In this document: positions 1-64,000 of the stretch, piece after piece | Layout of the letters: each line of letters opens with the position of its first letter | How positions within the stretch are numbered: position 1 is the stretch's first letter | Assembly: GCA_047495785.1 (NCBI GenBank) | Contig: JBLDXI010000006.1 | Location: 386,438 to 450,437, forward strand | Reading direction: 5' to 3' | DNA: 64,000 bases | From: Lepidodermella squamata | Taxonomy: Eukaryota; Animalia; Gastrotricha | Notes under the pieces: generated by a model | Told to the model about the DNA's origin: nothing | Database searches by the model: none | The model's input: only the letters and a program-made list of their open reading frames with translations | Translations under genes and position numbers: made by a program

Positions 1-899
1 TTATCTGTACCCAATGAAAAATAGGTATGCTTTTTCTGTTTTTCAACAAAATGGCAACGCATTGAAGGAACCTTGGAATTAGCTTAAAGACTCCTGGCCT
101 AGTCTCTGCTTTCATGATTCTGGCTAAAGAGCATAGAGAAAGATAATTGATAATGAATCCGAATCCGGCGGCGCCGAATCTTAAATTAGAAAGATGAACC
201 CGCAGGTAGCTCGAGACAAATGAAAATCCACTTTTGTATAATTCAGGTTCAGAAACTCCATGACTCATTCAAACATCAACCCATGCTGGTTTAATGTTTA
301 ACATCATATTGATATCCCTCCGTCTACTTTCAAAGCGAGGCGAAGTCTTTTCGAGAAATGTTCACCTGGTTTATCATAGTTCTGAGAAAAAATCATTAAA
401 AATTGTGTAAGGTCGAATTAGCACATGCAAATGAGGTGTCCAAATTTTGGTCGAAATGTCGAAATTTAGCAGTTTCTTTACGCATTTTTTCATAATAAAG
501 GTGAGCTCCTAAATTCTCCAAAATTTACCTGGTCGATCCGGATTCCTCGGGCAAAGATTTGGCAATTATTTTAAACTTTGTTGACTAAAACCGAATTTTT
601 AGTAATTAAAATCTTGTTTTGTCCAAAGTTAGGACCCATTACAGTATCAAACCAGATACAAATTTTGGGGTGTGAAAACAGATATGAAGTATCTCATGCG
701 ATAGCGCCCGGGATTAGAGCGATTAGTAGGCGGCGAGTCGGCAATATCTCGCCGCAAGGGAAGCATCTAAAACTATAGAAAGACTATAGAAGATCGCCAT
801 CAGAATGCCAACGCAGATTTTAATCGGTAACAGATTAATAACGATTGATGGCAATACGCAAGCAATGCAGAATCTCAAAGTCTTCGTGATGCTCGGTGA

Positions 900-1841
900 T
901 TAGAGCTTTTTGTAAGACCTCCACGTCCTTCGAGTGGTGGCAGCTTGCCAGTTCGTCGACCAGCCCTGTGTTGAACCGGGATTAGGCGAAGATCCGCGAG
1001 GAGTTGTCGACCAGCCTTGGGTGGACCAGCCCTGTGTTGAACCTGGATTCGGCGAAGAACCGCGAGGAGTTGTCGACCAGCCTTGGGTGGACCAGCCCTG
1101 TGTTGAACCGGGATTAGGCGAGGAACCGCGAGGGGTAGTCGACCAGCCTTGGGTGGACCAGCCCTGTGTTGAACCGGGATTAGACGAGGAACCGCGAGGG
1201 GTAGTCGACCAGCCTTGGGTGGACCAGCCCTGTGTTGAACCGGGATTAGACGAGGAACCGCGAGGGGTAGTCGACCAGCCTTGGGTGGACCAGCCCTGTG
1301 TTGAACCGGGATTAGGCGAAGAACCGCGAGGAGTTGTCGACCAGCCTTGGGTGGACCAGCCCTGTGTTGAACCGGGATTAGGCGAAGAACCGCGAGGGGT
1401 AGTCGACCAGCCTTGGGTTGAACCTGGATTCGAGGAAGAACCGCGAGGGGTAGTCGACCATGGCTTCTGAGTGGTTGAACCGTCAGTCGGCGAGTTCTTC
1501 GTGAAACAGGTGCCTTGTACGCATTGGTCGCCCTCACGGCACGAATGAGTGCCAATGCTCCCGTCACACTTTCCAATTACATAAGCGCCAACATCTTCAT
1601 TCGCCGGTTCTTTAGTGGCGCAGATTCCGCCGACGCATTTGTCATTGGAGAAGCAATCGCTAGTGTACTTGCATCGGCCATAAGTCCAAGCACCCGTTGA
1701 GGAGTAGCAGAGTTTACTGACGCACGGGTCACCGCGTAAGCAGTCGCTGCTAGTTGTACAACTGGCGTAATAGTACTGTGGCCCAGCGCTAACCGAGCCC
1801 AATGCCGCGAAACACAAAACCAAGCCGTTAATTAGATGCAT
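900..1841 (-). CDS. Secreted protein: signal peptide, three 4-Cys modules, Ser/Thr/Trp-rich tandem-repeat tail (313 aa, intronless)
   Basis: N-terminus MHLINGLVLCFAALGSVSA is signal-peptide-like. Modules CTTSSDCLRGDPCVSKLC, CKYTSDCFSNDKCVGGIC, CDGSIGTHSCREGDQCVQGTC, then about 7.5 copies of STQGWSTQGWSTTPRGSS(P/S)NPG. No TM or GPI tail. Confidence 0.85.
   Translation of the reverse strand: MHLINGLVLCFAALGSVSAGPQYYYASCTTSSDCLRGDPCVSKLCYSSTGAWTYGRCKYTSDCFSNDKCVGGICATKEPANEDVGAYVIGKCDGSIGTHSCREGDQCVQGTCFTKNSPTDGSTTQKPWSTTPRGSSSNPGSTQGWSTTPRGSSPNPGSTQGWSTQGWSTTPRGSSPNPGSTQGWSTQGWSTTPRGSSSNPGSTQGWSTQGWSTTPRGSSSNPGSTQGWSTQGWSTTPRGSSPNPGSTQGWSTQGWSTTPRGSSPNPGSTQGWSTQGWSTTPRGSSPNPGSTQGWSTNWQAATTRRTWRSYKKL
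955..1465. repeat. Coding 66-bp tandem repeat (about 7.5 units)
   Basis: cagccctgtgttgaacc recurs at 961, 1027, 1093 and onward with a 66-bp period. Confidence 0.95.
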
Positions 1842-4045
1842 TTTAACTTCACTGCACTTTCGGACAATCCAAGCGCTTCTTTTATTGACGACATGGGCGT
1901 GGCCAATGGGCGTTTTTGGCAGGCCAATTTTGGTGTTTCATGCACATCCGAGAGTACGTTGCTGTAATCAGCAGCTGCCTTGTTTACCCAGATGACTAAC
2001 ATATTGCGATATAGGTGTACTCCCACAGGCTACTACGTGATACGAAGTTGATATATGTCGTAGGAAATGGAGCAAATAGCTTTTTGCCCTACAAATTTAG
2101 ATTTTGGAGCAAACTGCTCCGAAATTGTTCCGAATTTCACTGAAATTCCGACGAAGCCGGCATGATATTTCATCAGTTAGCGTGTAGCGTTTTTATTTGT
2201 ATGTCGATACATAATTAGACCGATTTCATTCATTCCAGTTGTCCTGAGTTATTGGAATTATGCATTAGCCGATTTTCAATAGTCGATAGGCCTGATCTAA
2301 CTTAAAACTGGCTGTCACTACTTCACGCTTCACTTCACCGGATGTTCAGTTTTAATAATTAGATTTTGACTTCGAAAATGGCAACATCCCGATGAGGGGC
2401 GGCGGGAGCTTCTAGCCGATTTTCCGACCAGTCTGGCGTTCACTCGGCTAATTTGCCAGTCGATGATCACTATCGAGATCCTACGCCTACGCCGCATAGG
2501 AAATGCGGTCATTATTTCTGCTGAAAGCTGGTAGCATTGCTACAAATTTATTGCCTAGGCGCCATTTCGAAACAATAACGAACTCGATGATGAGGGCCCC
2601 CATGCAGATATCGGGGGTGCACTGCACAGTAAACGTCGCATACGTTCACGTTTTAGATGGCCTAGGCACAGAGTGGTAAAGCGCTTCTGCCCTACCACGT
2701 AAACGCTGAAATCAGAACTGGGTTTCGACAGTAGCATTAGTTTCCCTGCGAAGTTCAAGAGGTTCGGGCTTCCGTCATCGTGGCATTCTGATTTCCCAAC
2801 TCTATTTTTATAAATTGAGGTAATTAGAGCCGTTTAGAATTCATCTGATGGGACCCTCTTCCCAATCCAAGCTAGATTCCTAATTTCCTTGGGCCATTCT
2901 TTGCCATACTGAGGCTGAGATCTCGTTCAAATCGTTTCATTTAAGCAGCATGAGCTGGTAAACGGTGTTTTGAAGTTTGAAGATATTTCGAAGAAAGTCG
3001 AAAACATAGCATCCACGCAACCTAAGCATCAAGGTCAAGTCGGAAACGTCAATTGATGAATAGTAGCAACTTCTATTAATTAAATATAGGCGTTTTGTGA
3101 ACCGGGCTTGAAGAGCCTCCAGCTTACGAATGTCCGTTGAATGATACGGTAAGTAGACCGAACGGCAGAAATCAAGACGTGAAGGAGTATAGGTCGGCTT
3201 TTAGGCGTAGACGAAGCGAATGATCGCATACGCGTTGGCAAACGCGTTGGCCAAACATTGCAGGGCCCAGAGGACGTAAGGTGTTAATCAACGATGATGC
3301 CGAGATCTTTAACTAGGAAGAAGGAAAATTAAGCAATCTTGGATGGCTCAGAATACAGAAACACTTTTCTTGTACGAATGACTGTATGAATCGAGGTTCC
3401 GAAGGAACCGAAGATGAATACAGTCCCTCTCTGGAACCCCTCGATTCGTTTGGCTGCGCCAAACTCACTCGGGGTTCCATATCGGGGGGAAATTATATTT
3501 CTCCATGGTTTGCCATAGAGTATTCCCTTATTTCCTGAGACTGAGAACAGCGAATTAGTTCTGATTAACGGGTAAACCATATGTAAAAGTCATGCCAACT
3601 GTTATTTTTTCGAGATCTGCCTGAATGTCGATGCAATCGGCGAGACAGCGAGTATGCAGCATGATGCAGCGGAGCTGGCGTAGTGATAGGCATTAGATTA
3701 TCAATTAGACTATCGTTATTACAAAAATCACGGTCGCCAGTTTCGCTGTCTGTTGTCGAGGAGCAGGCAATTGTTATATGCCGCCTGGTGAGACGGCCAT
3801 AATGCAGGCTATTTTCGCGTGATGTTGGCCACAAGGTTAAACGGCCTTTGAAACTGAAAAGCGGTGCAGTATTTTTCAGCAATTATCATGATATCATGAG
3901 GACAACATTCCAGCTATACGAAATAAAGCGCGTCTTGTCATATAAAATGTGTGACCTATAACCAACCTATATGAACTGATTTTCAGGTGTAAAACTGTCT
4001 CTCATTTTTGAACAGGGAGCAACTCATTTTGGTTTCTTACGTGGT

Positions 4046-4216
4046 AAGTTCACTGAGTGAAAAGGCTGTCCTGCGTGTCAGAAGGCGGAGACTGAAGTGG
4101 CTGCTGGTCGCAGTCTCACGGCCAAGTCTTGCCTAGCTCCTGGTGTGCAGTATTCGCTATGATCTAGGATGGTGAATGACGCGACAACAGGCCCAATTAC
4201 GACTTTGTATTTGTAA
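4046..4216 (+). pseudogene. Decayed three-finger (Ly6/LU) domain fragment, inverted copy of domain 3 of the 15574-16411 gene
   Basis: Translates KFTE*KGCPACQKAETEVAAGRSLTAKSCLAPGVQYSL*SRMVNDATTGPITT, matching KFTEQDGCAACQKAEIEVAAGRSLTAKSCLAPGVQYSLGCRVVNGGTTGPTTT with two in-frame stops. Confidence 0.9.
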
Positions 4217-4633
4217 TAACATATATAAATGCATAGTTAGCACTAAAAAACAAAACAGCCCGATTTTATGTCCACATCTAATGAGTGTAAAATAGCCATT
4301 TGCTTCCAATCGCTATCTCCCCCATTTTTAATGTTTACTTTAAGTCTGTGGTCCGTGGTCTTATCGCTAAGTCACCACCTCACGTGCCCCTTATATTCAA
4401 TCACCATGTCTGTCATTCTTTCTAATAAGCGCTAGATAATGGTCGATGTTAGTTTTGGCACCACCCTCATTAATGAGAAGAAGAAGAAGCTTCATAGGAG
4501 TGTCAAGCTTGTCCTGACCGATATTGGCCTCCCAGAATCTGCATGAATACTTGGGCATGGTAGCAGTCTTCCTAAGCTTCCTGAAAGGTGACAGGGCTTG
4601 CCGGCCTTGAATTCTGGGCGGGATGTTAGCGTC

Positions 4634-4641
4634 TATATAAA
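4634..4641 (+). promoter_or_regulatory. Putative TATA box of Ly6-1
   Basis: TATATAAA about 75 bp upstream of ATG 4710. The paralogue at 15060 has TATATTTAAA at the equivalent position. Confidence 0.5.
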
Positions 4642-4709
4642 CCCCGCTGCCAGTGCATCAATCTCCAATCCACCAAATCGTTCACCTATTTCAAACCAGC
4701 GCACTGATA

Positions 4710-5093
4710 ATGCCTCGCATCAGCCTTGTCGCTCTTTTCCTTATAGCACTTTTCGCTGGCTCATGTAAGCGGATTTCAGTTGAATCAGACAATTGATTGT
4801 CAAAATGCTTCATTTTAGTTGCCATCAAGTGTTATGTTGGTGTAGCTGAGGGACAGTACACAGTCAATAACAACTGTGATGTTTGCGAGACAATCGTAGC
4901 TGCAGGCACAACGAAGTTGTGTCTCCCTGCGCAGCCAGGCCTTGACATGACCTGCTCACAGTCGTCGTACGATGGCCAGCCAGCAACTGTTTGCTTCTGC
5001 AACACCGATCTGTGCAACAGCGCCCCTGTGACTGCCGGCGCTCAAGCTGCTGTCACTGGTTCAATCGTGCTCGCCGCCTATTTCGCGCTATAG
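4710..5093 (+). CDS. Ly6/three-finger protein 1, predicted GPI-anchored (exons 4710-4764, 4819-5093)
   Basis: Signal exon MPRISLVALFLIALFAGS, phase-1 54-bp GTAAG..TTTTAG intron, then AIKCY..CDVC..C..C..CFCNTDLCN (8 Cys, LU-type C-x-C-x4-C-N end) and hydrophobic tail SAPVTAGAQAAVTGSIVLAAYFAL. Confidence 0.9.
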
Positions 5094-7058
5094 ATGCCAA
5101 TCACCACTAAGAACTATTTACTACTTCAAATTTGAATTTTTTTCGTTTATTTTGATCATTGGTACATCAGTAAACTTGGTGAATACGACCGATTGAATCT
5201 ATAGAACCATTGCTTCCCCAATCCAAATTGACCCATTACCAGCCCTGGAGTTTCTTAGATTGCGTAACTTCCCGGCTTGGACCCCTTCCACATGTCTTAC
5301 TTACAGAGGAAATAATTCGCGATTTAATTAGCTAAACCAGGCGTTTTGGGCGAAGCGTTGAGTGCGAATAGCGAAGAGCGAAGCAGATAAAAAAACGTGT
5401 GAAACGGATGACCGGCAGCGCGACGGCGGGCGAGACAAGTTCAATAACAAACGCCCACTTGGAGTTCTACCCCAGCTTTCACACAGTATGTCCCTAAAGT
5501 TGTACTGTATTTTGCCGCGCAGTGGCTGTCATGCCACTGCGCCATGCCACTGCGACAGGCCACTAAAAAGTGGAACATAGTTTTTGACCCATTTCGAACT
5601 GCTCTGATTATATTGTCTCGTAGTGATTTATAAGGAGGTAAGCCGCTGTAAAACGAGCTATAAAGTGGCATGGCACTCCAAGTGCAGTAATACGGATTAA
5701 CGAAACTCAACTTCTATTTTCTATGACGTACTCCATTTATCAAAGAGGTGATATGTGTTAATTGTTTAATCTCGCCGGGTTTCTGTACAGCGACAAAATA
5801 AAAACTTTTGGTCAAAAAACCAGAATAGTATATATTGGATTCGAAGGAGTACATAACGCAGTTATTGTACTCCGATATTGGCCGAGAGGCGTCCGGCTCG
5901 CGAAAGCGAGCCAGCCTCGAGTCCAATATCGGAGTACTATAACGCGTTATGTTCGACGCGAATCCACTATGTATGTTATCGTTCGGTGGGACAAAACAAG
6001 CCGGACCGGGTAGGATAGCTAGACAGCAAGGTCAATTTCTAAAATTAAAAAATCCAGCCTAATATTTTCACTAACGTTTTGCAAAAATCATTGCTATTTA
6101 TTCATTTTTCGATACCGCGATTTAATTCACGCATCATTTTTGCGGTTCCTTCAACGGAAAATTGCTTATATGGGACGCCTCATTAGAACCCGTGGCTTCG
6201 AAGCTGAAGAAGAAGATAAAGAAGCGGACCAAGAGCGTACGCTGTTCCAGGCAGTCGATTGTGTCTTGTTGCCGGTCTTGCTGCTGGACTATAACGCTGT
6301 CCGCGCCTAACAATCGGTTTTTTGGAAGAAGTTCAATTCCGAACTGCGAGTAGGATCAAAAGAGCGCTCTACAAGCGGGTGAAGTTGGGCGAGCATTCAA
6401 TCGATGCTTTGGTGAAGAACGCAGTGTCGCAAGCCGGGATTAAGAAAATTCTCCCCGGCAACTGCGTGTGGAAATGTACCGGGTGGACTAGTTGATGCCC
6501 AATGAAGTAATACCAGAAAGGGCGATGCGTAAATGAATGCTCTTTTCAATTACCGAATCTTGAAGCTGGAGGAGCAGCCTCGCCCATGCTCTCTTATAGT
6601 TCGGAGATGGAGCAGCCTTTGGATGATCCCAACGCGAGCAATCAACAATACAAGCTAGTAGCTGAGTCGAACGGAAATGTGGACGACTACATCACCCTCT
6701 TTCAGTTCCGCCCTCCTATGGACCTTTGCCACGATGCCATACGTTTTGAAAATTTTGACAATTTCAATAAAGTAATGATACTGCAATAATGATTTGCATC
6801 TCTTAGAGCAAAAATGCCGGGCTTTTCCTTATTTATTAAACCAAAACTAGTTAAGAAATAAGAAAAATGCGTGTTCTTTTGGCTAGTACAGTCAGGGGGC
6901 GAGTGGTCGAGTTGGGCAATTTGACAAATATAATTTAAAAAATCCACCTTAAACGCCTGTTATTTGTATTTTGGCCAGTACAATAACATTGTTATTGTAT
7001 CGATAATTTTTGTACCACCGGACGATAACACACTTTTTAGAGATTTTATTATTTGTGC

Positions 7059-8011
7059 ATGGCTCCTGCGACTAAGAAGCTCAACTCGGGCTATGAATGT
7101 CCAATGTTTGGCTACGGAACTTGGCTATCAAAGGACCCAACTGAGCTGAAAACCGGTCTAACAGCCGCTATCAAAGCCGGTTACCGCCACATTGACACAG
7201 CCCAAGCTTACGGAAACGAAGACCTGATCGGCGAAATTTTGGATGGGCTCTACAAAGACGGCGTTGTAAAACGCGACGACTTGTTCATCACGACAAAGCT
7301 GTGGCCCAGCCATTTCGCCCCTCATCTGGTCATGGACCAAATCAAGCGGCAGCTGGCGAGCCTGAGGACGACTTACATCGACCTGTACCTGATGCACTTC
7401 CCTGTTCCTTGCAAATGGTCCGACCCGCTGCCTGCACAGCCTCCTATCGATGCGGAAGCTACTTTCGAAGCAACCTATGCAAAATTGGAAGAAGCTGTCA
7501 GCCTCGGCTTTGCCCGTTCGATTGGTGTTTCGAACTTCACCGTCGCCCAAATCGAGCGCTTGGTCAAGGTGGCTAAAATCAAGCCGGCTATGAACCAGTG
7601 TGAGATGCACCCGTTTTTCCAGAATACGAAGCTCATCGAGGCCTGTCACAAGCATGGCGTCGATTTCACGCTTACTCTTCATTTGGAAATCCTGGTTACG
7701 AGCATCCCGGTAAGAAACGTATTAACGTCTTCGAAAATGCGACGTTATTAGAGATCGGTGCTAAGTATGGCAAGAAGCCTAGTCAAGTCATTCTTCGGTG
7801 GCAGATCCAGCTTGGGATTTTCGCAATCCCGAAAAGTGTTTCGCCAGCTCGAGTTGCTGAGAATTTCGACATTTGGAATTTCGAACTGAGCGCCGAAGAT
7901 ATGGCGAAAATCAAGGCGTTGGATGAGGATGAGCGCGTTATTTGGTGGGTGTTCAACCCGACTCTGAAAGACCATCCGGATTACCCTTTTAAAAGCAAGG
8001 GAAGCTGCTAG
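7059..8011 (+). CDS. Aldo-keto reductase (AKR superfamily), intronless, interrupted by a 1-bp frameshift near 7670
   Basis: Motifs GYGTW, GYRHIDTAQAYGNE (Asp/Tyr), LFITTKLW (Lys), DLYLMHFP (His), SIGVSNF, NQCEMHP. After acgct at 7668-7672 the shifted frame continues AYSSFGNP..QVILRWQIQ..AIPKSVSPARVAENFDIWNFELS..HPDYPFKSKGSC* (TAG 8009-8011). Confidence 0.92.
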
Positions 8012-8694
8012 GCTGGAATCAGATTTCAATACGATAACATCGTGAAATACACAGGAATAATTAAAACTTTAGGCATATTAGAAAATAGGTTTAATTTTAT
8101 TGTATTCAAATTGATTCAACTGATGAGCTTTCTTTGCCGATTAAAACGCGATTTTGGGTTATAAGTGTTTGGGTTTATACTGAATCTAAATTCCAACGCA
8201 ACACTCGGAATGAGACAATCCGAACAAAATGATGTTCCCAAACGAACTTTGACTGTCTCCAGGGGTAAGAGCCGCGGACATTTGCGGAGACGAGGTGTTT
8301 CGGAGAAGCGTTCAGAGGGGAGATAACACTGGAATGCAAGTGTTTGTTCAGGAATCTGAATTCTTAACTGAATAGAGATGCAACGGCGAGTGCCGCAATT
8401 GACGCAATGAAAACATCTTAGGTTTATCTTATCGCCAGTTGAGCATCACCTGATGTCCGAATTTGTGTCAAGGACTATCTTAAAAGTGAGAATATTTTCA
8501 AACGTATGCAGCTTGTCCTAACACGGCTTGTCGCGCCCCATTGCGCAGTAGAAATGCCGAAGATTTCTGTCGCGCTTTCAGACATGAGATAAGATACCGT
8601 GCTGTTTAAATAGCAGCAGCCAGAGTTTTCCATCATATCACATCTCTCAAATCATACTGGTCGTCCATTTCTCACGAACAACAGCGTACTGACC

Positions 8695-9091
8695 ATGTCT
8701 CGCATCACCCTTGTTGCTTTTGTTTTCACGGCGCTTATTGCTGGTTCATGTAAGAATTTGAATCTAATGAGAACACATTCTCAAAAAATTCTACAATTTA
8801 GTTGCCATCAAGTGTTACATGGGGTCTAACGGGTCCTACACGGAGGCTGAAGGCTGCGGCGTTTGCTCGAAATATGTCATCAAAGCTTCAGGTGTCGAAA
8901 GCACCACGAAAATGTGCCTGCCTGCGCAGCAAGGCGAAAAAATGACCTGTACGACCCAGTCGCAAGGCGGTGCAACAGGAACTGAGTGCTTCTGCAACAC
9001 TGACCTATGCAACAGCGCCCATGCAACAGCTGCCGGTGCTCAAACAGCTGTCGCTGCTTCAATCTTGCTCGCAGTCTATTTCATGTTCTAA
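8695..9091 (+). CDS. Ly6/three-finger protein 2, predicted GPI-anchored (exons 8695-8749, 8802-9091)
   Basis: MSRITLVAFVFTALIAGS, phase-1 52-bp intron, AIKCYMG..CGVC..CFCNTDLCN and a hydrophobic tail. Confidence 0.9.
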
Positions 9092-9124
9092 GCTGTTGCT
9101 TTTGATTGCGTTGATGATTTTTTG

Positions 9125-9200
9125 TTTTAATCACCCGGATTACCCTTTCAAAAGCAAGGGAAGCTGCCAAGCTGGAATCAGAATTCATTAAGAAAACATT
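9125..9200 (+). pseudogene. Duplicated 3' end of the AKR gene
   Basis: cacccggattaccctttcaaaagcaagggaagctgccaagctggaatcag (HPDYPFKSKGSC) matches 7972-8022. Confidence 0.85.
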
Positions 9201-9496
9201 ATCAAATTGCTGAGAAGTTCTATCAAGAAAAATCGATGCATCATGATATGAGAACGGGAATAAATTGTAACTTTAGGCATCCGTATGTATTGGAGGAAAT
9301 TAGGTTTAATTTTATTGTATTAAACTTAATTCAGCTTCTTTGTTTTCCAAATAAATCGCGATTTATCTTATCACCACCTGATCTTAGAAGAAAGAAGAAT
9401 ATTTTCAGAAGTGTGCGGCTTGTCCTAACACGGCTTGTCGCGCCCGATTGCGCAGCGGAAATTTCTGTCGTGCTTCCAGAGTTAAGATAAGATCAG

Positions 9497-9794
9497 TTGC
9501 CATCAGGTGTTACTTGGGTACTAGCATTGAATTGCCCTACACAGAGGCGAACGGCTGCAGCGTTTGCGGGAAATATGTCCATAAAGATAAAGATGCAGGT
9601 ATGGACAACACCTTTAAAATGTGCCTGACTGAGCAGCAAGGCAAAGAAATGACCTGCACAACCAAGTCGAAAGGCAGTGCAATAGCAACTGAATGCTACT
9701 GCAACACCGACTTGTGCAACAGCGTCCTGTGACTGCCGGTGCTCAAGCTGCCGTCACTGGTTCGATCCTGCTTGCTGCCTATTTCATGTTCTAA
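9497..9794 (+). pseudogene. Ly6-3 pseudogene (signal exon deleted, frameshift in GPI tail)
   Basis: Exon-2 homologue AIRCYLG..CSVC..CYCNTDLCNSVL* directly abuts upstream promoter-derived sequence (agataagat). The GPI tail continues out of frame to ..YFMF*. Confidence 0.8.
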
Positions 9795-10174
9795 GGAGTT
9801 GCAAAACCATAGTGAAGAAATTAAAGCTTCAAGAATGGAATTCGCGTCATTTCATTTATGATTTTTAGTTTTATTTCTTCTGCAAGTATTTGTCCAACAA
9901 TCGATAATTTGACGAATCTATAGCCTTAATCTCATTAGATGTTTCAGTTCTGGAAAAAGATGTAGTAAGTAGTAGTAGTAATGGATGGCCTGTATCCTGT
10001 GTAGAATTCGACATCGACTGCGAAAAGAGCATTGTGACTTAAAATGGTCGCATTTTGACTAAAGATGGTGAACTCAGCTGCTGTTGTCTGTTAAATTTTG
10101 CTGTAAGCTGTGAATTTCGTGCCGATTGCCGATCTTCTCGAAAATATAACTCCAGGTATAGAACTATGGTCTTT

Positions 10175-10430
10175 GAGAGATATACCGCGGTTGATTTGTT
10201 GAGTACAACGGGTTAATTTTTATACCGAGCCTTTATTACACCATTCATTTTCATATTACATTAAATGTAAATCGTTCGCCTCTAGATCCTTACATCTATA
10301 AGCCTTTAAAACGTATACAGTATCTCGTATTGACTTTTGCCCGTCAGTTTATTCACCTTACCTAATAACAGATATTGAAATGCTTGAATCGATTCAAATC
10401 CGCTTCACAAAACGTTTGCTATATCGTGCA
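10175..10430 (+). mobile_element. Degenerate LINE (CR1/L2-clade) reverse-transcriptase C-terminal fragment
   Basis: Reads AFKTYTVSRIDFCPSVYSPYLITDIEMLESIQIRFTKRLL, resembling the CR1-type consensus YKTYVRPxLEYCxxVWSPYxxxDIxxLExVQRRFTK. A stop lies just upstream. Confidence 0.7.
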
Positions 10431-11331
10431 AACGTATTTGAAGGGATTTGAAGGGCTAACATCGGATTATGGGCCGTAATGAAAAATTTACTCACTTTTT
10501 GAAAGCATTCTTCAATTAAGCTGATTTGTAGATAGTGCTTATCATCAGGTTGATATTCTACCTACCATTCATCGTTTAAACAAGGGAGTCGCCGGTGGGA
10601 ATCTGGCTTCCGACATTCTGACAGTAGGCTTTTTCGAATTATTCTATCAAGAGAGAGTATCGAGGTTCGAGGGATACTCTCTGACGTAAGGGCGGGTGAC
10701 AGATTCTTTTGGTTGCCTTGCCTTCGCCTGCCTCAAAATCCGAAAGGGTGCAGACGATCAGCCGCGGGCATAGAGAACGTTCTCCATGGCCATTGGAAAT
10801 TGAAATGAAACTTTAAATTATAATCTCAAATATAGGTAACTTGCTGGGTAGCAAAAAGGAAGAATTGGTTTGCTATGACGGGGAACTCCCCGTTGTCGTG
10901 GGGCGTCTTCGTTACGTGTGTCCGTACGTCAAGGAGGATATGAGTGTACATTTAAAAAACAGGATCTACTTTTAGGATCTACTGACAACAGTGTGCGCGT
11001 GCGTGTTTCAAGGAGGATATTAGTGAACATTTAAAAAACGCGTGTTTCAAGGAGGATATGAGTGTACATTTAAAAAACAGGATCTACTAACAACTTGTAC
11101 ATACAACTGCGACGGGTTGACGTGCAACATGATCAGTGCACATAATCAGTGAACAGCGCGTACTTCTACCGAAACAATTTCACAAGCCATAAATGAGTTT
11201 TCAATTTATAATTCGGCGCATTCGGCATTCAAATCCAGTTTTCAATTTATAATTCGGCGCATTGGGCATTCAAATCCCTTCCTATTTTTCAATAGGCTTG
11301 ATGTTATATTAATCATTTCAACGGCTTCAAT

Positions 11332-11898
11332 ATGCGCCATCGTAACGCTAAGCCCACTGCAACAATCAGTGTTAATACTAAGCGCGTGCCCACTGATAAT
11401 TCTACTGAAAAATGCCATCCTCCAGGACCCTTCGAGTGTAAAGCCGCAAGTAGAAATGAAAATGACATACCCACCGCTAAGCCTGGTTCGCGTTGGCCCG
11501 GCTTGCCGTTGTCATGGCCGGAAACAGTCGTCCCCATCGCGCGGAAGTACTATCACTGTCAGCTCCCCATCAATGGATTGATGACATCCTTTGGGTTAAA
11601 CAATTACCCTATATTACCTTCTTTCGGAACCACTGTCTTTGGAGTGCAGGGGTTGAGCTTAGATACCATATGCATCGGCGACCCCAGGCCACCATCTTTC
11701 CTGTCTGTCGATAAAGCTAGCTTATATGTTAGCTTATCGAGAGTTAGAACGCTCCTTGGGCTATGGCTTGTTTATCATCTCACCGAGGATGACTATAAGT
11801 ATTTCAGCCCCGATCCGAGGCTCCTCGCAGAGGACCAACGACTAAAGAGCATATCAACTGCTCTCATAGAAGATTTTTTCCGCAAAACAAGTGCATAA
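11332..11898 (+). pseudogene. PIF1-like helicase C-terminal fragment (RepHel remnant)
   Basis: YPILPSFGTTVFGVQGLSLD and LYVSLSRVRTLLGL correspond to PIF1 motifs V/VI (QFPLxxAxAxTxHKSQGxSL; YVAxSR). N-terminal Walker motifs are absent. Confidence 0.8.
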
Positions 11899-12033
11899 GA
11901 CATTTGAGCAAAGCAGCGTCAAACATAACTTTTCAATTGGAATAGAACGTGATCATGTGCAACCATGTTTTCTAAATAAAACAAATTTATATCGCAAAAA
12001 ATGCATCAGGTCTTATTGAACGAGTGTCAATCC

Positions 12034-14121
12034 CATAGATAAAGGTTAAGATGTGAAACTGTCTATCCTCTAATGTTGTCAAAATCTCGCGGTGCAAAGG
12101 TCACCATCTGCTAAGTTAACAAAAACGTGCTTTTATTAAAGCAACGCGTGGCTAGACCGAAGCATTAAAAAAAAGGTCATTTTTTCTCTCATTCCTACGA
12201 AAACTGTCTCCTCCAAACTGAATGAAAATGATACGACTGATAGCAATTTTTGCTGGCTTTCAAATGAATCCAAGCTCGTCGCGCCCCAAAATAGAGAAGC
12301 CGCGCAATTGTTAGACAAAAGCGGTCGCAAAATTTTGAAATTGACATTTTTTGACATTTGCCGGGACGGTAAATTTCAAAATTATGAATACAAAAATTCC
12401 AATACAATATGCATAATTCACGTCTCATTGAGATCTATCTCCAGGTGTCATTTTTAAGAAAATCCGACACGGCTATCAATTTCTGGAAATTGCGGTTATT
12501 GGTGGAGAAAGCTAGACTAAAGCACACTTACATTAAATATTTTGCAATTGCGCTATGAGACAGGCGTATTCAACCATGACCAATTTCGCCTTATTCGCCG
12601 TAGTCAATACTCAGACTGACATTATCTCCTCGTATTTCTACCAAATTTAATGGAAATTGGATAAATAATTCATTCAGTGTAAGGGAATTATATGAGGAAA
12701 TCGTCGATCGTCGATATTCGAAGCGTGATCCACAAACCCGAAAATTAAATTGTGTATCAAATTTAGCGTAGCAAATTATCTTTGCCTGTTTAACTAGGGC
12801 TGATTTTTGAAATTAGAAGATCGCGTGATGCGTTTGCCTTTGTAAATGGTCAATTCTATAGACTGGAAAGTAATTTGTACGTAAATCAAAAAACTTCATA
12901 AGCAGTGTTACGTCATTTTTTTCAACATGTGTATCGCGGATAAAAGCTGTACACTTTTAATGAATCTACCGTACCGCCCGAAAAGTTGCTCAACATCGTA
13001 CAGCCATACATTTCGGGCAATACGGTATTAAAAAATCCTATTAAAACCTTTGCTATAACTCGAATTTAAGAAAAACCGCCGTGTCAATATGAGTCGAAAT
13101 CGGTTAATTTTTCTAACAAATTGTTACTTGGCAACTTTACCCGCGATTCCAACGAAATGAAACGTTTCATCCACTTATTTAATTCAATATCGAAACTTAA
13201 TTTAGTTTAATATCGATTTAAAAGCAGTTGGTATTAATGGTAATTCGAAGCAATGCTAAGTGTGCACACTAGGCCCGCCTGCTCGTCGCATCGATAATAT
13301 CGTCAGCGTTGTTGAAGAAGTCGGATTCAGGCTTGTATGCGAGTCACTTTTCGAGTTAAACATGTTGGTAACAGCCAGTACTTGAATAATGTAACCATAT
13401 AGCGAGCAATTTTTTACCGCCCAATAACATGTAAACAACATTCTAAATGCGATTTTGTTAACGACGTCAACGACATGGCATCACGGACATGGCGGCGGCG
13501 TTCTCTTAAAATCTGAAATTGCATCAATGTTAGAGGTAACTTGAGTGTCGAAGGGTATAGCCTTATCCAAGCAAGTCAATCTCCTTCCAAGTTAAAATCT
13601 CACCTTTCAGACGTCGCAAACAGATCGAGCAACCTTGAATCGCAATACCTCTACATTATTGCCTATTTCCAGAAATTGATAGCCGTGTCGGATTTTCTTA
13701 AAAATTACACCTGGAGATAGATCTCAATGAGACGTGAATTATGCATATTTTATTGGAATTTTTGTATTCATAATTTTGAAATTTACCGTCCCGGCAAATG
13801 TCAAAAAATGTCAATTTCGAAATTTTGCGACCGCTTTTGTCTAACAATTGCGCGGCTTCTCTATTTTGGGGCGCGACGAGCTTGGATTCATTTGAAAGCC
13901 AGCAAAAATTGCTATCAGTCGTATCATTTTCATTCAGTTTGGAGGAGACAGTTTTCGTAGGAATGAGAGAAAAAATGACCTTTTTTTTAATGCTTCGGTC
14001 TAGCCACGCGTTGCTTTAATAAAAGCACGTTTTTGTTTACTTAGCAGATGGTGACCTTTGCACCGCGAGATTTTGACAACATTAGAGGATAGACAGTTTC
14101 ACATCTTAACCTTTATCTATG
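12034..14121. mobile_element. Non-autonomous DNA transposon, 457-bp TIRs, 8-bp TSD (P/Galileo-like)
   Basis: TIRs 12034-12490 and 13665-14121 are nearly identical and begin CATAGATAAAGG. TSD GTCAATCC at 12026-12033 and 14122-14129. No transposase ORF. Superfamily is inferred from the CATAG terminus, 8-bp TSD and long TIR. Confidence 0.92.
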
Positions 14122-14737
14122 GTCAATCCATCACATTGAAAAGGTAATTGCCTGGGAGTTCCCTGTCAACTGTCAAAGGCCGTCAGGCCGACAGTGGTAA
14201 TTTCAAGTCTCTTTTCGTATCCAGCAAAAACAACCCATATGATGGCTGTCTTAGCAACATTTAGCAACCACTATAGCTTGTTTTAGACATCATTTGACGC
14301 CTAGAAAGCAGTGTGCGAAGTAGGATCCTGGAACTGAGGTGTTTTCCAGCACCCAGGCTAAAAAGCCCGAATGGCCCCTCTGGATTTCCCACCCTTCCTC
14401 TGTTTGGATCCCGGAGCTAGGGTGTCGCGACACCCCAGCACCCCTGTACTTCGCCCCCTCGCTTTGATAGGGGCTTTGAAATCTGACGATGTACTTTCCC
14501 TAAGACCACAACTATTTGGCCAAATAAATCTGGTTTTGCGTATAATTATTTGCATATGCTTTGTATGATTTATTCGATTATATGATGTAAATATTCAAGC
14601 AGGAAAAATGTGACTGTAAATTATGAATAATGAAGTATCATCAATTTCATACACCAATGCGCATTGTTAGCAACGATTCGCAGCATGAAATAATCGTCGA
14701 ATGGAATCAAAACAGTTAGTGCCGGTTGTCATCAGGC

Positions 14738-15060
14738 CTAGTTGCACAGGTCGGTGTCGCACCAACAAACACTTGATGGCTTGCCGCCAATGTGCGTCTC
14801 CTCGCAGCCCATTTCAAGGCCTTGCATGTTAATCTGGCTGCTAAGCCAACACAACTTAGTTGTGCCTCCTCTCGTCTCGCAAACATCGCAGTTGTTATTG
14901 ACTGTATACTGTCCCTCAGCAAAGCCAACATAACACTTGATGGCAACTGAAATGAAGCAAAACGGAAATCAATTATTCTGGGTTCAATTGAAAGCGAACG
15001 CTTACATGAACTAGCAAAAAGTGCTGTCAGGAAGAGTGCGACAAGGCTGGTGCGAGACAT
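14738..15060 (-). CDS. Ly6/three-finger protein 4, secreted, no GPI tail (exons 15060-15006, 14946-14738)
   Basis: MSRTSLVALFLTALFASSFAIKCYVGFAEGQYTVNNNCDVCETRGGTTKLCWLSSQINMQGLEMGCEETHIGGKPSSVCWCDTDLCN*. All 8 Cys intact and the stop follows CN directly. Confidence 0.85.
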
Positions 15061-15573
15061 GGTCAGTGCGCTGGTTTGAAATGGTTTTTCGAAATAAGTG
15101 AACAATTAGCTGAATTGGAGAGTGTTGGAGTCGCAGTTACTACAACGGGGTTTAAATATAGGCCAACATCACGCCCAGACTTCTGGGCCGGCAAGTTATG
15201 CCACCTGTCAGGATTCTTTGTAAGACTATGTAATATCGCCCCCAGAAAGCGAGCTATTCATGGAAATTCTAGGGCGCCTAACTCGGTCAGGACAAGCTTG
15301 ACCCGCCCACTGAGCTTCCTCTTGCCATTACGCAGGGAGCGTGCCAAAGTGAACACTTGCACCTTTCCCATCTACCCAACGTCGATTAGAAAATGTTCCA
15401 AACGAAGTGGCTTATGTGGCACATGAGGCGGTGACAAAGCGATAAGACCGCAGAGTAAACATGGGAGTGTGAGATTTGAAACAAATGGCTATATTAGATT
15501 AAATTCGACACACATTAGATTGAGACAGCAAATTGGTGCGTTTCGTTTTATTATCCCTAATAATGCATTGTAC

Positions 15574-16411
15574 TCAATTGCAAAAGTCACGGTCGTCACA
15601 AATACATGTCGTAGTCGGGCCTGTTGTCCCACCATTCACCACCCTACATCCTAGCGAATACTGCACTCCAGGAGCTAGGCAAGACTTGGCCGTTAGACTG
15701 CGACCAGCAGCCACCTCAATCTCCGCCTTCTGACACGCAGCACATCCATCTTGCTCAGTGAATTTTGCTGTCGATAGGCCAACGTGGCATTTCAAGGTTT
15801 TCCCAGCTACAGCAACTGCTTCAGGCTTCATATTGCTATTACACAAATCTATATCGTTGCAATGGCAAGTCGTTGCCCTGCCGTAGTCGGACTTGGAAGT
15901 TTCGCAGCCTAATCGATACGGAACACTGCCCATGATACAGAACTTCGCGACAACCGATTGGCCGCTAGAATCCTCTGAGAACGAACTCTGGCAAACTGAA
16001 CAGCCTTCCTTAACCTCGAAATCTCGATCAACCCCAGCGTAGCATTTCACCCGGCTTTGCTTAGGCGGCAATATCGAATCGGTGTTGCATAAATCGCCAG
16101 AGTTACACGTACATGTTGTCAATGAGCCGCCGTCAGTTCCGATTTCGGTCGCATCGCAGCCTAGTTTGAAGGTAACATTCTCCGGGACGCAGGTTCTTGT
16201 TCGTTTCGATTGGCCGGCAACCTCGGAATGGACGATTTGACAAGCCGAACAGTTGTTCTCTTCAACGTACTTCTCGCCCGAAACTCCGACGTAGCATTTT
16301 AACGATGAAACTAAAAATCAGGAAAATTCAGAAAAAATCGGGAAAAAATCTAGAATAATTACCTGAAATTGAATTAATCACTAGAATTATCAAGGTGAAA
16401 ATAATCCGCAT
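15574..16411 (-). CDS. Secreted protein with three tandem three-finger (LU) domains, Ly6-5 (exons 16411-16363, 16310-15574)
   Basis: Signal MRIIFTLIILVINSIS, phase-1 intron, domains LKCYVG..CTCNSGDLCN, VKCYAG..CHCNDIDLCN, LKCHVG..CICDDRDFCN*. Confidence 0.9.
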
Positions 16412-16552
16412 TTCTAGACCACTTATACCTGTATTCTATTTAGCATTATGTGATTCAAATTCGAGATAAGAAACTTCTAGATAAGTCGTGATTTCCTCAG
16501 CACGTTTTATTAAAAGCTAAACAAAAACACAATAGCAGCAGTAGATAAAGGT

Positions 16553-17473
16553 TCAGATTGAATGGGCCCAGTTGACGAGCCACGTTGGCCAGCTGCAGCC
16601 GAGGCGATTGCCGGCGATGAGGATGGTCAGGGCGAGGGTTGTTGCAAACGCTTGAAGGCCCGTGTAAATTGAGGCGATTATTCCGAAAATGTTAGCGCAG
16701 CCGAATGATTGGCAGCCGTAGGTTGCGTTGAGTTCCAGGCCGACGCTGGAGTGATGGCTTGAGAGCAGGAGAGCGAAGCCGATGATGAAACCGATCAAAA
16801 ACACCAATTTGATGCCAACTATGATACAGAAAAAAATTGTTTAGAGAATTTCCAATTTTCGAATTAAATAACAACATTTTTAGTAAAATTCATATTTCAA
16901 GAGATTTCACGGAATTTTATTTTAAAAAATTTCAGAGAATTTGAAAGAATTTGGAAAATTTGGAAAAATTTCACAAAAAACTCAAAAATGTTGGGAATAA
17001 ATTATGAAAAATAATCCTAAAATTGAAATTTGCATTTTTTTAACAAGTTTTTTCTCACCGATAACAGGAATTCGATGGAGTAAGCAATCTTTAACGCCTC
17101 GTCTTTTTGAACAGCAATGAGCCAAATGTAAAATTCCTTCAAGAACTCCGAACAGGAAGCAGACGATGAATGTCAGTAAGAAAAGCGTCGCATCGCCTCG
17201 GACGTAGCCATGGTGCGCTAGAAACCAGCCGATTTTAATGCAAGTCAGGCCGATGAGATGCGGCAAATGGCTGATGAAACTCGCCGTATCGCAGCAACAT
17301 TTCGGCCGATTATCGATTTTATTATTAGATCTTCGATTGTTGCTAATGTCCATTTGTAGCTCAGAGTCGGAGCAATCAGGGTTGACAAGAGTTAACGGCT
17401 CGAGGGCTGAGCTTTCACTGGCATTAGTTGGTAGCTTCGTCATTTCAGTCGATTCAACTGCTGGTGCTTCCAT
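16553..17473 (-). CDS. Unassigned 4-TM membrane protein A (exons 17473-17059, 16818-16553)
   Basis: Four hydrophobic segments, family motifs LPHLIG, VRGD, EG, YGCQSFGCANI, IIASIYTGLQ. The phase-1 intron joins in frame. Confidence 0.85.
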
Positions 17474-17881
17474 GATATTTTTTGGAGCGACGAAAAATTC
17501 AGAAAAAAATCGCAAGCACGCGATTTGATCAGGCCACTATACTGTCTAGCTATTAATTTTTAACTGAAAAATTGTGGTATCTCGTGAGAGAGAAAATAAT
17601 TACTGGAGAAATGCACAGGGTATTCACCACTTGATGCCTGGGTGTTTGAACAGGTGTTGAGGTATGACTAACGCATGTGGCGCCTATTTATTTATCTTGC
17701 GGCATTTTGTGGTCCGAATACTAATCAGAAATTGTTTTCCCGCTTCGGCTTGTGCAAAACCAGCTTGACAAATTTATTTTTCAAATTAAAAAGCAAATGA
17801 GTGGGTGACAAAAAATACGAAAATATTCAGAAAATTGACATTGAAATTTTAGAGAAAACAAAATTAATTGCACCACAAAAG

Positions 17882-18162
17882 TAGAGGTTCCAGCACTAAT
17901 TATCATTTGACCTATACCTATTGTGATTTATTATTTTAATAACCTGGTACCATCAGCCAGTTTGAAATTTTTTCCAAATCGGTTTTCTAGATAGCCGATA
18001 TCGGAAAAATCACTTATTTCTAAAATCGATACTTGAAATCGATATCGGCAAAAGTGTGATTCAAAAACTTAAGTATAGACTCAATCGATTTTAAAATTTT
18101 TTTAAGGAAGACATGAAACTCAAAAATTCGTATTTCAATGAAATTTAGTGCTGGAACCCTAA
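17882..18162. mobile_element. MITE of a family dispersed through the window
   Basis: Termini tagaggttccagcactaa and ttagtgctggaacccta. The internal motif gatatcggaaaaatcactgattt..aatcgatacttg(g/a)aatcgatatcgg recurs near 20240, 22975, 41122, 43885, 45630 (reverse), 53123 and 53300 (reverse). Confidence 0.65.
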
Positions 18163-18238
18163 ATTCGGGCGCCCACGGCATTTGCAGAGTAGACAAAGTA
18201 GAAAATTAAGGATCGATTGTTGTCCGCATTTATTTTTT

Positions 18239-19599
18239 TCAGACGAAATTAGCAAATTTGAACCAGCGTGATTGTGGCGCGCAGCAGTTACGACCGCACA
18301 GCTGAATGGCTAGGGCGAAGGTGGTGATGACGCCGCGTGGGAAAATGTAGAAGAGCGCGATGATAGCCATGATGTTGGAGCAGCCGAAGGTGTTGCAGCC
18401 CCATTGCGGCATCATAGGCGCGCGGCTTGATGTAATGAGTGCGATTAGCAGCAGCACAGTTCCAGCTGTGAAGCCGATTAGCAGAAACACGAGACGAGCA
18501 ACTGGGAAAAGTTGTAACAAAATTAATTAATAAAATTAATATTATAACAAAATAATTTTGATTATAAAAAATCCGAAGAAATTTGGTCTAACCGGCAAAA
18601 ATACAAAAAATTACCAAACCAGTTACCATCTGGATTTTTCGGTAATTTTCGGTAATTTCTTCGGTGGAATTGCGAATAAAAGATTATCCCTGTAAGTTTA
18701 ATTTCAGAAAAATGAATAAATTTGCTGCAACAGTTTGCAAAATTTGAAAATGATTGCGGAAATTTCAGCGTGTCCCATATAAGCAAAGAAAATACCCGGA
18801 AAATGGTTCAAAAACCCTAAACTGAGAGACGAAGTCACATCTCATGGCCAGAAAATTTTCAGAAAAATTAAAGGAAAATCACGAGAATAGTAACTATGCT
18901 TGTCACTCATTAATGGGATTAAAAAGTCTAGAGACGTTTGATAAACCGGGTAAAATACCGAAAAATTACCGAACCAGTTACCATCGGGTTTTTCCGGGTT
19001 TTCTCCTGTAATTTTTTTTATTTCTTCGGTTAAATCGCGGATAAAAGATGGAATATGTTCTCCGTGGGCTAAATCTAATAAAAATTAGTTGAACTTCCTT
19101 TAAAATGTTGCCAATTAAAAATGAGTTGCGCTAATTTTGAGACGCGCTGTATGATTTTATTGTTATAAATTGAAAAAAATCCCGAAAATTACTGGTAGCA
19201 AATTTTATGAAAATTATTTGGAAATTGTTTAAAAAATTTACTTCTCACTGGCCGTAATTTGAGTGGATTATTGCGACACCGCGTGCATCGCAGAATGCAG
19301 GTCACCAAATTGTAAAGCGCCTCACTGAGTCCAAAAGCGATGCACACAATGTAGGCAATCTCGAACAGCTTTGGATTGCCGCGAACAAACCCGCGCTCGC
19401 ACAGTATAAGGCCAACCTTGACGAAAATCATGCCTATCAAATGCGGCAGGCCATGGAGTAGGAAATGCTTAGGACTCGCGACAAATTTGCATCGCCTCGT
19501 TCCATCATCCTGTTCGATCGGCGGCTTTTCAGGGTTTTTCTGCTGCTCATCGGAAATTTGGTCCGTTTTACGGACATTTTCAGCGTCTTTTTCAACCAT
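18239..19599 (-). CDS. Unassigned 4-TM membrane protein B (exons 19599-19242, 18501-18239)
   Basis: LPHLIGMIFVKVG, VRGN, WGCNTFGCSNIMAIIA. Same phase-1 intron position as A. Confidence 0.85.
18766..19149. repeat. Dispersed repeat / probable MITE in the intron of TM-B, with a related copy near 46840-47130
   Basis: Short imperfect TIR cagcgtgtc..gacgcgctg. Shared internal sequence gagag(a/g)cgaagtca..tcatggccagaaaa and ttaccgaac..catcgggtttt. Confidence 0.55.
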
Positions 19600-20861
19600 T
19601 TTTCAGGTAATAATTTTTGTATGAGATGAAAGCGAGTAGAATGAAACCAGCCTACGACGCAACCTGGATCGGTCGCCGAGCTTTTGTTACTCTTTTATAT
19701 TTAGCGCGGGTGTTTACTAAACGCCGCTGTTACAATATTATATAGACTCCATTCAACTGAGTAGTATAAGTATACGAATACGCAGCCTGTGATGATGTAT
19801 ACCGTTGCGTATCACTGCCTGTGCATTATACATAGCTCGCGTGATGACATCAGCGCAGTCGCATACGCTCTTTTTTTTATTGACGATGAGGTTATCAGCA
19901 GGTGTTAACTAGGCGCTAATTGAAGCAGCACGATGGTGTGAAAAACGCTTCATTGTATAGAGTTCCCATCATATCTGAGGGTATTAGGTGGTATGGAAGG
20001 CCAAAAACTACTACGAGGTGTCAGTTTTTTCGAAACAACACATTACCTCACTGACAATCACCATTCATATTACCAAATTTGAATAAAAGTAAATTTGATT
20101 ATTCCAGCAGCTTTATCCGATTTATCCGATCTATTCTTGATAATCGATGAGGGTAACCCTAATATAGGATTATATATTTTAGCATCGTAGTATCATCAGT
20201 TGGGTAGAAACACGATGAATATTATCTTTCATCATTGTTGATATCTGAAAAATCACTGATTTTCAAAATCGATACCGAAAATCGATATTGCCACTATTAA
20301 TCGCAAACTATGTAACAGAGCGTAGTTCCTAGTTCCTAAGTAGTTGCATGAGTAATTTTCTGAAATTTCTTGGAAAAATAAAAAAATCCAGATAAAAAAC
20401 TGTGAAAATACGACGTAATTTCTTGATGTTTCCTGAATAAATAAATAAATATTTAAAAATGAATTATTAATTAATAATTTAAAAATCCGAATTCCCTATA
20501 TCACTCTTAGAACACGGCGTAATTTACTGGGAAAATGTAAACAAAAATAGATTTCTCTGCATATTTGGTGCCAGGTTTTGAAATTTTTTAAAATTTGGCT
20601 CGATATCGGAGTTTTTTTATCTTCTGGCCATAGCGCAAATTCGCACTTGAATGGAAATTTCAGAGAAGCCTGTAAATTGTAGTTACACCCTAATTTTTTT
20701 ATTCATTCAAAAACAAATAATAATAATAAATCCAGGCAATGCAAAGATGTAATAGTAGACTAGTACTAAAATCCTAAACAATAAATCCACAAAGTTCGAG
20801 TTAAGACTCGAAAAAGTTGTTCGCTATTCGGTAGCTGTTAGCTGTACATGGTCGTCGTTTG

Positions 20862-21258
20862 TTACATCATCCACCTAGCTGCAAGTAAGAGACCAGTAAG
20901 ACCGGTCACACTCGCCTGCACCGCCCTATTACCGCTGTTGCACAGGTCTTTATCCTTGCAGTAACATTCTTCTCCTGTCTCGACGGTTTTACAGCCAATT
21001 GTAGCCTTCGTGGCGTCATCGCCACTTAGACATTTCTTTATCTCCTTTTTGCCGCTGTCGACAAACTTCTTGCAAACATCACACGGCGATTTCTCCTTAG
21101 CTTCGCCTTTGTCATCCGTTTCGTAACACTTAATTTGAGCAGCATCTTAAAAATAAATTAAAAATTCAAGAAAAAATGAAATGTTAAATCTTACAGATTT
21201 TTGAGGCGATAAGTGCGAATAACAGGGTGGCGAAAATTATTACAGTAGGAGAATTCAT
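20862..21258 (-). CDS. Ly6/three-finger protein 6, highly charged (Lys/Asp/Glu-rich), predicted GPI (exons 21258-21195, 21145-20862); absent from the ORF track
   Basis: MNSPTVIIFATLLFALIASKI|YAAQIKCYETDDKGEAKEKSPCDVCKKFVDSGKKEIKKCLSGDDATKATIGCKTVETGEECYCKDKDLCNSGNRAVQASVTGLTGLLLAARWMM*. Confidence 0.88.
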
Positions 21259-23215
21259 TTTCCTGTCGTAGAAAAATAAAAGCTGATTTTCGATAATATA
21301 GAAATGAAAATGGCTGAATATCAAAATTTTTAGGCGTCATTGGCAATCGTAATTACACCATCTGCTGTTCGTTTTATCGCGTTTCATTTGATAAGAAAAT
21401 TTTTCATAATTATAATATATTGCCTTAGTTGTAATTTTAGTCAGCGGGCGGATTTTTGGTCGGAGGCCGCCAGGCCGGAGACCAAAATCCGCCAGCTGAC
21501 TAAAATTGCAAATAAGGCAATATACTTATTATCACCCATCTGCGACTTGTCCTAGTAGTAATCCGCGTCACGACGGAAAAGAGACTGATTTTTTTTCCTT
21601 TGGACTAAGACACGTGGACTTCGTAAACATTAGTAGGGCTTCATTTTTCCGAATTTTGATTCGAAAGCTACTAGCATGTTTTAAGCTGAAATTTGGAGGT
21701 TTTAATAGATTCTTTTTAACCGAAGGTGGCAAGAACGGCTCAAGTTCAGGTATTTTCAGTAATTATTGAGGTTTCAGGTGATGTAGATTGTCAGACCTAG
21801 CTCTACATTATCTACTGTAAATACAATTCCGTTTTTTGTTTAAATACAGTTTTAGGCGATAAATTTCAGTTGCCATCAAGCTGCTCCTAAAATTTATAGA
21901 GGGATCTAACCCTATTACTCTTTCCGGCCTGCAATTCGATATTCATGGCATTGCTATTGATTTCAAATTAAAGCACCAGCTGATCGAAAATTGGCAATTG
22001 GCAAATCCAAAAATTTTGATCACTGATAACAACGTTGAACAAATTAATCTAAAATGAATGAGAACGGTATCTTTTCCTCAAACCTGTTCTAATCTCTTGA
22101 ATTCTGGAATTATTCTGAATCTCTGCGTAGAAAACGGGGTGAATTGTATAAGTCAAATTGGAACGAATTTTTGTCTTGATTCAATATTGAGCTCTATATT
22201 CTATTAGCCAAGCCATTTTAGTTAATTTTTTGCTATTTTCAACGTGGCCTTTTACCTTTACCTAAGCCAGGAATTTGTTGTATTTTCGCCATTTTCGCCA
22301 TTTTTTCCTTAACCTATTTTTGTGTCTTGTCTTTTTTTGGGTTGTCTTAATTTTTGCTCTGCCATCTGACGGCTACTGAGTTGACCTTCGTTCGAGTTAA
22401 GACAAATCAGACCGGCGGCTCGCTCATAAAATCCGCCGGTCTGATTTTAATCCGAACAATGGTCAACACAGTGGCCGACTGATTTTAGGACCAAGGCAAA
22501 AATATTTTCAGAGGGGTGATAATTTCTTATACCTGCTGTCAATAGCCACTTTTCATTTGATTTTGATATGACACATGTTGCATTTTGGTGGGCGCGAAAT
22601 TTGTATAAATAATTCTTATCGGCATTTTGCGATATTTGTGCGCTATTATCAAAATTTATTCGCGGAAATTCCGAACACATGTCAGTCGATTATTACAGCT
22701 AAATTAGTTTTGCAATAATGCATAATGACCGCACGACTTTTCAGCGGTGACGTTTGAGCAAATGCTCGTCAATGCATCAGTGTCGATTTTCTAATTAAAT
22801 TAGGGTGCGAATATTAAAATGTGATACCAACACTAAAATGTCCCGATAATTTTCCCTTATCGGCTTTTTCGTTCTTTGATGCCTCACCTGAGCCTGGGAT
22901 TTCTCATATTTTAGCTACAAATGCCCTAAGCTATGTAGGAAAATTAGGTATCAATGTTGCGTTCCAAGAAGGCTGATATCGGGACAATCACTGATTTATA
23001 GTATCGATACTTGAAATCGATATCGGCTTTGCAGGCTGAATAACTGACCGTTCAATGATTTTCAGTGATGTTTGAATTTTATTAGATTTAAAATTAACAA
23101 GTCATTCTTGCTAAATTACGCTGAAAAATAGTTTTTATTTTTATTAATGGATTTCTGAATAACCAAAATTACAATTTGCCTATATTTAAGTTGATCAACC
23201 TGGTTTTTTATCAAA

Positions 23216-23741
23216 TCAAAAATTGACAAATTTCCAAATAATCGTAGCAAATATCGCCATTATTGAAGTGATAGTAGTTTTCATTATGATAATCGACGGA
23301 GATGCGTTGCATAGGTCACGGCTGTTGCAGTAGCAAATTACTGTGTCGATGCCGCCGGCCGAGGTCGTGCGGCACTCCATGGCCAAATTATAGGCAAAGG
23401 GCAGACAGCCTTTGACGACGCCGGCATTTGACCCGCCACTGACGAGCGTTTTCGAACACGCCGCGCAATTAACCACTTCTACTATTGACGTCTTACTAGA
23501 GCCGTAATAACACCGTATTGCCGCTGAATAAAAATAGTCAAAAAATTAAGAAAAATCGCAAAATAAATAATTCGCTGAATTTAAACACTGAGAATTAAAA
23601 AGTTAATTTAATTTGGATTTTTTTAAATAAATGAAAAGTGATTTTATTTTCCTTTAATTTAATGAAAAAATATTAAAAAAATAACCAACCTGTTAGCGAG
23701 AATAGGAGCGAGAAAACGAACAAGAACGCTTCTTTTTGCAT
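23216..23741 (-). CDS. Ly6/three-finger protein 7, predicted GPI (exons 23741-23690, 23523-23216)
   Basis: MQKEAFLFVFSLLFSLT|AAIRCYYG..CAAC..CYCNSRDLCN and a hydrophobic tail. Confidence 0.88.
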
Positions 23742-24044
23742 TTTCTTTAATTTCGAATAAAAAACCCGATAATACCTAATGCTAATATAATTCGCAGCTC
23801 TATATAAAATGTCGCGTAATATTTGACTATTTATTGTGCTGGTAAACAGTCTCGCGTGTTCCGCGGTCGTGATTTTGTGCTGCCAAGTAAATACCTGGAA
23901 ATGTCATCTATATTACACCTAACAACCTGGCTGGCAAATCGAGCGAAACGCCCTGCTTGAAACGAAAAAAATGATTCTCAATAATTTATTAATTATAATA
24001 ATTTAAAATCACAGAAATTAAATTTATAATTATTTTTCAATTGT

Positions 24045-24704
24045 TCAAAGATGATGCGCCCATTTGTAGAGACTATGCGGGATGTTTGGCCAAATGCGCT
24101 GCCCGCCGAGTATGATTGACAGCGCGAAGAAGGTGACGAAAATTTGAAGACCGGTGTAAATTGAAGCAATAATCGCCATAATATTAGCACAACCGTAATC
24201 GTTACAACCGTAAACCGGGCTGAATGCAACTTCAGCTGTCTTGTAGTGGCAAAACAGCAGCAGGGAAAATCCAACAATATAGCCGACAAAAAACACCATT
24301 TTCGCAAAAACTTGGGAAAATAAAATAAATTATTTTATAATATTTTAATTAAGTTTACCTATCGCTCTGATGTCGTAAAGGCAGCAATTTTTCACCTTTC
24401 TCCGTCTAGCGCAACATTGAACAATGTGAAGAATACCCTCGGCTATTCCGAAAACGAAGCAGGTGATGAAAGTGACGATAAATAGGATTCGATCGCCTCG
24501 AACGAGTTCTTTATGAGCGAGTAGCCAGCCGACTTTGATGCTGGTCACACCGATGATGTGAGGTACGTGAGGTAGGACATCACTCAAGCGGCAACATCGC
24601 CCATCAGTTTCGTTCTCATTCGGAGGATGAGGATCTTCGCTGATTTCCAACGTCAGCGATAAATCATCGTTGACCAACTGCTCAGCTAAATTACCGCCAG
24701 CCAT
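24045..24704 (-). CDS. Unassigned 4-TM membrane protein C (exons 24704-24359, 24310-24045)
   Basis: VPHIIG, VRGD, YGCNDYGCANIMAIIASIYTGLQ. Closest to A. Confidence 0.85.
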
Positions 24705-25220
24705 TTTTTTGACTACAGCACTAACACACCTGTGGTTGTTGTAATACGGACGATAAGGCGGTAATTTTCTTATATTGTAAAACAATATAAATGTTATTAG
24801 TATGCGATTTTGCAATTAGCTCAGCTTTCAGCCGCGATACGGGCGTGCGAAAAAAGTGCGTGGCCGCGTTTTGACGTCGCGTATCATTATTATTATTATT
24901 CGCGGAAAATTGACACGTGTTTTTTGCGTCGTTCCACCCTAAATTCCTATAAAGCGAAATAATTATACGCTAATATATCGCTTTCTTTTATTTTATCCCG
25001 TCAGATTCAATTATCAAAATATTTTTTTCATATTCCTAAACTTGAAAAAATCAATTAATATTGAAAATTTAATTAAAAAAATTAATTATGATAGAATTAT
25101 TTTGCACAATTAAATTTTATTTTCTCGAAAAAATTAAGCATTTATCTTTTCAGCTCTCCAAAAACGTTGTTGAGCCCGAGTATTGTGGTATCGAGAGTAT
25201 TTTGTTTACTTTTTTGTTCT

Positions 25221-25926
25221 TCAGAAGGTTTTAGCGAAATTAACACAGCAATCGCCGCAATTGCAAGCTTTTTCGCACAGTAATACGCAAATTGCGATGA
25301 GAGTCACGACTCCTCGAATGATTTCGTACAATAGCGCGATGATGGCCATTATATTGGAACAGCCGAACGAATTGCAGCCGTATTTTTCGTCAAAGGCGAC
25401 CTTCGAACTGGAAAATAGAGCGGCAGCTAACAGGATGGTCGAAGCGGCAAAACCGAGGAACAGCACAAAATTCACCACAACTAAAAAAATTATAAAAAAA
25501 ATAATAATATTAAATAATTTAAAATCTTTCAATTTTCAATTTTTTTATATTTTTTGAAATTTTTGAAAATTAAAATTTTTAATTACCTTTGACCCATCTG
25601 ATGTTGAACGGATTTTTTTGAACGCGTCTGACTTTGAGAATGCATTTGATGAGATTAATCAGCGATTCGAGAATGGCGAAAATTATGCAAATTAAATAGG
25701 CGAGGCGGAACATTTTGTGATCGCCGCGTAGTTGGCCCTGCTCGGCGAGGATAAGACCAGCTTTAACGAATGCCATGCCGATAAGGTGCGGCAATTTATG
25801 CAGCAGCGCGTCTTTAGGATCCATGCACGCTTTCAAATCGCATTTCGACTGAGATTGCTGCGGTTGCTGTTGTTGCTGATCAGCTGAGCGTATTTCAATT
25901 CGAGATTCACCTTGAACTTTCGACAT
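25221..25926 (-). CDS. Unassigned 4-TM membrane protein D (exons 25926-25587, 25480-25221)
   Basis: LPHLIGMAFVKAG, LRGD, YGCNSFGCSNIMAIIA. Closest to B. Confidence 0.85.
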
Positions 25927-26708
25927 TATTTTACGGGGGCGATTAAAAGATATTTAATGTATTTTTAATGAATGAAGACTAGTAGTAGCAAGCGTCGTGC
26001 TGCTGCCGATTGCGCTTCTTAGGCTGAATACGGACGACAGAACACGAAGCTATAGGATACTACGAAGGCTTTTCCTATGAAGGCCAGTGATTTTTTTTAT
26101 TACATGCGCGTGTTTATTTACCATTTTTTTCTCCTGCGGCAGTGTTCTTTGTTTACTCAGCAGGCTATAGGATAATGAAATATATGGGAGGCTGTATAAC
26201 TGGAGGCGAAGTCGCCAGTAAGCTTTGTTTGCACTATGAACCAATACTTCGTTATGAGTTGTCGCTCAGTCGGTTAAAAAAACCGCACCCCTCAACGACC
26301 AATCGGTAGTGAAAAAAGAAAATCTGTAAGAAATGATCAACATTTCAAAGGAAGGACACGAAAAGGCCTTAAAATAAGGAGTTTTGGCCTTAAATTAAAA
26401 TAAGGATTCCTAAAATTCAGGAATCAATCCTGATCCTGTACAATCGATTTTCAGGCATTGAAGATGATCAGCAGTTGATTTTTTAACATAGCATGGCTAT
26501 GCGTCACTTGATTCTCTCATTCCCATGATTTTTCATATATGTCTATGCCTAATTTCGCGGGAATTAACCCCGCGCGCAAAAAAACGTTAGTCACTAGGCA
26601 TGTCACCGCGTAATAAGCATAATTTGGCACTTGGCCGAGAGAGCAGGGAAGGTACGTTGTATAAATAATACATACCTTGCAAATTACTCTGTTCCGGTTT
26701 TGGTAAAT

Positions 26709-27485
26709 ATGGCGCCAACTGCTGCGATATCAACCACAATCGTTCTTCTTTCAATCATCGCATCAACAGGTTTCAACAATTTATCACTTGTCTAAGATGT
26801 CCTCTTCTGGGATAATAAATAAATAAATAAATTATTCCAATTTAACTTGTCGATTTCAAAATATTCGATCATTTTCGAAGTGCGTCTAGTAATAGGTGTT
26901 GTTCGAGGAATTTCAGAAATCGACTTCGAGGCAATTTGTTCAAAAATTCTAGTTTTTACTGTTTAGCATATTTCAGACATGACCGAAAGATTGGAAGATT
27001 CATTTAATTCAATACCTAACCATTTTATTCAGCTATTTAACTGGCTAGGGTTAGGTTAGGGTTAGAGGCTGGGTCTTAAAATTAGGGACTTGGAAGTGAT
27101 TGGTACAGACTTCAATGATAATTTGGTAATGAATCCGCTATATCCGCCGAAAGATTCGAGTAATTTCTGTTGTTGTTCTTCCTTAGTCGCTCTGAAGTGT
27201 CATGCCGGTGACAGTTCGTCGAGTTTCAAAGAAGTAGACGGGTGTAATGTGTGTTCGAAATCAACAGCAACAGCCGGTACGACATCGATGGTTGTCAAAG
27301 CGTGCCTGAATACGTCATCAACGGTTCGCATGGAATGCTCCACTGTCATGTTTGGCACTTACAAAACCGTACTGTGCTACTGCAACGAAAAAGACTTGTG
27401 CAATGGCTCTAACTTTGCAGCTTCATCTGTATCCATTTTAGTTTTATTTATTGTTACAGTCATATACTACAGCATATTTGATTGA
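26709..27485 (+). CDS. Ly6/three-finger protein 8, predicted GPI (exons 26709-26769, 27187-27485)
   Basis: MAPTAAISTTIVLLSIIAST|VALKCHAG..CNVC..CYCNEKDLCN and a hydrophobic tail. Confidence 0.88.
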
Positions 27486-27873
27486 TTAATGTCGGTTACG
27501 CTAATCAAATAAGAATAAAGACATAGTGCACCTTAGATAGACACATTTTCTTGTCAATTTGTCACCTCGAAGCTCCGAGGCCTTCTTCAATAGGGTTTCC
27601 GATAAACTTGAAGAATGAATCCCGTCAAATCAATTATCAGCCCTTGAAGAAGGTAGCAGCTGATTTTTAACTTAGCATAGTTATGCATAACTTGGCGCTC
27701 TCATTCCCAAGCTTTTCCGTAGTTCTATGCCTAATTTCGGGTAAATTAACCCCGCGCACAAAAAAACGTTAGTCATCCGTCATGTCACCGCGATAGAAGC
27801 ATAATTTAGCGCTTGGCAGAGGTATTCCTTTTTCAATACATACCTTGCATTTTCTGTTCTGGCTTTTGGAAAT

Positions 27874-28394
27874 ATGGCATCAACTGCGGTACCAATCTCT
27901 ATTGTTCTTCTCTCAATCATCGCATCAACAGGTTTCAATGACTTATTCGATGTTATTTATGCAAATTGAAGTCGAAAATTGAAATTGTCTCGTAAAGTAG
28001 TAAGTATTGTCCGAAAAATTCACGAGAGCTATTCTAGTTTAACTTTTTTGGCAGTTTTTAGACAATATAACGGACCTTTCTGTTTTTCTCGTCCATAGTT
28101 GCTCTGAAGTGCCATGCCGGTGATAGTGCGTCGAGTTTCCAAGAAGTAGACGGTTGTAATGTATGCTCGAAATCAACAGCGACATCCGGTACGACCACGG
28201 CGGTTGTCAAAACGTGCCTGAATACAAACTCCACTGTTCGCATGGAGTGCACCACTATCATGCTCCTCAACTACAAAACCGTAGTGTGCTACTGCAACGA
28301 AAAAGACTTGTGCAATGGCTCCAACTATGCAGCATCATCAGCATTCATTTTAGCTACTTTTATCGTTACGGTCATCTACGGCATATTTGCTTAA
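27874..28394 (+). CDS. Ly6/three-finger protein 9, tandem duplicate of Ly6-8 (exons 27874-27931, 28099-28394)
   Basis: MASTAVPISIVLLSIIAST|VALKCHAGDSASSFQEVDGCNVC..CYCNEKDLCNGSNYAASSAFILATFIVTVIYGIFA*. Upstream region 27645-27870 parallels 26460-26705. Confidence 0.88.
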
Positions 28395-28935
28395 TTATTG
28401 ATAGTTACTACATCATTTAATCGGTTCATGCAATCAACAAATAGAAATAAAAACGCATTGCAGCTTAGTTACACGCATTTTCTTGTTACTTGCCACCTAA
28501 CACGGAAACTGTCGAAGCTCTGAGGCAATTATCAAGAGGTCAACATATTTGTACCACGAAAAAAGAGGTTCCAGCTTCTAGCACTGAAAGTTTACTGATT
28601 CTCTGCGAATTCGACTATTTCGTTTTTCAATCGATTCTGAACTTGGGATTTGCCATCTTAGCTAAATGGTGGCCTACGGTATGTAGAAGATCGGTGTTGA
28701 GTTACAAGGCGGTTGTAAACTGATAACTGATTTGTAAAATCGCTACTTGAGATTCCAGTCAAGTCGTGAAACTTGAAAACCCATATTTTGGGGGAATCAG
28801 TCCCATTATAGGCTACCCAGATTTTTCAACAACTTGAAATCTGTAGGCTTTACTTTCTGCAACATGTTGTTCACTGTTATCTATCCAATACTCAGACCAA
28901 ATAGTGTAATCTCAACATAGCACTGCTCCCATCGT

Positions 28936-29084
28936 TCACGTCGCGGAAAAACTCGCAGAAGTGTGTTTTTTTCTGACTACTGTACATTTGAGTACGGTTG
29001 GCTGAAAATTCCATTCCTCTTACACTTACTGTACCCAGTGTACAGTCGGACCTTTTCCGAAGTGCGAGTTCTTCCGCGACGTGA
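28936..29084. mobile_element. Small MITE / palindromic element (about 150 bp)
   Basis: TIR tcacgtcgcggaaaaactcgca and tgcgagttcttccgcgacgtga (one mismatch). Confidence 0.65.
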
Positions 29085-29503
29085 TTGTAATAGTTTTGAT
29101 CCTAACGAAATTCGATAATTTGCGTAGACCGTTATGAAGTTCTGCCGCTAGCCTGTTTATAGGTGTTGGCCCCTGGGCCGAGACACGATTATATCCGGTG
29201 CTTCCCTATAAAGCTAAAGCGCCTACTTGCTAATTTGGCTCAAACATGGTCCGGAAAGCTGAGCTAATAAAATTATCCGCATAATGACATCGCGTGACTC
29301 GCCTGAATAGAATACAAACAAATGGCGTAAAACTAACTTATCGCCACGTTGGCCAGAAAGCCAGATTTTTCTTTGAATAAAAAACACTGCGCCTTCAGTT
29401 TCTATTCTATGTGAGTCGTTATGACGCCCACCCCTCGATATGAACTGCCTCGAATGCCTCGAATAGATTTCTTGAATTTGTCTATTTTGAGGTGCTGGAC
29501 AAA

Positions 29504-30136
29504 ATGGCTGAGATAACACATATTCAGGCTAACAATTTAGCCATTTACTTAATCGACGATGAATTACCGCTGACCCCTGAAGCTGACCAGAGCAAAAGAC
29601 GATGTTGCCATTTGAAAGATTTCCTGCCTGTTATACCGCACTTAATCGGCTCGGCTTCCGTTCTATTGGGAATGATTTTCTGGCGAAAAGGACTTTTTCG
29701 AGGCGATAAGTTCATGTTTCTTGTCACTTTTCTCATTTGCGGCTCATTAGCAGTCGAAGGCCTGATTCATATGTATCAAGGTTTGGTTAAGAGGCGGATT
29801 TTGGGCACTTCCTGTCCATACGGCACAAAAATTATTATATGTGAGAATTTCCCTTGCATGAATATTGCAATTCAAATTAGTTTGATTATTCTTTCAGTTG
29901 TCACTAAACTAATTCTTTTTGTTGGCCACATTGCTGGATTCACCTTGCTGCTTTATTGCCAAAGCTCATATTACGAATGCGGCAATTATGGTTGTTCTAA
30001 CGTTGTGGCGATTATCGCGTCAATTTACTCCGGTCTTCAAATTATCTTCACTCTAGCTGTTACTTCAGCTGTCGTGCGAATGCGCTGGTCGAATAGCTTA
30101 CTTGAAGCGTCAACGATTTGGCGCGTTACCTTGTGA
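29504..30136 (+). CDS. Unassigned 4-TM membrane protein E (exons 29504-29840, 29898-30136)
   Basis: IPHLIG, FRGD, ECGNYGCSNVVAIIASIYSGLQ. A 57-bp GTGAG..TTTCAG intron at the family-conserved position is stop-free and in frame. Confidence 0.85.
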   Translation: MAEITHIQANNLAIYLIDDELPLTPEADQSKRRCCHLKDFLPVIPHLIGSASVLLGMIFWRKGLFRGDKFMFLVTFLICGSLAVEGLIHMYQGLVKRRILGTSCPYGTKIIICENFPCMNIAIQISLIILSVVTKLILFVGHIAGFTLLLYCQSSYYECGNYGCSNVVAIIASIYSGLQIIFTLAVTSAVVRMRWSNSLLEASTIWRVTL

Positions 30137-31194
30137 AAAGCCGAGGAAAATTCATCGTCAATGAAGCGGGATGAAGCGAGATGAACTTAAAAATTAACTT
30201 ATTTGGTATATCACTGCGTACTTCGGTTTCAATTTTGGGACTATGACTAGTCCCAAGTTTTTCAAAGATATTGCTTTTACGTGGAAATTCTTCCATTCCC
30301 TATAACCCAATCTTTATATTTCGATTATAAAAGTTTTTATCATTTAACCTTGCTTGATAGGAGATAGACAAATCGGTTTAGAGTCATCTTCTAGGTCAAT
30401 TCCGTTTTAAGTCAAATGGGCTGATTTTGGCCTTCCAAAGATCAAATTTGTGAGTGGAAACAGTGCGCGATGTTAACCGGGGAAAGGGGAAACCCCCTAA
30501 AAAAATTGGACCCTTGTTCATAAAATTGAGGCCCGATGACACCCCCTAGTTCGAGGATCCTACTTCGCGCACTTTGTCCAAGAAAGTAGAGCCTTGCAGC
30601 TTTGAAACCGCGGCTGTGTATGTCAATTATCGGGTTGTATTGATGTGGATTTTACCCAGCCCAGAATGGCCTGTTCTTCAAGTCAAATGGGCTGATTTTG
30701 GCCTTCGGAAGAATGTGTTAAGGGTTGGAAACAGTGCGCGAAGTACCGGGAGAATGGGGGTATCTTACCTCCTAGTTCCCAAGGCCAACGGGGAAACCCC
30801 GAAAATACCAAAGGGGGACTCTTTGGTCATAAAATTGATCTGATAACAGCCCTTATTTGCAAACTGCATGGAAAAGTCCACGTGAGTCTAAGTGCATCGC
30901 TGAATATCATGGGGGCAGCTTTCGTCGAGGAGTCGCCTCAAGTTAAAGGAAAAACAGGAATCGCGGTACAAGTTGAGCATTTTCAGCATTTCTGCATGCC
31001 ATGTATTGTGAATAATAAAGAGCATTCTCAGCTTCGAGCTTTCAGCTGGATATTATGAGTTGCTCTATAGGACACAAAACTGTCACAGAATTATCGGCTG
31101 TTATATTTTTTACCATGATTTATTTATTTCTCTGAATATTTATTTGTGAATTTTTATTTATTGATTGATAATATAGTCAAAATCTATCGGAATT

Positions 31195-33379
31195 TCACTT
31201 GAATTTAGGGTCCATGGGCGGAAATCCGATGAACTGATAGCGGCGTTCGCAATCTTCAGCCTCCAGTCGATGCAGATCGATGAAAAGCCAGTCAATGTGC
31301 GTCAAATCGGGCCTGTAATGAGCCAGCGTAGTGATCACTTGCTCCGCCGTGCTTTCGAATTGCGGAACCAGGTCATAGAAGACCTTTTCGAAGCACTTGC
31401 GACGCATCGCATCACTCGGCAGCGTTCGCTTTCAGTACCAATCGAGAATTTTCAACATGTCGGCCTGAATTTCGCGCACCATTAACGGACATTTCAGCCG
31501 AGCAGTTTCACCTAGAAATAAATCGGAAAATTTTTGAAAATTTCAAATTTCAAAAATTCCATAAAATAAATTTTATTCAATTCAAATTGAAAAATTAAGA
31601 AATTTTCGCATATTTTTTAAAATTATGATTAAATAAAAAAAATCTAGGACACCTCGAAAGAACACGATGATTTGTAGCAGGCTGATTTCGACGAAAGACG
31701 GCTGCCAAGCTTCCATAACCGAAGCAATATTAGCAAGATGGCTGAATTTCGTCTGTTGAATCGGGAAGTAGGCGACCAAGGCCTGTACAAAGTCTTGGCT
31801 CATGCCGAAAAAGCGATGGCGAGTGAACGTTGGCAGTGAGCAGTGTAAAAGCGACACAGCGATGAAGGATCGCGAAAATAAGTTGTACCAGTCACTCGTT
31901 GGCAGTTTCGGCGCCAGTGGGCGTAAGCATCGCGTGAATTCAACGCCGGCTAGCAGGACTTTACTGAAACTACGCATCGCTGAAGCCCACACCGATGCAT
32001 CACTAAATAAAATATAGAAATAAATTACGCTCAATTACAGGTTGCAGTTTGACCCCTAGAAAATAATCACGAATTTATGGGCCGCGCGATGGTGTCAATG
32101 GGCCACATTCGAATAATCTGGCGGTTTTGTCCCAAAAATTAATTCAGTAAATTCTCTATCAATTGAGCATAGGGTTCTCGCAAAAAGAAGTGAATGGGAA
32201 TATTTTGTTAGTGCGCAAGAAAAGGTTCCCGCGCATACAACCGGGAGATGATTACGCAAATCGTCCGATGAATCATCAATGACCCCACCCAAAAAAGTTA
32301 TTTAGCCCCCTCGTGTTCAGCGCCCCAGGTTTGCGGAGTTTAGCGCCTCATCTGGCCGCCTGGACCTAAAAGGTGGTTGCTTACCTGGGAAAAATCAGAA
32401 AACTAGTGGCATTGTCCTGATTATGGACAAACTACAATTCAATTTACAGAAAATCACACTTTTACCCCAAGTAATCGGCTTTTTAGATTGTTGCTAGAGG
32501 AAACGGAGCTCGTAATTTTCAGATTTTTTTCAAAAAATTTCAATTGCTAGCTGTACCAGATAGATGAGTTTGACCTAGTTTCGGACAACGATTAATTACC
32601 CTATGTTCCGCTCATTCCATTTTCGCGCAACTAACACCAATCAATAGAGCGGGTCGGCTTTAATAATCACTCCAAACGCCTATTTCGGTATTATGAGATA
32701 AAAGCAAGCATAAAGAAACAGCTTTAATTCAAGAACAAATGAAATTACTCTGAAAATTAGCGGGTATTTGTCTGAAATTCTTAGAATTTCGGGGAATTTT
32801 TTGGGAATTTTAGTAATTTTTGTTGTTTGTGTAGTGATACTTTTTGTAATTCCCCAGAAAATCCCCAGAAAATCAGCCTAATAATTTACAATTTTTGGGA
32901 GTTTAATTGCTTGGAGAAAAATTTACCAACCCTAATGTTGGGTTGCAGCTCCACTCGATGGATTCGATGACGGCCAGCTCACTGGCAGCTCGAAGTACGA
33001 CTACTAGCTTCTGCTCGGCCATCAGCCCGTCAATGTCAATGTTGTGCAGCTTTTTCGGCTGTCCACCGTCGTTGTCGATTTTCAGCGTAACATCATTTTT
33101 CATCGCTTTAGCTACTGAAATGCATTTCATCAGGCGGCATTTCATGCACATACGCGGCCGAACAGCCAAACTAGTGGAATTTCCCTGTAAATTGCCCATC
33201 GCCACCTGGACGGTCGGACATCGATTACGGCCAGTTATGCACTGCAAGCAGTCGGGGGTGTTTTTGAAACGCTGGAAAAATGCGTAGCAAGACTCGCAAA
33301 ATTGCCCATTTGTCGCTAAAGAAGCGCTGCAAACTTGGCATCTTGAGATTCCAGGCGAAAAATACCTGTATTGAAACAT
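31195..33379 (-). CDS. Divergent nuclear hormone receptor-like gene 1 (3 coding exons)
   Basis: C4 zinc fingers CQVC-x10-CESCYAFFQR..C..C..CMKCRLMKC. LBD-like VEFTRCLRPLAPKLPTSDWYNLF (compare VEFAKxIPxFxxLxxxDQxxLL) and EISLLQIIVFFRG. Introns of phase 2 and 1 are conserved across all seven copies. Confidence 0.8.
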
Positions 33380-33926
33380 TATTGACCAGATTAAACAGCT
33401 CCTAAAACAAAAAGTTTGCCGGGTTTATTCATGTCAAAACTTTAACAGATAAATTATAGAAAAACCGTCAATTTTAATTAGGATCATTTAGGTATTAGGA
33501 AAATTGCCCAAAAAATATCTTAAATAAAAAGATTAATTCGTCAAAAAAGTTTAGGGTCAAAAATGAAAAATTCTATAAAATGTAGATAATAATAATCGGA
33601 AGCCGTATTTTTAATTCTTAAGAAAAATTTCCTGACTCATGATTGTTTAGTTGTGTTGCGCAATAAAATCAATGACCTCAATAATGACAATGACTGTACA
33701 TTATGTCGCAAAATCAGGCAAGTGTCACTTTTTAATTGAGATCGTCCACAAAACTTAACTCAACAACTACTAATTATTAACCTCAAATATCAACGACTTT
33801 TGTTCAACCTCATTGAAATTCATTGAAGCGTGAAATGAATTCAATTTAAATTTTATTAAGAGATGCGAAATGTTTCATCATTTAAAAATTCAGAAAATGT
33901 TTCCAATATTATTCAGGATTTTAAAG

Positions 33927-35184
33927 TCAGTTTTTCGGATCGAGAGGTGGCAGTCCGATCAGGTGATAACGGCGTTCGCATTCGTCGGCCTCGAGTCGGT
34001 GCAAATCAATGAACAGCCTGTCCAAGTGCGTCAAATCTGGCCGGCAATTAGCGAGCGTTTTTATGACCTCTTCTGATGTTCGCTCGAAATACGGAATTAG
34101 GTCACGAAAAACTCGTTCGAAACATTTGCGCCGAAACTCGCCGTCATTAGGGTGGGTGCGAAGCCAGTACATGTCGAGGATTTGAAGCATTTCTCGCTGA
34201 ATTTCTAGAATGGAATGACAACTTCTCAGCTTGCCGCTTTCAGCTAGAAAATAAATTGGAGAAATTAGCAATAAATTAAGGCAGATTTTTTTCAACCTCG
34301 AAAAAGCGTGATGACTTGTAGTAGGCTAATTTCTATGAAAGACGGCTGCCAAGCTTCCATAACAGCGGCAATTTTCGAAATCGGTTCAATTTGCCGCTTC
34401 TGAATCGGGAATAATTTGAAGAAAATTCTCGCGAATCCCGGGTCCATGGCGAAGAAATGGTCGAGGCAAGACGGTAGCGAGCAGTGAAGTATGGTTATTG
34501 TGACGAACGATTTTGAAAATAATTGGCACCAGTCGCTGTTTCGAAGCTGCGGGGCGATAGGTTGAAGAGCTTTTGTAAATTCAACGCCGGCTAGAAGCAT
34601 TTGACTGAAACAGCTCATAACAAAGGTCCACAGTGGTTCGTCACTTAAGAAAAATTAAAATTAAAATTAAATCATGAATTTTTGAAATTTTTGAAATTTT
34701 TGAAAAATTCAATTCTCAATTAATTATAAATAAAAAAAATTATTTCTTGATTTAAAAAAATTGAACGTTTTAAAAAATTTAAATTTTTTAAAATTATTTA
34801 CTCTGGGCGTGATCGATAGTTCCAATCAATCGATTCGATAACCGATAATTGACATGCCGCTTTGAGAATAATCGCTATTTTCCGCTCAGCTATCAAGCCA
34901 TCGCCATCCAGGTCGAAATTAATCTGCATGTAGCTGTTTCGAGTCGGAGGCAGGCTGAACTTTGGCTTTCGACTCGGAACCAAACTTGAATTATTACTGT
35001 TGTCACTACTGCCGCTTTGAGACGACGATTCATTGCAGTAATAATAGGCGGCGTAATTTTTCGATGAGCAGGAATTGCAGACGGTGGAGTTGAATTGATT
35101 ACCGGCTAATTTTCGGCCGCAATTATCGCAATAAACCCACTCATCATCAGAACGAGGGGAGTTCATATTCGGGGTGACTTGCAT
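33927..35184 (-). CDS. Nuclear receptor-like gene 2 (second zinc finger lost)
   Basis: CDNC-x13-CNSC followed by a Ser/Asn-rich linker. LBD exons intact (VEFTKALQPIAPQLRNSDWCQLF; DLHRLEADECERRY). Confidence 0.8.
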
Positions 35185-36331
35185 TTAGTTAATATAAAAT
35201 AAAAATGCTGAATTTCAATCGGAAATGAAATTTACAACCTTTGAAATTTTATTCATTTTCTACCCGAATGCCCGAATTTTCTAGATATTTTTTTCAGTAT
35301 AATAGAACCATCTGTCCTCAAGCTAGACAGGCGACAAAAGAGCCAAACGCGCCTAAGAGAGACGTCTGTAAGATCCTGATTTTGACCCAGAAAAGTGTCC
35401 GTTCTACCCCCACAACTTTCACCACTCGAAAGACCATTTAGAATTAGTTTCTAATCAGAAATGTATGTTATTTCATGCAAATAAGCGAGATAAGGTCATG
35501 TTAACTTCACGTGCAATTTTTGGCGATTTTACGAATTTTACCTGATTTTTGGCGATTGAAAACATGTTGCATTAAAATGCGACAATTAGCGTCACAAAGC
35601 TTTCACTTGCTAAGCAGAAAGCTTCCTGCTATAGCTACTCAGCCCGAAATTACCCTGCATAGACCTAAGGAAACATCTCAGCTTATGCGGTTTTTACCTT
35701 GCAGAGCTTTGAGGGATGACTTTTAAATCGGGGCGAAAATAGCTTGGCATATAAGTAGGAAGTACCTGTAAGTGATTGTGCTCAACCCTTCCATGGCACA
35801 TTTTCAATCGGGAAACTTTCATCGCACGTGTCAAAATTGATCAATATCGATAGCTAATGAAGCTGACGTAGTTTATAGCTAAGTATCGGCGAGCATGTAA
35901 TGCTCGAGTGCATTTTCTGCGTAACTTCTCGCTTGGCAATCGCGGTCTGTTGACTCTATTGAACAGAACATCAAATGATCAAATGATATATTACCATCAG
36001 GTCATTTATGATTTATAATCAACAGTGATAGAATGGCCTCGCCATGTAATTAGTTTTTATTAAACGCTAAAACGAAAATTTGTGCAGCGAAAAAGTGCAA
36101 TGACAAAAGACCAAATCATTTTTTATATGCGACGAATTTATTCATTTGCGCAAATAATTTTTTTTTATGAAATAAGCTGGAAAAAGTTGCGTTTCACATC
36201 AATTTTTTATTGTGATGCGCAATTATCAAGCCTAATTTTCGAACTCGGCCTTTTAAAACATGAAAATTTTTCTTTAAAACGCAATACTTTGAATGTTTAT
36301 TCCATACTCTCAAGTTCGTTCGATTATTTTT

Positions 36332-39300
36332 TCAAGTAAATTTCGGAGTAAGAGGCGGCAGGCCGATGAAGCGGTACTGCTTCTCGCATTCGTCACCCTC
36401 GAGTCGGTGCAACTCGATGAACAGCCGATTCAGGTGCGTCAAATCGGGCCTTCGATAAGCCAGGCCTGTTATTACTTGCTCAGAGGTGCGTTCAAACCGC
36501 GGAATCAACTCCAAGAGCACCTTTTCGAAGCATAATCGGCGAAAAACTGCGTTCGGACAACTTGTCTGCCAGTACCATCCGATAATTTTCAGCATCTCGC
36601 TTTGAAGGCTTTGAATTAAAAGCGGCATCTTAAGTCGCGGACTCTCAGCTGAAAGCGCAAGAAAATGAAAAATAAATTTTCAAAATTAGAGCGAGACAAT
36701 TTAAAAACAATCGTTTTTAAAAATTGAATTTTTCTGAAATTTTTGAATTACTTGAAAAAACGCGGCGGTTAAACAAAAACGGCAGAACGTCATAACAGCA
36801 AATGCCCCTAAACAGCAAGATTCATCTTTTACATATTAAGTTTTTGCTGTTTTGTCGCAAAATAAAAAATTTGCTATTTAGCTATTTTTGCTGGTGGTGG
36901 TGGTGGTGGTGGTGGTGGTGGTGGTGGTGGTGGTGGTGGTGGTGGTGGTGGTGGATCACCGGTTCTACGACAACTGAGACCCGACAACTGAGAAAACGAC
37001 AACTGAGACCGGACAACCGAGACCAAAATATAAATAAATAATTTTATTTTCGCTAACCGAGACACCGACAACCGAGACCAAATAATTCGAATTAATAATT
37101 AATTAAATCTTGGACAACCGAGACTCCGACAACCGAGACACCGACAACTGAGACCAAATAAATAAAATAAATTTAATTTTTAATTAAAGCCCAAACTGGG
37201 TTGGGTGACAAATACGCCCCGACTAATCCGCCGGTTAACTTTGCGTCCCGACAAATACGTCCCACGACAATACCGCTGGCGACATGAACGCTGGCGACCT
37301 TATAGCCATAATTTTAATAATTTAAAAAATATGAGCGTCAAAGTGTCAGCCCCAAAAATGGGCTGATATGACGCGTGAAAAAAATATTTTTCAATTAATT
37401 AATAGCGACATGATCGCTCGCGACTTGTACGCACGCGACGTTAACGCCCTTGACATATGCCATGAACAGTGATGATCTAACACCGATATGGGTTTTGTTT
37501 TGAGATCAAGGCGAGAAACGGGGTCTCGCCAAATACAGTGGCGTATATGTCACTCCAAGCGGTCTCATCCGAGAAATGGCTGCGAGGAAAGGGCCGCATC
37601 CGGGCCTCTGTAAAAAATCATTCCAGTGGAGCGTGGAGCCACGTATCCCTAAGCAGGGTATTCGGTTTAAACTCAAACCAGTTCCTACCAGTTTACACCG
37701 GTGCCGGTATAAACCGGTTTTTTCAAGTTCAATAAAACCGCGGTTTTAAGTAAACAGACAAATCCGACGGTTAGATAGTAAGACATCACCAGGAATGTGT
37801 CGTCCTAGCTGAAAGTGTTGGCGCAAAGATCAGCTACAAGATCAGGAGTTGCGTTGGTTATGATAATCAGCTTTGATTCTATGCGTGAAGGATCATTTGC
37901 CAAGTAAGATTCGGCCAACTTCGAACAAAATCAATCATTCATTGTATAATCGATAATCGATATTCGATAACCGATACTCCCAGTGAAAAAACAGATGCGC
38001 TCAGCGTGTTCAGCGCCTCAGATTACCCCTAGAACTCAAATATCTCCAAATAATTCGCAAAACTAACGAAAATATCGGAAAATCAAAATTCACTTCCGGT
38101 TTTTTAATTGTTGAGCGGAACATTGTAAAAAAAATTTTTTTCAAAGGAATCGGCAAAACCGCGTCTTTTGATCGCAAAATCCCCCTTAGAAACCCCGAAG
38201 GGGTAAAGTTTGCACGGGGAACTCAATCCCGTTTTCAGAATTTTCATAGCTATCACAGATCTGGAGATAATTAGCTGTTTTTTTAATGTTTATTGCTTTA
38301 TTGCATTTAATCGAATTTTTATGAAAATAGTCGAGTAACACATCAAACTATGCAGTTTTTTGCGTAGATTAACGTGGTGCACTCGAAAAATCAATAGAAG
38401 CTAAGGCATTTGAGTTGTTCGACTCTTCTTTTGGTCAGATCCTTTGATTATTGAAATTCATTAAAAACCGGTGTTTATTACCGGTATAAATCGGTTTAAA
38501 CTGGTGGGCGGTTTTTTTTGAATAAAAACCGGTCGGTATAATACCCTGTCCCTAAGGGACCTGCTGATGAGCAGATCACAGCACTGGTGGCAACTGAATA
38601 GTGCTTGGCCTCATACGGGGTCCAATGGATAGCTATACGTCCAGCGGGCCCGCCACGTCAAGGTTCCAGTGCACCAGGCCCGGTCTTACCAAGAAAATCT
38701 AAGTCTTGTCATGAGTCAAGTTTGGTTGCTAAAAATCTACCTGTTTCCACCTCTGGTTAGAATTCGGTATCTATTTGCTGTTATGTCGCCAGCGATAAAG
38801 TCGCTAGCTATAATGTCGTAAACAAATATAGTTCATAATTTATACAAAGCGCTTCTGTCGCCGTCGGAAGCGTCGCTAGCTAGCTTTTCGCCTGAAATAA
38901 CCAAATTTGGACTAATTTGTCGTGGGCGGATAAGTCGCCCACATTTTTGGGCTATAATGTCTTGGGACGTAATTGTCGGGGCGCAAAGTATACGGACGCA
39001 AAAGTCGCGCACGGATTTGTCGCCACACCCCAAACTGAAGCCGAATATTAAGCATAGTGAGACCTTAACCCTAACCCTATAACCCTAAACCTAACCCTAA
39101 CCCTAACCCTAACCCTAACCCTTAAAAGTAAGAGCGTTTTTGTAAATTAAATTAATTTTAATTATTTGGTCTCAGTTGTCGGTGTCTCGGTTGTCGGAGT
39201 CTCGGTTGTCCAAGATTTAATTAATTATTAATTCGAATTATTTGGTCTCGGTTGTCGGTGTCTCGGTTAGCGAAAATAAAATTATTTATTTATATTTTGG

Positions 39301-40486
39301 TCTCGGTTGTCCGGTCTCAGTTGTCGGATCTGAGTTGTCGTGGTCTCAGTTGTCGGAGTACGCACAAAAGCTCAAAAATCAAAATGTTAAATTTCAAATT
39401 TTTTTAATTTAAATATGTTGAAAATGTGAAAAAACGATAATTAAAATTAATTTTTTATTTTTACCTCTGAAAAACGCGATAACTTGGAGAAGGCTGATTT
39501 CGACGAAGGACGGCTGCCAAGCTTCCATAACGGCGGAAATTTTCGCAATGTGTTCGATTTGATTCTTATGAATCGGGAAGGCCTTCAGGAAAATGCGAAC
39601 CGCTTCGGGCGGCAGGGCGTAGAAGTGATTCAGGCAGGAAGGAAGGGACACTTGAAGGATGACGATGGTGACCAACGATCGTGAGAATAAATGGCACCAG
39701 TCGCTCGTCGGCAGTTGAGGAGCGATGGGTCTTAGAGCTCGAGTGAATTCAACGCCAGCTAGCAGCATTTGTCCAAAGCCGGCCATTATCGCTATCCACA
39801 ACGTCGTATCACTTCAAAAATTATCTCAAAAAATGAGCAAAGGTGAGCAAGGTCATTCCCTATTTTCTAGTAATTTTTCTATTTTTCTATTTTTACCTGA
39901 TTTATTTGCCCAGCTTTAAATAATTAGTGGGTAATTTTACACACTCATTACACACTCGCCCTTGAAATTCAGGTGAATTCTTACATTTAGAATTTTTTTT
40001 ATGAATTTTCGAATTTTTTAAAAAATTTGGAAAAATCTTAAAATAATCAAACAAAAATTGTAAAATTAAAAAAATTAACTCCTGAAATGGCTTGCAGTTC
40101 CATTCGATCGATTCGATAACGGATAATTCGCTTGTAGCTCGCAGCAGTACGACCAGCTGTTGCTCGGTCATGATCGAACCATTGAAGGGAATTTCTTTAA
40201 AAATTGAGCTCGCTTTTCTCTCGTTTTTCGCCGTGACAATAGCGCATTTGGCACACGGGCAAGGTCGAACCAGCTCGTTGCCGTTATCGATGAAATTCGG
40301 TCTCTGGCCGGTAGGCGAGCGTTGATTGAAGTCGTTTATGCACTGCAAGTTGCGCGCCGTGTTCTTATTATTGTAACGGTCGAAAAATTGGCTACATAAC
40401 TTGCACAGGCCGCTCGACTCAGCCTTTGATTGGGCACAAGCTTCACACAGCAAAACAGCAGGATTCGCCACGCAAAACTCTCTCAT
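36332..40486 (-). CDS. Nuclear receptor-like gene 3 (intron 2 expanded by nested transposons)
   Basis: Exons approx. 40486-40081, 39812-39466, 36648-36332. CEAC-x10-CKLC. Exons 2 and 3 are nearly identical to gene 4. Confidence 0.8.
36892..36954. repeat. (TGG)n microsatellite, about 21 units
   Basis: Uninterrupted tgg run adjacent to the left end of the foldback element. Confidence 0.95.
37199..39029. mobile_element. Merlin-like non-autonomous element (middle layer)
   Basis: 8-bp TSD CCAAACTG at 37191-37198 and 39030-39037. Imperfect TIRs GGTTGGGTGACAAATACG and CGGATTTGTCGCCACACC, with tandem cgac subrepeats at both ends. GG termini with an 8-bp TSD suggest Merlin. Confidence 0.75.
37654..38548. 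mobile_element. hAT-like non-autonomous element (inner layer, 895 bp)
   Basis: 8-bp TSD TCCCTAAG at 37646-37653 and 38549-38556. TIR CAGGGTATT/AATACCCTG and subterminal aaaccgg motifs. Confidence 0.88.
39066..39122. repeat. Interstitial telomere-like (CCCTAA)n tract
   Basis: About 9 taaccc units inside the foldback element. A shorter tagggttaggttagggttag lies at 27047-27066. Confidence 0.9.
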
Positions 40487-41179
40487 TCTTAACAAATGTA
40501 ATTTCTAAAAATATTAAAAAAAATTTTAATTGAGAAAATGTAAACGTTCGAGCTATAGGAGGAATTACAGGCAATATATTGTTCTTTGGTGATAATTTTA
40601 GATTTTGGTTGTCATAATTAAACAATGGCCATTGTCGTTAATTCGTCCTATGAGGCTTGCGACAGTCTTGGTGAGGCTTGGGTGAGTGTCTAAAATCAGG
40701 CTCAACGACACAGAACATTTAAAACAAAATTGAAATTACCTATAGCCTGGGTATTTTCCATCGAATGAGATCTTCCCAACTCGTGCTCAGTACAATAAGC
40801 TAAATAACGAGAAATGCATTCGTCCGTGCTATTTGTCGCTATTCAAATTTCTGTCAGCCGCTGACCTAATAATGTGCGAATTTTTGATGGCTAGATCTAG
40901 GTAAATTGATCAAAAACATCGCTAATTATCGTGATGGAAGCATATTTCATCATTCATCCAGGGGTTAACGAGAGGAGAACTTAGTCTTCACTTTGGTTTC
41001 AATGCGCACTCATGCGTGACGGATTGGTATGCAAATATATTGAATCGTTATCGGCTTGTGCCCAATCAAAATTGCGCCATTCAATCACGTGCGAGCACTT
41101 CTCATATTCCCGATCCTCTTCTGATATCGGAAAAATCACTGATTTGTAGAATCGATATTGAAATCGATAGAGAAATGCT

Positions 41180-41397
41180 AGGCTCAAACTTGAGTGCTAT
41201 CAAATGTCAAAAGAGAAAGAAAATAAAATTAATATTTATTCCGTCTCGAAAAAATTGTCAAAAATACATATATCGAGCTGCTGCTTTTCAATTATTTGTT
41301 CGATTTTTCACGAAAATTTCGGCTCAAGAGGCGGCAGGCCGATGAAGCGGTACTGCTTCTCGCATTGGTCGCCCTCGAGTCGGTGCAGCTCGATGAA
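41180..41397 (-). pseudogene. Orphan copy of the last codons and 3' flank of nuclear receptor-like gene 5
   Basis: 41256-41397 is near-identical to 44189-44330 (..IELHRLEGDQCEKQYRFIGLPPLEPKFS*). Confidence 0.85.
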
Positions 41398-41510
41398 TGT
41401 ATTTAAAAAACTTCACCTTCGAATTTTTAAAACTTGATTTTTTATTTTTTCTTCTCCAAAGCGAAATAATAATGTAAATGTTTACACCACTCGAGTTATT
41501 TTGATTTTTT

Positions 41511-43184
41511 TCAAGTAAACTTCGGAGTAAGAGGCGGCAGGCCAATGAAGCGGTACTGCTTCTCGCACTCGTCGCCTTCAAGTCGGTACAGGTCGATGAA
41601 GAGCCGATTCAGGTGCATCAGATCGGGCCTTCGATAAGCCAGGCCGGTTATGACTTGCTCAGACGTACTTTCGAATCGCGGAATCAACTCGTAGAGAACT
41701 TTTTCGAAGCATAACTGGTGAAAAACTGGGTTCAAGCAGCTTTTCTGCCAATACCAAACGAGAATTTTCAGCATTTCGCTTTGAAGGCTTTGAATTAAAA
41801 GCGGCATCTTAAGTCGCGGACTCTTAGCTGAAGGCAAAAGAAAATGAAAAATAAATTTTCAAAATTTGAGAAAGACAATTTGAAAAGAATCATTTTTTAA
41901 AAAATTGAAATTTTATTGAAATTTTTAAATAATTTAAAATATAACGTGGAGGTTGAAAAAAAACGGCAGACTGTCATAACAGCAAATACCCAAAACAGCA
42001 AACGCGACAAAACAGCAACTTGCGACAACAGCAGAAAAATGATGCAGCTTTGACATAGTAAGTTTTTGCTGTTTTGTCGCAAAATAAAAGATTTGCTATT
42101 ATGTCACAATCGCTCTTCTGCGAAGTTGCTGTTTTGTCGCCGTACCACAAAAACTCAAATCTTTTTAATTTAAATATGTTGAAAATTTGAAAAAAACGAT
42201 AATTAAAATGGATTTTTTTTATTTTTACCACTGAAAAACGCGATAACTTGGAGAAGGCTGATTTCGACGAAGGACGGCTGCCAAGCTTCCAAAACGGCGG
42301 AAATTTTCGCAATGTGTTCGATTTGATTTTTATGAATTGGGAAAGCTTTCAGGAAAATGCGAACCGCTTCCGGCGGCAGTGCATAGAAGTGATTCAGGCA
42401 GGAAGGAAGCGACACTTGAAGGATGACGATGGTGACCAACGACCATGAGAATAAATGGCACCAGTCGCTGGTCGGCAGTTGAGGAGCGATGGGTCTTAGG
42501 GCTCTTGTAAATTCAACGCCAGCGAGCAGCATTTGACCAAAGCCGGCCATTATCGCTATCCATAACGTCGTATCGCTTCACAAATTATAAATTATCGCAA
42601 AAAATTAGTTAAAATTATTAGGAAGGGTCAAGTCATTCCTGATTTTCCCATTAATTTCGAAATTTTTCCCAATTATTTCCCAATTTACCTGGCTTTACCT
42701 GGCTTCGAAAATTTGGAAAAATCTTAAAATAATCAAACAAAAATTGTAAAATTAACAAAATTCACTCTTGAAATGGCTTGCAGTTCCATTCGATCGATTC
42801 GACGACAGATAATTCGCTAGTAGCTCGCAGCAGAACTATCAGCTTTTGCTCGGTCATAATCGAGTGATTCGAAGGGATGCCTTCAAAAAGCAAGCTAGTT
42901 TTCCGCTCGTTTTTCGCCGTGACAAAATCGCATTCCCAAAAAAAGCAATTGGCGCACAGACAGGGTCGAACCAGGTCGTTGCCGTTATCGATGAAATTAT
43001 CGGGTTTGCGATCGACAGGTGATGAGCATTCATTAAAGCTGGTTTTGCGATTTTGCAAGTTGTGCGCGTTGTATCGGTCGAAACTTGTATTACATAACTT
43101 GCATAGGCCGCTCGACTCAGCCATTGAATGGGCGCAAACCTCACAAAGCAAAACTGGAGGATCCCTCATGCATAACACTCTCAT
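41511..43184 (-). CDS. Nuclear receptor-like gene 4
   Basis: CEVC-x10-CKLC; VEFTRALRPIAPQLPTSDWCHLF; three exons in conserved phase. Confidence 0.8.
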
Positions 43185-44241
43185 TTCTTGCTAAATATAA
43201 TTTCTAAAAAAATTAAAAAAATTATAATAAAAAAATTAAAGAAATTACCAATCTTACCAAAAGAAATTGAATTAAAAATTGAGAACATTAAATTCACGCT
43301 TTAGATGAAATTTAGATGAAAGCACGACAGTTTAGGCCAATCATTGTTTCACTGCACTTTCAATGCACTTTGGCTGCAATAAGAGATTCATAAGTGTTCT
43401 TTTTAGATTTTGATTGTCATAATTGAACAATGGCCGCATTGTCCTATGAGGCATGCGACAGTTCTAAATCGCCGCATGGTGGGTGTCTAAAATCAGGCTT
43501 GTCGTAAAAAACTTTGAAATTACCTAAGCCTGGGGAATAAGTTTTTTTTCATCAAATGAGTTTTCCAACTTTCGGTCAAAAATAAGCATACTAACGAGAA
43601 ATTCATTCATCCGTACTATTCCGTGTCGCTATTCAAATTTCTGTCAACCGATAACGATGATGACATGAATAAGTTGATCGAAAGCATATAGCGATAATTA
43701 TCGCAAGGGAAGCATCTTCATATTTCATCATTCATCCAGTTGCTAACCGCAATGCAAGGTTATAGTCATCATTTTTATGCACTTGGGTTAACTATCTCGC
43801 AGGTACAATATTATTATGCTACATTTTGGCTCCATAAATAAGTTTTTCGCATTTTTCAGCATTTCTTTTCTCGATTCGACTGGTATCATCGGAAATTTGT
43901 AAAATCGATACTTGGAATCGATTCGGCTCCGCAGGTTTAGTATAACTCGTAAAATACGACTAATTATGAGCTTTTTTTTAGGAAAAAAACTAGCGAAAGG
44001 AATGACCTTGATCAAGCAAAAATTCTGTCGGGTTACGCGCGAACTTATTATAAAGATTTTATAAAATAATCTATTTGTAGGCTCAAACTTGCGAGAGATT
44101 CTCCCCATGGCTCTAAAAAGGGCTGTCAAATGTCAGAAAAAAACAAAAGAAAGAAAAAACGAAACATTTATTCAGTCTATTTAAACATTTGTCAAAAATA
44201 CATATATCGAGCTGCTGCTTTTCAATTATTTGTTCGATTTT

Positions 44242-46428
44242 TCACGAAAATTTCGGCTCAAGAGGCGGCAGGCCGATGAAGCGGTACTGTTTCTCGCATT
44301 CGTCGCCCTCAAGTCGGTGCAGCTCGATGAACAGCCGATTCAGGTGCGTCAGATCGGGCCTGTAATTCGCAAGGGCGGTTACGCCTGCCTCAACTGCGCG
44401 TTCGAACCGCGGTATCAATTCGTTGAGCACCTTATCGAAGCATAACCGGCGAAATACTGTGTTTGAGCAACTTTTCTGCCAATACCAGTCGAGAATTTTG
44501 AATATCTCGCTTTGAAGGCTGTGAATTACATGTCTCATCTTGAGTCTAGGATTCTCCGCTGAAATATAGGAATTTTTGAAAATATTAGAAAAATTTAAAT
44601 TTCTGAAAATTTAAATTGAAAAATTTCAATTTCATTGAATTTTCGCAAAAAAATAAAATAAAAAAGTTTAATTTTCAATTGTTTACCTCTGAAGAACGCG
44701 ATAACTTGGAGAAGGCTGATTTCGACGAATGACGGCTGCCAAGCTTCCATAACATCAGCAATTTGCGAAATGTGATCGACTTGATTTTTGTAAACCGGGA
44801 AGGTTTCGAGAAACATTTGGCGACACTCAGTATGCATGCCGTAGTAGTGGTTTGAACACGCCGGCAGTGATAGCTGCAGGATGGCTATGGAGACTAAGGA
44901 CCGTGAGAATAAATGGCACCAGTCGCTGGTCGGCAGTTGAGGAGCGATGGGTCTTAGCGCTTTTGTGAATTCAACGCCGGCGAGTAGCATTTGACCGAAG
45001 CCGGCCATGATAAAATTCCACAGGGAAGCATCGCTATAGTAAAAAAACAACATCAATTTTAGTAAATTTGGGTATAATTCAGCATTCGAAGTAGGATCCT
45101 AAAACCTTTTGGCTATTTTGGATTTTTTCGATTTTTTTTTCGTTGACGTCCTTGGTGTGCTCTTTTTGCACAAATTATGAATCATCGCCATGCAAAAAAG
45201 CAGCGATGATTCATAATTATTAGCTGTTGTTCGCACTAAGTCTCGAGCGGGAGGGAACGGTACAGTGTACATCGCACACTGGCCTAATTATTTGCACCAA
45301 CAAAATTCAAAATTAGGGTTCCAGCACTAAATTTAGGCACTTAATTTTTCGGATTTTTGCCATTTCGAATTTGTTTTAATAATAATGATTTCACCCTGAA
45401 CTTTTAATAATTTATTCGGATTTTTTTTGAAATATTGATGAATTTTTGCTTGGCGCGCCAAAAATTAGGGTTCCAGTTCTCCAGCCCCTGGAAATTATGA
45501 TTTTTAGAGTTTCACGCCTTCACTAGAATCTCAATTTTTTGCTATCATGCCTAACCGATAGAACTCTATATTACGCGTATTTTGCGCTATGAGCAATCAT
45601 TTTAAGAGTTTTACTTCAGTCTGCAGAGCCGATATCGATTCCAAGTATCGATTTCACAAATCAGTGATTTTTCCGATATGACATGGCTTGGAACCCCGCG
45701 TCGATAATTTTTCTACTTTGCTTAGGGCACCATGTCGCAAAAATAAAAAATCCCTTGTTCAGGGAGGGCATCAGTATCAATCAATAAAGGGGAAAAGCCG
45801 AATTCACAAAAAATCGGAAAATTGTAGTGCCGGAACTCTTAATTTGAAGGCCGGAACCTCATATTTAGTGGTGCAAATATTATTAATAAAAATCTTACAT
45901 AATATAATACAAGTAATTTTTGCGTTCAACAAATATAAAAAAATCCGATTCGATTTTGTATAAAAGCTCAAGCGTGAACTGAATTAATTGTTAAATAGGT
46001 AAACAAAAATAAATAAAAAAAAATTACTTATGAAATGTTTCCAAGTCCCATTTGATCGATTCGATGACTGATAGCTCACTGGTTGCTCGAAGTAGAACTA
46101 TCAGCTTTTGCTCAGTCATGGCGCCATCTTCAATCGGAGAATTCGGCAACGACGATGACGAACCGAAATTCCTCTCATTTCTCGCCATGACAAAAGCGCA
46201 CTTGTCAAATATGCACTTGGCACACGGCTGAGGCCGAACTGCTACCATTTCGTTGCCGTTGACGACCAAATTCGGCCTCTGGTCGGTCGGGCATTGATGG
46301 CAGCCGGTTAGGCACACCAAGTATCGAGAATCAGCCTTGACACAGTGGAAAAGTTGGTTGCACAACTCGCATAAGCCGATCGAACTAGCCGTTGAAACGC
46401 TACAAACTTCGCATGGATTACAATTCAT
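44242..46428 (-). CDS. Nuclear receptor-like gene 5
   Basis: CEVC-x10-CELC..CLTGCHQC..CAKCIFDKC; LBD exons intact. Confidence 0.8.
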
Positions 46429-48127
46429 ATCGCACGAAATAGGTATCTAAAATTATGTAAAAAATCTAGACGAAAGTAATAACTGAACATGTTTGTTTGT
46501 TGAAATTATGAGTGGTCAATTTTCCCACGTATTAAATAATTAAGAAAAAGCGGGGTAATAAATAATGAAACACCCAGCAGCTCGAAACTGATCTAATTCG
46601 ATCTGGACAATTTTCGACACTCTGTGGACACCCTGTTTTGTGTTACGCAATATTGACAAGCTGGCGGACATTTTTTTTTAAACATAGAAGTGTCCCGCTG
46701 CCAAACTCTTTAGCCGCTTTAAATCGAGAAGTGGGTTAATTTGACTATCTTTAAATTAGCCCTAATTATAATCCTTAAGACACCACTTCTGCCCTGTTGC
46801 ATCATCGCCTAAAACAGGCAGGGTCGGAAAAATTAGAGAAACTACACGGGAAAAGGTTCAGAAATTTTAAAATGAGAGGCGAAGTCATAACTCATGGCCA
46901 GAAAAATTAAACAAAAATGCAGAATTTCATGTGAATGGTAATGAATTATAAATGAAATTTAATAAAAATCCGGAGAGATTAGGCCCATTACCGAGAATTA
47001 CCGAACAGGTAAACATCGGGTTTTCCCGGGTTTTATTCGGCAAATTTGTGGATAAAGAATGGGTTCAATTTCAAATATCGGTTCAATTTTCTAAAAAAAA
47101 ATTGCGCCACTGATGGCACACGCTGTATAGAGTAATTCCTTATTGCACAATCGTGGAAAATTGACAATCGAGGAGCATTTTAATTACTAATTTTTGACAA
47201 CGTACAATTCCTCGTGTTATATAGCGGTTTAAACATACGGCGAACGATTTTGTCCCAGTTCGACGCCAGGTTATAGGAATATTTAGGAGAGAAATAACGG
47301 AAAAAGCAGGACAAAGTCCCTATTTCGGTTGTACTAAAATCATGTCGCGAAAAATTTACGCTGGTCTTCAAATGGTCGCCACTATTCTCGCGTTATCAAT
47401 CATGTTTCAAGAGCAGCGAATAATGTATCGAATTATACTCACTTGATAGGTGTATATATAAATGTTGGCGCATGACCTAGAAAAAGCTGAGGTCGCGTCA
47501 ACACGCATGATTTAAATTGACTTATTTTGCACGGGTTGTAACGGGTATTCGATGTTTTTATTTCGATGAACATATTCTCAGCTTGTCAATGTTTAGTAGC
47601 CGGTATTGTGTTTTTCATTTGGCAGCGCCCTCGAAAATTGGTCAAAAGTGAGACTTGGGCAAATGTAACAAAAATGTTGGTCAAGTGGCTATTTCCGAAT
47701 AACCGGACAGTTTTAGTACCTAATTAAAATTCAAAGAATTGTCATTCCATAGAATATAAGGATCTTGCGCGAAATAATTAGTTGCGCGCATATTAAGTGT
47801 GCGCGAAATGTCGCGAGCACTAATTTTATTGGGTACGCGTACAACAACTTTTTCCCATCAATATTTTCGCGCATCGACCTTATACTCAATCGATAGAGAA
47901 TTTCCTAAATTTTTATTTGACATAAAAACCGCCAGATTATTCGAAAGTAGCTATTTGACATCAGTCCAAAATGTCCCGAAAAATTAGGAAACCAAAAACT
48001 CAATAATTGCTTTCAATAATTGTCGTAACATTTTACTTGATAATTTAACAAAATTAGCGAAAATTTTACATCATTTCATACAATTTTTTGGTATCCATAT
48101 AGATATCAAATTATTATAATTTGTATT

Positions 48128-49773
48128 TCACATGATTTTAGGATCTAGAGATGGCAAGCCGATGAGGCTGTATTGCCTCTCGCACGCGTCCGCCTCCATT
48201 AGGTGCAGGTCGAGGAAAAGCCGTGTTAGATGCTGCAAATCTGGCCGGTAATTCGCCAGACTGACGGTGACACTCTTCAGGGTACCTTCAAACTGGGGAA
48301 TCAATTTGTAAAATACGCTTTCGAAGCATTGCCGCCGAAAATCGCCGTTGGAACAGCTTTCGGCCCAGTACCAGTTGAGAATTTTTAGCATTTCGGTCTG
48401 CAAATTGTGGACGAGTAACGGCATTCTCAGCATGGAACTATCAGCTGAAAAAAATTAAAATTAAATTAAGAATAATCCTAAATTAAATTTCACAATTTTT
48501 TGAAAATTATTAAAAATTAAAAAAAATTAAGTGAGCATTTCATACCTCGAAAAAACGAAACAGCTTGAACGAGGCTGATTTCAACGAACGTCGGCTGCCA
48601 CGCTTCCATAACGGCCGCAATTTTGGCAATAATTTCAATTTGATTCTTGTGATGCGGGAAAAATTTCATGAAAATTCGAGCCGATTCTGGTTGAATGCCG
48701 TAAAAGTGGTCGAGACACGCCGGTAGTGACACTTGAAGGATGGCAACTGTGACAAAAGATTTCGAAAATAAGTGGCACCAGTCGCAGTTGGGCAATTTCG
48801 GGGCGATGGGACGCAGGGCTTTGGCGAATTCAACGCCGGCAAGCAGCATTTCGCCGAAACCAGACATGATCAGCGTCCAGAGAGAAACATCGCTAAAATA
48901 AAAAGAATGGCTCATTTATTTCCGATCATATTCGGACATAAATTCTAAGAGCTGAGGATTCCATACAAAATAAGAAAATTGAAAAATTGAAAAATTCAGA
49001 TTTTTGAGAAAGGAGGAAAGGCGCTGAATTCTAAGCAAAACAGAATTTTCCCGCAAAAACCTCGATTTTTTTAAAATCGAACAAAAATGGGTTTTTATTC
49101 GTAAAATTCCGCTTTTCTACGATAGGTTAGGCTTGGTAATTTCTGATTTTTCTGTAATTTTTATTATTTTTTATTAATTTTTGGCAATTTTAAACGATTT
49201 TGCGAAGTTTGGCATATTAGGGGTAATTTTAGATGCTCATTTGCATATGCAACACGCTTAAAATTGAGTAAAATTATAGCAATAATTCAGAAATCAGGAA
49301 AGATGGAGCTTCAATAACTTCAAGATAAATTCAGAATTTTCTAAAAATTACTTTTGATTTGGCTTGCAAGACCAGTTGATAGATTCCATAACTGACAATT
49401 CAGTGGTGGCGCGTAGAAGAAACATCAATTTTTGCTCCGTCATGATGCCATCAACGGACAAATTAATGCCAGAATATTCACGTTCTTCTTGTTGATTTTC
49501 CGCTGAAATTGCCGGCGCAAACATCACGGCCAAGCACCTGTCGTAGGTGCATTTAACGCAAAGGCGTGGCATGACAGCGACCTGCGACGTGTCGTAATGA
49601 CCTAGTTTCGCCCATTCGCCCGTCGGACATCGATGGCGCCCATCGATGCACAGCAACTGGTCGCATTTGCCTTGGAAACGTTCGAAAAACGAGAAGCAAG
49701 ACTCGCATAGGTTCGAGCCGTTTGTCGCGTCGATTTTCAGAAAATTACACACTTGACACAAATAATCAGTCAT
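48128..49773 (-). CDS. Nuclear receptor-like gene 6 (most canonical copy)
   Basis: CQVC-x13-CESCFSFFER..CIDGRHRC..CVKCTYDRC; VEFAKALRP. Confidence 0.85.
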
Positions 49774-50994
49774 TTTTAAAAAGCCGAATAAACTCTGGAA
49801 AATTCGATGAAAAAATAATACACAAAAATGACAATGAAATAATGAGCTGATTGATTATTATTATGTGGGTGAAATTAATTACGAGCTGTAATTGACGGTG
49901 GAAAGTCAAGACAAAACGCGCGTGCTTTGTGTGTTGAAACACGCGCCTGGATGCACTAAGATAAAATTGTGACACGGATATTTTTGTCCTATTAAAGCTC
50001 CTCACTGATGGCAACTGTTTACCCCAACCGCTCTTTTCTCCAAGTCGGAAATAGGGCTGTGCATAGGGTGAGATGATTTTACCCAAATTACTTTCCGATT
50101 TTTTTTACTAACCATGATTTCCCCCAAAAAATAATGATTTAATTTACAAAATTATAAATTAAGCTGTCATAGAAAAAGAGAAATTATTCCAACCTTTTGA
50201 GTTCCGAGAAATACTGACATCCGCCCAGTATGCTGATCTAAATTTCTGATTTTAAGCTTATAGCAGCAGCTTTAAAAGTCGCATAGGCTAAAGGAATGCA
50301 CTTTTGAACTAAAAAATTGAAGTGCCGAGAGACATAAATGATGACGTGAATTTGTTAATAATCGATGATGCAACAGTACCAATGAAATGTTTACTAATTA
50401 ACTCTGTTTAATCAGTCTTAATTATATTATTGTGACAAATTTCCTGAAATAATTGTCCTCATAATTTTCTGATATTCAAATACCTGGTCCATTTGTCCTG
50501 GGTAAAATTAAAGAGGTAACTAACAATTTTGATAATAAAAATAAATAAAGCGGTTCTTACTTTGCGCGAAAAATATTTCGGAAGGGAAATCACATTTCCG
50601 AAAATGTGTGTCTAAAAACGGGATTTTATATTTACAGCATAGGACAATCAAACAATTACGATCAAGTCATTTCCAGGTGCGAATTGACAGGTGATATAAA
50701 CAGGCTGTGACAGAGGTTCATAATTTAGATATTGAATTATTAAAATAGTTGGGTCGATCCTCGTTGTTATTGTTTCACAGCTCAAGGCCAATGACAAAAA
50801 TGTCCCCCTTAATTTTGAGAATAATTGGCTGAACAAAACGACAGGCCTTTATTCGTGGAAAATGCCGAACTCTTAAAAATTACCCGGAATTCGGGAAAAA
50901 AGGCTCTTAAAATTGTTCAAACCTTTAAATCATTTATTCATCCCGCGTAAATAATGTTATTAAAATCATAAAAATTGGAGTGCAATTAAAGTTT

Positions 50995-52483
50995 TCATTC
51001 TTCCAGCGGTGGCAGCCCGATCATGCGATATCGCTTCTCGCATTCATCAGCCTCCAGACGATGTAGGTCAATGAAAATGCTGTTCAAATGCATGAGGTCA
51101 GTGCGGTTATTAGCCAACTGCGCGATGACCTCCTTTGAAGCTACGTCAAATTGCGTAACTAGGTCATTGTAAATCAGGTCAAAGAAGTGCTTCCGTAATT
51201 GCGGCGACTTCGCCTGACGTGACCAGTACAAATTTAACGTAGCATAAAGCTCTTGATTTACAGTTTCGACAGCGCAAAGACTTCGTAACTGCCTCTTACT
51301 CGAGCCATTAGCTGATGAAAAAAAGAATTAAGGTGGAATTTTTAAAATGTTTAATTTTACCTCGAAAGAAAACCATAGCTTGTAGAATGCAGAATTCAAA
51401 GTAAGACGGACCCCAAGCCGCCATAGCTGCGGAAATTTTCGAAATCGTCGGAATCAGTTTTTTGTGTGTCGGGAAGAAGTCGATAAATTTTCGCGCAAAA
51501 CTCGGATTCATGCCGAAAAAGTGGTCTTCACACGACGGCAGTGAGCATTGCAAAATTGTTATGGTGACGAAGGAACGCGAAAATAAATGGCACCAGTCGC
51601 TGTTCGGAAGTTTCCGGGCAATCGGCCGTAGCCCGCGGGCATATCCCACCCCAGCTGTCAGCATTTGGCCGAAACATAACATCGAATGACCCCAGGCAGT
51701 TGCATCACTGAAACGAAAATTTAGGAAAATAAATTAAAAAGCGAGGAAATTGCGAAAAATAGACTACCTTAATTTTCTAGCTTTTGAAGAAATGGGATTT
51801 TTTCAAATAAATTTTACCGGTTCATCAGCTTGACGTAAAACTCAAGGTGATTGGAGCATTTTAGCAAAATGCAAAAATATTTAAATTTTGAATTTTAAAT
51901 TAAGTGGATTTTTAAATTTTTTTTAAAAAATCACTGAAAAACATGAAAATTCTCAAAAATTCATAGAAAAATCAGAAATCACAAAAACAACCTATGTTTC
52001 TATTTCTAGAATTTTCCGAGCAAAATCCTAATTTATATAAATTAATTAACAATTTTTGGCTCACTTGGAAAATTTGCCTGGGCCCCAATCGATATTTTCA
52101 ATCAAGGATAATTCGCAAGTTGCACCCATTATCGCTTTGACGTTCCGCTCAGCTAGAATGCCATCTTTATGAACAAGTGCCAGTTCAGACTCGGGTGAAG
52201 ATTGGGCGGATCCTAAGCCATTTGCCAGGCATTTGTTAAGCCAGCATCTTATACAATTCGAGTTGTTGAAATGTATCGAGCAGTTGTAGTAGCCAGTTAC
52301 GCATCGAGCATTTTTACATGAGTTGTATTTATCGAAAAATTCCTGGCAGAATGCACAGTAGATGGTGTAGAAGTCAACCTGGATCGAACAGATGGCACAC
52401 CTGGCTTGAAATTCGCTATCAGGAGTCATCGTCGTTATTTGAGCTGAATAATTCCGCGGCGTTAATATTTTATTCGTTGCCAT
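50995..52483 (-). CDS. Nuclear receptor-like gene 7 (most divergent LBD)
   Basis: CAIC-x10-CAFCQEFFDK..CVTGYYNC..CIRCWLNKCLANGL (compare CRxxKCxxxGM); VGYARGLRPIARKLPNSDWCHLF. Start codon uncertain (52483 or 52429). Confidence 0.8.
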
Positions 52484-53678
52484 CAGGATGAACAAAAAAA
52501 TTGGGCATTTTTAATGAAAACAATCATCATCATCTGCCGTCTGTGAGAACGCAACAATGATCACGAGCCGATGAGTGTCAGTTTTTAGCGAGCTATAGAA
52601 CAAACGAGAGGATGGTCCCCAAGTTTTATCCCGTACAACTCATTTGCGACATCAGACACGCGCGTTCTAACAGGGATAATCAATTAATTGACACATTCGA
52701 CCTATTTCCACGCCGTCTTTACACCTATAAGAGTGTCCTAAGAGCAACTTGATTGATGATGCCCTTGAATTCAAACAAGTCCGTTAACAGTTACATAAAA
52801 AAGTGTCGCCTTTATTATTTTAGAAATTCGAAAAAATAGAAAATAATAAATAATAATATCCGGTCGGGTTGTTAACAGTTTATTAATATCGATTTCCAGG
52901 TGAACTAGGCCAGTGACGCTTGACCAAGTGGTGAGTTAGGATTGTCTTCCAAAGAATTTGCAGAATTCGATTTTTTTGGTCTGAATATTTTGAACCACTA
53001 AACATGTTCTGGCACTGCTAAAATTAATCTTAATTTGTCCGATTCTTTGCGAATTCGGCTTTTTCGTTTGATGATCGATACTGATTTCCTCCTTTTTATC
53101 GATGTCGGATTCCAAGACGGTAGATATCGGAAAAATCACTGATTGGTAGAATCGATACTTGGAGTGCAAGCAGAAGTATAACTCGTAAACTGCGTTGAAT
53201 GGAGATGCATTCCTAGTTTCAGGTCTTCTAGCCTTTCAATGTTGCCGATAAGCCGATAAGCGATAAGCAACTAGTTTGCGAGCTACGTTCATGCCTGTAT
53301 ATCCGATATCGATTCCAATTATCGATTTTACAAATCAGTGATTTTATCGATATTAACTGTCTTGGAAGCCAGCAATTGGAATAGTTCCATACAACTTGGG
53401 GTACTAAAATGAAAAATCCTTATTTTAATTGGCGAACTAATTTTTCAAGGTAGAAATCGTGAAAAGTCCGAACAATTTAACGCTGGAACCTCTATTAAGT
53501 GGGTGGAATTTTTAGCGCAGAGAAATCCGAAACCCCGATGAAATCTTTTATTAAATTTAGTAGAAATTTCTCTTTCAATGATTGGATTCCCTAGAATAGA
53601 ATTGCTTGGAAACTTGAAAGTAGCACCGGGCTCACTTGGTCAAGCGTCACTGGCAGAGGCCTAGCTTCATTGAAAAAA

Positions 53679-54548
53679 CTAATTTTCAGCTGAAAGTTGA
53701 GCGTTAGTCGTTGCTTCAGGAGCTTCTACCGGTGTTATGCGACTAGTTTCTCTCCTGTAATTTTCGCGAGGATTGCGGTCTACGGCCGCTACAACCGGTG
53801 CAGAGATATCGTACCGCCAAAACTCGTAAGCATACGTCAGCAGAAATGCAACTACCAGAAAGGCCATGACCCATTCCGTTGACGTTGAAGTCACGTAGTA
53901 ACTCCATCCAGACGACTGCTCACCCTTCTTCCAGCCGCCATCTGTGAAAGACGATAATTCATTGAAATCGCGCCGTCTCGATGCCATTCTTGCTATGACA
54001 GAGAAAACGACAAAGATAACACCAACCACAAGGTACAAAACCGCAATAACTACGCGTAATATCGCCAGCCAAATTGGTAAAATGTTTTTGATTCGCCATG
54101 TTTTAAACGTCACGATTACAACTTCGATTGCGCAGAATATGACTGGCATGCCGAAGGCGAGTAACGCCCCGGCTCCATGCGCCAATGGCACGGCGGTTGT
54201 TTGGAAATTGGCGACAATGCTGACGCCAAACGCCGCGCTGAGTCCACTAGCGAGTTGAATACGATTGAAAATGACGATCACTCGGCTTTTTTCGCAGATT
54301 TTCAGTTCATTTCGTGTTATGTAGTCGGCGACTTGCCGGTATCGGAAGTAGACTATTGTAGCGAAGAGGACAGCTGCCATGTTGAGCAATTGGCCGAAGA
54401 GACAACTCTCGGGCACTGTTGTACCTGTAGCGCTTATGTAGGGGAATTCAGGGTCGACATGGCCCATGTGGACGGCGAGGATGTAAGTGGCGATGAGGGA
54501 TAGCGGTAGAAAGACAACCAGGGCTATGAGCAGCCATAATAGGCGCAT
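53679..54548 (-). CDS. DRAM/TMEM150 (Frag1/DRAM/Sfk1 family) 6-TM protein, intronless
   Basis: Motifs PYISATGTTVPESCLFGQLLN, YFRY, IVANFQ, HGAGALLAFG, EW; six hydrophobic segments. Confidence 0.9.
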   Translation of the reverse strand: MRLLWLLIALVVFLPLSLIATYILAVHMGHVDPEFPYISATGTTVPESCLFGQLLNMAAVLFATIVYFRYRQVADYITRNELKICEKSRVIVIFNRIQLASGLSAAFGVSIVANFQTTAVPLAHGAGALLAFGMPVIFCAIEVVIVTFKTWRIKNILPIWLAILRVVIAVLYLVVGVIFVVFSVIARMASRRRDFNELSSFTDGGWKKGEQSSGWSYYVTSTSTEWVMAFLVVAFLLTYAYEFWRYDISAPVVAAVDRNPRENYRRETSRITPVEAPEATTNAQLSAEN

Positions 54549-56308
54549 GTTGTAGTATATAGTATAGCAACGCTATAGTACCAGCATAGAGATCAGATTA
54601 ACCAGAGAGGAAACTGATGCAGAAAAAATTCTTTAAACATTAATTTCGCATTATTTTCATTAAAGAGGAATTTAAATATTATTCGCCGCCTTCGAGCTTA
54701 GGGAAAACATCAAATTTAGTCATCAGGTTACTCGAATACATGATTAAAAAGCATACTACATAATTCCTCGTCCCAAAAGTAGGCATACTAGACCTAAAAA
54801 CCGATCGAGATGACAATAAATAGTTTAATGTCAGTTTTCGCGATGTGAAACAAAAATATGCAGGTTCTAGGTCATCGGAAATAATTTGGAATTAAAATTC
54901 CTCCTTAAAAAGCTCGCCGACTTTTTGCAGAAAACTTTTGCATCGAGTTTCCTCTCAGGTTGATCTCTATGAGCACTAGGAAAAAATGCATGCACTGAAT
55001 GATGAAAGATGTATATTACTATTACCTATGCAGCAAACAGTAGTATACCTAGGTCAAAACTGCATTTTTTGCCGTGAGTATATTCAATAAATGGCAGTCG
55101 TGTCATTCATAGTTTCGTGAGTTATTAATGAATGCACCCATGTGTGACCACGCCCGGAATATGAACTATCGCCAAAACAATGACAATCGTCAATAACGAA
55201 ATTTGGTCAAACCATGTCTGACTGAGGTTTTAGAATTCAGTTTGACCTCGAAGGTGCACAGGTGGGCTATGTGATTCATCATCATCTTCCTACAAAAGTT
55301 ACTAGAAACTTGTTTACCCTATTCTGGCAAAAGCTCAACATGTTTGGCTGGATTTGAAATTTTGTGGCGCCCATTATTTGTATATTTCCGTGCAACAAAT
55401 TACCCAATTTAAGAGCACCGACCTTAACGTTTTCAACTAAGTTCTGACCTCACCATGAGAACTCGGGTTTTCATTCGATTTCAGAAAATAGAGACCTAAG
55501 GGGAGAGTATGCCGACTTTTATTTTAATGTATTTCAGCTTCATAAAAACATTAAGGAAGACCCAGAACGATATTATTGCTGATTATTGCTTGCTAATATT
55601 CCTAAAATTCGGTTCTCCTCTACTTTGATTTTAGAGGTCTAACCACGCTGATGAAGTTTACGCGGAAAACATCACTTTTATGCCGCTCAACCCAAAAAAT
55701 CCTTACGTTACCGAACAACTCCTCGAAATTGGAGCTGAGCCATTTGAGAAGAATTTCCATCCGCCACCTTGGCCTCGCCGTCTCTTTATCAGCCGAAGTC
55801 ATGAAAAAGTCGATGGTAATGGGAAATGAATTGTTGTTGGAATAGCGATTTCTGGGTTTTGGTCTTGAAAGGTTGGCTACTTTACCCTTAAAAACCTGTG
55901 CGAAGCTTTGATTTGTGCATCTCTTGCCCCAAATGGACTGATGAGAGAGATAAGAAACTCGATAATGAATTCAGAGTCAAACTGCCAGTCAAGGAGTCAG
56001 GGAGTCAGTAAAGCTTTCCAGATATTTTTAAATTTCGCAGTTAATAGAAGTTAGGTAACCGTAAAAGAGTGTAAATCGATTGTGGCGCTGGCTTATAATA
56101 ACAATTCTACTCGGTTATTCGTAAGGATTTGGGTCACACCTTGCATTGAGTATAGAACAGCGTAGGCAAGTTGAAGTTCGATAATTATCGACTGTTACCA
56201 TGGAACAAAGACCCACCTATGGCCAGTAAATGCCGCTATAGATATCGCACTAAGATTTTTGCTATGCAACACCTATGCCACCTTAATCCCTAACCTAACA
56301 CTTCAATT

Positions 56309-58168
56309 ATGGCTTGGAAATCTCTGGACGTTTGCCACGTGGAACGGGTAATCGCAAGTGGTGATTTCGGGGACGTTTTACTTGTACGAAAGCGTCATGA
56401 CAGACAGCTGTATACTCTCAAGGTGATAGAGAAACTCGATAAGCCAATCGAAGAACTCGGCGATCGAGGCTATATCAATTACATTGAAAGGATGAATGAT
56501 GAAACTGCGCTGCTAGTCGCTCTAAATCATCCTAACATCATTCGAATTTTCGGCAGCTTCCTCGACGGTCAGAAGCGGTATCTAGCTATGGAGTTCTGCG
56601 AGTCAGATTTCGCTAAGGAAATCGCTTTGGCGCGAAATGATCAACGTCGAATTTCGGAGAACAACGTCTACAACTGGACGAAACAAATCGCCTCAGCAAT
56701 AGGTTACATCCATGACGCTGGCGTCATACACGGCAACATAAAACCAAGTGTTAGTTGAAACTGATTCGTAAAGCTAAGTATAAACTGAATTTAAAATTAT
56801 AGAATGTCTTGCTCAAAACCAATGGGAATGACTCGAAAAGATCGCAAATTGTTCGTTTGGCTGATATTCAACTTGGAAATAGGTAATTTTTTCATTCTAC
56901 AGTTTTTACTACTCCAATAACTGGAATCGATAATCTTAATCGATTTTTCCTATAAATGGGTTCTAATCCAAAGCCTTTTTTTAGGCGTTCTTCTGGATTT
57001 GGTACCTTTTTATACTCCGCCCCTGAAATCCTTCGAAAAGAGCCGAGCTCGAAGCACAGCGATATATGGTCATTTGGTTTAACAATCTTTGAATTAGCAA
57101 CTCTGACGCCTATGGTAAGCTCTGCTTTCGAGTGATTTGACTCAGTATCAATCTCTCTTTCCTTAGATTCAAGACGAGGCAACGATTTTAGATGAAATTT
57201 CGTGTTTTGAGTCAGTAACTTCATCTCGGATGGAGCTGAAATCTGCTGGATTGAAGCAAGATCTTGTCGCTTTTCTTGATTCAATCATCAATCCAGCCCC
57301 TGAAAAGCGACCGAAAATCTCCGAAATTCTCAACCATCCCTACCTGAATGACCTTCCTAAGCTGTTTATCAGTTACTGCTCGAAAAATAAGGATCAAGTC
57401 ATAGCCATTCGAGACCGCCTTTTCGACTGGCATTTCGACGTTTGGATGGATGATCAAGCGAATTTAACGGACAGTATGGCTGACGCTATCGAACAGGCAA
57501 GCGTTGTGCTTCTTTGCTACAGCAGCGATTACGCGAAAAGCCGGAATTGCAAGGCTGAGGCTGATTACACCCTGCGACTGGACAAACATTTCATCCCGCT
57601 GAAGGTTCAGTCGAGCTACGAACCGAGAGGCTGGCTTGGCATCATGATCGGCAACTCAACAATACAAGATTTCAGCGAAAAGTCGAACTTTGAAGAATCT
57701 TTTGATCGACTAGTCGGTTTTTTTAGGAAGATCGGGCGATACCCCTTAAAATCATCTCGAACGTTTTCATCAATGAGACGAGAGAAATCAATCCTGTCAG
57801 GTGGACGAAAGTCTGGAACTTTCGTGAAAAGCGTAACTTTGTTAACAGGCGATGATGACGATAGAGACGAAGATGAGGAGGAACAAGAGTTGACTCGACT
57901 TGGCCCGACGCCAAAAATAACGAAAATCACGCAAGGACCTGGGTTTATAATGGCGCAAATGCCGCGTGTTGAAATCGGCGCTAGGTCGCAACTTCGGTCG
58001 GAATTCGCGAGAGGTTCGCGACTCGAACGGACCTTACTTGGGCCGAAACTTGAAGATGCCCTGATACCACCTTACGGCAAGTTCGGAGTGATTAAAACTA
58101 CTTCGAAAACATTACCGCCAGTATGGATACAGCGTAAAATGAAAACACTCAATGACTTGAAGCAATAA
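56309..58168 (+). CDS. Pseudokinase-TIR fusion protein, 550 aa (exons 56309-56749, 56803-56882, 56985-57114, 57167-58168)
   Basis: Spliced kinase fold: IASGDFGDV, YTLK, LNHPNII, HGNIKPS|NVLL, LADIQ, GTFLYSAPE, SDIWSFG, PEKRP. Directly followed by a TIR_2-like domain LFISY..VWMD..MADAIEQASVVLLCYSSDYAKSRNCKAEADY..IPL..GWLG. All three GT-AG introns keep the frame. Confidence 0.92.
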
Positions 58169-60860
58169 AATTGTTGTTCCTTAAATTAAATGGAGAGTTA
58201 GTCGTATATAGTATCATATGCGTTGTATTCAACAGTTTTCGATTCATATTCAGCCGCGTTGCAGTCGGACACGCATCCGTAGTCACAATGTGCAGGTGTC
58301 AATCCGCATCGACCTTGAAACAGAGAAAACAGTTTTTACCCTCAAAATCCCAATGAACCGAGTCTATACGTTATGTTAAGGTCTTAGGACTTTTGGGAAA
58401 GTTGTGAAATTGGAAAAGTCACGATTCCCAGTGTGCGAAGTACGGAGAGGGGGACGGGTGACAGGGGGTACCCGCACTTTAAAAGGTCCAGGTAAGAAAA
58501 CCCAATAACCTCTGGGGGAACCCTTGGTTCAGATGAAAAATACCCACTTACTACCACCTCAAGGATCCTATACTTAATCGATTGCATATTTCGGAACAAT
58601 TTAGATCCATAACATTTGGGATGTGCCCATGGACACCCTTCCAACGTCAAAAACAAGAAATTCCTGGGATTGATGCCGAGAAGCTATTCCATTTGAATTA
58701 TATGAATGTGATTTGAATGTTACCGTATTGGCTGCAACAGTAGCCATTTTGACAAGGCTGCCCTTCGCCACATTCTCTGTTTACATCCTTAGCGTCGCAC
58801 TTGCTTTGACAGCCCGAGCCGCAATGAGCCTCCGTGTACCCGCAGTAGCCTATTAAAATGTTCAAAAATTACTGTAGTTTGAAAAATCTCTTCTAGCGAG
58901 TGTGTCCCTGGATAAAGGAAACTTTTAGAGGAATTAGGATCTTGGCCAACAATCTAGTAAAGTTGTAGGCTATTTTTTCGAATTACCGTACTTGCTGCAA
59001 CACGCCTGCGGACACGGCCGGCTAGATGAACAAGTGGTGTCATCGGAAGAATCAACTAAAAGGCTGTTGGAAGCAAAAGCCAACAGCAGGAAAAACACTC
59101 TTTTAGGAAACATAATTCAAACGATTTTATCTCGCAGACAACTTAAACAGCCGGTACTATTCTGTGATTAAAAATTCCTAAAACGTTTCTTCCATGGAAG
59201 CATATACATATGATCACATCCTCTTATGTAATTCAGTTATAATCATTAATTTCATCCCCTCGTGAAACACATAAAAAGACTATGGCAACGATTGTGTGGG
59301 ATTTGCGGATGATTTAGCAGATTGAACCCTAGACAACTTACTCGTGCTACGCCATTGACGCCAGAAGGTCAGTAGATTCATAAGTGATTGGAAGTCAATA
59401 AAAAAATATTCGATTATTTTTTTGCTGGTTTCGAGACCGTTCCGATTTTCCCGCGTTTGATTGATGGATTCAGAAAGAGGTTTCGAAACGGTTTGATTGA
59501 ATATTGAAGATTGAAGCTATCTAGGCGAAAGTTGATATTTGAACCCTAAATTCAGCCTTGGTTATCGTAAGGATTTCCTACAGGCAAACAAATCGAAAAT
59601 GATGTTCACCTTACCTCCAAGCACTGATGAATGATCTGATCTCTCATGGTGTAGTACCCGTTTACTCGCGAATAAACAGTCTACAGTAAATTATGTCTAG
59701 GATTCAATCTGCTAAATCATCCGCAAATCCCACACAATCGTTGCCATAGTCTTTTTATGTGTTTCACGAGGGGATGAAATTAATGATTATAACTGAATTA
59801 CATAAGAGGATGTGATCATATGTATATGCTTCCATGGAAGAAACGTTTTAGGAATTTTTAATCACAGAATAGTACCGGCTGTTTAAGTTGTCTGCGAGAT
59901 AAAATCGTTTGAATTATGTTTCCTAAAAGAGTGTTTTTCCTGCTGTTGGCTTTTGCTTCCAACAGCCTTTTAGTTGATTCTTCCGATGACACCACTTGTT
60001 CATCTAGCCGGCCGTGTCCGCAGGCGTGTTGCAGCAAGTACGGTAATTCGAAAAAATAGCCTACAACTTTACTAGATTGTTGGCCAAGATCCTAATTCCT
60101 CTAAAAGTTTCCTTTATCCAGGGACACACTCGCTAGAAGAGATTTTTCAAACTACAGTAATTTTTGAACATTTTAATAGGCTACTGCGGGTACACGGAGG
60201 CTCATTGCGGCTCGGGCTGTCAAAGCAAGTGCGACGCTAAGGATGTAAACAGAGAATGTGGCGAAGGGCAGCCTTGTCAAAATGGCTACTGTTGCAGCCA
60301 ATACGGTAACATTCAAATCACATTCATATAATTCAAATGGAATAGCTTCTCGGCATCAATCCCAGGAATTTCTTGTTTTTGACGTTGGAAGGGTGTCCAT
60401 GGGCACATCCCAAATGTTATGGATCTAAATTGTTCCGAAATATGCAATCGATTAAGTATAGGATCCTTGAGGTGGTAGTAAGTGGGTATTTTTCATCTGA
60501 ACCAAGGGTTCCCCCAGAGGTTATTGGGTTTTCTTACCTGGACCTTTTAAAGTGCGGGTACCCCCTGTCACCCGTCCCCCTCTCCGTACTTCGCACACTG
60601 GGAATCGTGACTTTTCCAATTTCACAACTTTCCCAAAAGTCCTAAGACCTTAACATAACGTATAGACTCGGTTCATTGGGATTTTGAGGGTAAAAACTGT
60701 TTTCTCTGTTTCAAGGTCGATGCGGATTGACACCTGCACATTGTGACTACGGATGCGTGTCCGACTGCAACGCGGCTGAATATGAATCGAAAACTGTTGA
60801 ATACAACGCATATGATACTATATACGACTAACTCTCCATTTAATTTAAGGAACAACAATT

Positions 60861-62720
60861 TTATTGCTTCAAGTCATTGAGTGTTTTCATTTTACGCTGT
60901 ATCCATACTGGCGGTAATGTTTTCGAAGTAGTTTTAATCACTCCGAACTTGCCGTAAGGTGGTATCAGGGCATCTTCAAGTTTCGGCCCAAGTAAGGTCC
61001 GTTCGAGTCGCGAACCTCTCGCGAATTCCGACCGAAGTTGCGACCTAGCGCCGATTTCAACACGCGGCATTTGCGCCATTATAAACCCAGGTCCTTGCGT
61101 GATTTTCGTTATTTTTGGCGTCGGGCCAAGTCGAGTCAACTCTTGTTCCTCCTCATCTTCGTCTCTATCGTCATCATCGCCTGTTAACAAAGTTACGCTT
61201 TTCACGAAAGTTCCAGACTTTCGTCCACCTGACAGGATTGATTTCTCTCGTCTCATTGATGAAAACGTTCGAGATGATTTTAAGGGGTATCGCCCGATCT
61301 TCCTAAAAAAACCGACTAGTCGATCAAAAGATTCTTCAAAGTTCGACTTTTCGCTGAAATCTTGTATTGTTGAGTTGCCGATCATGATGCCAAGCCAGCC
61401 TCTCGGTTCGTAGCTCGACTGAACCTTCAGCGGGATGAAATGTTTGTCCAGTCGCAGGGTGTAATCAGCCTCAGCCTTGCAATTCCGGCTTTTCGCGTAA
61501 TCGCTGCTGTAGCAAAGAAGCACAACGCTTGCCTGTTCGATAGCGTCAGCCATACTGTCCGTTAAATTCGCTTGATCATCCATCCAAACGTCGAAATGCC
61601 AGTCGAAAAGGCGGTCTCGAATGGCTATGACTTGATCCTTATTTTTCGAGCAGTAACTGATAAACAGCTTAGGAAGGTCATTCAGGTAGGGATGGTTGAG
61701 AATTTCGGAGATTTTCGGTCGCTTTTCAGGGGCTGGATTGATGATTGAATCAAGAAAAGCGACAAGATCTTGCTTCAATCCAGCAGATTTCAGCTCCATC
61801 CGAGATGAAGTTACTGACTCAAAACACGAAATTTCATCTAAAATCGTTGCCTCGTCTTGAATCTAAGGAAAGAGAGATTGATACTGAGTCAAATCACTCG
61901 AAAGCAGAGCTTACCATAGGCGTCAGAGTTGCTAATTCAAAGATTGTTAAACCAAATGACCATATATCGCTGTGCTTCGAGCTCGGCTCTTTTCGAAGGA
62001 TTTCAGGGGCGGAGTATAAAAAGGTACCAAATCCAGAAGAACGCCTAAAAAAAGGCTTTGGATTAGAACCCATTTATAGGAAAAATCGATTAAGATTATC
62101 GATTCCAGTTATTGGAGTAGTAAAAACTGTAGAATGAAAAAATTACCTATTTCCAAGTTGAATATCAGCCAAACGAACAATTTGCGATCTTTTCGAGTCA
62201 TTCCCATTGGTTTTGAGCAAGACATTCTATAATTTTAAATTCAGTTTATACTTAGCTTTACGAATCAGTTTCAACTAACACTTGGTTTTATGTTGCCGTG
62301 TATGACGCCAGCGTCATGGATGTAACCTATTGCTGAGGCGATTTGTTTCGTCCAGTTGTAGACGTTGTTCTCCGAAATTCGACGTTGATCATTTCGCGCC
62401 AAAGCGATTTCCTTAGCGAAATCTGACTCGCAGAACTCCATAGCTAGATACCGCTTCTGACCGTCGAGGAAGCTGCCGAAAATTCGAATGATGTTAGGAT
62501 GATTTAGAGCGACTAGCAGCGCAGTTTCATCATTCATCCTTTCAATGTAATTGATATAGCCTCGATCGCCGAGTTCTTCGATTGGCTTATCGAGTTTCTC
62601 TATCACCTTGAGAGTATACAGCTGTCTGTCATGACGCTTTCGTACAAGTAAAACGTCCCCGAAATCACCACTTGCGATTACCCGTTCCACGTGGCAAACG
62701 TCCAGAGATTTCCAAGCCAT
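60861..62720 (-). CDS. Second, identical copy of the pseudokinase-TIR gene (exons 62720-62280, 62226-62147, 62044-61915, 61862-60861)
   Basis: Mirror image of 56309-58168 with identical translations in the ORF track. Confidence 0.9.

Positions 62721-64000: not shown

Follow-up and report, generated by a model that had tools for sequence, protein, structure and literature searches.

We found that a stretch of 64,000 nucleotides from the gastrotrich Lepidodermella squamata (the window) carries five genes for small four-helix membrane proteins. They belong to a family that has about 30 members in this genome and matches no characterised family by sequence. The explanation that we tentatively favour for the findings as a whole is an undescribed family whose members work like the MS4A and sarcospan adaptors. 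The five two-exon genes, A to E, lie where an earlier note on this DNA had placed them, and alignments showed that each contains every motif listed there. The gene models are as follows.

16553..17473, minus strand: gene A (A type), 226 aa; exon 1 17059-17473, exon 2 16553-16818
16819-17058, minus strand: gene A intron, 240 nt, phase 1; donor G/GTGAG, acceptor CATAG/TT
18239..19599, minus strand: gene B (B type), 206 aa; exon 1 19242-19599, exon 2 18239-18501
18502-19241, minus strand: gene B intron, 740 nt, phase 1
24045..24704, minus strand: gene C (A type), 203 aa; exon 1 24359-24704, exon 2 24045-24310
24311-24358, minus strand: gene C intron, 48 nt, phase 1
25221..25926, minus strand: gene D (B type), 199 aa; exon 1 25587-25926, exon 2 25221-25480
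25481-25586, minus strand: gene D intron, 106 nt, phase 1
29504..30136, plus strand: gene E (A type), 191 aa; exon 1 29504-29840, exon 2 29898-30136
29841-29897, plus strand: gene E intron, 57 nt, phase 1, in frame and stop-free

All five aligned proteins share PH(L/I)IG in TM1, RG(D/N) in the first loop, an invariant Glu in TM2, C-x2-(F/Y)-G-C-(A/S)-N in the second outer loop and IIA..Y in TM4. Gene B has RGN instead of RGD and a C-terminal tail rich in Cys. The common phase-1 intron falls between the basic Cys-rich loop and TM3; it was the best-scoring GT..AG pair in each of the five genes, and TT directly follows every acceptor. The intron of gene E is in frame and lacks a stop, so the entire gene is a single ORF. 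The proposed division into two subtypes (A/C/E and B/D) was upheld by pairwise identities and by a tree of the exon-2 half. Protein identity is 50% for A-C and for B-D, 38% for A-B and 37% for C-D, and the tree groups B with D at 99/96 and the A type at 98/91. Among the copies, pN (0.31-0.45) is far below a near-saturated pS (0.56-0.86). Since non-synonymous differences are well under near-saturated synonymous ones, these results confirm that A to E are real genes maintained by selection and not chance ORFs.

The earlier note had described a family of five members. Whole-genome searches showed that this count is too small. Six of the approximately 30 copies lie on the contig of the window (C6), including a close copy about 5 kb upstream of it, about 24 lie on contig C13 (3.16-3.74 Mb) and one lies on C7. 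The roughly 25 copies on C13 and C7 are more diverged than the six local ones. The family occurs in tandem arrays, with near-identical recent copies on C13 at 3720767-3723610. As for the A+B heteromers that the earlier note thought possible, just two of the six local A-type copies have a neighbour of the B type. The window also contains one decayed copy.

47225-47443, plus strand: decayed A-type exon-2 relic (genome search G000:C6:433758-433871, E 0.0026; locus L026, local E 9e-7)

This relic has lost the first Cys of the loop motif, and no exon-1 match lies beside it. An Ly6 end motif was seen beside the C6 copies only. It is absent at the C13 loci and on contigs of a relative (below), and Ly6 linkage was ruled out as a family-wide rule.

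We looked for relatives in other sequence collections. The queries were the natural ORF of gene E, the only full-length one among the window genes, together with exon halves (A5, A6, A7); an alignment that used database proteins (A8) followed later. A profile search run exhaustively over 1.84 billion proteins returned 14 true relatives, all of them unnamed proteins. They come from three ENA metagenome assemblies (ERZ23486787, ERZ27333047, ERZ27332993) or two Logan sequencing runs (SRR23086389, SRR20015794); a search of papers for the run and sample accessions gave nothing. Three further matches (P0008, P0012, P0014) were rejected as translated satellite repeats. Word-index protein searches with gene E and with the exon-2 alignment gave no match, and the same kind of search with alignment A8 found only P0002 and the exon-1 piece P0022. 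A loop-motif scan of JGI metagenomes gave five weak loci, none of which was retained: L055 and L057 proved on reading to be spurious and bacterial, and the weak 25-residue match of L057 recurs in L056, L058 and L059. On the metagenome contigs that we tested, the housekeeping gene NAA35 is 68-77% identical to that of L. squamata. These contigs belong to a related uncultured animal. Orthologues occur in this second animal, including an A-type orthologue on L041. The suggestion that the family is lineage-specific thus holds as far as the databases reach, with members so far only in L. squamata and the related animal.

We modelled the fold with AlphaFold. The relative P0002, run with alignment A8, gave a four-helix membrane bundle (pLDDT 85.7, pTM 0.71) with helices at residues 24-42, 50-84, 90-120 and 139-194. 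Gene E gave the same four helices in a weaker model (pLDDT 67.8). In 234 residues of the loop after TM2 there are 55 K+R, 11 D+E and 34 Cys; in 568 residues of the outer loop there are 18 K+R and 47 D+E. This positive-inside bias places the N- and C-termini and the basic Cys-rich TM2-TM3 loop in the cytosol, and the RG(D/N) turn and the Cys-pair loop outside. The first outer loop is a turn of about seven residues centred on RG(D/N). The second, of about 20 residues, opens with a variable part and closes with a fixed G-C-x2-3-(F/Y)-G-C-(A/S)-N that leads directly into TM4.

Conservation is concentrated at a few positions. The R and G of the turn and the membrane-embedded Glu of TM2 are invariant in all 22 exon-1 pieces from this genome, and the C, G, C and N of the loop motif in all 25 exon-2 pieces, with the two Cys spaced 4-5 residues apart. 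Variation is greatest in the N-terminal tail and in the first half of the outer loop, and the helices are conserved. Leu, Tyr, Gln or Arg replaces the buried Glu in P0004, P0005, P0006, P0015 and the L041 A-type orthologue, the last of which has also lost the Arg. These replacements indicate that neither residue is indispensable. The related animal has a predicted 12-helix gene in which three units are joined in frame by linkers that contain neither stop nor Met. A possible internal duplication of a two-helix hairpin was rejected: MAFFT superposed the halves, but the profile-profile probability was 0.7%.

The earlier note could assign the proteins to no family, and our searches of Pfam, the whole genome with the CD20 model, PDB sequences and the ESM Atlas agree that no characterised family matches by sequence. 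Two hmmscan runs, which together covered 15 sequences (9 pieces from genes of the window and 6 relatives), found no CD20 (PF04103) match at E up to 1. Searching the whole genome with PF04103 at E up to 10 matched none of the loci of the family, and nowhere in the genome did a match exceed the curated cut-off of 27.9 bits. Pfam scans of the same 15 sequences gave no match to tetraspanin (PF00335), claudin/PMP22 (PF00822/PF13903) or MARVEL (PF01284). Sub-threshold Pfam rows (FAM176, COX4_pro, DUF4199, DUF1218 and others) were set aside as inconsistent across members and far under their cut-offs. Against PDB sequences, the family profile gave no match at E up to 10. The ESM Atlas contained no match at 0.9 or above, and CD20-like clusters were among the nearest Pfam-bearing clusters for both queries (0.76, 0.77).

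In structural comparison, every VIA-align match lay below the stated noise bar for helical bundles of about Z 13. Sarcospan ranked first at Z 10.9 (3.4 Å over 151 residues) and appeared again at Z 10.5. Uroplakin (Z 9.9) and PRPH2 (Z 9.2) cores, synaptophysin (Z 9.8) and FcεRIβ (Z 8.8) followed, and soluble and designed four-helix bundles (ROP among them), at Z 9.2-9.3, scored close to the membrane proteins. Pannexin cores scored Z 8.4-9.6 at rmsd 6-7 Å. Foldseek gave no match at E 0.001; its best was synaptogyrin (E 0.06, TM 0.40-0.50), with CD20 at probability 0.75 and E 0.35 and weak rows for TARP γ2. In a library of viral structures, only generic giant-virus four-helix proteins matched, none at E ≤0.001.

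We compared the proteins with known tetraspan families. The resemblance in topology to MS4A/CD20 noted earlier was borne out: like MS4A, CD20, FcεRIβ and sarcospan, they have four helices with both termini in the cytosol, a very short first outer loop and a second one that carries a Cys pair. However, their sequences do not match at all, the outer loop has about half the length, and its Cys are only 4-5 residues apart and abut TM4. Three features are specific to the gastrotrich family: the RG(D/N) turn, the Glu of TM2 and the G-C...G-C-x-N motif. The tetraspanin and claudin motifs are absent, as had been observed. In tetraspanins the second extracellular domain is large and bears a CCG motif and additional conserved cysteines. 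The gastrotrich proteins resemble them in the four-helix core and juxtamembrane cysteines, but their second outer loop has about 20 residues and two Cys only, with no large domain and no CCG. Claudin, PMP22 and TARP proteins are alike in having four helices, but the first outer loop of claudins has roughly 50 residues with W-GLW-C-C and a β-sheet, against about seven here. With the MARVEL proteins synaptophysin and synaptogyrin the likeness is a generic compact four-helix bundle at noise-level scores; the gastrotrich proteins have neither the loop pattern nor the conserved residues of MARVEL, and there is no sequence match.

Known MS4A, CD20, FcεRIβ and sarcospan proteins act as dimers or as subunits of larger complexes. 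Our best guess, made with low confidence, is that the gastrotrich proteins function as oligomerising adaptors in the way MS4A or sarcospan does. They would act as compact adaptors or auxiliary subunits. The juxtamembrane cysteines, which are palmitoylated in tetraspanins, may be palmitoylated here too. The C-x4-5-C pair could form a small disulfide staple and thereby display the variable half of the outer loop, and the buried Glu may provide a polar contact inside the oligomer or with a partner helix. The natural three-unit fusion gene of the relative lends indirect support to oligomerisation in general.

Three other accounts seem to us unlikely, each to about the same degree. The first is that the family descends from CD20/MS4A/sarcospan (PF04103, to which we take sarcospan to belong) and is a known family that has diverged extremely. 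The shared topology, the rank of sarcospan and FcεRIβ among the best structural matches and the nearby CD20 clusters in the Atlas are consistent with such descent, and a genome without any above-cut-off PF04103 match leaves that slot empty. However, the model was silent in both scans and at these loci genome-wide, the family profile retrieved no PDB sequence, and the structural scores are at noise level. The second account, a small ion- or proton-conducting pore in which the TM2 Glu, with the Asn at the mouth of TM4, lines the conduction path, is equally doubtful. The Glu is invariant throughout the exon-1 pieces of this genome, the natural concatemer shows units side by side, and pannexin cores are among the structural neighbours. 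Yet the Glu is replaced in several relatives, the tightly packed bundle has no other conserved polar ladder, and the pannexin superpositions are no better than those of soluble bundles. The third, no more probable, is a chemosensory or ligand-sensing receptor repertoire whose binding site is the variable half of the outer loop. A chemosensory role has been reported for mammalian MS4A proteins. The large lineage-specific arrays, with their near-identical recent copies on C13, and variation focused on the outer loop and N-terminal tail would fit such a repertoire, but only about 12-14 variable residues are exposed.

A narrower proposal strikes us as quite improbable. The C6 branch would form a two-part surface receptor with the adjoining GPI-anchored Ly6/three-finger proteins, in which Ly6 binds the ligand and a hetero-oligomer of A and B types signals across the membrane, with the module (B type, A type, Ly6, Ly6) duplicated as a unit. 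Finally, the idea that the genes are non-functional (chance ORFs, pseudogenes or duplication artefacts of an assembly that may derive from multiple-displacement-amplified DNA) could draw on the one decayed copy, but it is already largely refuted and very improbable, given that open frames, splice phase and invariant residues are all kept, pN is far below pS, orthologues exist in a second animal, and protein identities of only 37-54% mark the copies as old duplicates and not assembly duplicates.

An undescribed family with adaptor-like functions is the reading that we prefer, tentatively. Animals that have been sampled poorly can be expected to carry orphan membrane families, so we regard the importance of the finding as moderate, and it has no bearing on a long-standing open question. 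It gives a phylum that has scarcely any molecular annotation a sizeable undescribed family of membrane proteins. Clear experimental handles are offered by the 12-helix concatemer and by the sharply defined motifs: the RG(D/N) turn, the Glu buried in TM2 and the G-C...G-C-x-N that caps TM4. The family illustrates that small tetraspan proteins can arise, or diverge past recognition, and then expand as tandem arrays.

The five paralogues that the earlier note had placed in window 16553-30136 were located there from the ORF list and the sequence. Each is a two-exon gene for a four-helix membrane protein. We chose introns by scoring with a script every GT..AG pair that keeps the frame open. The four-helix genes are interleaved with Ly6/three-finger genes, and a relic lies further downstream.

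Features of the window:
16553-16818 and 17059-17473, minus strand: gene A (A type), exons 2 and 1, 226 aa
18239-18501 and 19242-19599, minus strand: gene B (B type), exons 2 and 1, 206 aa
24045-24310 and 24359-24704, minus strand: gene C (A type), exons 2 and 1, 203 aa
25221-25480 and 25587-25926, minus strand: gene D (B type), exons 2 and 1, 199 aa
29504-29840 and 29898-30136, plus strand: gene E (A type), exons 1 and 2, 191 aa
15574-16122, minus strand: Ly6/three-finger gene
~20966, minus strand: Ly6/three-finger gene
23216-23476, minus strand: Ly6/three-finger gene
27090-27485, plus strand: Ly6/three-finger gene
28163-28394, plus strand: Ly6/three-finger gene
47225-47443, plus strand: decayed A-type exon-2 relic

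The scoring confirmed that one phase-1 intron is common to genes A-E, between the basic, Cys-rich loop and TM3, and TT directly follows the acceptor in all five. In gene E this intron (29841-29897) is 57 nt long, in frame and without a stop; that of a distant relative (L047:844-897) is likewise in frame and without a stop, at 54 nt. Judged from sequence, retaining either would merely lengthen the cytosolic loop by 18-19 residues. The exon alignments contain all of the motifs that had been described: PH(L/I)IG in TM1, RG(D/N) in the first loop, a Glu in TM2, C-x2-(F/Y)-G-C-(A/S)-N in the second outer loop and IIA..Y in TM4. Subtypes A/C/E and B/D were upheld by protein identities (A-C and B-D, 50%; A-B, 38%; C-D, 37%) and by a maximum-likelihood tree of exon-2 halves (B+D 99/96, A type 98/91), which we trust for these deep splits only because it was built on 72 columns. 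Between pairs of window genes pS is near saturation (0.56-0.86) while pN is 0.31-0.45. This marks the genes as old duplicates that purifying selection has maintained.

A family of five proved too small. When the complete assembly (G000; 121.2 Mb, 151 contigs) was searched with profiles of both protein halves, further copies turned up on three contigs: C6, which holds the window, C13 and C7. A sixth close copy lies at C6:381108-381817, ~5 kb upstream of where the window begins; C13 carries a large cluster whose copies are more diverged, and C7 carries one copy. A full-length profile from an alignment that includes database proteins (A8) gave 52 exon-level matches in the assembly, or ~6 + 24 + 1 genes. 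All 22 aligned exon-1 pieces of the genome keep the R and G of RGD and the Glu of TM2, and all 25 exon-2 pieces keep C, G, C and N in the loop motif. We regard genes A-E and the family as real with near certainty. The profiles of the halves also detected the relic, ~17 kb downstream of gene E, which has lost the loop motif's first Cys and has no exon-1 match next to it.

Intron positions vary between C13 copies. One copy lacks an intron between TM2 and TM3, and in many C13 copies the exon-2 profile match ends within TM4, right behind the loop motif, suggesting that an intron lies at this point. At C13:3720767-3723610, three near-identical copies follow one another head to tail every ~1.16 kb and point to very recent duplication in the array, and the copies at 3594158-3594819 and 3602679-3603340 encode identical protein. 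Elsewhere in the window, 55046-63983 forms an 8.9-kb near-perfect palindrome. It may be an assembly artefact, because the assembly matching G000 was made from multiple-displacement-amplified DNA (PMC11660948), a method known to yield inverted chimeric reads (PMC13265396).

We searched for relatives exon by exon; the sole full-length query from the window was the natural ORF of gene E (29492-30133), whose cytosolic loop includes 19 residues encoded by the intron. Pfam had no match for nine pieces of the window genes, the ESM Atlas had none at 0.9 or above, and a word-index protein search with gene E and with the exon-2 alignment found no relatives. Because the claim of novelty depends on the absence of relatives, we ran an exhaustive HMMER search (profile A5, single iteration) against 1.84 billion representatives. 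Fourteen of its 17 hits share the RG(D/N) turn and the G-C...G-C-x-N motif and are true relatives; the other three were rejected as translated satellite repeats. The ten relatives looked up are all unnamed, in clusters of 1-2 sequences, from ENA metagenome assemblies or Logan runs (ERZ23486787, ERZ27333047, ERZ27332993, SRR23086389, SRR20015794). Both Logan contigs are genomic DNA; one reads through the TM2/TM3 phase-1 intron in frame, and the other has an intron inside TM4. A loop-motif scan of JGI metagenome contigs yielded no further relatives: the two loci read proved spurious, and the remaining three had the same weak match.

The relatives' metagenome contigs carry ordinary animal genes (e.g., trypsins, DCX, PLAT, NAA35). 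Their NAA35 is 68-77% identical to the copy in the L. squamata genome, and the metagenome animal is therefore a fairly close relative but a different species. Its contig L041 encodes an A-type orthologue (9512-10264), with PHMIG and an intron at the same place, that falls inside the A-type clade. The A/B split is thus older than the divergence of the two animals. Within the limits set by sparse gastrotrich sampling and a single profile iteration, it is quite probable that the family is undescribed and confined to L. squamata and its kin.

The Ly6 neighbours end in C-x-C-x4-LCN and a hydrophobic tail, and their Pfam match is weak (QVR family, E 0.005). The end motif C-x-C-x4-(L/F)-C-N occurs at 15606, 15867, 16113, 20966, 23335, 27375 and 28287, and also beside the upstream sixth copy. 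The minus-strand order is D, C, Ly6, Ly6, B, A and a three-domain Ly6 ORF. The motif is absent at all C13 loci and on all of the relative's contigs, so the pairing is a feature of the local cluster and not of the family.

A model of gene E from a shallow alignment was of moderate quality (pLDDT 67.8) and has four long helices. The model of the intronless relative P0002, made with alignment A8, was confident (pLDDT 85.7, pTM 0.71), with helices at 24-42, 50-84, 90-120 and 139-194, RGD within a 7-residue first loop and the motif's second Cys at the first turn of TM4. Family-wide, the post-TM2 stretch has 55 K+R vs 11 D+E and 34 Cys (234 residues), and the outer loop has 18 K+R vs 47 D+E (568 residues). 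By the positive-inside rule, this bias places both termini and the Cys-rich loop in the cytosol and the RGD turn and Cys-pair loop outside. A duplicated two-helix hairpin as origin was ruled out by profile comparison of the halves.

The earlier note recognised no known family and likened the topology to MS4A/CD20, and our searches bear out the former. With E values up to 10 allowed, the family profile matched no sequence in the PDB, and a genome-wide scan with PF04103 (CD20) matched none of the family's loci; six relatives gave inconsistent sub-threshold Pfam rows only. The best score of the PF04103 model anywhere in the assembly was 22.1 bits, below its cut-off. By every sequence test, the family does not belong to the CD20, tetraspanin, claudin or MARVEL families. 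Foldseek against PDB gave neither model a match with E ≤ 0.001; P0002 came closest to synaptogyrin (E 0.06) and CD20 (E 0.35, probability 0.75). A viral structure library returned generic giant-virus membrane proteins only. An independent structure search ranked sarcospan first (Z 10.9, 3.4 Å over 151 residues), followed by uroplakin tetraspanin (9.9), synaptophysin (9.8), pannexin-2 (9.6), PRPH2 (9.2) and FcεRIβ (8.8); ROP and designed soluble bundles reach Z 9.2-9.3 in the same search, and the tool cautions that helical bundles below Z ~13 may have just a common arrangement. The CD20/sarcospan kind is closest in shape and topology.

The only evidence for the putative A+B heteromers proposed earlier is gene adjacency with matching divergence: D adjoins C, B adjoins A, and dN is 0.43 for A-C and 0.48 for B-D. 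No B-type gene adjoins gene E or the upstream sixth copy. Several relatives have another residue in place of the buried TM2 Glu, and the L041 orthologue has lost the Arg (TGN) and carries Gln for Glu. In the related animal, a tandem array (L044:16457-18316) joins three units in frame into one predicted 12-helix protein, with TM3-TM4 of one unit sharing an exon with TM1-TM2 of its successor and a linker without stop or Met. Its phase-1 donors (G|GTGAG, G|GCAAG, G|GTACT) keep the usual position, one of the three being GC rather than GT. Such fusions usually unite proteins that already act together, and this one lends indirect support to oligomers. Shape, topology, conserved residues and this natural concatemer make an MS4A- or sarcospan-like oligomerising adaptor our best guess, a tentative one at somewhat less than even chances, which we rank above a pore, a repertoire of chemoreceptors or genuine MS4A descent diverged beyond recognition.

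Follow-up and report, generated by a model that had tools for sequence, protein, structure and literature searches.

Judged from its sequence, a gene of the gastrotrich Lepidodermella squamata encodes a protein that belongs to the ARM-TIR family by its TIR domain and has a pseudokinase as the partner of that domain, an arrangement that parallels the Kinase TIRs of choanoflagellates. The gene was found in a 64,000-nucleotide stretch of genomic DNA (hereafter the window, to whose positions all coordinates refer), and in the single chain that it encodes the kinase-like domain is N-terminal and the TIR domain begins six residues downstream of it.

Gene structure and transcript evidence

The 550-amino acid protein and its stop codon are encoded by a 1653-nt coding sequence on the + strand, which is divided into four exons spanning positions 56309-58168 and is interrupted by three introns of 53, 102 and 52 nt, each of them bordered by GT..AG. 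The exons are the following.

56309-56749, + strand: exon 1, residues 1-147; N-lobe of the kinase up to the catalytic loop; donor GTTAGT; joined to exon 2 by a cDNA contig
56803-56882, + strand: exon 2, residues 148-174; Asn148 of the catalytic loop and DIQ in the DFG position
56985-57114, + strand: exon 3, residues 174-217; activation segment, APE and DIWSFG; Pkinase match at 7e-9
57167-58168, + strand: exon 4, residues 218-550 and the stop codon; C-terminal kinase helices (to residue 277), 6-residue linker, TIR domain and 145-residue tail

The protein is cytosolic, and inspection by eye of its 550 residues revealed no signal peptide, no hydrophobic N-terminus and no transmembrane stretch. 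An earlier, sequence-only reading of this DNA had proposed that four exons splice into one 550-residue protein, and the open coding sequence, the GT..AG introns and the intron-skipping contigs described below bore this out. Moreover, the end of the kinase and the TIR domain are located within one unbroken exon (exon 4), so that no splicing event is required for the fusion, and the existence of separate kinase and TIR transcripts, the outcome that was to count against the single-chain model, is unlikely.

Two public sequencing runs contain the stretch, i.e. X1 (2015, labelled 'RNA?' as a guess) and X2. The entire stretch is present at 100% identity in X2, which probably supplied the reads of the assembly, and X1 contains short contigs that are 90-99% identical to it (about 95-97% over the gene) and that probably come from a close relative or another strain. 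When the X1 contigs were aligned over positions 55900-58500, they covered the region from ~56150 to ~58335, with a lower depth in introns 1 and 2. A GT..AG joint (57113>57166) skipped intron 3, and the loose ends at 57114 and 57166 continued into exon 4 and exon 3, respectively. A 104-nt contig that lies on positions 56806-56883, corresponding to all of exon 2, carried the final 14 nt of exon 1 as its 5' overhang and the first letters of exon 3 as its 3' overhang. Because these contigs lack the introns, they must derive from cDNA, whatever the label of the run. The check by RNA across the three introns that had been suggested along with the gene model thus came out in its favour, since the cDNA-like contigs of the probable close relative skip all three, and the fused kinase-TIR protein is almost certainly made. 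Some joints between 'opposite strands' in X1 were discarded as artefacts of contig building.

The 12 differences listed between the X1 relative and the gene comprise 7 synonymous changes and 5 conservative replacements, of which several fall in the C-terminal tail, and no indel is listed within the coding sequence. The synonymous bias of these differences provides modest evidence that the gene is under purifying selection.

A second copy of the gene lies in the window, tail to tail with the first one, within a large inverted repeat.

55042-59335 and 59694-63986, no strand assigned: arms of the inverted repeat, about 4.3 kb each and identical save at their extreme ends
59336-59693, no strand assigned: centre of the inverted repeat, 358 nt; consists of a MITE-like dispersed repeat whose inverted ends measure about 140 nt
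60861-62720, - strand: second gene copy, 100% identical to the first, in the right arm

The right arm ends 14 nt short of the end of contig C6. Given the identity of the arms, their position at a contig end and the MITE-like hairpin at the centre, the palindrome is probably a fold-back artefact of a read or of the assembly seeded at the hairpin, and a single gene was counted; a real palindrome of very recent origin is the less probable reading.

A kinase fold without its catalytic base

The Pfam profile Pkinase (PF00069) matched exon 1 (1.2e-22, 81.1 bits) and exon 3 (35.9 bits) above the cut-off of 31.7, and residues 28-60 of exon 4 matched profile positions 231-263, the last 33 positions of the profile, so that the match covers both the N- and the C-lobe of a protein kinase fold. 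As the sequence-only reading expected of a Pfam comparison, Pkinase is followed six residues on by TIR_2, both above their cut-offs. All the motifs which that reading had pointed out, in the kinase (ASGDFG, the beta-3 Lys, HGN, DIQ, APE and DIWSxG) as well as in the TIR domain (FISY and SRNCKAE), were found at their places. Those of the kinase are listed below.

Residues 16-21, + strand: glycine loop ASGDFG, in which the first Gly of GxGxxG is replaced by Ala
56420-56422, + strand: K38, the beta-3 (VAIK) Lys, kept
56501-56503, + strand: E65, the alphaC Glu, kept
56729-56737, + strand: HGN in place of HRD, residues 141-143; the catalytic Asp is replaced by Asn
56863-56871, + strand: DIQ in place of DFG, residues 168-170; Asp D168 is kept, Phe and Gly are lost
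Exon 3, + strand: APE (residues 186-188) and DIWSFG (residues 200-205), both kept

Alignments of the N-lobe with CDPK, PKA and Aurora A gave E values of 1e-14 to 1e-11, and HGN falls opposite HKD/HRD in CDPK and opposite HRD in kinase paralogues from the same genome, one of which has ASGGFA as its glycine loop. No close paralogue of the pseudokinase domain was found in the genome. The nearest kinases of the genome form a cluster on contig C57; they are 28-35% identical to this domain, keep HRD, have DLG for DFG and are closest in the PDB to NEK1, NEK2 and Aurora. From these comparisons, the domain is classified as a derived NEK/Aurora-like Ser/Thr kinase and as a pseudokinase under the sequence definition of the term, which requires the loss of at least one of the VAIK Lys, the HRD Asp and the DFG Asp.

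That the kinase had lost its catalytic machinery, as previously claimed, holds for the HRD Asp and for the Phe and Gly of DFG but is overstated as a general description, since K38, E65, N148 and D168 are retained, as is K145 of the catalytic loop. The residues that hold ATP and Mg (K38, E65, N148 and D168) make nucleotide binding probable, and the motif pattern indicates that the domain is quite likely dead for phosphotransfer. The opposite view, according to which this is an atypical active kinase and the TIR domain serves for recruitment only, like IRAK and MyD88 in one chain, would agree with the conservation of K38, E65, K145, N148, D168 and APE. Some HxN kinases, e.g. JAK2 JH2 and HER3, keep weak activity, which counts for an active kinase as well. 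Kinase-TIR proteins do exist in choanoflagellates and in metagenomes, and a kinase with a recruiting TIR has been proposed for the choanoflagellate Kinase TIRs (Richter et al. 2018, PMC6040629). However, the catalytic Asp has become Asn and DFG has become DIQ here, whereas HRD and DLG are still present in the nearest paralogues. Furthermore, no Death domain was detected with Pfam, and the kinase is not of the IRAK/Pelle type found in a module with MyD88, its best matches being CAMK, AGC, Aurora and NEK kinases. An active kinase is thus very unlikely, and the domain is treated below as a pseudokinase.

The TIR domain, its family and its predicted activity

The second domain of the protein was recognised by the TIR_2 profile and not matched by the classical TIR model of Pfam (PF01582). 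Its features are as follows.

57365-57715, + strand: TIR_2 (PF13676), residues 284-400, i.e. residues 67-183 of exon 4; 3.2e-19, 70.1 bits (cut-off 28)
Residues 284-287, + strand: FISY, start of the TIR domain
57449-57466, + strand: shortened BB loop DDQANL, 3 residues short
Residues 342-348, + strand: SRNCKAE, with the codon of Glu348 at 57557-57559

An exhaustive search retrieved 2983 TIR relatives at E<=0.001, none of them more than about 50% identical, and nearly all of them are ARM-TIR or ARM-TIR-SAM proteins; the nearest named relatives are from a tunicate, amphioxus, an annelid, bivalves and a hemichordate. The genome itself encodes at least 10 ARM-TIR(-SAM) paralogues, with a TIR identity of about 45%, that carry ARM repeats in the position occupied here by the kinase. 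By its sequence signature (FISY..., W.D, MA.A.E, C.S..Y..S.NC..EA.Y and P...Y.P.GWLG), which is common to the TIR domains of ARM-TIR(-SAM) proteins, the domain belongs to this widespread invertebrate family. Inspection also assigned it to the cluster of A0A0B7AZE4 defined by Hurieva et al. (2026, bioRxiv 10.64898/2026.04.20.719644), since the family consensus fits the sequences of their Table S4, and it shares with this invertebrate ARM/TPR-TIR(-SAM) cluster and with the paralogues on contigs C19, C33, C20 and C55 a TIR identity of 37-48% and the conserved Glu. According to Table S2 of the same work, the TPR/ARM-TIR(-SAM) cluster is hugely expanded in rotifers. The membership of the present protein runs only through its TIR domain, because it has neither ARM repeats nor SAM, and it differs from the other members in having a kinase-like domain instead of the ARM repeats, a BB loop that lacks three residues and a long branch.

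An orthologue was found only in one close relative. A word-indexed protein search with exon 4 gave no hit, i.e. no orthologue of 183-583 residues sharing words with it, and a feature search of the ESM Atlas gave no usable match. Of other proteins from this DNA, the DRAM neighbour is 38% identical to proteins of arthropods, molluscs and nematodes, and the aldo-keto reductase has its best hit on metagenome contigs; the picture is that of a bilaterian-like animal from an unsampled lineage. No kinase was found within 1.5 kb of 18 other TIR loci of the genome or within about 5 kb of 5 more, and a Pkinase scan of the genome that scored 121 of 1104 candidates did not list the pseudokinase-TIR gene itself.

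An AlphaFold2 model of the TIR domain, built from an alignment with eight paralogues of the same genome, reached a pLDDT of 87.4 and a pTM of 0.84 and placed E348 in helix alphaC (model helix 66-77). In a Foldseek comparison, this model matched the TIR domains of RPS4, SARM1, SPARTA and MyD88 with a probability of 1.0, and RPS4, RUN1, SARM1, SPARTA TIR-APAZ, Hydra TRR-2 and MyD88 were matched about equally well. The structural comparison with the SARM1 TIR that had been advocated therefore confirmed the match of the folds, but the MyD88 scaffold was matched equally well, and as enzymes and scaffold are matched alike, the fold cannot separate one from the other. A structure of the SARM1 G601P mutant was also among the Foldseek matches.

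At the sequence level, phmmer found no TIR match to the TIR domain alone among PDB sequences. A profile based on the paralogues had Cat1, RPS4 and Roq1 as its best PDB matches, and the Glu of NC(K/R)xE aligned with their catalytic Glu. The previous designation of this domain as an enzymatic-type TIR is consistent with this alignment and with the presence of E348, the expected catalytic Glu, in alphaC. As evidence of an enzymatic type, however, the Glu itself carries little weight, for when 174 TIR domains of the family were aligned it proved to be the default, being present in 97% of them (~3% are without it). The same alignment shows that residues invariant in the family have been retained here, that three BB-loop residues found in 98% of the domains are absent, a deletion unique to this copy, and that an Ala occupies the position where 82% have Gly. 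The absence of an indel from the differences listed for the X1 relative suggests that this relative has the same short BB loop. It is the BB loop from which known TIR enzymes form their composite active site. Pfam detected neither SAM nor another oligomerisation domain, and the 145-residue C-terminal tail has no Pfam domain and no similarity to the paralogues.

Published assays bear on the activity of such domains. Outside the TLR and IL-1R clades, most TIRs of animals keep the Glu, and many of them make cADPR in E. coli (Hurieva et al. 2026). Neighbouring clusters were active in the cADPR assay (Magallana, Latimeria and Clupea), and four TIRs that were assayed in isolation and share the cluster of ours (Chlamydomonas, Branchiostoma, Lepisosteus and Phallusia) were not flagged as active (Hurieva et al. 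2026, Table S4); the latter results weigh little, as the RUN1, RPS4 and RPP1 controls were negative too. Considering these sequence features, NAD+ cleavage by the TIR domain appears somewhat doubtful, and the chance that it is catalytically active in vivo is put at slightly under even.

The features just described raise the question of whether the TIR domain might act as a non-catalytic modulator that docks on the ARM-TIR-SAM paralogues or on other TIRs as a cap, decoy or adaptor, with the pseudokinase as its regulated or partner-binding surface. The BB-loop deletion and the Gly-to-Ala change, unique in the family, would suit such a role, a truncated loop without SAM pointing to a protein that does not assemble an enzyme of its own. 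The paralogues available in the genome, the long branch of this TIR (see below) and the match to the MyD88 scaffold are also in agreement with it, and the TIR of RRS1, which restrains RPS4, and dominant-negative SARM1 offer analogies. On the other hand, Glu348 and its NCKAE context have been kept despite fast divergence, although ~3% of the family lost the Glu, and both the length of the BB loop and the Gly vary among TIRs reported to be active, e.g. that of Magallana (Hurieva et al. 2026, Table S4). In summary, the survival of Glu348 and of the family core residues on a fast-evolving branch favours NAD+ processing, and non-catalytic modulation is favoured by the missing BB-loop residues, the absence of SAM and the negative assays of family members. 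We hold the modulator role to be unlikely on balance, though only slightly less probable than the NAD+-processing scheme.

In a tree of the TIR domains (174 rows, 143 columns), the terminal branch leading to this TIR measured 0.87, the median being 0.3, and no supported clade contained it. It grouped with kinase-TIR proteins at 42-56% SH-aLRT and on long branches, and this grouping may be due to long-branch attraction. Such a branch, together with the degraded motifs in both the kinase and the TIR domain, a tail without a recognised domain and an orthologue in just one close relative, could also indicate a recently formed chimera with little function or none, i.e. a transcribed but drifting by-product of TIR domain shuffling. 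Nevertheless, the frame of 550 codons is intact over four exons, the gene is spliced and expressed in the relative, the differences from the latter show a synonymous bias, and both domains retain their core fold residues. We consider a drifting chimera improbable.

Comparison with other architectures and a possible mode of action

The sequence-only reading did not recognise the architecture as a characterised one, but proteins that combine kinase and TIR have been described before. Choanoflagellate 'Kinase TLRs' and 'Kinase TIRs', the latter consisting of Pkinase and TIR with no transmembrane segment, were defined, and left uncharacterised, by Richter et al. (2018, eLife, PMC6040629), in whose data set Kinase TIRs are unique to choanoflagellates. 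The present protein shows the same architecture, with Pkinase and TIR in one chain and, by eye, no transmembrane segment. Among the 150 nearest TIR relatives, two also possess a kinase: P0008, a metagenomic protein with a Tyr/TKL-type kinase and two TIRs, and P0015, with an ANF receptor domain, a kinase and two TIRs, whose cluster includes a Bicosta minor protein. In both, as here, a single chain has the kinase on the N-terminal side of TIR_2, and the identity of their TIRs to the present one is 36-37%. In contrast, their own kinase is of the Tyr/TKL type (PF07714, 9e-77) and barely similar to this kinase (E 1.5e-4), the linker is longer and there are two TIRs, whereas the gene described here is from an animal and encodes an HGN pseudokinase. 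On these sequence grounds, a kinase-TIR fusion independent of the choanoflagellate one is the more likely origin.

An animal protein with TIR and PKinase, A0A818MJ69 of Rotaria sp., is listed in Table S2 of Hurieva et al. (2026); it falls in the same TIR cluster and has the Glu, but its order is the reverse (TIR 30-155, kinase 205-503). It is known only as a table row and may be a merged gene model. A phrase search of the supplements of that work brought up no further PKinase architectures, and 2 of the 12 'PKinase' rows were covered here.

Like SARM1, TIR-1 and dSarm, the protein has a putative regulatory domain N-terminal of a Glu-bearing TIR, and the folds agree with TM-scores of 0.63-0.73. 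SARM1, whose ARM domain senses a nucleotide, is an ARM-SAM-SAM-TIR protein with a TIR of another subfamily, whereas the present protein has no SAM with which to form an octamer ring. The sequence search of the PDB gave no SARM1 match, and the protein is not a SARM1 orthologue. Kinase folds dead for phosphotransfer act as switches or scaffolds beside immune or death effectors in MLKL, in RKS1/ZED1 with ZAR1, in JAK JH2, whose catalytic loop also reads HGN, and in IRAK2/IRAK3 of the Myddosome. To our knowledge, none of these has a TIR in the same chain, and unlike the kinases of these proteins the present one is NEK/Aurora/CAMK-like, not RIPK-, RLCK-, JAK- or IRAK-like.

A possible mode of action starts from the position of the kinase domain, which stands six residues ahead of the TIR, where the paralogues have their ARM repeats; this kinase, base-less through the change of HRD to HGN but with its ATP/Mg residues K38, E65, N148 and D168, would work as a switch responding to a nucleotide or to a partner. 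By analogy with the ARM domain of SARM1 and with pseudokinase switches, the switch might control TIR-TIR assembly, and the output would come from the TIR, most likely by NAD+ processing, as a cADPR-type signal or as NAD+ depletion. The gating of oligomerisation, the NADase output and a role in cell death are purely conjectural, and the whole chain from pseudokinase switch through TIR assembly to NAD+ processing is a tentative proposal, with the balance against it. A role related to immunity or cell death, suggested by family association, is about as probable as the contrary. The most specific form of the proposal, in which an ARM sensor was independently swapped for a nucleotide-binding pseudokinase and ATP/ADP or a partner gates a Glu348-dependent, NAD+-processing TIR, is unlikely to hold in all its parts; if true, this would be the first pseudokinase-controlled TIR enzyme, and the short BB loop would imply a different assembly geometry.

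In bacteria, in plants and in many animals, TIR domains are now regarded as enzymes, and the way in which they are restrained is understood in few architectures, e.g. the ARM domain of SARM1, plant NLRs and the partners of the Thoeris and SPARTA systems. Domains are freely shuffled in the TIR repertoires of invertebrates, only one lineage has yielded this copy and there is real doubt about its catalytic competence, so that at present the protein is a candidate for the bench and not yet a discovery. It indicates that fusions of kinase and TIR, which were choanoflagellate-specific in the 2018 description, arise in animals also, and, as a compact 550-residue protein with a dead kinase six residues away from a TIR domain, it offers a tractable case in which to ask whether a pseudokinase can gate TIR assembly.

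Inverted repeat at the contig end

The pseudokinase-TIR gene lies in the left arm of a palindrome that occupies the end of the window, and the dispersed-repeat matches fall in its centre.

55042-63986, inverted repeat (palindrome), arms of 4.29 kb, centre of 358 nt
59344-59480 and 59586-59706, dispersed-repeat matches in the palindrome centre

The two arms match perfectly save at their outermost ends, and the right arm reaches to 14 nt from the end of contig C6. Two genes are doubled in this way, that of the pseudokinase-TIR protein and a hevein-like one. The palindrome is probably a fold-back assembly artefact. The repeat family that matches the centre has dozens of genomic copies (74-85% identity), and those elsewhere in the genome are frequently paired in inverted orientation, with a spacing of about 750 nt; the repeat therefore appears to be a MITE-like element whose inverted ends measure about 140 nt.

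Neighbouring genes and other open reading frames

58300-59113, minus strand, multi-exon hevein-like gene (Chitin_bind_1, 2.8e-8)
53679-54548, minus strand, single-exon gene of a DRAM/Frag1-family membrane protein (PF10277)
39902-40495 and 52061-52495, both minus strand, two ORFs with a Cys-rich N-terminus
900-1841, minus strand, secreted Cys-rich protein with a long tandem repeat

The hevein-like gene, whose mirror copy starts at about 59916 on the plus strand, is convergent with the TIR gene and encodes a secreted, Cys-rich product with a hevein-type chitin-binding domain, for which plants and fungi are the better-known sources. The DRAM/Frag1 protein shows 38% identity to DRAM proteins of arthropods, molluscs and nematodes, which marks the host as an animal of a sparsely sampled lineage. 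The Cys-rich N-termini of the two ORFs recall a degenerate nuclear-receptor zinc finger, and neither ORF had a Pfam match at E<=0.01. In the product of 900-1841, the secreted Cys-rich part is followed by repeats of the type STQGWSTTPRGSSxNPG, which look mucin-like.

Relatives of the two domains elsewhere in the genome

C57:30-44 kb, NEK/Aurora-like kinase gene cluster (L023, L024, L029)
C19:1.08-1.14 Mb, C33:1.138-1.142 Mb, C20:0.755-0.760 Mb and C55:1.842 Mb, tandem clusters of ARM-TIR-SAM paralogues (L003-L011)

The closest relatives of the pseudokinase domain, at 28-35% identity, are the kinases of the C57 cluster, in which HRD is intact and DLG replaces DFG; one copy (L029) has HRH for HRD. 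The TIRs of the ARM-TIR-SAM paralogues share about 45% identity with that of the pseudokinase-TIR protein. These paralogues are likely the family from which its TIR derives, and they are also possible partners of this domain.
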